A DNA stretch of 63,826 bases, filler included, from Reclinomonas americana ATCC 50394 (lineage: Eukaryota), in assembly GCA_048213135.1 (NCBI GenBank). It is 8 parts of 4 records of this genome, joined end to end, with 100 filler letters (N's around TTAATTAATTAA, not from the genome) between each part and the next. Parts side by side here need not be neighbours in the genome. Positions count along the whole stretch, not along the records: positions 1 to 30,160 come from PS015106.1; 7 more parts are not named here. One strand, 5' to 3'. The stretch's first letter is position 1; every line of letters begins with the position of its first letter. Positions 1 through 63,826 of the stretch are shown piece after piece. The position numbers and the translations under genes are program-made. The notes beneath the pieces were generated by a model. It was given only the letters and a program-made list of their open reading frames with translations. It had not been told where the DNA came from and searched no databases.

Positions 1-51
1 ACAATCAGTCTTCGACTGCGACATAGGGCAGCAAGGCATCGTGTTGCCCAC

Positions 52-596
52 CTGTTCACCCGGCGGCAGAATCAAGGAACTGACATTGCAAAAGAGGAGC
101 AAGGAGTGAGACGGGGGTTATAGAGAGGGGAGAGACGGGGCAAATGCCGGCGCAACATCATGCTCTGCGTGCAGGAGAAAGCAAGAGTGAGGTCGATGAC
201 GGCGGATTGGACAACAATAATAAGCACAACTCACCGTGCCTGACAACCGCCGCACACACACGCACCGAAGAACAGCACAGTGAGCATATACAGAGAGAGG
301 GAGGAGAAGCGACTGGTACTTGCACACACACCATTGCTGTGTTGCCATCAATGAGCATCATTATTATGTACACAACGAGAGAGTGGTCACATTTGTTGGA
401 ACTCACCCGCGTGCTTCGTCCAGCTTGCGAATCATCTTCTTCACACGGAATTGCTCTATTCACATATGTGGAACACAGTGAGCAGCAGGTGCGACGCATG
501 AAAAGGAGAGCGTCGGAAGTAGTTAGTGATGTGCATGTACACCGTCGCACTCAACACCAAGCACGTACAGCTTGAAACGCCGTTCGACAGACAGAC

Positions 597-629
<33 letters not shown>

Positions 630-754
630 CAACAGCACAGGCGAGCTCAAGTCTCTCTATTCTCTCTATCTGTGCGTGTGTGTGCACACCATGCCCCAAA
701 AAAGCACGCACCAATGTTGACATCGTACGCCGAGTTTGCCGAGGACGACGCCAT
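52..754 (-). CDS. ETF1: Eukaryotic peptide chain release factor 1, 5' part (continues beyond window start)
   Basis: Exons 754-712, 455-407, 336-332, 239-235, 164-157 and 79-52, all with GT..AG introns, splice to [46 protein letters not shown]. This matches the eRF1 N-terminal consensus ([31 protein letters not shown].DQ). Confidence 0.92.
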
Positions 755-901
755 GGTTAACGTAAGGAGAGTGGAGGAAGAGTGAGGCGGAGGGGGATAA
801 CAAGCGTGCGCCCACGCCGAAGTGATATGAGTGAGAGGGACAGTCGCTCGCGCATCGTCATCTGTCCCCGTTTCCACATCGCTGTCAACACAACATCACG
901 C

Positions 902-2038
902 ATGGGCTGTTCACAAACAAAGCAGGCTGGTGAGTAGAAGGAGAGGGAGAAGGAGAAGGAGAGGAGGAGAAGAAGAGTGGCAAGTGTGTGTGCGGATATT
1001 TTTTCCTCATTGTGTGTGTTGTGTGAGGGGTATCTGCATCAACGTGTCACGCGTGTCTGTCTCTCCTTTCTCCACTTCAAATGGTGTGGACAACGCGCAT
1101 GCTCGTGTGCGTGCATGTGTGTGCGCATGTGTGTGTGGTGGGGGGGTTGTCGCGAGTGTGAACATCACGCGCCATGCCGCATGCCCTCGCGACTCACACA
1201 CACACACAGACGCTCAGGCAAGTCGGCAGCGTATTCCGGCGGCGGGAGATGGCTCGTCGGGCGCAGGAGGCGCCTCAGCAGCGCGACCGGCGGGTGGCGC
1301 AGGAGCGGGATCGTCGGGCGCAGTGGCGGGCTCTGTGAGCCGCAGGATAGGCAGCGGCGGAGCGTGAGTACACAATGACAAGCGAGTACGTGCGTGCGTG
1401 CAGGCAGCATGCTCATTCCCTTGTTGGGTGAGGCAGTGAGGAGGATGACACTCGCATGGGCACGTCGTACACGGACGAGCGCATGGCACAGCAGTTCTAC
1501 AAGGAGATCATTGACCGAACGGCGCAGTTTCGTCTCTCGCAACAGCGTGTTGACGGACGGTGGAGTGCTCATTGAGTCTCTGCACAGCAACTTTATCGAT
1601 GTCGATCAGATGCCCACCACGTTTGACTCGGCCGATGCGTCGCGCACCCTGCAAGTGTACTGGTTGGTACAAGTAATTCCTTGCTGCGTCCGCTTTTCCT
1701 TGTGCCTGACTCGTTGAGCGCTGTGCACAGCGATCGCATTCGCAATCCCGAAGTCATGGAGCTGGTGGCGCACTCGTTTGCGCTGCCGCCGTCCAATGTG
1801 CGCGACGTGAACAGCCTCGTGTCGGCGGCCTCGGATGCCTCCATCTCGGCCGACGAAGTGGCACTGGTGAGTTTCCCTGTGTGGTTTCCCCACGCCGCCA
1901 ACACAAGCCTCACATTTTTTTTACGTTGCGCAGTTGAACCGCATCTCCGAGTCGCTGTCGCACGCACGACGAGACATGACGGTGCACGGCGCCGAGCGGG
2001 TGGTTGTCCTGCTGCCGGAGATTTCCGCGCGTGCGTAA
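902..2038 (+). CDS. LAMTOR1: Ragulator subunit LAMTOR1/p18 (Meh1)-like
   Basis: Starts MGCSQ (myristoylation/palmitoylation-type N-terminus). Spliced exons give TDERMAQQFYKEIIDRTAHNFIDV (cf. [21 protein letters not shown]) and C-terminal LNRISESLSHARRDMTVHGAERVVVLL. TAA at 2036-2038. Confidence 0.7.
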
Positions 2039-2184
2039 GAGTTTTTTTCGCAGAGAGAAGAGAGAAAAGTGGCGATTTGAGAATAGGCCCCGTGTGCGTC
2101 GGGCGAGAGGTGAATGCAGGAAGAGTTGTTGTTTGACGTCGTGCGTCCCACTGTCGATTTTCCATTTTTTGACACAACAACGAG

Positions 2185-3064
2185 ATGAGGGAGAAGGATC
2201 GCGCCTTTCGTCGACAGCGCAATGAGCAAGGCGTGTCACTGACGGCACTCGCTCGCCGTGGTGTCGGCAGAAACGTAACCCGCTCAAAACGTTTCGTTGA
2301 GTACACGCACATCCTCATGTGGTCACCACCTCACACGTCATCACCCGTCGCACACAGAGTTGAAGGAGGCCAAGGATCGGAGATGGCAGACAGTCATGTC
2401 GTACCGCAAGATGGTGAAGAAGCTGGAGGCGGAGACGACGGGGCCTGATCGAGGAGTTGCGCGCCATGTGCACATTCACATGCACAGACACACACACGCA
2501 GCAACAGCAGAGACACACACGTGATGCTTCAACTATTATCTACATTGTTTGAGATCTCATGAGAACACAAATCTGTTGCCTGATGTTGATCGCTGTTGTT
2601 GTCACTGTCACTGGTGTGTGCGCGATGTTTGAGTGATGAGATGACTCATTGGAATCGCGTTGCTGCAGGTGGCCGTCTACGATCACCTTCGCGACGAAGA
2701 GCAGCGCGAGGATGTGCACGCACGTGTGCAGCAACCAGAGCAGCCAGAGCGTCAGCAGCAGCAGCAGCAGCAGCCATCACGCTCACGTCACTCTGAGAAG
2801 AAGACGACGACGACCGCGCGTCCGAATCCATTTGCGCGCGCACTGGCGACCGCAGCGCAAGCCAAGGCGGAGCGCGATGCCGACTGGGCCAAGCAGCGTG
2901 CGGAAGCTGCGGAGGCGGCTGGAAAGCGTCACGAGTCGGAGGTCAGGCGTCGCGAACGCAGATTACAGTCGCTGAAGAAGACGCGCAAGGGGCAGCCGAT
3001 CATGAAGCACGTGATCAATGACTTGCTGGCGCGGTTGCAGGCCGATGAGGGTGATGGGAAGTGA
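2185..3064 (+). CDS. Fyv7/TAP26 (CCDC59)-family rRNA-processing protein
   Basis: Three exons (2185-2290, ~2358-2455, ~2669-3064). Basic coiled coil ending in the family-type motif KKTRKGQPIMKHVINDLLARLQ. Confidence 0.75.
2521..2583 (+). ncRNA. Intronic box C/D snoRNA, U34/SNORD34 (snR62)-like
   Basis: Box C-like GTGATGC at 2521. Guide TTATCTACATTGT is complementary to conserved LSU rRNA ACAAUGUAGAUAA. D' TTGA at 2549, C'-like ATGAGAA at 2559, box D CTGA at 2580. Lies in an unusually long intron of a ribosome-biogenesis gene. Confidence 0.75.
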
Positions 3065-3171
3065 AGGCTATGTATATTATGTGCGACTCGCATGTTCACC
3101 AATGCGTTCAGGCACGAAGGCGCAAAGAAGCGAAAATTGCATTTGTTCGTCGCGTTTGAGTGTGCACGCAG

Positions 3172-5509
3172 ATGTGAGTGTTGTCTTCTTTGTGCATGCA
3201 TGTGTGCGCTTCTGTCTCACATGCGACACAGGTGCGACAGCAATGGGCAGAACCCACTGGTGCCTCTTTCCGAGGAGCATCAGACTCTCAAGACTGTGAC
3301 GTTTGCATTGTTTTGGGTGTGGGGTACGTGTGTCTCTCGCCACCCACCCTCTCTCACCCTTCCCTCACACTCACACTCTCACTGTCTGTGCGTGTCAGCG
3401 GCGGCATGGATCACTGTCGTCGCGCTCTTCATTCATCGACGAAAGCAGTTGGAGATCAGGAAGCGTCACTCTGGCTTGACAGTGTTGGGCGAGATCGGTG
3501 GATTCATCATATTACTCTTTGGTGCCACGACACAAAAGGTTTTCTTGTTTTCTTGATTGATCATGCTGTATGTATTTCGCGTCTTCTCGCAATCAAATCA
3601 TCGAGTCGCGACTTGCACAGTGGCCCGACCTGCCGTGCCCGGTGATTCTGTATGTGGCACTGGTGGCGTTCCCGTTGTACTCGATTCCGTCGCTGCTGAG
3701 GTGGCGTCGCTCGTGTGCCTTCCCTTTGTCGTGCTGAATCATGTCGTCATTTGCTGTGCGCACGCAGATGCATCCGCCTGCTGGTGGTCTTCACTACGCA
3801 GTCGTCGCTGTCGGCCACGTACGCCATTGAGTCGTCGGCCTCCACAGTGTCGCTGCTGATGGCCATGGATGAGAACGACGATGGGATGCCGAGCAGTGCA
3901 AGTTTCTCGGCGCTGGCTGGTCTCGATGCGCACGCTGGTGGCGACAAGGAGACCACTCCGTTTGCGATGGGAGGAAGTGTGAACGACAGCGGTAGTGGCA
4001 GCGGCGGCGGTGGTGGCGGGTACGGCTCTGTGAACAGCAGCAGTCAGCAGCTCGACGAATCGGGCGCGCTGTTGGATCCCATGGAGCCGCAGTCGCTGGG
4101 TCGTCTCAATCGCTCCATCAGCCGCACGAAGATGCTGTCGGCGGCCTCACGGCGCTACACCACCGAGTTCCTGGTGGCTGTGCTGGCGGTCACGGAGTTG
4201 ATTTTACTGATTGTTGGTGCGTCTGCAAACACACACACGTGTCAGAAAGAACGAAAGAAAAGACAGACAGACACGTGTGTTTGCGCGGACCCTCATATGA
4301 GTGTCCCGATGCGCAGCTGTCGTGGTGGAGATGGTATGGGTGCCGTGGTCGCTGGACGTGCTCAGCAACACCGATGAGTGCCTGTGCTTGCGGATAGGTG
4401 TGTGTGTGTACTGAAGTGTTTCGTGCATCTTCCATCCGCCGTCGCTCACTGATTGCGTGTTTTCTTGTGCTTGCAGAGGAGGTGGGCAGCAATCCTTTCA
4501 TTCCACGATCATGTTGTTGTGTACTTACATGGATGTGTGCGTGCAGTGGACACTGAAAGCTGTCGGTCTGATCACCTTTGTCATCTTGTTGGCGTACTTT
4601 TGGTTTGCGTATGCCCTCCGACGAGTGCAAGACGAATTCAACATTCGCCGCGAGCTCATGGCCCTGCTGGCACTCGACACGCTACTCCTCATTCCCTTCT
4701 TCATCCTCCAATGGTGGCCCGATCACCGCTTCTCCTGGCCTGCCACGCCGGTGCCTGGGTGGCTGGTCGGCGTGCACATTGTCGGTCACTCGCTCGTCTC
4801 GCTGGTGTGGCCAGTGTGGCGTTCCTTCCGCATCGATGGTCGTGAGGTCGAGCACAATGTCTCGCGCACACTTCTCAGCGGTTCCTTCGAGGCCGTCTTG
4901 CTCAGTCCCGATGGCCGACAGGTGCGTGTGTTGTACCTCGCAGTATCCCGTGCGCTTCTGACTGACGAGTATTTGTTGCGATTGGTGCAGGCGTTTGCCA
5001 AGTACTTGACCAGCGAGTTCAATCTGGAGAGCCTCATGTTTTGCACGTTGCGTACTGGTGCAACAGCGCTTTTTCGCAGCAGTTGACTAACGGGGGCGCA
5101 GCGAGGTGGAGAACTTGAAGAACTTCAAGACGCGCCGCACGTTGAAGCGCGCCTGCGCCAGAATACGGCAGCGCTACATTGACTCGGGGTCGATGATGGA
5201 GCTGAATGTGACTGCCGATGAGCGAGCGGCAACCCTGGCCACGCTGGAGCGTGACGCCGGCGATCGCAATGCGTTCGAGCCGTGTTATCGCTCAGTTTTG
5301 AACTCGCTGCGGACCGACAGCTTCCAACGGTATGCATACGCAGGGCATGAGAGATATCCTCCGTGGCCGTCTCACCTTACACTCGTCTGTGCAGCTTCTC
5401 GGCCACCAGCGAGTATCGGCGATTCTGCGAGCGCGGCCGCGACTTGCACAGTCGCCTCTCGATCGCCGGATTCGTGTCGGTCGACGTCGGCGATTCGGGC
5501 AACTTGTGA
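3172..5509 (+). CDS. Multi-pass (7TM-like) membrane protein fused to a C-terminal RGS domain
   Basis: Several hydrophobic exons (TFALFWVW/AAAWITVVALF, PCPVILYV, LRRVQDEFNIRRELMALL) followed by RGS motifs FEAVLLSPDGRQAFAKYLTSEFNLESLMF, YIDSGSMMELNV and DSFQRFSATSEY. TGA at 5507-5509. Confidence 0.85.
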
Positions 5510-5643
5510 GGGAGGAAAAGAGAATAGGAGGGAGGAAAGGACTTGTTAAGCGAAAAAGCACCAATAATATAACGAAGAGCATTGAGGACTGGAAATTCGT
5601 GAAGTTGTCCTCTTGTCATGTATCATTGCTTTTTCCGATAAAC

Positions 5644-8600
5644 ATGTCGAGCGAAGGCGCCTCCGCCTCAGCTGCGCCTGCTGGCGATGCTGCTGCTGCT
5701 TCACAACCCCAAGAAGCGCCTGTGCGCAACACAGCGCGTTTGGACCTGCTGCGTAGCATCGAGCGAGAGATGCAACAGCACTGGCGCGAGGAGCATGTGT
5801 ACGAAGTGGATGCGCCTGCCGAGGGAGTTGCGTGCTTGTGGCCTGTCATACACAGAGATTATCCGGTGAAGAGCAACAAGTGTGGGGGGAGCGACTTGTG
5901 TGAGTTGTCAGTCGGGCATCACCACCCACCTGTACCTCAAACACGTACTTCTATTTTGAGTCTGCGTTCGTCGTGTCTGCTGCTCTGCACTCGAACAACA
6001 CTCTCTCCTGCTCACACCACGGCGCAGAGAAGAGAGAAAGGAGTGGGCGAGGGCGTCATTTCCTCGCACATGCGCAACCTCACTCACTCACTCGCTCACG
6101 TGCGTCTGTGCAGGAGGCTGCGCAAGATAAGTTCTTTGTGACCTTCCCGTTCCCGTACGTCAACGGCCGTCTGCATCGTTGCGTCTCGTTGCTGTTGTTG
6201 TCGGAAGAAGTGTGCGAGAGTGAGAGTGCCGGATTTGACGAGTAGTCGTGTGCGCAGTTGGCCACGCCTTCTCCGCCATGAAGAGCGAGGTGGCGGTGCG
6301 TTTCCAGCGTCTCATGGGCAAGCGCGCTCTGTGGCCGTTCGGCTTCCACTGCACCGGCATGCCGATTGCTGTTGCGTAGTGTTCGACTGTGTTGTCGTCT
6401 GTGTGTGTTGTTTCGTTGACCTCATCTCGTCGTCGTTGCGCAGGCGTCGGCCGTGCGTGTCAAGCAAGAGCTGGAGGCCGAGGCGGCGGCCAAGGCGGCG
6501 GCTGCCGCGGCCGCTGCTGCACCGCCCGCTGCTGCGGCTGCTGCTGCACCTGCCGATGGTGCGAAGAAGAAGGGTGGCGATGCGGGNNNNNNNNNNNNNN
6601 NNNNNNNNNNNNNNNNNNNNNNNNNNNNNNNNNNNNNNNNNNNNNNNNNNNNNNNNNNNNNNNNNNNNNNNNNNNNNNNNNNNNNNNNNNNNNNNNNNNN
6701 NNNNNNNNNNNNNNNNNNNNNNNNNNNNNNNNNNNNNNNNNNNNNNNNNNNNNNNNNNNNNNNNNNNNNNNNNNNNNNNNNNNNNNNNNNNNNNNNNNNN
6801 NNNNNNNNNNNNNNNNNNNNNNNNNCGGCAAGAAGGGTGGCAAGAAGGGTGACAAGGCCGAGGCCCCCGCTGCTGCTGCCTCTGCGGCTTCTGGCTCGTC
6901 GTCTACCGACCCGGAGGCTGCGCTGGGCAACTTCCGTGGCAAGAAGACCAAGCTGGTGTCCAAGGGTGGCAACATGCGTCAGATCGACATTCTGCGTGAA
7001 ATGGGTGTGCCGGCAGAGGAGATCCCCAAGTTTGCCGATCCCTACCACTGGCTGCACTACTTCCCTCCGTTTGCCATGGTGCGCCGTGCTCGTGCATCGT
7101 CACTGTACTGTTGTTGCTGTTGTTCATTGTGGTGGTCTTTCGCAGGAGGACTTGCAAGACTTTGGCCTGCATGTCGACTGGCGCCGCTCGTTCATCACCA
7201 CCGACGTGAATCCCTACTACGACTCGTTCATTCGCTGGCAGTTCCAGCACCTGCGCCGTCTCGACAAGATTCGCTTCGGCAAGCGCTACACGATCTACTC
7301 GCCGGCTGACGGTCAGCCGTGCCAGGATCACGATCGCCAGGCGGGATGCGAAGGTGTGCTGCCGCAGCAGTACACGCTCATCAAGATGCGTGTGCTGGAG
7401 CCGTATCCAGATGCGCTGTCGTCGCTGGCCGACTCTGGCCGCCCAGTGTTCTTGGCGGCTGCCACTCTGCGCCCGGAGACCATGTACGGTCAGACCAACT
7501 GCTGGGTGTTGCCGGAGGGCGAGTACGGCGCGTATGCCATGCGCTCGGGTGACATTTTCGTGATGACGGAGCGTGCTGCACGCAGTTTCGTGGCCCTTGT
7601 CACAATGTGCTCTCGCGCGTGTGTGTGTGTGATCAGTCTCTCACGACCGATGCAGATGCCTCGTTCCAGGAGATGTTGGAGGGCGTTGTCGGCGAGTTCA
7701 AGCCGCTGGCCTCGTTCACCGGTCAGGATCTGATTGGCGCGTGGTTGAAGGCGCCGCTGACGCCGCTGGAGCGTGTGCCGGTGTTGCCCATGCTCTCAGT
7801 GTCGACCGAGAAGGTGTGTACGCGTGTGTGTGTCTCTTCTTTTACCTGACCGGGCGTTATCGCTGACGCATCAACAGGGCACTGGTGTCGTCACCTGCGT
7901 ACCGAGTGACTCACCCGACGACTACGCCAACCTGATGGACCTGAAGACCGACGCTGCTCTGCGCGAAAAGTACCATGTCGAGGAGAGCTGGGTGGCCGAT
8001 CTGGAGCCGATCCCGATCATCACCATCCCGGGCTTTGGCCGCCTGCCCGCTGCCGAGGCCTGCTGGCGCCACAAGGTGATTTCGGGCAAGTCCAAGGAGG
8101 GTCTGGCCGCGGCCAAGGCCGAGGTCTACAACGCCGGTTTCTACAAGGGCGTGATGTCGGTGGGCGAGCATGCCGGAACGTGAGTACGACTGATCTTGCC
8201 GTGTGGCGTGTCTGAGGCTGACGTAGTGTGTGTGTGTGGGGTGATGCAGGACCGTCATGGCTGCCAAGGAGCGCATCAAGAGCGACTTGGTGGCCTCTGG
8301 CGACGCTGCGCTCTACTCGGAACCCGAGCGTGAGGTCACGTCTCGCTCCGGCGACGACTGTGTGGTGGCGCTGTGCGATCAGTGGTACCTGACCTACGGC
8401 GAGGAGGATTGGAAGCAGGCAGCTGCCGCGTTGCGTCGCACACAGTGTTTGCAGGGTAGTGCTTGTCGCCTGTGTTGGTTTCTGACTTTTGGTCCGTGTA
8501 GTGTGGTCTCGAAGCTGGAGACGTACCAGGCGATGACCAAGGAGCAGCTGGAGATTACGGTGAACTGGCTGAAGGAGTGGGCGTGCTCGCGCACGTTTGG

Positions 8601-10621
8601 TCTCGGCACGGCCCTGCCGTGGGACGAGTCGTACTTGATCGACTCGCTGTCGGACTCGACCATTTACATGGCGTTCTACACGGTGTGCCACTTGCTCCAG
8701 GGCAACTCGTTGGACGGATCGGAGGTCGGCCCAGCTGGCGTGCGGCCAGAGCAGCTGTCACCCGAGGTGAGTGGGGAGGAGAGTTTGAGGAAAGTGCACC
8801 ATCACGATGCAGTCGGTGCTCACCTTGGCATGTCCAACAGGTGTGGGACTACGTCTTCCTGGAGGGCCCGTACCCACCACAATCTGGCATTCCGGAGGAG
8901 TCGCTGGCCAAGCTGCGTCGCGAGTTCAAGTACTGGTACCCGGTCGACTTGCGCGTCAGCGGACGTGACCTGATCAACAATCACTTGATTATGTTCATCT
9001 ACAATCACGTCGCCATCTTCCCGGAGGTGCGATCACCATGTCAACCGCCGTCTATTTTATGTCCTCATGCTTACATTGTTTCTTTGGTGTCGTGCAGTGG
9101 GCGCACCCGCGTGGTATTTTCTGCAACGGCTTCATCCTGGTCGACGGCAAGAAGATGTCGAAGAGCGAGGGCAATTTCATCACCGTCCAGAGTTTCGTGC
9201 GCCATGCGATTTTTTTCATTGTCTCGTCTGTCGCTGACTCTTTTCTTCTTGCAGACGCCGTGCGACAGTACGGTGCCGATGCTGCTCGCTTTGCGCTGGC
9301 GGATTCGGGCGATGGCCTCGATTTCGCCAACTTCCTGCCCGACTACGCCGATCGTATCATTCTGACGCTCACCACCGAGCTGGCGTTTTTGGAGAACACC
9401 ATGAAGGACCTGAGCCAGTGCCGCACGGATGACCACTTGTCGTTCTTTGACCGTGTGTTCCGCGCCGAGATTGCTCACGCCGCCGCGGCCACTCGCGGTT
9501 ACTTCTCCAAGTTGCGTGTGTTGTGGGAGCGCGTGTTTCGACTCGTCGACGCGTCGCTAATGGTGACACAGGATGGTTTTCCACGACGCCCTGCGCACCG
9601 GCTTCTACGACCTGACGAGTGCCATGAAGCGATATCTGCTCGTGTACAGTTGCGCCACCGATGCTCTCACAAAGTCAACGCCTACACAACACGACTTCTG
9701 TTGCTTATCAAGCGTGTGGTGTGCACACAGACCGCGACCTCAGCCGCATGCACCGCGACACCATTTTGCAGTACATGGAGGTGCACGCCATCCTCATTGC
9801 ACCGGTGTGCCCTCACTACGCCGACTATGTGTGGCGCAAGATTCTGGGCAAGGTATGTTGTCTCCCTGCCATGTGTGTCGCTCGAGAGAGTGTCTGACTC
9901 GTGAGCAGAGCGGCAGCGTTGTCAACGCACGGTGGCCGGAGCTGCCAGAGACCCCGGTGTTGATGGTGCAGGCAACGTTCCTCGACAAGGTGCTGCACGA
10001 CTGCCGTGTGAATATCAAGGACGTGCTCACTCGTGGCGGTGGCAAGAAGGCCAAGGTGCGTCAGTGCGCGCGCGCTCACACACACTCTCTGCTCTGGCTT
10101 TGCCTCATATTCTCACTGTGTGGTGCACAGGTGGCGGCTGACGTGCCAGCTCCCGACTGTGGTTACATTTTTGTGGCCGACACGTTCTCCGAGTGGCAGC
10201 AAATCACTCTGGAGGTGTTGAAGCGCGAGTATCATGCCAATGGCAACAGCATTCCGCGCACCATTCGCTCGACGCTGGTCAATGTGCCGGCGTTGAGACC
10301 GCTGATGCAAAAGGTCATGTTCTTTGTGGATCTGGTGGCGGTGAGTACTACGTGTGAAAGAGGTAGAGAGGGAACACAGGTGTTGGTTGCTCATGTGTGT
10401 ATGTACAGGCCGCCATTCCGGAGCGCGGCGAGGAAGCTTTCGAGAACCGCGCTGTCTTCTCCGAGCGTGAGGTGCTGGAGGACAACCGTGCATTCATCTG
10501 CCAGAGCCTGGGCATTGCGGACTTTACGGTGTTCTCCGCCGACGATGCCTCGGCGCCGGAGCCGGACAAGCGCGCCAACGCCATGCCCGGCAAGCCGACC
10601 TCGCACTTTTTTCGTCGCTGA
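5644..10621 (+). CDS. LARS1: Cytoplasmic leucyl-tRNA synthetase (assembly gap 6587-6825)
   Basis: [14 protein letters not shown] (HIGH), [20 protein letters not shown]1 motifs [16 protein letters not shown] and [36 protein letters not shown]-terminal AMPGKP. About 16 visible introns. Confidence 0.97.
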
Positions 10622-10881
10622 GCGGTCGCTGACGGCACCGCAGCATCCTAGCGAGGCCGTCGTGCAAGTGATGGAACCTGTGACAGAGCGTGGTGTAGAG
10701 GTGGTGGCCGCTGTGGAGGTGGCATCGGGAGTGGCGGCTGTGCCGTGGTGGGCCATTTTGTTTGCTGTGGTGATGGGAGGCACGGCGGTGGTTTCGCGTG
10801 TGTTGGATGAATGAATTGCATGCAGTGTAGTGATGTGGAGACTCTATACTATGACGACGACGATGCAGTGCTGCTGCGCGG

Positions 10882-11543
10882 TCAACAAACGAGGGAGCCT
10901 GCAGAGGAGCAACAATGAGTGGCGATGACAAGCGAATGCAGCGGCGGCCGCACGCACCTGCTGCAATGCCACCGAGTGCGGTTATCAGTGCGAGTTTCTT
11001 GCTCACCGGATCCTCGGCAAACAGCATCATCCCGTGCGACGTGTCACCGGCCATCTTGCGCGGCTGCAGATTGGCGACGACCACACCCTGTGCGTGATCA
11101 CAGACATCGGCATTAGCGATTGTCATCCACACACACACAAGAGAGAGAAACCCCGATGCACCTGCTTTCCGACGAGATCCTGCGGTGCAAAGTGCTGTTG
11201 CACACCGGCGAGAATCGTGCGAGGAGTCGCCTCGCCCACATCCACTTGCATGCGCAGGAGTTTTTTGGATTTCGGCATGATCTCGCACGACACAATGGTG
11301 CCCACCAGCAGCTGCAGCTTGGCCACGTCGGCGAACTCGACGGGAGAGAACACGGGTGCAGAGGGAGAGGGAGGGGGAGAGGGTGAAGGAGAGGGCTCTC
11401 TGTGTTGTCTTTCATCAGCCACTGTGCAGGATGGTGCGGAGGCAAGTCCAACGCAACGAAGTGAACGCTCGAACGAGGTGGCGCAGAGGGAGGAGCTGCG
11501 ATGGTTGACGAGAGAGGCACTGCAGGCGCGTCAGAAAGAACAT
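10882..11543 (-). CDS. Stand-alone tRNA-binding OB-fold protein (Trbp111/CsaA/MetRS-C-like), possibly organelle-targeted
   Basis: FADVAKLQLLVGTIVSCEIMPKSKKLLRMQVDVGEATPRTILAG...VVANLQPRKMAGDTSHGMMLFA. N-terminus MFFLTRLQCLSRQPSQLLPLRHLVRAF is Arg/Leu/Ser-rich with no acidic residues. Confidence 0.85.
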
Positions 11544-11690
11544 TTTGATCGATTGTATTGTGTAAGGTGTCTGTTGGTCCACCGACCGCATCGTGCAAAC
11601 AGATATGGCTTTTGTTTATTTCACACGCAGACAACTCACACACTCCACCACCGAGCGCAGTATACTCGGACCAACCACCAGCTGCGACAA

Positions 11691-14600
11691 TCAGTGCGCG
11701 AATGCACGATCTTCAAACGAGATCAGCATGTTGACCTTGCGCACGTACGGAATCAGCGACGCGTTGCCGAGGATCTTCAACAGCTTGTCTTCGGTGACGT
11801 ACTCCTCGCCCTCTTGACCCTCGATCTGTGTTGGTTGTTCAACGCGACACCGCAGTGAGTGGTTGGTTCACAATTCGCTTCTTGTTGTGCACAAACCTTT
11901 CTGAGGTACTCGTAGAGGGCCAGGAAACGCGCCGGTCCAAGCAGGTCCTCGCACTCCTTTTGCAATCGCACCACTCGCTCGGTGATGTCGCCGACCGGTG
12001 CACGAGCTGCAGCATGTGACAGTCAGCATCAAGTCTTGCCTTTCTCATTCATGAGTGCGCTAATCACACCAACCATCGGGAGAGAACACGTGCGGCATGG
12101 GTCTAGGTCGCGACAGAGTGTCCTCCATCTCGTGTGCCACCTCGTCCCAGTCCTCGTCGGCATCGTCTCCATTCGCATCGCCCTACAGAGCGACAAAGTG
12201 AGCCCACTGCAATACACAACAAACAAGACCCTTGAGTGGTCAAGAACCTTATCAAACTCCGTGAGTCGGAATGGGGCGTTGCGAGTCGGCGGATCGAGCA
12301 GCACGTCAGCACCACTCGGCTGACGCTGCAGGCCCAGGCGAGCCTCCACACCTGTTCATCGACTCATCAGCATCAGCGTGCAAGAGAGAACCAACATCCA
12401 CGCTTCGTTCACACATACCCGACAAGTGCGCCTCGATCTCGGCCAGTCGCGCACGCTGCTCATACTCGTCCTCCTCGTCATCGTAGTCGTCCTCATCGTC
12501 GTCGTCCTCCTCTGCCTCACTCGAATACTCGTCGTCGTCAGCACCCGACGAGTAATACTCGACCGGCATGCTCATCGCCGACGCAGCGCCGGCAGCACCA
12601 GCGGCTGCTGATGCGGAGCCGCTTGGTCTTTCCAGAGCCGACGAGTTCGGCGGGGGTGGAGCGCTTGGTCGCTCGAGTCGGTGTGGGTTACCTGAGACTG
12701 CGACATAATTGCCGGCTCGGTCACCGCCCGCCTCCATGGGGACCGGCCGAGAGAACTGCAGCAAACAACAAGTGTCGGCCAAAAGAGAAAAATATACTGT
12801 GCGTGGGAGAAGGCAGTACAGACCTGGGCAGGAAAGGGCCGCTTTCCAGCACCATTTCCGCGATCGACTACGCCCCCAGCTCCGCCGGCAGATGGGCGGC
12901 GGCCCACCTGCTCCTGCTGATAACCCTCGTCACTGTCCGAAGAACCGTCATCATCTCGTCCGCCCGCATGCGCATTCGCCGACTTGCCCGCGCCCACCTG
13001 TGTTGCACAAGAGATGAGTGGCGTGGGGAGGCGGGAGACGGACATGAGCTTGCGTTCGCACCTCCAGCTTCCAATTCTTGAGGTGTTCACGTTGCTGGCG
13101 AACTTCCGCATTGGCCGACGACATGACGCGCTGTTCACGTGCGAGACGCATCTCTGCAATGTTGTCGATCAGTGTCTGCACGAACGCACGCACACGAGAT
13201 GGACAAAGCAGCACAGAACCTTCATCAGTGGACGCCTCGCGCTCCAGGAACTTCATGTGGTCCGGCAACACAATCTCCACGCCAATGTCCTGGTGCGCGT
13301 TGCCTGCAGCCAGACACAACAATCGTCAGTCACCTTGCACGCAATCGTCTTCTCACTTGTTCACCGAGAAACGAACCAGTCTCAGCTCGTTTCTTGCGGA
13401 TTGCATCACGCAGCGAGCTCGACTCTCTGCACGCGACATGAGTATTCAGAATGCGTTAAACAACATGGCAGTCGTGATGCCGACGACAGACCTTCGGAAA
13501 TGTTCGTGCGGCACACGCTTCTCGGTCAGCTGACCACGCGCCTTGCCTTGTGGTTCTCCTGCAGCGGCCGACGGCGCTGCTTGCTTCTTGCCAGACGGAC
13601 CACCCGCCATGCCAGCCCGCGCCGCTGCCACAGCAGCCGCAGCCGCGGCATTGGCCTGCCGACACAAATCACCGAGTCAACATACAAAAAAAAAAAAAGA
13701 AGCACAGTCAACCATGAGCGTGCATACCTGCGACGAAGGACCGCGCTCGCCCACCGAGTTGGATCGCGGTCTTGACTCGGTCGACACACTCGACGACCGC
13801 TTCCGCGCCACTCCATCATCGATGAGCACAGCCTCGCTTCTGCTGTGCTGCAGGTGTGATTCGTCGGCGCTGTTGGATTCGTGACTGCATCCGCGATGAT
13901 GGAGTGAGCATCACGGATTGTGATGGAGGACCAAAGCGAGAGCACATACCTTCTTGCACTGCCCAGAACATCGCCCTCGGAAGCTACCCGCTGCACCAGT
14001 TTTTGGTTGCCCACAAAAATCTCCACCTCCATTTCCTCTGCGCAGTCGAAGTGAACACGGGCATTCCATCTCTCTCGTTCTTGACGTACACACACAGTGC
14101 TTTGCGGCTTACCATTCTTTCGCGCGTCGCCACGAGCGGCGCGGAACTGACTCTTCATCTCGCGCAGCTTGGCCTGGTGCTGCCGAATCGCCTCCCTGTT
14201 GCGCGTGCGAGTCAGCATGGATGGATACACGTGGGCATGTGTGTCAATGCCGGCGAGCGCAACTTCTTTTCTCGCTCAGCGGCCTCCCTCTCAGCACGCT
14301 GTGCCATCTCCAACTCCCGCCTCTCACGTTCCCGCTCGCGTTCGCGGTCGGCCTTTTGCTTGGCCGCCGCAGCCGCCGCCGCCGCCGCTGCTGCTGCCGC
14401 TGCCGACACAGGAGGCGCAGCACCGGAGGGAGGTGCACCAGCGGGAGGACCGCTGGGCACCATCACTCCACCAGCACCAGCCGCAGCAGCTGCCGCCTGA
14501 CCTGGCGACGGCGCATTCAGCACGTGTGCCCTGGCCTGCCGCGCACGCTCCTTTTCCGCACGCCTGCGTCGCAGCATACACGTAAGTGACTTTCTCGGTG

Positions 14601-15382
14601 CAGATGCAAATGACGACACAGCGAGGTGACGTACACAGCCTCGGCGCGCTCCTGCACTTTTTGACGTTCACGATCCATGCGCTCCTTGCGCTTTTCTCGC
14701 TCCCGCACAATCGCGTCGTGTTTCTGCTTCAGCTCGTCATTCTGGCCCACACGTGCCAGCAGCTCCTGCTCCTTGGCCTGCCTCTCCTCCGCTGTCAGCC
14801 GCTTGCTTCGCGGCTTGGGGCGTCTGTGATGACCGTGCCCGTGACCGTGTCCGTGACTGTGGCTGCCGGAGCCGGTGCCTGAGTCATCCCCTGATTCATC
14901 ATACGGCGATGCCGCGGCGGCCATTTGTTGTTGTTGCTGCTGTTGTAGTTGCATTTGTTGCTGTTGATACATCATCTGCTGCTGATGGTGTGCCTCGCCA
15001 CCACGCGCACGATGCGCTTCTCGTGGTGCTCCTTGACCACCGCCGCCACCACCAATCTGCGGCCGTGGGTCCTCCGGGTGCAAAATGTTGCTGCGCGCGG
15101 AGAGGGAACACAGGGAAGGGAGAGGCTGGAGTCAGCAACGAAGCCCGCGATCTTTAGCAAACAAAATAATGTTGACGCAACTAAATGTCAATCATCTCCG
15201 CCTGCTTCTGCATGAACCAATCGTCGCCCATGACTGGCGGCGAGCGAGATGACGGTTGTGCCGGACCCACTGCAGCGCCGAGAGCCGGCGCCGAGATGCG
15301 TCGTGGAGCACCCTGGTTGGCTGCAGCTGCTTGCGATGGTGGTTGTGGTTGTGGCGCTGCTGGTGGTTGTGGTTGTGGTGGC
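11691..15382 (-). CDS. Coiled-coil/low-complexity protein with NEK1/NIMA-like C-terminal helical tail (5' end lost in gap)
   Basis: Many exons with charged coiled coils and Q/A/D-rich tracts. Final exons VRLQKECEDLLGPARFLALYEYLRK...YVRKVNMLISFED resemble NEK1-type tails. No kinase domain is visible. Confidence 0.45.
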
Positions 15383-16048
15383 NNNNNNNNNNNNNNNNNN
15401 NNNNNNNNNNNNNNNNNNNNNNNNNNNNNNNNNNNNNNNNNNNNNNNNNNNNNNNNNNNNNNNNNNNNNNNNNNNNNNNNNNNNNNNNNNNNNNNNNNNN
15501 NNNNNNNNNNNNNNNNNNNNNNNNNNNNNNNNNNNNNNNNNNNNNNNNNNNNNNNNNNNNNNNNNNNNNNNNNNNNNNNNNNNNNNNNNNNNNNNNNNNN
15601 NNNNNNNNNNNNNNNNNNNNNNNNNNNNNNNNNNNNNNNNNNNNNNNNNNNNNNNNNNNNNNNNNNNNNNNNNNNNNNNNNNNNNNNNNNNNNNNNNNNN
15701 NNNNNNNNNNNNNNNNNNNNNNNNNNNNNNNNNNNNNNNNNNNNNNNNNNNNNNNNNNNNNNNNNNNNNNNNNNNNNNNNNNNNNNNNNNNNNNNNNNNN
15801 NNNNNNNNNNNNNNNNNNNNNNNNNNNNNNNNNNNNNNNNNNNNNNNNNNNNNNNNNNNNNNNNNNNNNNNNNNNNNNNNNNNNNNNNNNNNNNNNNNNN
15901 NNNNNNNNNNNNNNNNNNNNNNNNNNNNNNNNNNNNNNNNNNNNNNNNNNNNNNNNNNNNNNNNNNNNNNNNNNNNNNNNNNNNNNNNNNNNNNNNNNNN
16001 NNNNNNTCCTCCTCCTCCTCCTCCTCCTCCTTACCTCTGCGCCTGCAG

Positions 16049-18355
16049 GTGTGATTGAGATGCCCGAGTGGTGGATTGAGGAGAACGGCGATGTGCCGCA
16101 TTACAGCGACTCGGATCACTTTGAGAGACGACGACGACTGGGTGAGTCGCGCCCTCTCCCTCCTTGCTTCCTGCCGACTTTTGCATTGAAAGTGTGGCGC
16201 AGAGCCTCCACCGAATCGCATTGCGTGGAAGCACGGACTAGTGTCGCTGCCGGCGCTCAAGCCGGTGGTGTCGTCGCAGTGGGCGGATGCAGAGCCGTTT
16301 CAGGGCGCGGATGAGAAAGAGGCGGCGAAGCAGGTGCAGCAGCGTGTGGCGGCGGTGCTGGAGAGACCAGTGACGAGTGAGGCGCTGTTGGAGTATGGCC
16401 AGTGCCCGCGTGCGTTCTACTATCGGCAGGCGCTGTCGCTGCCGGCGAGATCGTCACCGGTGTGTTTGTGATTGATGAAGGCCGAGGACTGGGGAAAGGT
16501 GACTGACTTGCTGGCACGCAGGATGCGGTGCTGCATCGCGTTGTGCGTCACACGGTCGCCAATGTGTGGAACTGTCGACTGGAGCTGGTGCGCACCTCTT
16601 CCTCGTCGTGGTGAACACGCCGCGGCTCAATCGTTCACTTTCCCCTTACAGCACCCCATGTCCGAGTACGTGCACATGCTGACGGAGCGACTGTGGGAAG
16701 ACAGCCGCGTGTGGTACCACTCGTATGTGCGCCAGTGGGGCACGTTCAGCGATCTGGATGTTGAATTGGCTCGCGACCAGAGCGTGTTTGCTCTGCGTGC
16801 GCTGTGTGGTGCGTTGCGGGGAGGCGCGTCCTGGTGGAATGCTGCTCGCTGACATTCTGATTTGCAGCACCGCTGCTGAACAAGCGCGAGATCTTCCTCC
16901 TGCCCAATCGTCTCGAACTGCTGCAACATCGCGAAGCTTTCCCGCAGTGCAATGTGTCACTGAATGGCGGCGACAAGTTCTCTACGCTGGTCGACGCCGG
17001 TGAGAAGCGAGTGCATTTTGGTGAAATCTGTGTTCCGCCTGACAGATCCCCCATGGCGCGTTGCAGTTCACACCAGCGAACGCGGACGATCTCTCTCATT
17101 TGTCGTTCCCGGTCGGCACAACGATCTTGTCCCTGGAGTGGACAGCAACACACGAAAACAGGTTTGTTTCTGTAGTCGTGCTCAGCCTCTCTTCGTACCT
17201 CATCTCTCACCACGACGCGCACTTCGCAGGCCCTGGCGTCACTATGGTTGGCCTCGCAAGATCCCACACAGCCGCCAGTGGATCGCCTGAGCTTTGTGTT
17301 TTCTGGTGTTCGAAAGGTCGGTCAGGATGCATTCCCTTGTGTGTGTTTTTGCGCTCATGAGGACAACGCGACACAGACATTCTTCCTCTTCCCGTCATTC
17401 GACGCCTCGCTGCTGCGTGAGGGCGCCAAGATTGCGGAAACGTGGGACTCGTACGTGTGGTACATGCGTGATCAACTCAGCGGGCGCGTCACGCTGGAGA
17501 GCATCCTCGACGATCGTCGCTCGAAGATGGGAAACGTCGAGTCGCCGCTGGTGGAACTGCAAGAAGAGCCAACGGTTTGTGTGTGTGCGTGTCTCTTCTC
17601 CCTCCTGTTGTCCTCCTCTTCCGCTGCTTATCACTGTGGCAGGTTGGTGAGCGGGCCTTCCCCGCTCGACCGAGCGTCAATAACTGCGACACGTGTCCGT
17701 TCAAGGGCTGGTGCAAGCCGTATCAGGAGCATGTACTGGTGCGTCGTGTTGTGTATTCCGTGTTGTGTGATGAAGTATTGACACGCTGGCGCTTCGCAGA
17801 GACGAGAAAGGCGGCCGGGTCTTGGCGTGTGGTTCGATGGGCATGTGGTTAATCTCCAGCCGCAGACCAGTCTCACTTCGAAAGCCACTGTGCGTCCAGC
17901 CGTTATTTCACACTGTCTACTCCTGTGTTGCTCATCGCTGTTCACACGCGTGCAGGTGGTGCTGCAACCGGAGGAGCCTCGTGCACGACCTTTTGCCTTT
18001 GTGCAACGAGGCCTGACGGCGGCGGTGTTGTCGGAGCTGACCACACCGGGTGCCTTTGTGCAAATGGCGGAGACCGATCTGTTCATGGACCACGTGTCGG
18101 GTGAGGTGCAAGGTCTGCAACGCGACCCGATGCACATGTCCTTTGATGGCCGCGTGCCCTCGATGGCGTGGTTGACGGATCTGGCTGCGAGGTGCGTCTG
18201 TCTTTGATTCGCTTTATGTCTTCTTTCCCTGATGCTGATTGGTGTCTTCTTGCAGACGGACGTCCCTCTGGCGCTCGCAGGTGCTGCCGAGCGAAGAGGA
18301 GGCGGCCAAGCGAATACGGTATCTCGACGATTTTGATACCACTGGACCACGATAG
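16049..18355 (+). CDS. AddB/Cas4-like PD-(D/E)XK-family nuclease with four-Cys (putative Fe-S) staple, 5' partial
   Basis: N-terminal VTSEALLEYGQCPRAFYYRQAL (S.S.L..Y..CP..FYY type) and C-terminal FPARPSVNNCDTCPFKGWC (CxxCPFxxxC). About 10 spliceosomal introns. Catalytic residues not clearly identified. Confidence 0.7.
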
Positions 18356-18447
18356 ATAAGCTGTTGCGCTACACCGTAATACACACGAAGCTACATTTTT
18401 AACAGGCACAGATTGGGGTGGTGGTGGTGCATTGCACGCGAAGCGAG

Positions 18448-21400
18448 TTATTCGCCAGTCTTGCGTCGCTTCTTGCGCGGGCTGTTCATGGAGCGCGTGT
18501 CGAGAGACTCTCCATTCGGCAGACCGGAGAACTGGCTCAGGAAGCGATTGAAGGCCTTGAGTGCCAGCGGCAACTGCAACACATTTCGTGAGACGGCAGG
18601 AGAGCAAAGACACTGCGCAGGCAAGAGGATGCTGACCTTTTCGCGGTCGCGGACGTACAGTCGAATGTACCGCTCCTGGAACTGCGTGGGGATGAGCAGG
18701 CTGACCTTTTCGCGTCCAATGGTGAAGGAGCCTGTGGAGAGGGAAGGGTGAGGGGCGAAGGTAAGAAGGGGAAGGGCGGAGTGAGAGAGAGAGGGATTGG
18801 GGAAGAGAGAAGGGAGAGAGGCGCGGGGGAGGGGGAGGGTGAGGGGCGCGGGCGGAGAGAGAGAGAGAGGAAGAGGGAATGGGGTGTGAAGAGAATACAG
18901 AAAGGGAAGGGAGAGGCGCGAGGGAGAAAGAGGGAGGAGTGCAAGGAGTGGGAGAGAAGAGAGAAAGGAAGGGGAAGGGGGAGGGAGAGATTCGCGAGGG
19001 ATGAAGAGGGAGGAGGAAAAGGAGAGCAGCGGGAGGAGGGAAGGGAGCACGGAAGGTGAAGAGGGAAGAAGGCATGGAGAGACACGGGGGAAGAAGCGCG
19101 AGCCAATGCAAAAGGAAGGAGGGGATAGAGGAGACGGGAAGGAAAAAAAGGGGCAGTGAACAAGACAGCTCACGCAACGCTGATCGCGCGGACTGCTATA
19201 AAAGTGCACATTATCCACGGGGTTCTTGTCCTTCATCGCGTAGTTGATCTTGAGATCCTGCACAATCAGGTCCTCGGGTTGCAGCTGTCCGCCGCCGCCT
19301 CCCATGCGCGACAGCAGAGACGACGACGACATGCTTTGCGACGACGCCACGCCGCTGCTCTGCGAGGTGCTAATGTCGATGGCAGTCACCTGCAAGGCGA
19401 TGAGCTTGGACGGACAGCAAGGGAGAAGCACAATCTCGCACACCTTCGGGAAGTTGACTGTCATCTCGGGCGGAATAATGACCTCGTCGACAAACTTGTA
19501 CAGCTGTCGCTTGCGCAGACGCCGCAGGACGGCTTGAGATTCGGCCAGCGCCGGGTCACGCGAGCTTTCGATGGCGTTGAGGACGGAGTCGTTGAGGTGC
19601 ATGTAGCGCTCTGGGTCGTCGATGGCGTCGACCAGGCGCAGGGAGTCGTTGGCCAGGACCAGGGCGTCGGTGATCATGTATTCGATGGCCTTGGACACGC
19701 TGCGGCACGAGGGAAAGGTGAAATAGGGGAAGGGAGGGTGAGGGAAAAGGAACAGGAGGAAGGAACAGGGGGAAGGAAAAGGGGAAGGAAAAGGGGGAAG
19801 GAAAAGGGGGAAGGAGAAGGGGAAGGAGAAGGGGAAGGAACAGGGGAANNNNNNNNNNNNNNNNNNNNNNNNNNNNNNNNNNNNNNNNNNNNNNNNNNNN
19901 NNNNNNNNNNNNNNNNNNNNNNNNNNNNNNNNNNNNNNNNNNNNNNNNNNNNNNNNNNNNNNNNNNNNNNNNNNNNNNNNNNNNNNNNNNNNNNNNNNNG
20001 AGAGAGGGAGAGAGAGAGAAAGCTCACCGATGCGAATACACCTGCTTGTGCAACGTGTACCGGGTGTGGAACAACTCGTACAGATTGAACACCTCCTTGG
20101 CGTGGAAGCAGATGCGACCGCCGACCACGTGACTGAATTGCATGAGTCTGGCGACCGACAAGAAGTCAGTCGCGGTGATGACATGCTGCCATGACAGAAG
20201 CACCGAGGACTCACCGCCACGGATCAAACGACGACTTGAAACCAATGTTCATCGTGTCGCGGCTGATGTAGTCAAACTTGTCCACGTCGACACTGTTCTC
20301 CGTGTTGGCGACAAACTGGTACAGGAACTCGCGCTCGCGCGGAGGCATTCCGCTGCAGGGGAAGAGGAAATGAGAAGGAGGAGAGGAGCGCAGCACATTG
20401 GTCGAACACACGCAACGGCGATCTGTTCGAGTGAATGAGGTCCTCGAGGAAGTGAATGTCGTCCGAGTCGTAATCCAGATGGTTGTCGTCGATCAGGTAC
20501 CGCAGCATCATCTTGCTGCCGTCTTCGTGCGTCCAGGTCGATTCGGGGCTGTAGTGGAAGAGTCTCGTGAGGAGGAGAGCGGAAGGGACGGTGGCGAGAC
20601 AGAGACACTGACCGTAGTCGCCGCACGACTTCGTTGTCCCACACGTGACTGAACGGTCCGTGGCCGAGATCGTGGCACAGACCTGCGATGGGAAACTGAT
20701 GAGCACGATTGACACCATCACCTTTATGCACTGCATAGCGACAAACCAGCAATGCGGATCATCATGGCCTCGTGCTCGGTGACCTCCAGCTCCGGCTGCG
20801 ATATGCGAATGCGATCGATCCAGCGACCGGCGAGGTGCGACGTGCCTGCACCGCAACACCATCGTCAGCCAACAACGACGCCCAGTGAAGTAAACAAAGC
20901 AGAAGCAGTCGCTCACCAAGACAGTGCTCGAACCGATTGTGCGACCCACCGGGAAACACGTAGTACGAGGAACCTGCACAATAGACAGTGAGAAGAGAGG
21001 TGAAGGGAAGAGAGGAGGGAGAAGAGGACGGGTGAAGAGACGAGAAGGAAAAGAAGAGGAGAGGAGAAGATGAGAGAAGAGCAGAGAAGAGAACAGGAAG
21101 GCAAGTGAACGGCAGAAAAAAGGGGGGAGGGAGAAGATCGGGTGAGAAGAGGAGAGAGGAGAGGGAAGAGTGGAGAACAGAAACAGAAACAGAAGACGAG
21201 GAGGGAAGTGAAGAGGAAGAGGAGAGAGGAGGAGAGAAGGGAAGGGAAGAGAAAGGGGAAACGAAGGAAGAGAAAGAAGAGAACGGAGAAGAAGAAACAA
21301 GGGACAAGTCAAGTAGCGCCCCACACACCAAGCTGCTTCAGATACCGCAATCGCTGAAACTGCGGCGTATCGACAAACTCGACACACGCACTCTCCAGCC

Positions 21401-22723
21401 TACCACGCCAGTCAATCAGCCACCAAACAAAACGCACAAGAAAAGACACACAAACCTGAAATGCCCATGCACCGGATCATTAATGATCTTGTAATGCCGG
21501 CCCGACGCCGTGCCCGCCGCATACGGCGAGCAGGTCGGATAGAACGCTCCCAGTCCATCATNNNNNNNNNNNNNNNNNNNNNNNNNNNNNNNNNNNNNNN
21601 NNNNNNNNNNNNNNNNNNNNNNNNNNNNNNNNNNNNNNNNNNNNNNNNNNNNNNNNNNNNNNNNNNNNNNNNNNNNNNNNNNNNNNNNNNNNNNNNNNNN
21701 NNNNNNNNNNNNNNNNNNNNNNNNNNNNNNNNNNNNNNNNNNNNNNNNNNNNNNNNNNNNNNNNNNNNNNNNNNNNNNNNNNNNNNNNNNNNNNNNNNNN
21801 NNNNNNNNNNNNNNNNNNNNNNNNNNNNNNNNNNNNNNNNNNNNNNNNNNNNNNNNNNNNNNNNNNNNNNNNNNNNNNNNNNNNNNNNNNNNNNNNNNNN
21901 NNNNNNNNNNNNNNNNNNNNNNNNNNNNNNNNNNNNNNNNNNNNNNNNNNNNNNNNNNNNNNNNNNNNNNNNNNNNNNNNNNNNNNNNNNNNNNNNNNNN
22001 NNNNNNNNNNNNNNNNNNNNNNNNNNNNNNNNNNNNNNNNNNNNNNNNNNNNNNNNNNNNNNNNNNNNNNNNNNNNNNNNNNNNNNNNNNNNNNNNNNNN
22101 NNNNNNNNNNNNNNNNNNNNNNNNNNNNNNNNNNNNNNNNNNNNNNNNNNNNNNNNNNNNNNNNNNNNNNNNNNNNNNNNNNNNNNNNNNNNNNNNNNNN
22201 NNNNNNNNNNNNNNNNNNNNNNNNNNNNNNNNNNNNNNNNNNNNNNNNNNNNNNNNNNNNNNNNNNNNNCATCATCATCATCATCCTCATCATCCATATC
22301 CGCGCCTAAACCTCCCAGTGCTGCACTGACACTGCCACTGTCACGTCGACGCATTCCCGTCACTGCAGCAGTCGATGATTCCCCGCCTGCTGTTCCTGTT
22401 CCTCCGCCTAACATGAGCTCCACTGAGCGTTTCCGCGTGACAGTGGTGGCTTGTGCAAGACGCGCGTGTGTCGACGGCGATGAGGCGGATGAGGTTGTCT
22501 GTGAGGTGCGTGAGGGGAAGATGATGACTTCTTCTTCTTCTTCCTCGTCTTCCTCCTCGGTCTTCATGTGCTCGTCACTGGTCTCCTTTTTGTGAGTGGA
22601 GGAGACAACTGATGGTGGTTGTTGTTGTGCTGGGGGAGGTGGTGGTGGTGGTGGGATTTCGACCACGTCGTCGTCGTCGTTGTCTTCGTCGTCTTCTTCG
22701 AGGAGGCGGCGGAGTGAGGCCAT
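18448..22723 (-). CDS. SAMHD1: SAMHD1-like HD-domain dNTP triphosphohydrolase (two gaps inside; acidic low-complexity N-terminus)
   Basis: KIINDPVHGH, DTPQFQRLRYLKQLG, YVFPGGSHNRFEHCLG, AGLCHDLGHGPFSH, WTHEDGS, VDVDKFDYISRD, LFHTRYTLHKQVYSH, LRKRQLYK. The start at 22723 is inferred across a gap. Confidence 0.92.
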
Positions 22724-22827
22724 TTGTGCGTGCGTTTGGGGAGAAGAAGAAGGGGAGGGAGAAGGACAATTGAAGGGGTTTGCCTTCGATGTCGACGTCG
22801 ATATGGATCTGCAAACGTGATAGTGTT

Positions 22828-25380
22828 TTACTCAACGAGGAACACTTCGTAGTCTGCCACTTGGAACTTGTGCGACCCCATCAGTGTTGTCGTGTCACAT
22901 GCTGCACCGTCTGTGCTCAGATATTGGGACGGAAGGTTACTGAGGCTGTTGCTGTTGCTGTTGCAGTTGTCAGCCAAGCGAAGATCAGGAGTACCAAAGT
23001 TAGGTCCATCTTCACGGCTGTGAAACACAGCATTTGGCTTCTTGTCGCTCTTCAGTGCAAAGCGACGCGCAGTTGCACCACTCCACGAAGCCGAGAACAG
23101 GAAGCTAGTGCCCGATGGATCGGCGGCATAAACACCATATGCAGGAGACGTCCATGAGACAGGCGTGTATCCGCCAGAAACTCGTCCGGTCGACGACTTG
23201 GCCACGACAAGCGTCGGTCTGCAAACAGTCACTCATCCATCAGCCATCAAAAACACCCATCTCTTTCTCTCCTTCCTCACTCACTCACCCACGATTGTCA
23301 CATCGCTGGTGGAATGTGGCTGCCCTGAACCCATCTCGACTGCCTTTGAACAGCAACGTCAACTTGGGCGCCTTTCCGCCGCTGCCCCGCGCTTGCTGCA
23401 CCCACTGCAGCACCACTCGCCCATCCGCAGCATTCAGCAGATCACTGCCAAATTTTCCCTCGGCCAGCTCCCGCTCCTCTCGTTCCCTGGCGATCCGCTC
23501 GCGCTCCTCTCGTTCCCTCGCCAGCCTCTCACGTTCCTCCTGCTCCCTGGCCAGCCGCTCGCGTTCCGCCGCCTCTCGTTCCTGGATCTCTCGTACATGC
23601 ACCTCCAGAGGCTCGAGACGGGCAAGCAGCTGCAGTTGGACAAGAGGCAGAGTAAGAAAAGGAGACAAACGCAATTAACCCCTGAGTGATCACACAACAA
23701 ACCTGAGCAACACCTCTCTCGAGAACTTCACGTAGGCGCTGCTCAGCGGCGAGTTGCTGGCGACACTCGACAAGCACTCCCACACTTTCGGCAAGACGCT
23801 CATCCGTTGCTTGCCTTGCTCGTTGCTCAGCCGCTAGTCGCTCATCCGCCGCCCGCATATCAACTTGCCTCGCCTCTCTCTCCTGGACCAGCTGCTCCCT
23901 GCTCGCAGCCACCATCTGAGACAGCTCTCGCACCCGGCCATGCAGCTGTGCAAGACAAGTCAGCAGCATGAATTGGCCAGCAGCATCCACTCCATCATTC
24001 CAAACTCACCTCTCGCAGCGGTCGCTCCACTCGCAGCACATCACACACTCGCTCGTGCTCCTCCCTCTCGCCAATGATCCCACGCCATTCACACCCCAGT
24101 TCACCACCACGACATACTGTGTGTTGCAGTCGGCACTCCGTTTCTGCCACAAGAGAACAAATCAGTGTCCTTCCCTCGCTTCCTATCACTCTCACTTAAT
24201 CACACACACACACACTCTCCCTCCCTCCCTCCCTCCCTCTCTCCTTCCCTCCCTCCCTCTCCTTCCTTCTTCTCCCTCTGTCTCTCCCTCTCCCTCTCCC
24301 TCTCCCTCTCCCTCCCTCACCAAGATGCCGCTGCATCTCCGCCAATGCACACAGCTGCTCACATCCACGCGGACACACTCACATACACCCGCTCCAGCTG
24401 TGCTCCACCATCTCGCTCAGCGCCAATCGCACTCCACATCCGAGCGGACACTCGCGCAAACAGCCGCTCCACTCATGCTCCGCCGTGCGATCGAGAGTCA
24501 TCCGCTGTCCACATCTCTCGCATGCATACGGGCACTGCGTGAGGCCATGTGTGCGGTAATAGTCGCCTACCGTCTGCTCATCCACAGTGAGGACAAAGCA
24601 CAAGACAAACAACTTCATCAGACAACACAAACCATGGGTGCGTGGCACAGCGGGCATGTGATCTGTGGTGCTCTCTCATGTCAACATCATTGGCGACTTG
24701 CGGAACAACAACAACACAGAACCTTCATGTTGCTGTACATGAGCTGAAACCGTCGCTGAACCTCGTGCATTGTGCCGAGGGACGTGACTCCATCGCCACA
24801 CAGATCCGCTCCAGCCTCCGTCACATGCTCACTGTCACATGAGACCCCACAAAAGAGAGAGATGGAAGTCAGTGAACAGCTTCTCCCTTCCCTCTCATGC
24901 ACACTCACCGACACAAGTGGTGCAGCTCGCTGGCACACAGCACGAAATCCGGAGCACACAGATCCTGACAACAACACAATGTCAATGTCATCAATGCACG
25001 CACGAGAGAGAGAGAGAGAGAGAGACGACTCACAGTGCTGCATTCCCTTTCTCTCTCTCTCTCTCTCTCACTCTTCGCACACTGACCATGCACACTGGGC
25101 ACACGTATTCCTCCGCCAATGTCCGCGACTCTTGCGCGACTTGCTCCATCCACAAACGCGGTGGTTCCTTCTCCTTCTCTCCCTCCTCAGATGGAGGACG
25201 ACGATGCACAGCGCGCACCACACAAAACACGTATTGTTCCTCACTGTCGCCAGTGAGTCGCATCACTTGCTGCTCGAGAACAACCTGAGTGTCATCAGCA
25301 GGAGGAGGAGGAAGAGGAGGAGGAGCAGACCCACTGCCTTCTCCACCACTGCCTCCCACGTGCGCGTCTTCGAAACCCAT
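22828..25380 (-). CDS. RING-like + TRAF-type zinc fingers + coiled coil + TLDc protein, copy 1
   Basis: MGFEDAHV...EEYVCPVCM|DLCAPDFVLCASELHHLC; CP.GC repeats and CRGGELGCEWRG...EHERVC; coiled coil; TLDc motifs LLFKGSRDGFRAATFHQRCDNRGPTL, GGYTPVSW, SFLFS, GPNFG, YEVF. Confidence 0.88.
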
Positions 25381-25460
25381 TCACAAACTTATCATGATGT
25401 CCTGTCTCCCGTCACTCATCTGCCTTCACGACATGCAGCCCTTCTCCAAAACGAGGTGTT

Positions 25461-27833
25461 TCACTCAACGAGGAAGACTTCGTAGTCTGCCACCTGGAAC
25501 TCGTGCGACCCCATCAGCGTCGAGTCGTCAGTTACTGCACCATCAGTGCTCTGATAGTGGTACGGAAGGTTACTGGTGCTGCCGCTGTTGCTGATGCAGT
25601 TGTTCTCCAAGCGGAATTCGTTGCTGCCGAAGATGGGTCCACAAGCGGAGTTGTGGAAAGCGGCATACTGTTTCTTATTGCCCTGCAGTGCAAAGCGTCG
25701 CGCACTTGCACCGTTCCACGATGCCGAGAACAAGAAGCTGGTGCCGGATGGATCGGCGCCAAATGCGCCTTTTGCGGGAGACGTCCATGAGACAGGCGTG
25801 TATCCGCCAGAAACTCGTCCTGTCGACGACTTGGCCACGACAAGCGTCGGTCTGCACGCACACAGTCACTCATCCATCACCCACTAAGCACAGCAAGCAA
25901 CTCTCCTTCCACAATCACTCACCCACGATTGTCACATCGCTGGTGGAATGTGACTGCCTTGAATCCATCTCGACTGCCCTTGAACAGCAGCGTCAACTTG
26001 GGCACACTCCCGCCGCTGCCTCGCGCCTGCTGCACCCATTGTAGCACCACTCGCGCATCTGCCGCACTCAGCAAATCACTGCAGCTGTTAATTTTCCTGT
26101 CCGCCCGCTCCCGCTCCTCTCGCTCTCTGGCCATCCGCTCACGCTCCTCCCACTCCCTCGCCTGCCGCTCCCTTTCAGTAGCCTCTCGTTCCTGAATCTC
26201 TCGCTCTCGCATCTCCAGCGGTTTGAGACGAGCGAGCAGCTGCGGACGGAAGAATGAGGGGAGTGAAGCGCTCGATAACCACTGACATTTCACACAACAG
26301 ACCTCAGCAACGCCTCTCTCGAGAGATTCACGCATGCGGCGCTCAGCTGCCAGTTGCTCATCGGTCGCTTGCTGCTTCTGAGCCAATCGCTCCTCAGCAG
26401 CTTGTCTCGCTTCTCTCTCGTGAGCCACCATCTGCGACAACTCTCGCACTCGACCATGCAGCTGTGCAAACAAATGCAAGTCACCTCAGCATGAATGCAT
26501 GGCCAGCAACTTCCACTGTCCATACTCCAAACTCACCTCTCGCAGCGGTCGCTCCACTCGCAGCACATCACACACTCGCTCATGCTCCCCCTTCTCCCCA
26601 CCAATAATCCCACGCCATTCACACCCCAGTTCAGCACCACGACACACTGTCTGCTGCAGTCGGCATTCCGTTTCTGTCACAAGAGACCAAACATAAGTGT
26701 CATGACAGCACTTCACTCCTTCAATGCACTCACCAAGATGCCGCTGCATATCCGCCAATGCACACTGCTGCTGACATCCACGCGGACACGCTCGCATGCA
26801 CCCACTCCAGCTGTGCTCTGCCATCTCACTCAGCGCCAGCCTCGCTCCACATCCGAGTGGACACTCGCGCAAACAGCCGCTCCACTCGTGCTCCGCCGTG
26901 CGATCCAGTGTCATCTGTTGTCCACATCTCTCGCATCCATGCGGACACTGCGTGGGGCCATGTGTGCGGTAATAGTCGCCAACCGTCTGTTCATCCACGG
27001 TGAGGAGAGAGAAGCCAAGACAATCAACTCTCCATGAACACACAAACCATGGGAGCGTGACACAGCGGGCATGCAATCTGCGGTGCTCCCTCATGTCAAC
27101 ATCACTGGCAACTTGCACACATCACTCAGCAATCACACACAACCTTCATGTTGCTGTACATGAGCTGAAAACGTTTCTGCACCTCGTGCATTGTGCCGAG
27201 AGATGTGACTCCATCGCCACACAGATCCGTTCCAGCCTCCGTCACGTGCTCGCTGTCGCATGCAATCAACAAAGTGAGAGGAGGTCAGTGAATAGCTTCC
27301 TCTCTCTTCCCCTCTAATATACACAACTCACCGACACAAATGGTGCAGCTCGCTGGCACACAACACGAAATCCGGAGCACACAGATCCTGACAATGACAT
27401 GTCAATGCCATTTCAACAATACACACACACGCAAGAGTGCGTGCGTGTGCTTGTGGGTGTGTGAGAGAGAGAGAGTGAGTGAGAGAGAGAGAGAGAGTGA
27501 GTGAGTGAGTGAGAGAGAGAGAGAAACACTCACCATGCACACCGGGCATAGATACTCGTCTGCCACCACTCGCGATTCTTGCGCGACTTGCTCCATCCAC
27601 AAACGTGATGGCTGTGTCTCTTTCTCTCCCTCCTCTGGTAGAGGACGACGATGCACCGCGCGCACCACACAAAACACGTATTGTTCCTCACTGTCGCCAG
27701 AGAGTCGCATCACTTGCTGCTCGAGAACAATCTCATCTTCGGAAGCAGCAGCAGGCGGAGGAGGAGGAAGGGGAGGAGCAGATCCACTGCCTTCTCCGCC
27801 CCTGTCTCCAACGTGTGCGTCTTCGAAACCCAT
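25461..27833 (-). CDS. RING-like + TRAF-type zinc fingers + coiled coil + TLDc protein, copy 2
   Basis: Same exon-intron structure and motifs as copy 1, with a shorter coiled coil. Confidence 0.88.
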
Positions 27834-27971
27834 TCGTCACAATGTTGCCGTGGTGTCCCGTCTGTCAGGAGGTTCCTCACTCATTTGCCTTTGGTGTCGA
27901 CGTCGACATGGATCTGTTCAGCTCCGCACCGCACCCTTCTCCGAAACGACAACTTGATGCAAGATGCTGCT

Positions 27972-30105
27972 TCACTCAACGAGGAACACTTCGTAGTCTG
28001 CCACTTGGAAGCTCGGCGATCCCATAAGTGTCGTCTTGTCACATGCTGCACCGTCAGTGCTCTGATAGTAGTACGGAAGGTAGCTGCAGCTCCTGCTGTT
28101 GCTGTTGCTGTTGCTGTTGCAGTTGTTCTCCAAGCGGATATCGTTGCTGCCGAACATTGGTCCATATTCAGAGCAGTGCCCCACAGCATTTGGCTTCCTA
28201 TCGCTCTTCAGTGCAAAGCGTCGCGCGCTTGCGCCACTCCACGATGCCGAGAACAAGAAGCTGGAGCCGGATGGATCGGCGGCATGAACACCAGATGCAT
28301 GAGACTGCCACGAGACAGGCGTGTACCCGCCACACACTCGTCCCGTCGACGACTTGGCCACAGTCAGCGTCGGTCTGCACGCACACAGTCACTCATCCAT
28401 CACCCACTAAGCACAGCAAGCAACTCTCCCTCAATCACTCACCCACGATTGTCACATCGCTGATGGAATGTGGCTGCTGCAAACCCATCTCGGCTGCCCT
28501 TGAACAATAAGGTCAGTCTGGGCACACTCCCACCGCCCCCTCGCGCTTGCTGCACCCACTGCAACACCACTCGCCCATCCGCAGCATTCAGCAGATCACT
28601 GCCAAATTTTCCCTCGGCCAGCTCCCGCTCCTCTCGTTCCCTGGCGATCCGCTCGCGCTCCTCTCGTTCCCTCGCCAGCCTCTCACGTTCCTCCTGCTCC
28701 CTGGCCAGCCGCTCGCGTTCCGCCGCCTCTCGTTCCAGGATCGCTCGTTCTCGCACCTCCAGCGGTTTGAGACGATCAAGCAGCTGCAGATAAACACAAG
28801 GTATAGTGAGGAAAGATGAGATGCACTTGGATGAGCCACCAAACACAAAACAGACCTCAGCAACACCTCTCTCGAGAGCTTCACGTACGCGCTGCTCAGC
28901 GGCGAGTTGCGCGGTGCACACGGCAAGTCGCTCATCTGTTGCTTGTCTCGCCAGCAGCTCAGCAGCAAGTTGTTCATCTGTTGCTTGTCTCGCTCGTTGC
29001 TCAGCGGCAAGTCGCTCATCTGTCAATTGAAGTCGTTCCTCGACAGCTTGTCTCGCCTGCTGCTCGGCCGCCAGTCGCTCATCCGCAGCTCGCATTTCAG
29101 CTTGCCTCGCCTCTCGCTCGTATGCAACAATCTGAGACAGCTCTCGCACCCGGCCATGCAGCTGTGCAAGACAAGTCAGCAGCATGAATTGACCAAATGC
29201 ATCCACAGCCTACACACCTCTCGCAGCGGTCGCTCCACTCGCAGCACATCACACACTCGCTCGTGCTCCTCCCTCTCGCCAATGATTCCGCGCCATCCAC
29301 ACCCCAGTTCACCACCACGACACACTGTGTGCTGCAGTCGGCACTCCGTTTCTGCAACACAAGAACAAAGTGAACAAATCAGTGTCATGACAGCACTTCT
29401 CTCCTTCCAAGCACGCTCACCAAGATGCCGCTGCATCTCCGCCAGCGAGCACTGCTGCTGGCACCCACGCGGACACGCCCGCATACACCCACTCCAGCTG
29501 TGCTCCACCATCTCGCTCAGCGCCATTCTCGCTCCACACCCGAGCCGGCACTCTCGCAAGCATCCACTCCACTCATGCTCCGCCGTGCGATCCAGAGTCA
29601 TTTGTTGTCCACATCTCTCGCATCCATGCGGACACTGTGACAGGCCATGGATGCGGTAATAGTCGCCCATCGTCTGTCCATCCACGGTGAGGGGAGAAGC
29701 CAAGACTATCAACTCTCCATGACAAACACAAACCATGGGAGCGTGACACAGCGGGCATGCAATCTGTGGTGCGTCAAGTCAACATCACTGACAACATGCA
29801 TACATCAACAAACAACAGCAACACACAACCTTCATGTTGCTGTACATGAGCTGAAAACGTTTCTGCACCTCGTGCATTGTGCCGAGGGACGTGACTCCAT
29901 CGCCACACAGATCCGCTCCAGCCTCCGTCACATGCTCACTGTCGCATGAGATCCCCACAAAGAGACAGGAGGTCAGTGCACAGCTTCTCCCTCCCTCTAA
30001 TATATACACTCACCGACACAAGTGGTGCAACTCGCTGGCACACAACACGAAATCCGGAGCACACAGATCCTGACAATAACACCATGTCAATGTCATCAAT
30101 GCACG

Positions 30106-30145
<40 letters not shown>

Positions 30146-30294
30146 GTACCCACAATGCGTNNNNNNNNNNNNNNNNNNNNNNNNNNNNNNNNNNNNNNNN
30201 NNNNTTAATTAATTAANNNNNNNNNNNNNNNNNNNNNNNNNNNNNNNNNNNNNNNNNNNNACGTACGTACGAACGAGACGAGACGAGACGAGAC

Positions 30295-30332
<38 letters not shown>

Positions 30333-30373
30333 GACGACGTACTACTACTACTCGTCTCTCTACTCTTCTCTCT

Positions 30374-30417
<44 letters not shown>

Positions 30418-30714
30418 CACACTGACCATGAACACTGGGCACACGTATTCCTCCGCCAATGTCCGCGACTCTTGCGCGACTTGCTCCATCCACAAACGCG
30501 GTGGTTCCTTCTCCTTCTCTCCCACCTCAGATGGGCGACGACGATGCACAGCGCGCACCACACAAAACACGTATTGTTCCTCACTGTCGCCAGTGAGTCG
30601 CATCACTTGCTGCTCGAGAACAACCTGAGTGTCATCAGCAGGAGGAGGAGGAGCAGACCCACTGCCTTCACCATCTCCACCACTGACTCCCACGTGCGCG
30701 TCTTCGAACCCCAT
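27972..30714 (-). CDS. RING-like + TRAF-type zinc fingers + coiled coil + TLDc protein, copy 3 (first exon lies across an assembly linker)
   Basis: Same structure with the longest coiled coil. Exon 1 (~30428-30714) is separated by the N/TTAATTAATTAA linker inside a (GA)n intron. Confidence 0.82.
30161..30260. other. Artificial contig linker N..TTAATTAATTAA..N (core also at 43841, 48211, 51925, 55846, 58712, 62756)
   Basis: Identical 12-mer with stops in all six frames, embedded in N runs, seven times. Confidence 0.95.
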
Positions 30715-30946
30715 TCATGTCGAGTTGTCCCGCTCCTCGCACTTCACAACGCCCTTCTCTTCACATCAACGTCCCCTCCCTCCCCCTGGTCTCCAAGAAC
30801 CCAGATTACATAACGACAGCTACTTCAACCAACTGCCTACGCTGCAAAACTAACCAGCAAAACAAATAGAAAACACGCAACCTTTCGACAACACTCGTCA
30901 TCGAATGAATATTCTCTGTCTCACACACACACACACACACACACCA

Positions 30947-33605
30947 CTACTTGTGGGCATCGGCGGTGGGCGACGCCGAGTCAAACATGCTCAGCGGCAT
31001 GGTCGAGCGCAAGAAATGCGACACCGCCGCCCAACCGACCTGCGAGCAGGGACCAGCGCGCGCGTGACTGCATGCCATCTGGAACACCGACGACCAGCTG
31101 CGGGGCGCCACGCCGGCCTTCTCCAACGACACATAGATCTCCCGCACGGCGCGACACAGATCGGGATCGTCGCCGCCATCTTGCACATACGCCATGAGCT
31201 GGGCGACGGCGTGTGGCGAGTTGTGCGCCACCAGCAGCAACTCGGTGCGCGAGCTGATGACGTACAGGCCGTGCGCCACCACCGGCGACGACGGCACTGT
31301 GGCCAGGCACGAATCCTGTTCGCACGACGAGCAGGCGGTGCTCACGGTCGTGACGGTGCGTCCACCACCGCCACCGATGCCACCACCACCGCCGGCGGAC
31401 AGCGAATCGACGTAGGGTATTGCGCGTCTCTCGTCCGAGTCGTCGTCTTGCACTGCACGTCAGCGAAATGAGTGGCGAATCACGATAAAGGCACAGCAGC
31501 AGCTGCTACGCACATGGCTCGCTGACACGGCGCGAGGCGGCAGTGTCAGAACGGAATTTCCGCATCTTCCTTCTCCTGCGCACCGTGAATGCGGTATCGG
31601 TGCCGATTGAGGACGGCGGCATCACTGCGGCGGTGGCCGCAGCGACGATCGATGGCATAGACGACGACGGCGACAGAATGGATGGCTTGCGCTTGGGAGA
31701 CGCCGAGGTGCCGGCACTCTGCGCCATGACCTCTGCGAGTGGGAGGGGGCAGCGTGAGCCAGGGGAGGAGAGATAGAATAAAGAAAAATCGCTCAATGGA
31801 CTCACCAGCGTCCACGGGGAAGGGATCGTAGGCGTCCTTGTCCAACACGAGGTAGCCACCGTCGACGTCCACACCCACATCGTCGCTGTCGTGCGAAGAG
31901 CTGGAGGTGCCCAGCAGTCCATCTTTGCAGACAAGAGGTCAGCAGCAGAAATGCGGACAGCAAGAACGGGAGAGACGCAACTGACGGTGGGAATGACTGG
32001 AAGGAGGCAGGTCGTCGACAGCAGCAGCTCGGTGGTCCGCGGCGAGCAACCAGTCAGCAGTCTCGCTCTGTGAGACAGAAAATCACTGCTCTTTAGCAAC
32101 GCGCACACAACCGCCTTGCGTACAGCTCCACACGCACCGTGCGGGTACTCTTTGCAACTCGAGGCGCAGACGCTCGAACAATCTCAAGATGGTGCTGTTG
32201 GCAAAGGCGCACGAACCGCCCGCTCCAGTCTGCAGCATCTCCAGTTGCTGCGCCAGCACGTCCAGCAGCGAGGCCTGGGAGATGAGAGCCAGGCAGGCCC
32301 GAGTGTTTTCTGCTCATCGCCAAGTCAACAAACAGCGAAAGAGAAAGGCAGCGAAAAACATGCAGCGAGGCGCAACTGAAAGTGACGCGCAGCAGCAACA
32401 GCAGCAATCGCAAACACACTTCGCGGTCGGCAGTGAAGAAGGTGATGGTGCACTGCTGCAGAAACTCTGTCCGGATCACCAGATATCGTTGCAGCCAGCG
32501 ACGTACTCGATCTGAACGCATTGGTGTAACTGGTCATCGAAACCAAAGCGCTCTTCACACACACACAACTAAAGGTCACTCACCATGCGTGGTCTCCAGC
32601 ACATTCTCCAGCGTCGTCAACCGTCGCAAACACAGCGCGTGCGCATCACATACGCGACTCACGGTCGCCAATTCGCCCCCACTGGCCACCAGCAGCCGCG
32701 TCTGATCCAGCGACAATCGATGCGGCCGCGTGCACACCGCCAGCAGCATCAGTGCCACCACATCGCTCTCATCGTGTGCCAGTCGTGCCACCAGCTTGCT
32801 GGTGCCTCCGTATCGATGGAAGAGTGTGCGAGAGACCTCGCTTGCTGTCCAGAAATCGTGAGAAGCGAGGACAAGGAGAAGGGGGAGAAGGAGGGGAAGA
32901 GGAGAAGAAGGTGGAGACGGGGAAGAAGAGGGCGGAGCACGGGGAGACAAGGAACGAAACGAGAACAACAGGAAGGAAAAGGACAAGACAGAGAAGGAAG
33001 AGGTGGAGGGGGACAGGGAGAAGGAGGAGGAGAAAAAGGAAGAGGTGGAGGGGGAAGAGGAACAAGACAAGAGGACGGGGAGAAGAACAAGCAAGATCAT
33101 GATCCAGCCATGTGTCTCGTCAGTCTCTGCCTCTTACTCACCAGTGAGCAGTGCCTCCAGCAAGCGAATGGCCACCGACGAAGGCTCACTGTGCGTGCTC
33201 AGCTCCAGCGACGGCAACAGCCACGGCAACAGAGTCGACAACAGATCCGATGTCAGATGCGTGCTGGCTGTGGACAAGAACAGACAGACAGAGGAGTGTG
33301 AGTGTGAGTGAGTGTGTGTGTGAGTGTGTGTGTGTGTGTCTCGCACCTTGATGAATACACGACACCGCATGCGCGACCTTGGCCTCTGCCGCCGCCGCTG
33401 TCTCGCTCTCATCGTCTGTGTTGAGACACTGTGTAATGGCACGCTCGCACGCAGCAACCAGTGCTCTTGTCTCATCGTCCTCCTCATCTCCATCATCGTC
33501 TTCTTCGTCTTCTTCTCCATCGTCGTCGTCGTCTTGATCGACGTGTTGAGGCCGGTCGCCGTCAGAGTACACAATGGCGTGTACAAGAGGTAACCGTGTT
33601 GTCAT
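30947..33605 (-). CDS. Uncharacterised helical (ARM/HEAT-like) protein
   Basis: About 9 Leu-rich exons bounded by GT..AG (e.g. LTSDLLSTLLPWLLPSLEL, YGGTSKLVARL), acidic N-terminus, stop at 30947. Family not recognised. Confidence 0.5.
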
Positions 33606-34051
33606 CCTCAGTCTCTTTCGCGTGGGGTCTCTCTGTGTGTGCACTGGCCGTGTTTATTCACCGCGGAGATGCGCGCAAACAATGATGAACCGCGCGCGCG
33701 CTGCCGTTTCATGATCTCCTTCCAATTCGGTGGAGTACTCAATACATTTTTTTCGATTGTGTGGTCTGTTGCTGCAACGGTGGGTGTTGGCTGGGTGGTG
33801 TGCAGTGTGCGTTGCGTTCCGTCGTTTTTGCCGCGGATGGATGATCCCGTGCACGCCATTTCCGGTGAAAACAAATACCGTTGTCCGGTTTGTAATTCTC
33901 TCCGCAACCTCGCTCGGAATTGTGGGATGGAGGTGGTGTTTCACTGGAAGCGGCGAAAATCTGTGGCGTGCGCTCCAGGACCGCGGAAAGGGGGACTCGC
34001 ATGCCAATGTACATTTACCGTAGGCAACAAGTACAAACCAACCAGCAACAC

Positions 34052-34795
34052 ACCAGCAACAAATTCATTCACCAACGTACAAGCAACAGCTGTCTTGATG
34101 ACCAAGACCAGCAACACCGGCGGTGGATTCTGATCACCATCTTGACGGCGCACCGGCAACAACAACAACAACTTTACCAATCCAAACAGCAACACAGCTG
34201 CATGATGATCACCATCTTGAGTGAGCACCAGAAACTCAGACATCACGAAAAAAAAGCGAGAAAAGTCGAGATGGCTAATGCTGGCGTTTCTGCAATTGCA
34301 AGAGAAACCACGTGCACGGCTCATGACAAGCTTGGATTTGACGCCGAATTCCACAAAGGAAACGAGAAAGATAGCAAGAGGTGTTGGTATCAGAAGACAT
34401 ATGTAAAACCAATTGCAACAGAGCACTGATCATGAGGCTTCATGGAAACAGTGAGCAAGTCGAGATGCAGGCGATCATGTCTGCAAACGCCAGCATTGGA
34501 CATTTCGACGTCGACTTTTTCTCATTGCAGCGCTGCGCCTCTGGTGCTCAACAACACAACAAATTCATTCTCCAACAAACAAGCAACAGCTGCTTCTGTG
34601 TGCGTGTTCGCTCTCGGAGCTCCGAACAAGTCGCAGTCGAGGTCTGCGATCGATATCTTCACGGGATACTCAAGATGGTGATCGTCATATGCATGCAGCA
34701 GTGTTGCTAGTCTGATTACAATAAGTTGTTGTTGCTGCGGCAGCAGCATGCGCTGCGCATGCAACATGTACACCAGCAAATTCATTCACCAACAC
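34052..34795. repeat. Imperfect inverted-repeat (fold-back) region with three interspersed direct repeats
   Basis: 34157-34295 matches the reverse complement of 34668-34736 plus 34480-34550 (shared GATCACCATCTTGAGT, TGAGCACCAGA, AATGCTGGCGTTT). CAAATTCATTC.CCAAC occurs at ~34060, ~34560 and ~34777. Confidence 0.7.
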
Positions 34796-34878
34796 TAAAA
34801 CGCCAGTGCGCAGCTGCAGCGCAGCCGTCTCTTGCAGCTTGGACCAGGTCCAACCATCGACCACCTCATCGGTTATGG

Positions 34879-35402
34879 TTACCAGCTGTCATCGTCCGGC
34901 TCGGGTTCAAGCACGGGAGCAGCCAGAGATCCGGATCCGTCGATTTTTCCGACGCAGACAAGCAGAAGATGGGCGCGTCTTACAGCCTCTGCTTGGGAAT
35001 GCAAATCAGGAATCCGAGGCACATCAGTGGACATTTGCACGAGCCAGGCCCATGCATATGTATCGTGCACAGCACCTGTAGGACTTGGCCGTGGATCAGC
35101 CAGCGACAAGCTCTCCAGTCTGTCGAACAGGATCTGCACGCGCCGCTTGTTCTCCTCGTTTCCCTCACGCGTATCGAGCACCAGCAGATCATCGAGGCTG
35201 ACTGCACGCAGAGATGATCAGTGCACTAGTGGGTTCGTGACCGACCGCAATAGCAGCAATGCGCAGTCCAGATCCCACCTCTCGCAGGATCCACGAGTGC
35301 ATCATCTGTCACAAGCATGGGCGACACTTGATCACGAGCACTCTCCATGGAGCTCCCAGAAGTACTCGGTGTGCCGGCGCCATGATCAGGTGTTAAAGAC
35401 AT
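34879..35402 (-). CDS. Hypothetical small protein (tentative)
   Basis: ATG at ~35402 and a GT..AG intron join MSLTPDHGAG...DPAR to VSLDDLLVLDTREGNEENKRRVQILFDRLESL. No recognisable family. Confidence 0.3.
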
Positions 35403-35684
35403 GTCTGCAGCGTGAAGAACTCCATAAACGTATGCCTTCGCAGCGACAGTGCTCTCCCTGACTCACCTTACTGCACGACGTGTCTCTGTGCCTGCTGCAG
35501 CGAGGGTGAGCAAACGAGCGTTTCGTGTTGCGCTCTCTCTCTCGCTGCTCGCCGTCCTTCGGAGGGAGTGTGTGACGGCACAAGGAAGGTGAAGCCAATC
35601 ACAACACACCTGTACCCACCGACGCCGCTCCCCCGGATACGTTGTTGTTGTGTTTTTATTCTACTAGTACTGTAAATTATAATT

Positions 35685-38600
35685 CTACACAGCCGCAGCG
35701 GCCGCACCTCGATCGACCTCCATCGCTGTTGGTGGCGGCTCGCCGTCGCTCTTGCTGCTACGGCGTTCCTTATCCCTGCTGCTGCGACTCGATCCAGATT
35801 CGTGTCGTCGTCGATCGCTGCTGCCGTCCTTGTCGCGATCGCGGCGGTCGGAGCTCGACTCGTGTCTCCGCTCCTTCCGCTCACCCTCCTTGTCCGTGGA
35901 CTCGTGTTTCCGCTCCTTCCGCTCACCCGCCTTGTCCGTGGACTCGTGCTTCCGCTCCTTCCGCTCACCCGCCTTGTCCGTGGACTCGTGCTTCCGCTCC
36001 TTCCGCTCACCCGCCTTGTCCGTGGACTCGTGCTTCCGCTCCTTCCGCTCACCCTCCTTGTCTGTGGACTCTTGCTTCGAATTCTTCCGTTCACCCTCCT
36101 TGTCTGTCGACTCGCGTCTCCGCTCCTTGCGTTCACCCTCCTTGTCCGTGGACTCACGTCGGCGGGAAGAGGACGATGATGATGAAGCGGTAGTAGTGGT
36201 GGTGGCACTGTCCGAGTCGCGACGCTCCTTGCGTTCGCGATTGCTGCTGGACTTCTCCGCCGTCGCCTCCTTGTGTGATCGCTCCTTGGTCGCGCTGCTG
36301 CTGCCTTCGGGCTTGCGTTCCCTGTCGCCTCCATGCCGAGAGGAGGACGAGGACGAGGTGCTCTTGCCCTTGTCTTCTCCGCGATCCCGCTCACGTTCCC
36401 GAGATGGCTGCGACGACGACGACGACGACTCCTTCACCGACTCGTCGCGACTCGACCGCCTGCGGCTCTCCTCCGAGGCACCGCTGTCCCGCGACGACTT
36501 GTGCTCCTCCTTCTTGCTGCTTGCGCCACTCTCCGTGCGCTGTCGTTTCGTTGGCCGTGTGTCGTCCGTCTCGGTGGAGTCCTTTGTGGACGATGCCTCC
36601 TTCTCCTTCTCCACCTCCTCACGTCGTCGCTTGGAACGATCACCGCCACTGCGACCTTCATCGCCCTCGCCACTGCGCTGCGTCGCGACGTCTTTCGACG
36701 CCTCCTTCTCCGCCTCCTCATGTCGCCGCTTGGAACGGTCATCGCGTTCGGCGTCCTTTGGTGTTTCCTTCTCCGTCTCCTCACGTCGCCGCCTGGAACG
36801 GTCATCGCCATCACTGCTGCGCCTCGGCGACCGTGATCGCCTCGCACGTTTCCGTGCACGCTCGTCCTCTTCGGCGGTGGCACCCTCCACCGCTGCCTCG
36901 CCTTCCGGCGCTCGTTTCCGCGACGAGCGATCGCGCTCACCACTCGACGGCTTGTCCTTCTTCCAGCCCTCGGCCACCGCCATGGCCGCCTCGACGACGC
37001 TCGCCGACGGCTTGGAATCGCCCGCCCCACTATCGTCACCAGCCGTCGGTGTCGTGGCCTCCACATTCTTTTCGCTCTCCTTGTCACGATCAGCCTTCGC
37101 GCCGCCAGTGCTGTCCCGATCCTTGCTGCTGTGGCGGCGATCTTCGCGCGAACGGCTGCGCCGACGGCGGTCACTGTCCCGATCGCGGCTGGAGCGGCGC
37201 TCGCGACTCGACTCGCGCCGACGAGGGTGCCTCGAGTCGTGTACTGGCGACCGCGACCTGGATCTCGAACGACGCGACGAATGCCGACTGTGGTAGCGAT
37301 TGCGATCGACTGGTGACGGGGATCGGTGCCGACCTCCTCCTCTGCCTCCGACAGATGACGACGACGAGGACGGTTGCCCGCCGTGCATCGGCGGTGGCAT
37401 GAATGGAGGGCCTCCGGGACCCGGATAGCGTCCACCTCCACCAGCAGCGCCACCGTAATAGTGAGGAGGCATGTGTCCGTAGGGCGGCATGGGTGCATGG
37501 TAAAGCGAAGGGTGATGGGGTGGAGGAGGTGCGAAACCACGATACGGCTGCATGGCAACATGCGGAGCATAAGGTGACACCATCGGTGCGCCGTTAGGCA
37601 TCATGTACATCGCAGGAGTCATCAGCGGCTGGCCTGGTGTCAGCGTCGGTGGTCCCACATGTTTCAGTTCTGCGCGGAGCGGCATCGCCATGGCCGAACG
37701 CGTCGCATCGTCGAGCGACTGTAGGCGCTGCGGTTTCGCCGTTGGTGCCTCCAGCAGGCCGTCCACCACCACCACCGGCTGCGGTGTCGGCGTCGGTGTG
37801 TTCTCCGCAGCGTCTTCACCGACACTCTTCAGCGCGCCGCCAGCAATCGGTGCTACCGCATCACCGTTTTGCTGCTGCTCCTGCTGTGGTGGTGTGCCGG
37901 TTCTCTCGGCCGCAGCCTCTCCGCTGCCGTGCGACGCGCCGTCCTGATGATCTTCTTCTTCTTCGTCATCCTCGTCTTCCTCTTCGTCCTCCTCAGCCTC
38001 AGCTGCGGCCAGCTGCCGTCGAGCCTCCTCTTCGGCAGCCGCTGCTCGCTCCGCCTCTTCAACTGGATCGGGTCGACCCTCTGCAAAATGTGGACGAACA
38101 ATAAACACGCCTGCCAGAACAAAAAAAACCACCACCACCAAGCTCTTTTCCCTCACTGTCCCTGTCTACGGCGAAAGAAAAATGTCGACGCTGCGATGCA
38201 AAAGGAGGAACCGCCACAGCCGGGCCACCGGCAATCATCACACACGAAACCCCACACACACAAACACATGCATGCAGTTGAACACAGAGCAACAGCGCCC
38301 GAGAAAACACATCAAGAGAAGCAGCCGATGCACCACGTGCAACTGTTATTTTCTTCCTCCTCCATCACAACCACCACCACCACCACCATCGCTGCCTCTC
38401 ACCCTGTCTCTTGTCTGACTGCAGAAAACTAGCACTAAACCCAGAAGCCAGCGCCGGTCCGACCCTCCGAGAGCGTCTGGGACGAGTGACGAGACGCCAA
38501 GGGACACCACAGAAGAAAAAACAACCCGGCCGGCGCACGCAAGGGCAACAACAGCAGGCAGCACTCCATCGATGCATGCCTCCGTATTTTATTCACGAGC

Positions 38601-40399
38601 TGCATGCCCTTGCGTGTGCCAACACGAGCTGCCTCTTCCATGGCATCCCTTGGCGACCTCGTACACTCACCATCGGCATGTGCGATCGATCCATCGTTCT
38701 TCACCCACATGCGCGCCACGATCACGAGCAGCCTACTTTCGCAGCACTTGCGGTCCATGCGCGGCACCATTATCATCGCCACCCGTCGTTCGCCGGCCCA
38801 GCCACGTACTACCACTCACTCAACTCAACTCACTTCTCTTCTTCTCCTTCTCTATCCATCTCTCTCTAGTCTGCCACTCTCACCTTGCGCAATCTTCTCT
38901 CGTGCTTTCCGGACTTGATCTCGCAGCTGCACGTATTGCTTGAGGTCGGCAACCGGGTCGATCACGGACGCACACTCTGGGCACCGACCGTCGTGCGTGT
39001 TCAAGTACTCCACAATGGCTGGCGAGTTCACAGTCAGCACAAACAAAGCACCCGCCATTCATTATCTCTCGTGCTGCACGGCGCGACTCACCAGGTCGAT
39101 TGTAGGCGTGATTGCAGCATGCTGTGCGCACCGGATCCACCATCCACTTGTGACTCAGCGGGCACAAGAACGAGGCATCGCCCACGGACGCCGCCAGCTT
39201 CTTCAGCATGCTGGTGAACTGAGATCTGTGCAGCCGGTCAACAACAACAACGAAGGAGACACACAACAAAAGGCGGGGCGACGCAACTCGTCGGCAATCG
39301 GCTTCATTTGCACATTGTCGGTGCCGTCGCCGGTCTTGCTCAGATACTTGGTGGGCACACCTTTGGTGTTTTGCTTTCTCGGTGCACGCTCTGTGCGCAG
39401 CTGTTGCATGCTCTTTTTCATTTGTGTACGCGCCTCACGAACCATCCTGTGTACAACAAACGGCACGTGAGCACTGCAGTCCATTCCCCTCACCTCCGGG
39501 ACCACAAACAGAAAAACAACGCAACGTTCGATGCCGCTGACTGTGCTCCCTGCTCATCATTCGCATCATCTCATCCTCCGTCAGCTGCACTTGCGGCTGC
39601 CCGGGCGCCGACCAAATCGTACTTGCCGCCGTCGCAACCGGCGCTGCAGCCAGTACCGTCGTGGTGGCGCCAGCAGCGCCAGCGCCACTGGATGCACCAC
39701 CGCCACCCGTCGCCGCCGACACACTCGACGAGCCCATGGTGGCAGACGCCTGTCCTCCTCCTCCTCCCCCCATCCCTCCGTGCGTGGCTCCAGATGCCGC
39801 TGCTGCTGCCGCAGCGGCCGCAGACGACGACGACTCCTTGGGTCCAGTCGACGAGCTGTGTCGCGTGTTAGTTGTAACGTCAATTGTCAATCATCCCCTC
39901 ACCAAGAAGAGGAGCAGCAACGCAACGCTGTGAGAATCATCGAGCCACGACCAACCGGCCTGGTACGCGGAACACGCTTCACCACCACGCAGATGTTGCG
40001 AGGAATCAGTGACGTATCGCGGTCAAACTCTGCATTGCACCACACCAAAAAAAAAAGTGAGATGACCGACATGCTTCCCACTCACACTCGCCACGCGCAC
40101 ACACACAAGCACACGCACACAGCACGCCTCGCACAGCTCTCTCTTGCACACACACAAAGATGAGGCACACCTTCACCAGTCTCCGCATGTGTAAACTGCA
40201 AGTCAAAGTCCGTGGAGCGACTCATGCGCCGCTTCTCCATCACCAACCGCTTCAACTCGCCCACTGAGATGTGACTGGACGACACGGGAACCTGATCCGC
40301 CACCGTCTCTGCAGCGCGCGCGCGAACATGTCACCCACACTCACACATTCTCCAGCGATCAGCCCACTCACCTGCGAAGAAACGGAAGAAGACCGACAT
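35685..40399 (-). CDS. RBBP6: RBBP6/Mpe1-like protein: DWNN ubiquitin-like domain, RING/U-box, Pro-rich and RS/charged tail
   Basis: MSVFFRF...HISVGELKRLVM...DFDLQFTHAETGEEF.RDTSLIPRNICVVVKRVP (DWNN); LTEDEMM; KGVPTKYL; FLCPLSHKWMVDPVRTACCNHAYNRPAIVEYL...RCPEC; long RS-rich last exon. Confidence 0.85.
35857..36155 (-). repeat. 39-bp coding tandem repeat (~7.5 units, KERKHESTDKAGER-type)
   Basis: Repeated GACTCGTGCTTCCGCTCCTTCCGCTCACCCGCCTTGTCCGTG-type units in the RBBP6-like last exon. Confidence 0.9.
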
Positions 40400-40541
40400 G
40401 GCCGCTGTGTTTGAGTGCGTGCGCTCTCTCCCACGCGCGCTTCGAAGTGTTTGTGTGCGTGACCAAAGTGACGTCATCGAGCCGGAACTGTCCCAATCAA
40501 CGACTACGGACACTCGACGCGTGCGAGACAGACTCACCGGA
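40400..40541. promoter_or_regulatory. Candidate bidirectional promoter
   Basis: 142 bp between divergent ATGs, containing TGACGTCA (40469), CCGGAA (40482) and CCAAT (40493). Confidence 0.45.
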
Positions 40542-43500
40542 ATGAGTGTGCGTCCTCCGCGACTGGACTCGCACGATCCAGTGGCGCGCGCTGACTCGAC
40601 CAACTTTGCCTTTCTCCTCGTCAACGTTGCGCTCTCAACACTCTGTATTCTCCTCTCTATCTCTCTGCTCACTCTTTGCCTCCATGTGTGTGTGTGAGAG
40701 CAGAACGGGGACGCGCGTCTGTCGATCAACGTTCCAGACACGGCGGTGTTTCGCGATGGGCAGCTGGTGGCCTGGTTCTTTACCTCGAAAGTTGCGCGTG
40801 TTAATATTGCCTCTCTTTTATGATCGTGTATTGATCTGCGTGTGCAAGCAGCGTGGTCATGTGATGCGTCATCGCGCGTCTGCGCTGGTGGTCTCCAGCG
40901 TCAACAGGGAGTTTGTGAAGCAGGCGCTGAGACAGTCGGGAAATTCGCGGAAACTCATTGCTGCTCTTCGCAAGGGTGCGTGCGTGCGTGTAGGTTGCTG
41001 TGTCTTTACCTCTGTGTCTCATGTGCCACGCGGTGTGTTAGATCACTGCCGACCGAGTCTGCTGCTTGGTGAACCGTTTCATGAGCTGATTGATGGGCTG
41101 GAGCACTCGCATCTGATGGGATCGCGGCGACCGGAGAATACGGTGTTGTCGCTGACGGTGCAGCGATATGTGAGTGGAGTGCATCGGTATGTGACGGCGT
41201 ATGAGCGTGAGGAGATTGACGATCAGTACTTTCGAGTGCGTGGCGAGAAGACCGAGGTGGAGGAGTGGTGGGATGTGACGGGCGGGCTCGGAAGTGGCGT
41301 GGGTAGCAAGCGACGAGCTGGCGTGCCGCGATGGGAGCCCATGCGCGACGATGATGCCACGTTTGTCGACTTGCGGTCACAGACGCTGCGCATTGTTGAC
41401 TTTGTGCGGCGCGCTCACGATGTGGATCTGGTGCGATTGGAGTGCGAGTTTGTCGCCGCGTTCGATGGCAAGGTAGGGCAACTTGGAGTGACTGAGTGAG
41501 CGATCGATGACAGTGTGCTGATCGATGCCTTGCGACGCACAGATCTACTTGACCTCGATTCAGGATTTTGCGTGGATCGACGACAGCAATCCGGGTCGGC
41601 CACTCATTCGCACCATGTCGCAGCTGCACGGCTACACCAACTCCACGTTTCACTACCTGGACAGTGATCCACCAGCACCGTCGCAACCCACCGATGCCAT
41701 GAGCATCACCACTCCACTGACACCACTCAGCATCACGTGGGGCGACGCCGACGAGGAGCAACAGCACGGGAGTGGTGGTGAGGAGGCGTCCGACGGCATG
41801 CTGGCGCGCAGTGCCAGCTTCGCCATGGTCGTCAATCGCACTCGTGCCGTGACGGCGCAAGCGAACCGCGATTTGCACGCTCGCATGCGACGCGACGGCC
41901 TGCACGCCCCGCCGTCGCCCGTCAGCAGTCCTGGAGGCGTCTCATCGTCGGACGACGCCATGTCGGTGCTGGCCGATTTTCCGATTCAGATCGGCGTCAA
42001 TCCGACGCAGATCGACAAGTGGGCGCACCAGCGCACACAGGAGCGGCGCATGGAGATCAAGTTGCCGCACTTTGTTCACAACTACTCGAATCTGGGGCGA
42101 CCGGCGTCGGCGCGCAGTTCCACTCAGCAGCAATTGTCGTCGCGATCCAAGGTGCGCATCGGCACCTGTTTTTTTAATGATCTTGCTGCTGCTAACCCTC
42201 ATGACTCTGCACAGACCGCGTCGAACGGCGATGTCGCCTCAGCCACGGCACCGGCTTCCGCACGGGGAACCACACCGAGACCACCGTCGGCACCGAAACC
42301 GAAGCGCAGCGCGCGAGGCAACTCGGCGACAAGTCGTGCGCGCGAAGTGGTGGCCACGGCGCGTGCACACTTGCGGCAACCGCGTGCGGCCAAGGGCAGC
42401 ACCGCGATTCTGGTGCGGCAAGATCGGCATGTGGCCGATTTGCAGTTTACGGCCCGAGTGCGTGCGCACGCCGAGCGTGTGTACTCGCGCATCATCAACG
42501 ACTATCACAACTACTCGCATCTGCATCCGCTCGGCGGTGGCATGGAGAAGCCGCCGGCGCCGCCAAAGAAGGAGACACCACGGAGAGAGTCGTTTGCCGG
42601 TGTCGAGGGCGAGGAGCTGTCGGAGGAGGAGTATACGGACTCGGAGTCTGGCGGTGGCGATGACGCGCTGTCGAATGATTCGACACCGATTGTGCGACAC
42701 TTGCTGCGCAACTCGGGGCAGGACATGAGCACGACCGTCGCGGCGGCCGCTGCCGCTATGCGAGACCTGGCCGCATCGCCCGCCGACAGTGCGACACTGG
42801 AGATGATTCACGACGACGACAGCGAGACGAGCTTTGGCGAGCCGGTGGATTCGCAGCTGAGTGACAACACGGTGGCCGTGGAGGGTCGTGGCGGCGTGCG
42901 ACCACCCTCCGCCAAACCACCCAGTGCTGGTCGGCGACCGACGCCATCCGCCGAGGGTGCCCCGTGGCATCGCAGTGGCCTGTCGGTGGTGGTTCCGGAG
43001 AGCGACAGCTTTGAGAACAGCCGCAGCGTGCCGGTGCACTGGCAGGCGTCGACAACAGCGCTCTCACCGCCGACTGGAGAACTGCCTCCGCAAGTCGAAC
43101 CAAGTGCTCCTCCCAGTGGATCACCGCCTGCTGGAGGTCGCCGACGCGCCGCAAGTACACTCGGCAGTGTTGGGCCGCGTGTGGACAGCACTCGGCCGGG
43201 GACGCGATTGCGCTCCAGCACGCAGTTCTCTCGCAAAGCGCCGGCTGCGTGGGAGATTGAGTTGGCCAGCTCGCATCCACCGTCGCCCACCACCGCGCCC
43301 ATCACCTCGGTTCCCTCACGGACTCGGCGCACGTGGCGCGAGCCACTGGCGACGCCACCCAGGGCCATTGATCCGACCACCCGAGCGCCGGCACTGTCGG
43401 CTCTTGCGCAGGGCTTGCGCGAGCGGCCGCTGTCTGCGCCACCGATGCCGCCGGTGCAACCCAAGCCGCCCGCTGCGAGCGAGACGCATGGCCGATCTGC

Positions 43501-43796
43501 CGTCGCCATTGCGACCGGCAAGACCAGCAAGACCACCACCACGACATCAACGGCAATGACAGCGACAGCTACAGCAACAGCAACGGCAGGAACGACGACA
43601 ACAACAACAACGGGCGGATGCATGGCACGGAGACCAACAATGTCGGCGCTGGACACGTCGCCTGAACCGACGACGCCAGTGCACGTCACCAAGGGCCGCG
43701 CGCTCAGCAGTCTGCTGACTCGCATGTCGCAGTCGGCCGCACGTTCATTCGGCCTCTCGCCAACTTCGTCGTCGTTCTCCACCGTATCACCGATGT
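40542..43796 (+). CDS. Uncharacterised protein with possible ATP-grasp-like N-terminal domain and long S/P/T-rich tail (3' truncated)
   Basis: INVPDTAVFRDGQLVAWFFTSK|RGHVMR...VQRYV...LECEFVAAFDGK|IYLTSI, then a >2-kb low-complexity exon running into the linker. Confidence 0.55.
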
Positions 43797-43895
43797 NNNN
43801 NNNNNNNNNNNNNNNNNNNNNNNNNNNNNNNNNNNNNNNNTTAATTAATTAANNNNNNNNNNNNNNNNNNNNNNNNNNNNNNNNNNNNNNNNNNN

Positions 43896-45477
43896 NGCTG
43901 CCGCGGAAGCTGCCGCCCAACACCACACCACCGACGATACCGGGGCTACTGTGGTAGTGGTGCAAGTAGTGCTGCTGCTGTGGCGCCGACGACGAGAGCG
44001 AGGGGAGTGGCGGCAGCGGCGGCAACAACATTGGCTCCACCACCGACAAGTGCATGTGCTCCTCCTCCTCCTCGTCCTCACTGTGCAGTGGCGTCTGGTC
44101 GGGAGTAGCATCGGGGCTGCTCTCAATCACAAACTCCAGTGGGCCCGCCGGATGGATCCGCGACATTTGCACCGTCGCCGGCAACATCTGGCCGCCATCG
44201 ATGCCATTGCGTGGCAGTGTCGACGAACCCGTGACTGCAAGTGTGTGGGGTAAGACACACGAACGCACACACACACACAGGCAAGGAGACGAAAACGCAC
44301 CAGCAGCAGGCACACAAATGGCACCACGCGTCTGCGGGTGATGCCGGCCGCCAAACGCCTGCTCATGCTGCTGCGGATGATGATGTTGGTACTGATGCAT
44401 GTGAATGTGCTGCAGCGGCTGCTGCTGGTGCTGGAGGTGGTGGTGGTGCGGCACCACCGGCGGCGGCGGCACCTCAAACATGGCCGGCTGCGGCACCGCC
44501 ACGGCCGACGACGGCGGCATCACACCCGCGCGATCCATATCCAACATCATGTCCATGTACGAGCTGCTGGCCGGCACCGACACCGTCCACCGCGCCGCCG
44601 CACTCACATCCTGCTGCTGCGGCTGCACCTGCGGATGCGGCTGGAACATGATGGTCGGATGCATCGCATAGTACTGCTGCTGCTGCGGCGTGTGTGAGAC
44701 ATACACCGGCTCCGAGTGTTGCTGCTGCTGCTGTGGTGGCGGAGGAACATAGTACATCGGCGCTTGCATGGGGAGAGGCGGTGCCGGTGGTGGTGGAGGC
44801 ATAAAGTCATCGGGGGAGCCGAATGGAAACTCACGGCCCTCACTCTCCAACGACGGAGTCGGTGTGGTGGGCTCTCGCTGCTGTTGCTGTTGTTGCTGTT
44901 GCTGTTGTTGTTGCTGTGCCATCATGTGCGACAAGTGACATGATGGCATGTCGAGCGTCTCGAAGCCCGGCTCACCAGTGTACGACTGCAACGAGTGCCA
45001 TAGTTTCGATCTGCGAAAACAAAAGAGCACGAAGAGGAGGAATGAGAGAAGGCAATCAATCATCGTCCGCTCTTATGTCAAACGACAGCGAATCACGTTC
45101 GGCGCTCTTAAACTCTCTCCGTCTCTCTCCATCTCCTCTCTGTACGTGGAGGACAGTGTGTGTTTGTGGAGAGAGAGGAGAAGCGCGTGTGTAAAGCGGT
45201 GCCATGACGTGTGCGCGGGGTAATCGCGCACCGCGTCGCCGCGACGCACTCTTTTGTTCCGCCCCACACACGCGCGCACAGTGGCAGTGTGTGCGTGTGT
45301 ATGACAGTGACAGTGACGCACACACATATAAAGGAGTGCGAGATGCGTGTGTGTGCGTGTGTGTGCGAGAGGAAATGGCAAACCACAAACACGCAACGTA
45401 TCAAAGAAGGAGTCGGAGGAGGCATATTGTTGTTGTTGCTGCTGCTGCTGTTGCTGCTGTTCTTGAGCGGCAAACAT
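43896..45477 (-). CDS. Q/P/H-rich protein N-terminus (transcription-regulator-like), 3' truncated
   Basis: Open Gln/Pro/His-rich exons with GT..AG boundaries. No folded domain in view. Confidence 0.5.
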
Positions 45478-45587
45478 GCCGTCGCTATCGCCACGCTCGC
45501 TCGTTTTTTCCGCCTTTCTTCTCGCCCCGGCTCGTCTTCTCTCTCTTCACTCGTGTGAATGCGTAATTGGTCTATTGGCCCTTTCAC

Positions 45588-48151
45588 TCAACGTCCAAGC
45601 GATAACAGATGTGTCCGGATTTCCTCGGCGCGCTTGGCCACGCGCCTCAGCTCGCTCAGATGCTGCGTCTTCCACTCCTCGTGTTGCGCCGCTGCGGATT
45701 CAGCGGCACGCAGCTTGTCGGCAATCGCGTGGCGACGGCCAATCAGCTGCTCCTGACGGCGTTCGGTTTCCGCGTCAGACGACGATGACCGCGGCAGGCG
45801 TTGCTTGGCGTCGTGGAGCGCCACCAACTCGGCAATGGCACGCAGTGCTTCGCGGCACTGGCGGGCCTCCTCGCGCGCTCGCTGGGCGGCTCCCTCCCGG
45901 TCGGCAAAATCGCGCAATCGGGACTCGATCTGCGCCACCTCGCCCCGAAGCGCGGCCTCGGCTTCCGCTTCCTTGTCCTCCACCTCCTCCTCTTCTTCCT
46001 CCTCTTGCGCCACCACTGCTTTCGCCACTTCCGCTTCTGAATAGTCTGCTGACGTGCTGTCGCCCCTCTTTTCCGCGTACAGTGGGGGAGGAGGTGGTGG
46101 TGGAGCTGGTGGTGGGTTGTCCCTCTCCTCCGTCACTTCCGCTTCCTCTTCCTCCTGCGGGAAGACACTCGGCGGTGATTCCCTGTCGACGACCAGTGGT
46201 GGTGGTGGTGGTGGTGGTGGTGGTGGTGGTGGTGGTGGTGGTGGTGGTGGTGGTGGTGGTTGTGGCCGTGGCATCTCATGTGGCACTGGTCGCACAAAGG
46301 CAGACGGTGCCGAGCGGCTGGAGACGTTGCCGGCGGGCGCGGCAGGTGGAACTGCCGAACAAGTGAGACAAGTGAACACATTGTCGTCAGTGTGCAAAGC
46401 AACGCACCACGCAATTGTCGTGGTTGTGGAGCTGCTGCTGTTGCAGTTGTTGCAGTGGTGGGTGCGGCAAAGGGCTTTGGCAAACCTGCGCACTCGACAA
46501 ATGAGATACTTTCAGAAAACACACCATGCTCGACAACCGCCCACGCAACTGCGAGGCACTGGTCGTTGAGGATCTGCGAGACGACAGTGCGCGGTGAGTG
46601 AATGGAGACTGGTTTGCCGACGCACACAGTAACGCAACTGGCCGCGCCCGGCACACCACGTTGCGGTGCGCGTGTGGCAGTGGTCACGACTGTGCGCAAC
46701 GAACAATCAAGTGAGCGGGCATGAATACATCGTACAGATCGGAAGCACTCGCCACCACACCTTGCAGCTGGTGATGACTGTCGGCCGACGAGTCGCTGAT
46801 GGAGATTTCTGCGAGGCAGCTGCTGGTGAGCGCTGCGTTCTCCACACACAAAACGAAGCTTCAGTCTCGCCTCACCACCGCCACCGGCACGCGGAATGCT
46901 GGACAGCTCGAGCGCAGGTACCGAAGGCACAGGAGCGGGCCGGCGCACCGCAGCAGGAGCAGAAGGAACCGCTGCTGTCAAGCCGAGTGACGACTGAAAC
47001 ATGCCGGGGATGCGTGGCGCAGGACGAGGAGGTGGCTTCGGAACCAGCCAGTCGAGTGTGGTCGGCAGGTGACTTAGAGCAGCCCTGTGGGTGCCTGCAC
47101 GTAAGCACAATATCGTCGCCACACAAACATGCACAAGACGAACCGCTGGCGAATCTCCTCATCTCGAGCATTATCTCGCGCCATGCGTGCCTGTGCAGCT
47201 CGCTCGCGCTCCTCGCGCCGCTCGGCAAATCCCTGCTCGATCTCCCGTGGCAGGTGCAGACGCGCTAGTGCAGGAAGTGCTCCACTGCCACTACTGCCGC
47301 CGGCTGCGGCCGATCCACCCGCCCCCAAGCGTCGACCCTTGCCAAGCGCTTTTTCCTTCCAATGATGCGCAATGCGTTCCACCAGCTGAAACACCCGCGC
47401 GTTGCGCTGTGCCTCCTGCGCAGCCAGATACTCCAAGCGGCGAGAACGGCGTGCAAGTCCCACCTCCAGCCACCGTGTCACGCCCTGTTTCAACAGTCGC
47501 TCCTGTCGCGCCCGCAGCGCATCACGTTTCTCCGCATGACGCAGTCTCCTTTGGTCACGGTGGGCGACAAACGCCGCAAACACTCGCCGTTTCAACGTTC
47601 GCTCCCCAAAGTGCGTCGCTGCACGTGCCTGCGTAGCTTCTTCTTGCCGACGCACAAACTCGGCACGCCAACGACGCCACACTTGTTGCTTCTGGCGCAA
47701 CACGCGATACCGTGTCGCCAGCATTCGTCGTGCCTGGTGCACCACGCGTTAGATGACTCGAATCGTGACGCGTACAAGAGGGAGTGGACACACCTTTTTC
47801 AGTCGCCGCACGCTCGTATACTCGCGCCACGCACGCAGCGTGCGCGACATTTGACGACCCCAGTTGAAGGCATTCGCGCGTGCCCTTGCCACGCGATTCA
47901 TCACGCGATGCGCGTACAGATCCATCCAGTAGCGCATGACTCGGCGTTTGATACCCAACTGCAGTTTGCGTCGCACCGCCTGAGCTGCCTCCATTTCCTC
48001 TGCCTCGAAGCGCAGTCTCTCATCGGTGCGCTCGCGCCACAATGCAAAGGCGTCGCGCAGACGCGATGTGGTGGCCAGACGTCGCGCCGCTTGCGAGCGC
48101 AGTCGATCCACTCGCCACCGCCGGCACACACGAAACCACTCACTCACACAC
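45588..48151 (-). CDS. Sfi1-like centrin-binding repeat protein, C-terminal part
   Basis: Periodic Trp repeats (LRDAFALWR, KRRVMRYW, SRTLRAWR, KQQVWRRWR, LKQGVTRW), followed by a Pro-rich segment and terminal coiled coil. Confidence 0.7.
46196..46261. repeat. (GGT)n microsatellite encoding poly-Pro on the minus strand
   Basis: About 22 GGT units inside the last Sfi1-like exon. Confidence 0.9.
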
Positions 48152-48692
48152 CTGCGAGGGAGAAGCNNNNNNNNNNNNNNNNNNNNNNNNNNNNNNNNNN
48201 NNNNNNNNNNTTAATTAATTAANNNNNNNNNNNNNNNNNNNNNNNNNNNNNNNNNNNNNNNNNNNNGGGAAGGGGTAAGGGGGATAGGGGGATTGGGAGG
48301 GAGAGAGAGAGATAGAGAGACACAGATTGATAACGAGAAAGAAGTGAGAGAGATAAGGAGGAGGAAGACATGAAGAAGCCAGGAGATCGAAGAATGCGAA
48401 TGCAGCAGGTGAGGTGATGGAGACAACGATATGAGCAGCGTGACAAGCCGGTCGATCATGAGACTGTGAGAGACAGAGGACTGCAGACCAAGTGGTGCTG
48501 ATTTGTGGGGTTGCGAAGGTCAGAGGAAGGAGGGTCGCGAGACGTTGAGTATGAAGCACTGACAGTAGACTGAGACACGAGGAGAGTGATGGGGAGGGCA
48601 CGGCAGTGAGCGTGCTGAGACAACGAGAGGCACTGTATGACATTGACAGATAAACTGTGAGTGAGTGAGTGAGTGAGTGAGTGAGTGAGTGA

Positions 48693-48746
<54 letters not shown>

Positions 48747-49273
48747 ACATGCATGTTTGCGGTGAAAGAATGTCTATGGTATCTCTTTCATCATCTTTCG
48801 CTGTTTGGAGTGTCACTGTTCGTTGAACATGAAGGATAGATAAGGAGAATGATTGTGATAGCGAATGCGGGAAAGAATGCAACGAGCGCGGCAACAGAAG
48901 ACCGACAATGAGATATAGAGGACTGCAGAAGGGAATGAGAATGCCAGGAGAGTGCTGAGGGATGATGGGGAATCATAGGAAAGTTGTTGAGTGAAGTAGA
49001 GAGAAGAGCGACAAACGAGAGCAAATTGGATGAGCGTGAGTGATTGAGAAAGAGGGAGGGCAACGAGAAAAGCGCTGAAGAGAGATGAGGTAGGGATGTA
49101 AGAGAGAAAGAAGCAGATAAGAAAGAGAGAGCAGACAAGAGAGTCAGCGAGGAAGAGTGTTCGTGTCTGTCTCTGTCTGTCTTTCATATCATCTTGTCCT
49201 CAATGTGTGTCTCTTCTCTCCCTCTTCTCTCCCTCTTCTCTCTCCCTTCCTCCCTCTCTCTTCGCCCCTTCAG

Positions 49274-62811: not shown

Positions 62812-63826
62812 GTGGAGGCGTTTGACGTCAATCTACTGTGCGACAGCTCGTGTCGCAGCACCGAGCCGACCATTGCCCTCTCCAAGGACGGACTGGTGTT
62901 CACGCAGAATGGCACCAGCACCGTGTACCCGGTCACCTCGATCGGCGCCGGCAACGTGTTCGACCTATCGAAGGCCTCGCAAGTGCAAATGATGTACTCG
63001 CACACGGACGGCATGCGTGCGCTTGTCAATGTCAGCTTCTCGTACTTTGCGAACCTGTTCAACAACAGCACCTCCTCGTCCTCGTCGTCGTCGCGCTCTC
63101 TGCGCATCCCCACCAGCCGTTTCTACGAGACGATGATGAACGCGGCGCCACGCACCATCACCATTTCGCCGTCGTCGCGCGCACTGCTGCAGAGCTCGTC
63201 GTCGAACTCAACCTCGACGACCACCACGGTGACTCAGACGGGTCCGTCGGGTGTGGATCAGAGCACAGTGTGTGTACTGCTCGGCGGCGTGCTGGTGTGG
63301 GATCTGACGGATGCCAACGCCAAGCACTACCCGACCTACGTCAAGGACAGCTTGTACAATACGAATCCCTCTTTCGATGCCGGTGATTTCCGGTGAGTCT
63401 CTGCTTTGTTATTCTCCTCCCTCCGCAGGGCAGCTGCTGACTCGTGCATCGTTGTTCTTTGCAGCTTACTGGCACAACAGATCGAATCAGGCGTTCAGAT
63501 ATCATCATTTGCGTACACGTTCACCCAGAGTGGCGTGTATGTATTCGCGGACGCAGCCAATCAGCTGCGACAAACCATTATTCGTGTCATGGGTCAAGGA
63601 GAGACGGTTCGTATGTAAGAGAGAGGGAGAGGGAGGGAGAGAGAGAGAAAGAGAGAGAGACTCTATGTGCTTTTCTACGCTACAACCCGCCACTGACGTT
63701 ATCATTATCCATCCAGTGCGCCACCTCGTCTCGCGTGAATGCAATCACCACCCAGAATCTCACCCAACTCGGCCTGGCCATCAACACCTCGTCAGTGTCC
63801 ACCACACCAAACTACTTCCTCATCGG
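62812..63826 (+). CDS. Internal fragment of a large Cys-containing extracellular/membrane protein (probably GCC2/GCC3-repeat giant protein type)
   Basis: HYPTYVKDSLYNTNPSFDAGDFR|LL...FAYTFTQSGVYVFADA motif, many N-x-S/T sites, a TM segment starting at the window end. Family assignment is from recall only. Confidence 0.5.

Follow-up and report, generated by a model that had tools for sequence, protein, structure and literature searches.

The GTS loop of the release factor eRF1, a protein with a three-domain architecture (Pfam eRF1_1/2/3), is the loop that recognizes stop codons. At the left end of the Reclinomonas americana ATCC 50394 DNA analysed here (63,826 nt in all, referred to below as the window), a first-pass annotation placed the 5' end of an eRF1 gene whose GTS loop appears to be spread over exons of a few nucleotides each. 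This locus raises two questions. Are exons so small genuinely part of the gene and, if they are, do they belong to every message, do they form a cassette that can be skipped, or are they found in a copy that has ceased to function?

Gene organization

The portion of the gene that falls within the window occupies positions 1-754 of the minus strand (Table 1). The three micro-exons are all contained in a gap of 327 nt between exon 2 (E2) and exon 6 (E6), and the 3' end of E2 supplies the first two bases of the Gly codon that precedes Asn. When the six pieces are joined by coordinate, they give an open frame of 46 codons in which G-N-G-T-S-M-I-S is contiguous. The codons for G31, G33 and I37 are each divided by a splice junction. 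Five introns are found within the first 138 coding nt of this part of the gene, and four of them within 18 coding nt.

Table 1. Predicted features at the 5' end of the eRF1 gene, and artificial joints of the window
Feature	Positions	Strand	Length (nt)	Splice signals	Remarks
eRF1 exon 1	712..754	-	43	donor GTGCGT	ATG at 754-752; phase-1 end; N13 = human N11 at offset +2
Intron 1	456..711	-	256	GTGCGT...TAG	CTCAC 23 nt from 3' end
eRF1 exon 2 (E2)	407..455	-	49	acceptor TAG, donor GTGAGT	helix alpha-1 region
Intron 2	337..406	-	70	GTGAGT...CAG	CTCAT 15 nt from 3' end
Micro-exon 1, CAATG	332..336	-	5	CAG before, GTGTGT after	last base of Gly, Asn codon, first base of next Gly
Intron 3	240..331	-	92	GTGTGT...CAG	CTCAC 41 nt from 3' end
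Micro-exon 2, GCACG	235..239	-	5	CAG before, GTGAGT after	last two bases of Gly, Thr codon
Intron 4	165..234	-	70	GTGAGT...CAG	CTCAC 23 nt from 3' end; top donor and acceptor scores of the set
Micro-exon 3, AGCATGAT	157..164	-	8	CAG before, GTTGCG after	Ser and Met codons, first two bases of Ile
Intron 5	80..156	-	77	GTTGCG...CAG	CTCAC 27 nt from 3' end
eRF1 exon 6 (E6)	52..79	-	28	CAG before, GTGGGC after	last base of Ile, then S-L-I-L-P-P-G-E-Q
Intron 6 start	1..51	-			remainder of eRF1 gene past window edge
Artificial joints	30161-30260, 43797-43896, 48167-48266, 51881-51980, 55802-55901, 58668-58767, 62712-62811				N44-TTAATTAATTAA-N44

Identity of the encoded protein

The motifs that define eRF1 include NIKS, YxCxxxF and GGQ (PMC11277123). 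Neither NIKS nor an eRF1-type GGQ context was found elsewhere in the window, past whose edge the gene continues. The spliced translation was compared instead with 12 human eRF1 residues named in PMC3384315. In the human protein, helix alpha-1 spans N11-I21 and includes W15, K16, K18 and K19, and the loop region spans N30-M34 with G31-T32-S33 and is followed by the core residue I35 (PMC3384315). At an offset of +2, 10 of the 12 residues are identical and the remaining two are replaced by similar ones (W to F and K to R); at offsets of 0, 1 and 3, 1 of 12 matches. Within helix alpha-1, human N11, W15, K16, K18, K19 and I21 correspond to N, F, R, K, K and I (four identical, two conservative). Six of the 12 residues are encoded by exons 1-2 and so do not hinge on the micro-exon model. 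N-G-T-S-M-I makes up residues 32-37 of the spliced translation, again at +2 relative to human N30-I35, and is obtained when all three micro-exons are spliced in. Resting on 46 residues, the assignment of this gene to eRF1 can be considered well supported.

Uniqueness of the micro-exon solution

Within the 327-nt interval, all chains of AG- and GT-flanked pieces able to encode NGTSMI by any choice of synonymous codons were enumerated exhaustively. Exactly one chain was found, consisting of CAATG, GCACG and AGCATGAT. This single solution was unchanged in 24 of 24 settings (minimum intron length of 10-50 nt; donors GT, GC or AT; acceptors AG or AC). Dinucleotide-preserving shuffles of the interval did not yield any NGTSMI solution (0/20,000), and the number of solutions expected by chance from the base composition of the interval is 1.8e-8. 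The tripeptides NGT, GTS, TSM and SMI are contiguous in none of the forward frames of 760..1, so no ordinary exon could provide the loop instead. Translated without splicing, 456-52 contains 5 stops.

Both strands of the window were also scanned with crude criteria for intron-like segments (a local donor hexamer, a length of 50-100 nt, a branch-like motif and a YAG end). The scan returned 121 segments on the plus strand and 103 on the minus strand. In the whole window, the only chain of at least three segments spaced by no more than 15 nt is that of eRF1, in which four segments follow in a row; 20 block shuffles gave on average 58.65 segments and 0.25 chains of two or more. Because the criteria were drawn in part from the same eRF1 introns, the chain scan serves as supporting evidence and not as an independent test. 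The chain scan also turned up a possible 24-nt exon at 46535-46558 on the minus strand, flanked on each side by an intron-like segment that has a GTTGCG donor and a CAG acceptor; the gene concerned has no Pfam match.

Agreement with the introns of a neighbouring gene

A cytosolic leucyl-tRNA synthetase (LeuRS) gene is located at about 5698-10613 on the plus strand (Pfam). Three homologues (P0007, P0002 and P0010) were placed on this gene by a purpose-written spliced aligner, and the 13 introns that were located identically in at least two of the three alignments were taken as the reference set. These introns are 56-80 nt in length, and the four eRF1 mini-introns (introns 2-5) measure 70, 92, 70 and 77 nt. 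The LeuRS acceptors are CAG in 12 of 13 cases and TAG in one; the mini-intron acceptors are CAG in all four. The LeuRS donor hexamers are GTTGCG (four introns), GTGAGT (three), GTTTCG (two), GTGTGT, GTGCGC, GTGCGA and GTATGT (one each). The donors of the mini-introns (GTGAGT, GTGTGT, GTGAGT and GTTGCG) use the hexamers of 8 of the 13 LeuRS introns, and GTTGCG, which begins eRF1 intron 5, is the most frequent LeuRS donor (4/13). Within LeuRS itself, 6 of the 13 donors belong to the unusual GTTGCG/GTTTCG class and not to GTRAGT.

All ten splice dinucleotides of the five eRF1 introns are canonical (GT...AG). The branch-like motif CT[ACG]A[CT], which has a background density of 0.0055 per nt, is present in five of five eRF1 introns at 15-41 nt from the 3' end (15, 41, 23 and 27 nt in the four mini-introns) and in 11 of 13 LeuRS introns at 11-30 nt. 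The motif of intron 3, at 41 nt from its acceptor, is outside the LeuRS range of 11-30 nt. The position-weight scores of the eRF1 splice sites fall within the LeuRS leave-one-out range, although matrices built from 13 introns discriminate weakly: the score of the micro-exon 1 donor is equalled or exceeded by 18% of the GTs in the window, and 10-20% of the AGs in the window score as high as the acceptors of micro-exons 1, 2 and E6. These matrices were rejected as a stand-alone discriminator because they are too weak.

The coordinates, flanking signals and joined 24-nt string of the first-pass annotation were all reproduced from the sequence by joining coordinates. Its structural claim, that the GTS loop is built from micro-exons of 5, 5 and 8 nt that ORF-based annotation cannot see, was borne out in every sequence-level test that was run (that the solution is unique and improbable; that splice signals, intron lengths and branch-like motifs are typical of this genome; and that the flanking exons encode an eRF1-like helix alpha-1). 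The anatomy of the locus, its statistical uniqueness and its match to the intron signals of this genome are matters of observation.

Exon size and intron density

In its best alignment, LeuRS has 17 introns over 1053 aligned codons, which comes to about 5 for each kb of coding sequence, and its 18 exons range from 39 to 439 nt, with none below 39 nt. As far as seen, then, exons of 5-8 nt are not a routine feature of this genome, and the intron density at the 5' end of eRF1 is several-fold over the local norm. Two tiny LeuRS exons, one of 6 nt at 5874-5879 and the other of 7 nt at 10652-10658, were considered and rejected: they occur in the alignment of P0007 only, at ends that align badly, and neither P0002 nor P0010 gave them. 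An introner-like origin of the mini-introns was also rejected. Pairwise local alignments among the four do not exceed those of shuffles, and the sole alignments above shuffles are those of intron 1 with introns 3 and 5, all three of which are CT-rich.

The LeuRS gene (5698-10613, plus strand) contains at least 17 short introns of 56-90 nt and an N gap at 6587-6825. Its best matches among homologues are 52% in the KMSKS region and 76% in the best conserved exon (about 64-73% for all other hits of this exon). The 76% match is to a EukProt entry that has 51% identity across the whole gene (540/1053). No match was obtained with the LeuRS C-terminal query. A metagenome scan with a LeuRS exon returned 80 loci with best-segment identities of no more than 67%, and no close relative or syntenic eRF1 was found among them.

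Proposed splicing model and alternatives

The locus is probably where a functional nuclear eRF1 gene begins, with three constitutive micro-exons lying between four short GT-AG introns. From the sequence we infer that these introns are actually spliced, that the micro-exons are constitutively included and that the introns leave in a particular order. In the proposed model, four ordinary short introns would break up 18 coding nt and so leave exons of 5, 5 and 8 nt. Because every intron has its own donor, branch-like motif, CAG acceptor and typical length, the spliceosome could recognize each of them as a unit (intron definition), and recognition of the tiny exons would not be needed. Judging from spliceosome footprints, a 5-nt exon is too small for acceptor-bound and donor-bound factors to be present simultaneously. 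As there is no room on such an exon for both complexes, the introns would most likely be removed one after another, with each splicing step fusing a micro-exon to its neighbour and enlarging that exon. Sequential removal of this kind would fit the behaviour of plant micro-exons, whose flanking introns are more often detained and have to be spliced post-transcriptionally (PMC8831610).

A functional protein would require the inclusion of all three micro-exons. By frame computation, the retention of any single intron leads to a premature stop in every case. Since partial skips and intron retention both run into premature stops, splicing errors should be non-productive, and selection for full inclusion is plausible.

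The first-pass annotation had further suggested a splicing-based switch, and the frame arithmetic behind that suggestion is correct: skipping of all three micro-exons (18 nt) stays in frame and deletes exactly NGTSMI, and skipping of one or two shifts the frame and leads to a stop within E6. The micro-exons might thus be a cassette that is skipped together in some condition to give an in-frame eRF1 without NGTSMI and with altered termination or readthrough, or partial skipping might serve autoregulation through NMD. This alternative is improbable, and so is its more detailed form. In it, position 407 would be spliced directly to position 79 in some condition and the loop-less eRF1 would, by analogy with human eRF1 isoform 2, compete with or retune termination, for example by a narrowed stop-codon specificity or a change in readthrough; the five out-of-frame intermediates and the intron-retention forms would act as an NMD-coupled throttle on the level of eRF1.

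Some features would suit such a cassette. With lengths of 5+5+8 = 18 nt, only all-or-none choices preserve the frame; the E2 donor GTGAGT is strong (a score of 7.1, matched by 2% of background GTs); and this genome apparently splices introns of 256-290 nt, which makes one of 327 nt possible. Human eRF1 isoform 2, which arises from alternative transcripts, has no GTS loop, a partial UGA-only activity and an effect on readthrough in vitro (PMC11277123). The switch, however, is suggested by the frame arithmetic: nothing in the sequence singles out the path that skips all three exons, and a sum divisible by 3 is a one-in-three chance event. A coordinated three-exon skip would need the definition of one long intron to beat that of four typical short ones. 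Deletion of NGTSMI would also take away the equivalents of M34 and I35, which are at or beside the hydrophobic core (PMC3384315), and may simply misfold the N domain. Findings in other organisms point the same way. In Creolimax, a unicellular holozoan, 211 genes show exon skipping versus 2172 with intron retention, and few differentially skipped exons keep the frame (PMC4739763). Coding micro-exons of plants mostly have a PSI of >0.5, which means that they belong to the major isoform (PMC8831610). If it were true, a regulatory switch of this type would be of real interest.

It is likewise improbable that the locus is an eRF1 paralogue in decay or a product of misassembly, with the working eRF1 (e.g. 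an uninterrupted copy) encoded elsewhere: the gene does run off the window edge once 46 codons have been read, the draft assembly contains N runs and, starting at 30161, artificial N44-TTAATTAATTAA-N44 linkers, and LeuRS, the other gene modelled in the window, has no exons so small, but the ATG is intact, the spliced frame is open, 10 of 10 splice dinucleotides are canonical, every eRF1 intron has a branch-like motif, the exact conserved eRF1 residues are kept, positions 1-800 are free of N, and an arrangement with a chance expectation of 1.8e-8 is not expected to survive decay.

Composition of the window

The window has a GC content of 56%, which fits neither the chlorarachniophyte Amorphochlora (27%) nor B. 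natans (45%), and an Rfam search of it gave no match. It contains seven identical artificial joints, each made up of 44 N, TTAATTAATTAA and 44 N, and TTAATTAATTAA carries a stop in each of the six frames. Small contigs of about 3-13 kb, joined together, make up the right half of the window, and gene order across the joints is not meaningful. Four N runs are longer (151-708 nt), and the gap inside LeuRS is one of these.

A number of other genes were noted. A gene for a tRNA-binding-domain protein (Pfam tRNA_bind, in two frames) at 10527-11530 on the minus strand converges on the 3' end of LeuRS. Three TLDc-domain ORFs (22831-23232, 25464-25865 and 27975-28388, minus strand) are spaced about 2.5 kb apart and have near-identical Pfam match coordinates; this trio looks like a tandem triplication. 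Two RNA-processing genes are located at 49102-51816 (plus strand) and 38883-40330 (minus strand), and the pair comprises a G-patch/GPKOW-type protein (G-patch_2 and GPKOW_C) and a DWNN-domain protein with a MIZ/Nse-type zinc finger. The window also contains an ORF of 758 aa.

Significance and comparison with known micro-exon systems

If transcripts confirm the proposed constitutive micro-exons, four introns in 18 coding nt would be among the densest intron packings described. ORF-based and standard spliced-alignment pipelines would drop the GTS loop or break the eRF1 gene, and from either outcome it might wrongly be concluded that this eRF1 recognizes stop codons differently or that a variant genetic code is in use. 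The locus would also be a natural test case for 5-nt exons under an intron-defining spliceosome, for the order of intron removal and for intron detention. No eRF1 micro-exons were found among the literature matches listed, as represented by their titles and the start of their abstracts, and the peptide GNGTSMIS gave no literature match.

The closest parallels to the micro-exons themselves are found in plants, which have coding micro-exons of 1-15 nt in conserved proteins, grouped in 45 conserved clusters and often absent from annotation (PMC8831610). The same source describes a rice transcript with adjacent micro-exons of 5 and 12 nt, validated by RT-PCR, 1-nt exons in APC11 and VPS55, and flanking introns that tend toward late splicing, after polyadenylation. 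The R. americana locus resembles this system in having coding exons of a few nt in a conserved protein and canonical flanking introns. It differs in that three such exons (5, 5 and 8 nt) are consecutive, that four introns fall in 18 coding nt, that the organism, as far as can be judged, is not a land plant and that the gene is eRF1. Among protist nuclear genomes, that of the dinoflagellate Amphidinium carterae is also reported to have very short exons, down to 3 nt (PMC12584245). Its intron features are very different, however, and the passages on these exons describe neither individual genes nor a tandem arrangement.

Three consecutive micro-exons, of 3, 18 and 22 bp, are also known from human RPS24 (PMC12207440, PMC11162997). 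Like the eRF1 locus, RPS24 shows a run of three micro-exons in a housekeeping translation gene. The RPS24 micro-exons, however, are alternatively spliced near the 3' end and alter the C-terminus, whereas those of eRF1 would all be needed for a universally conserved internal motif, and two of them are smaller. Human eRF1 isoform 2, in which the first 33 residues and with them the GTS loop are missing, binds the ribosome, has reduced release activity and is UGA-unipotent (PMC11277123). As a loop-less form of eRF1, it parallels the product predicted for skipping of all three micro-exons. Isoform 2 is an N-terminal truncation that starts at a downstream start codon, whereas the predicted skipped product would be an internal deletion of six residues. 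The class of micro-exons is thus already known, and what the R. americana eRF1 gene appears to add is a matter of degree, namely three exons of no more than 8 nt in a row inside a universally conserved functional loop.

Follow-up and report, generated by a model that had tools for sequence, protein, structure and literature searches.

Proteins of the TRAF2/TRAF6 type consist of a RING, TRAF-type zinc fingers, a coiled coil and a MATH/TRAF-C domain, so that the head is C-terminal, as is the PRY/SPRY head of TRIM proteins. In the solved TLDc proteins (mEAK-7/TLDC1, NCOA7, OXR1/Oxr1p, OXR2 and TBC1D24/Skywalker), the parts N-terminal to the domain are LysM/GRAM, TBC or myristoylated, and in mEAK-7, Oxr1 and NCOA7, TLDc binds the V1 sector of the V-ATPase. 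To our knowledge, V-ATPase binding is a property common to all studied TLDc proteins, and we know of such proteins being studied almost solely for their partnership with the V-ATPase, in animals and yeast.

In the window (the whole stretch of 63,826 nucleotides of Reclinomonas americana DNA that was analysed), three paralogs with 9 exons apiece, denoted A, B and C, lie head-to-tail on the minus strand and span positions 22828-30714. The original prediction placed three such genes ~80-140 bp apart, each with a RING-like Cys cluster, several TRAF-type zinc fingers, a coiled coil and TLDc; the coordinates were right, and one reading frame carries a RING-like cluster, C2HC fingers, a helical stalk and TLDc in this order. 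The spacers measure 80 nt from the stop of B to the ATG of A and 138 nt from the stop of C to the ATG of B. A tblastn search did not find a fourth copy within the window, and an Rfam scan of the window yielded no matches. Copy A (22828..25380) has 616 codons including one in-frame stop (exons 25380-25087, 24964-24909, 24831-24723, 24662-24633, 24573-24321, 24143-24010, 23945-23703, 23629-23289 and 23218-22828). Copy B (25461..27833) encodes 583 aa (exons 27833-27534, 27387-27332, 27252-27144, 27077-27048, 26986-26734, 26673-26537, 26461-26303, 26239-25923 and 25851-25461). Copy C (27972..30714) encodes 639 aa in an open frame (exons 30714-30427, 30069-30014, 29938-29830, 29763-29734, 29673-29421, 29351-29218, 29161-28856, 28783-28443 and 28374-27972). 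The locus belongs to a compact eukaryotic genome.

Across the three copies, all introns have a GT donor (24/24) and a CAG acceptor (24/24), with conserved phases; in copy B, 16/16 splice sites are canonical, and the spliced frame of both B and C is open from exon 1 to exon 9. Exon chaining by maximal ORF length produced a model that reads through introns, which is wrong and was rejected. Mapping the 42-nt exon 4 of copy A onto copy C broke the frame, which is restored by a CAG acceptor 12 nt downstream; when this acceptor is applied to A, B and C, all acceptors are CAG. A 42-nt exon 4 in A and B, adding 4 residues, stays an option (in copy B, a start at 27089 and a product of 587 aa). Intron 1 of copy C contains an unstranded contig-join linker (44 N, TTAATTAATTAA, 44 N; 30161..30260), and because exon 1 lies on one of the joined contigs and exons 2-9 on the other, the length of this intron as read need not be its true length.

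The C-terminal TLDc identity is solid. In copy B, the domain occupies 25464..26080 on the minus strand, i.e. the second half of exon 8 and exon 9, with the intron 25852-25922 included in the span. Pfam PF07534 matched the last-exon ORFs of A, B and C with 45.8, 45.6 and 43.2 bits against a cut-off of 24.5 (E = 8.4e-12, 9.8e-12 and 5.1e-11, respectively); the in-frame exon 9 of copy B scored 44.3 bits against the same cut-off of 24.5 (E = 2.4e-11), and exon 8 contributes a weak N-terminal piece. With a 47-row alignment, AlphaFold modelled exon 9, which comprises only the C-terminal three quarters of the TLDc domain, at a pLDDT of 96.5 and a pTM of 0.90. All 13 Foldseek matches listed as far as rank 15 are TLDc structures (NCOA7, mEAK-7, Skywalker, OXR2 and Oxr1; identity 12-18%), with a probability of 1.00 (≤0.06 from rank 16 on) and TM scores of 0.54-0.68. 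No MATH domain was matched in the 16 ORFs and 10 exons scanned, such that TLDc stands at the C-terminus in place of MATH, as originally proposed; no B-box was matched in any scanned exon or ORF either.

When the PDB was searched with a profile of the wider subfamily, 11 sequences were found at E ≤ 0.01, all of them TLDc proteins, with mEAK-7 as the best match (3.2e-11). A profile built from the TLDc exons of the three paralogs only found no solved TLDc protein and, thus, the TLDc domain of the array is far from the V-ATPase binders. The near-invariant glycine and Glu positions of the subfamily are retained here. No close relative was found: the best identity among 1.84 billion representatives was 46%, a metagenome scan with the TLDc alignment gave 411 pattern matches, 0 of which were confirmed, and a word-indexed search of longer proteins with the TLDc exon gave a single match among 2571 candidates, a BTB-TLD protein.

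The N-terminal modules were identified at the motif level. In copy B, the RING-like Cys/His cluster (27144..27548, minus strand; from the end of exon 1 through exon 3, with introns) has the pattern C-x2-C-x10-C-x4-H-x2-C-x2-H, followed by C-x-D or by the CPLC pair of exon 4. The cluster, the parts of which lie on three or four exons, was assigned by ligand pattern. The predicted RING-like cluster is present as a Cys/His pattern and should be read as such, but the pattern is non-canonical, with 4 residues between ligands 3 and 4, His at ligand 6 and an ambiguous last ligand pair. Five tandem C2HC fingers per copy were identified by regular expression (C-x2-6-C-x11-12-H-x3-4-C; in copy B, 26537..27077, minus strand, exons 4, 5 and 6 with introns), with ligands that are invariant in A, B and C and a TRAF-like spacing. 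The several zinc fingers that had been anticipated are present, five in number and TRAF-like in spacing; however, the HMM, PDB and profile tests for TRAF-type fingers were negative. Pfam zf-TRAF (PF02176) gave no match even at E ≤ 1, in exons or in a 150-aa read-through. Comparison of the finger region with PDB sequences by phmmer and hmmsearch yielded nothing relevant; the first 300 residues, searched by local phmmer against 150 TLDc hits, RING-bearing ones included, gave nothing below E = 1; the finger exon matched 0/7 candidates in a word-indexed search of longer proteins; and a metagenome scan with the finger alignment gave 76 pattern matches, with 0 confirmed. Modelled by AlphaFold as a single sequence, the 150-aa read-through of the copy B fingers gave an unusable structure (pLDDT 41.3). 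In the Atlas language-model search, the ten best family-bearing hits in each of 2 queries belonged to the zf-TRAF family or clan (scores 0.93), at recognition values of 1807 and 2063, under the mark of 2300, and with fewer than 170 shared features in the second query. The evidence for the label 'TRAF-type' consists of ligand spacing and language-model neighbours, and the label is not confirmed.

The fingers and TLDc are linked by a helical stalk rich in Glu and Arg, 113-162 residues long depending on the copy (in copy B, 26081..26461, minus strand, exon 7 with the 5' half of exon 8; 42% Glu+Arg). Its length varies through indels of repeat-like units, as seen in the alignment. The expected coiled coil is recognisable as a Glu/Arg-rich helix, but the heptad signal is barely above that of shuffled sequences: with our own heptad score, and shuffled sequences as the control, the maxima were 0.78, 0.65 and 0.65, compared to control 95th percentiles of 0.68, 0.57 and 0.62. 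The strongest heptad region straddles an exon junction. Stretches of 47-56 residues rich in E/R/K (in copy B, 47 residues with at least 65% E/R/K) look like, and may form, a single ER/K-type helix.

Copy B is the only copy free of lesions. Copy A carries an in-frame TGA in exon 5 (24379..24381, minus strand), at a position where B and C have Arg, which would truncate the protein inside the zinc-finger array, ahead of the stalk and TLDc. In copy C, the first RING-like pair reads CPVF instead of the CPVC of A and B, its second Cys being replaced by Phe (codon 30430..30432, minus strand), so that ligand 2 of the cluster is missing. The changes in these 2 of the 3 copies are possibly disabling and qualify the notion of an expanded family, of which three copies are indeed present in the window. 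Between copies, exons are 84-89% identical, compared to 73-80% over alignable columns in introns, where gaps are far more numerous. Whole-gene dN/dS values are 0.24, 0.29 and 0.23 (dS 0.27-0.48), which argues that A, B and C are real coding sequences rather than chance frames. By exon, the RING and finger exons have the lowest dN/dS values (0-0.26), those of the TLDc exon being higher (0.38-0.48); exon 2 has zero non-synonymous changes in every pair, and exons 3 and 4 have values of 0.06-0.16 where computable. Every exon is under purifying selection. Given that the exons past the stop in copy A are still constrained relative to B and C, this stop is either recent or an assembly error.

It appears just on the probable side that A, B and C are recent tandem duplicates of a lineage-specific gene whose product is built in modules like a RING ligase or scaffold of the TRAF or TRIM type, with TLDc as the target-binding head. 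Under this model, the N-terminal zinc-binding RING-like module would recruit a ubiquitin-loaded E2; five C2HC fingers with TRAF/SIAH-like spacing, as judged from motifs, would form a rigid array; and the Glu/Arg-rich stalk would space the modules and probably oligomerise the protein. TLDc, which occupies the position of MATH in TRAFs and of PRY/SPRY in TRIMs, would act as the target-binding head and bring its bound partner, be it the V-ATPase or another lineage-specific target, to the ligase end. The array would evolve by birth and death along with patchy gene conversion, a turnover in which B would be the intact member, A would have acquired a recent nonsense codon and C would have lost one RING ligand.

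Two alternatives retain the architecture and differ in function. The product could be a non-catalytic scaffold, in which a degenerate RING-like cluster does not engage an E2 and the protein gathers TLDc-bound partners, like RING-less or RING-dead relatives of TRAFs. The non-canonical ligand spacing, the tolerated Cys loss in copy C and the lack of a RING model match for this exon-split cluster all point in this direction, as does a sub-threshold match of zf_UBZ, a ubiquitin-binding finger model, to the finger exon in all three copies (18.7-23.1 bits against a cut-off of 25.6). However, constraint within the gene is strongest in the RING exons, which favours a working zinc module, and we consider the scaffold unlikely. 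A dedicated V-ATPase regulator, the TLDc domain of which would bind V1 as in mEAK-7, Oxr1 and NCOA7 while the ligase end modifies the pump or its neighbours, with the copies serving different compartments or conditions, seems quite unlikely. Such a role would fit with mEAK-7, found in V-ATPase complexes, being the nearest solved relative by profile, and with the retention of the near-invariant glycine and Glu positions, but identity to the solved TLDc domains is only 12-18%. Moreover, the residues with a demonstrated role in NCOA7 mostly determine the fold, the conserved glycines being fold residues (PMC8608904), and are therefore uninformative on binding; and TLDc genes in some protists are too numerous for one pump, with 210 genes containing PF07534 given for Entamoeba invadens (PMC4053983).

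The remaining alternatives concern the genes themselves. The stop in copy A, the ligand lost in copy C and the failure of the representative and the two metagenome searches to reveal a close relative would be compatible with a decaying array, i.e. a family that is being lost and has no copy currently functional. The intact copy B with its canonical splice sites, the dN/dS of 0.23-0.29 at dS of 0.27-0.48 and the constraint downstream of the stop in copy A speak against decay, and we regard it as very unlikely. An artefact of the gene models, which were derived from sequence alone, whereby the zinc-finger part and the part containing the stalk and TLDc would be separate genes joined in appearance only, is highly improbable: exons 6 and 7 are separated by a 56-75 nt GT...CAG intron of equal phase in A, B and C, exon 7 is without a start-codon context of its own, and the frame is open throughout in B and C.

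The ligase or scaffold plan with a TLDc head invites a broader reading, which we hold to be possible but doubtful: TLDc might serve the ubiquitin ligases of microbial eukaryotes as a widespread but unrecognised head for target recognition, mounted in turn on TRAF-like, TRIM-like and BTB/cullin-3 chassis. The array might then be a fast-turnover sensor family in which the TLDc exon evolves fastest, a functional counterpart of the TRAF-MATH and TRIM-SPRY immune or stress sensors. Such a family might watch V-ATPase-bearing organelles perturbed by pathogens or stress. The searchable literature is silent on why protist TLDc domains follow RING, B-box, BTB or TRAF-like modules, and on the hundreds of TLDc genes in some protists. 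If TLDc is the substrate-binding end of a ubiquitin ligase, it would be recast as a general recognition module, and the TRAF/TRIM design principle would be extended; if not, the locus would represent an ordinary lineage-specific domain shuffle. A three-copy locus with an intact member is a compact test case for the former.

Compared to the TRAF family, the array shares the module order of a RING-like cluster, five tandem C2HC fingers and a long helix, and the neighbours of its finger exon are zf-TRAF clusters, whereas TLDc stands where TRAFs have MATH/TRAF-C, Pfam zf-TRAF is unmatched, the RING ligand pattern is non-canonical and trimerisation of the stalk is putative. With the solved TLDc proteins, the array shares the fold, the Pfam family and the C-terminal position of the domain, but differs from them, at 12-18% identity, in carrying RING-like and finger modules. 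The architecture had not been recognised as a described one, and the literature search indeed found no paper with TLDc and TRAF both as whole words and none on such fusions; however, sequence databases contain several related designs. Among the 70 nearest TLDc proteins of at least 330 aa, 19 carry BTB or BTB_2 and 3 carry RING and/or B-boxes; examples are P0076 (sub-threshold RING models, two B-boxes, two TLDc domains) and P0116 (B-boxes, fn3, TLDc). These TRIM-like and BTB-KCTD-like fusions, for which no characterisation was found in the searchable literature, resemble the array in placing a ligase or cullin-adaptor module and an oligomerising part ahead of at least one TLDc domain, and differ from it in that the front modules are B-box or BTB, none having the five-finger set. 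The nearest architecture found is P0046, a 516-aa 'hypothetical protein' from another organism (precomputed Pfam PF21361 and PF07534). Its Sina-type Cys/His fingers, which are of the TRAF/SIAH kind, are followed by ~230 residues of helix and, at the C-terminus, by a TLDc domain that is 42% identical to exon 9 of copy B. Outside TLDc, its similarity to the array is not significant (BLASTP E = 1.3; hhalign with the finger exon, E = 0.32), its composition, rich in Lys, Asn and Ile, is very different, and its N-terminus, where a RING would lie, is cut off; a word-indexed search with its finger region found the protein itself alone among 778 candidates. For the former three reasons, this fusion may have arisen independently of that in the array. 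Thus, the domain combination is unstudied yet not unique, given that sequence databases hold like designs.

The array region (G+C approximately 49-57%) contains a series of minus-strand open pieces that recurs three times, corresponding to three nine-exon paralogs: copy A at 22828-25380 (616 codons, including one internal stop), copy B at 25461-27833 (583 aa) and copy C at 27972-30714 (639 aa), all on the minus strand. Exon borders were analyzed base by base in copy A and then projected onto copies B and C through the DNA alignment. When the small exon 4 was first mapped onto copy C, the frame was broken; a CAG acceptor 12 nt downstream restores it, and with this downstream acceptor applied to all three copies, every acceptor is CAG (24/24), the donors being GT in 24/24 cases. 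A 42-nt exon 4 is possible in copies A and B. Introns are 56-177 nt long, except for intron 1 of copy C, and stop codons are separated from the following ATG by spacers of 80 and 138 nt. A tblastn search with spliced copy B as the query detected no further copy in the window.

Several additional features of the array were observed. The spacers 25381-25460 and 27834-27971 and the sequence 22724-22827 are homologous in a mosaic pattern, with stretches in the C-to-B spacer that match the B-to-A spacer as well as the sequence 3' of copy A, and thus, the duplication unit took in the spacer. Intron 5 of copy B (26674-26733, 60 nt) is in frame and stop-free; if retained, it would add 20 residues, including three cysteines, between fingers. 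A fourth head-to-tail gene (approximately 21416-22723, minus strand) starts 104 nt past the stop codon of copy A; its product is acidic, Pro/Ser-rich and unrelated to copies A-C, with no Pfam match. Four consecutive genes are thus separated by just 80-138 nt, and one may ask whether their promoters are very compact or whether they are transcribed polycistronically.

The window is a pseudomolecule in which contigs are chained together, and most of these break at simple repeats. It contains seven identical linkers (44 N, TTAATTAATTAA, 44 N), with stops in six frames, at 30161-30260, 43797-43896, 48167-48266, 51881-51980, 55802-55901, 58668-58767 and 62712-62811, and gene order over the joins should not be trusted as it stands. 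One linker (30161-30260) lies inside intron 1 of copy C, so that exon 1 of this copy comes from the neighbouring contig; its order and orientation nonetheless fit. Further N gaps of 151-708 bases are located at 6587-6825, 15383-16006, 19849-19999 and 21562-22269, the last of which breaks the acidic gene just 3' of copy A. Other ORFs in the window include plus-strand pieces (8969-10814) of a cytosolic-type leucyl-tRNA synthetase (class I core and LARS1 RagD-binding domain), a plus-strand RGS-domain ORF (5091-5546; E = 1.5e-7, 32.3 bits vs. a cut-off of 23.9), a minus-strand ORF (38883-39434) with a sub-threshold match to the Nse2 MIZ/SP-RING finger (23.7 bits vs. a cut-off of 27) and a minus-strand 452-aa ORF with TPR repeats (57309-58667). 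Three very long, G+C-rich open frames (35685-38165, minus, 826 aa; 41522-43796, plus, 758 aa; 53827-55449, minus, 540 aa) have no Pfam match and may be either real lineage-specific genes or chance frames.

The three copies are genuine coding sequence. Whole units are 81-84% identical between copies, with 84-89% identity in exons vs. 73-80% over the alignable columns of introns, which additionally contain 317-405 gap columns. For the whole gene, dN/dS (Nei-Gojobori) was 0.100/0.419 for A-B, 0.080/0.272 for A-C and 0.110/0.477 for B-C. The front of the protein is the most constrained part (dN/dS of 0-0.26 in the RING and finger exons), whereas the last TLDc exon belongs with the least constrained ones (0.38-0.48), with a higher value only in exon 1 of A-C (0.72). 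Among exons of the same pair, dS is uneven (for A-C, 0.08 in exon 1 vs. 0.55 in exon 5), and intron 8 is identical between B and C at 67 of 68 positions, which together suggest patchy gene conversion between the copies. In copy A, a TGA (24379-24381) stands in place of the Arg codon of B and C; because the exons downstream are still constrained, this stop would have arisen recently, be polymorphic or reflect an assembly error. In copy C, CPVF replaces the CPVC of A and B, and the RING-like cluster has thereby lost its second ligand. Of the three, copy B alone is clearly intact.

The TLDc assignment is firm. The last exon of each copy matches Pfam PF07534 at 43-46 bits (cut-off 24.5), and exon 8 weakly matches the N-terminal part of the same model. 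Among PDB sequences, a profile built from just the three paralogs reached no solved TLDc protein; a profile of 47 subfamily sequences matched 11 at E ≤ 0.01, all of them TLDc, the best being mEAK-7 (3.2e-11). The AlphaFold model from the 47-sequence subfamily alignment had a pLDDT of 96.5, and Foldseek returned TLDc structures exclusively down to rank 15 (probability 1.00), with values of at most 0.06 from rank 16. In PMC8608904, V-ATPase association is reported for each of the five TLDc proteins of the mouse, and G815, G845 and G896 of NCOA7, most of them buried fold residues, are required for V-ATPase pull-down. In Entamoeba invadens, PMC4053983 lists 210 genes with PF07534, labelled 'unknown function', and reports such genes as enriched among stage-regulated ones.

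When 1.84 billion representatives were searched exhaustively by phmmer with the TLDc exon, 1148 matches reached E ≤ 0.001, with no close relative among the best 150 of these (identity 29-46%); word-indexed protein searches and two metagenome scans added nothing. The copies belong to a lineage without close relatives in the collections searched. Of the 150 matches listed, the 70 of at least 330 aa were scanned with Pfam, the 80 shorter ones being left out. TLD was present in all 70, BTB in 8, BTB_2 in 11, BACK alone in 1, protein kinase in 2, and RING and/or B-boxes in 3, namely P0005 (RING, kinase and five TLDc), P0076 (RING models under threshold, two B-boxes and two TLDc) and P0116 (B-boxes, fn3 and TLDc). 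P0046, a 516-aa hypothetical protein of another organism, combines Sina-type fingers (25.5 bits, under the cut-off of 32; PF21361 in the precomputed annotation), a helix of approximately 230 residues and TLDc. It resembles copies A-C in having fingers, a long helix and TLDc, although the similarity of the fingers is not significant by BLASTP or hhalign. In the literature searched, we found no publication treating TLDc and TRAF together or describing a TLDc-BTB domain architecture, and, by titles and the opening lines of abstracts, none on topic for TLDc fusions with B-box, RING or coiled coil. The architecture, predicted to be undescribed, is so in this literature but not in the sequence databases, as P0046 exemplifies.

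Assignment of the front half is less firm than that of TLDc. Spliced copy B encodes five tandem fingers fitting the regular expression C-x2-6-C-x11-12-H-x3-4-C, the first made by the CPLC of exon 4, and none of the ligands in exon 5 varies among the three copies. Upstream lies a RING-like pattern, C-x2-C-x10-C-x4-H-x2-C-x2-H in copy B, which is split across three or four exons and was read from its ligand spacing; it ends either with C-x-D eight residues further or with the CPLC pair. With C-x-D as the end, the layout would be a RING plus five fingers, as in TRAF2 and TRAF6.

Most searches speak against assigning the fingers to the TRAF type, and one speaks for it. Pfam zf-TRAF, against which the original prediction proposed to check the Cys-rich exons, gave no match at E ≤ 1 with single exons or the 150-aa read-through of copy B, a contiguous finger-bearing ORF. 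In Atlas, a protein language-model neighbour search that favours the TRAF-type label, zf-TRAF clusters ranked first for two different queries (score 0.93), with 173-179 of 256 features shared in the three best rows for one query and 156-167 for the other; the recognition values were below the tool's 2300 mark. The sole Pfam match of the fingers is to zf_UBZ, under the cut-off in all copies (18.7-23.1 vs. 25.6 bits; finger CERC...H....C in exon 5), at 26735-26986 in copy B, 29422-29673 in copy C and 24379-24675 in the copy A ORF (minus strand); such a finger could bind ubiquitin instead of having a purely structural role. Neither phmmer nor hmmsearch of the finger region against PDB sequences gave a relevant match, and AlphaFold from the single sequence produced an unusable model. 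The stalk spans 113-162 residues (Glu plus Arg 42-44%), and its heptad score, by our own measure, has maxima that exceed the 95th percentile of shuffled sequences only by a little. Over 47-56 residues, the E/R/K content is at least 65%, and this part may be one lone alpha-helix and not a coiled coil.

A single reading frame links the zinc-ligand-rich front, the long helix and the TLDc fold, and the anatomy originally predicted was essentially right. The most economical reading appears to be a ubiquitin-ligase-like scaffold in which the TLDc end would pick the target, because TLDc occupies the head position and, elsewhere, follows BTB, B-box and RING modules. The label 'TRAF-like' is apt for the design but not for family membership, given that MATH is absent and that the zf-TRAF HMM does not match the fingers. 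TLDc here stands where TRAF proteins, and likewise BTB-MATH proteins, have MATH and TRIM proteins have PRY/SPRY, that is, in the place of the target-binding head, and copies A-C are a known modular design in a new version.
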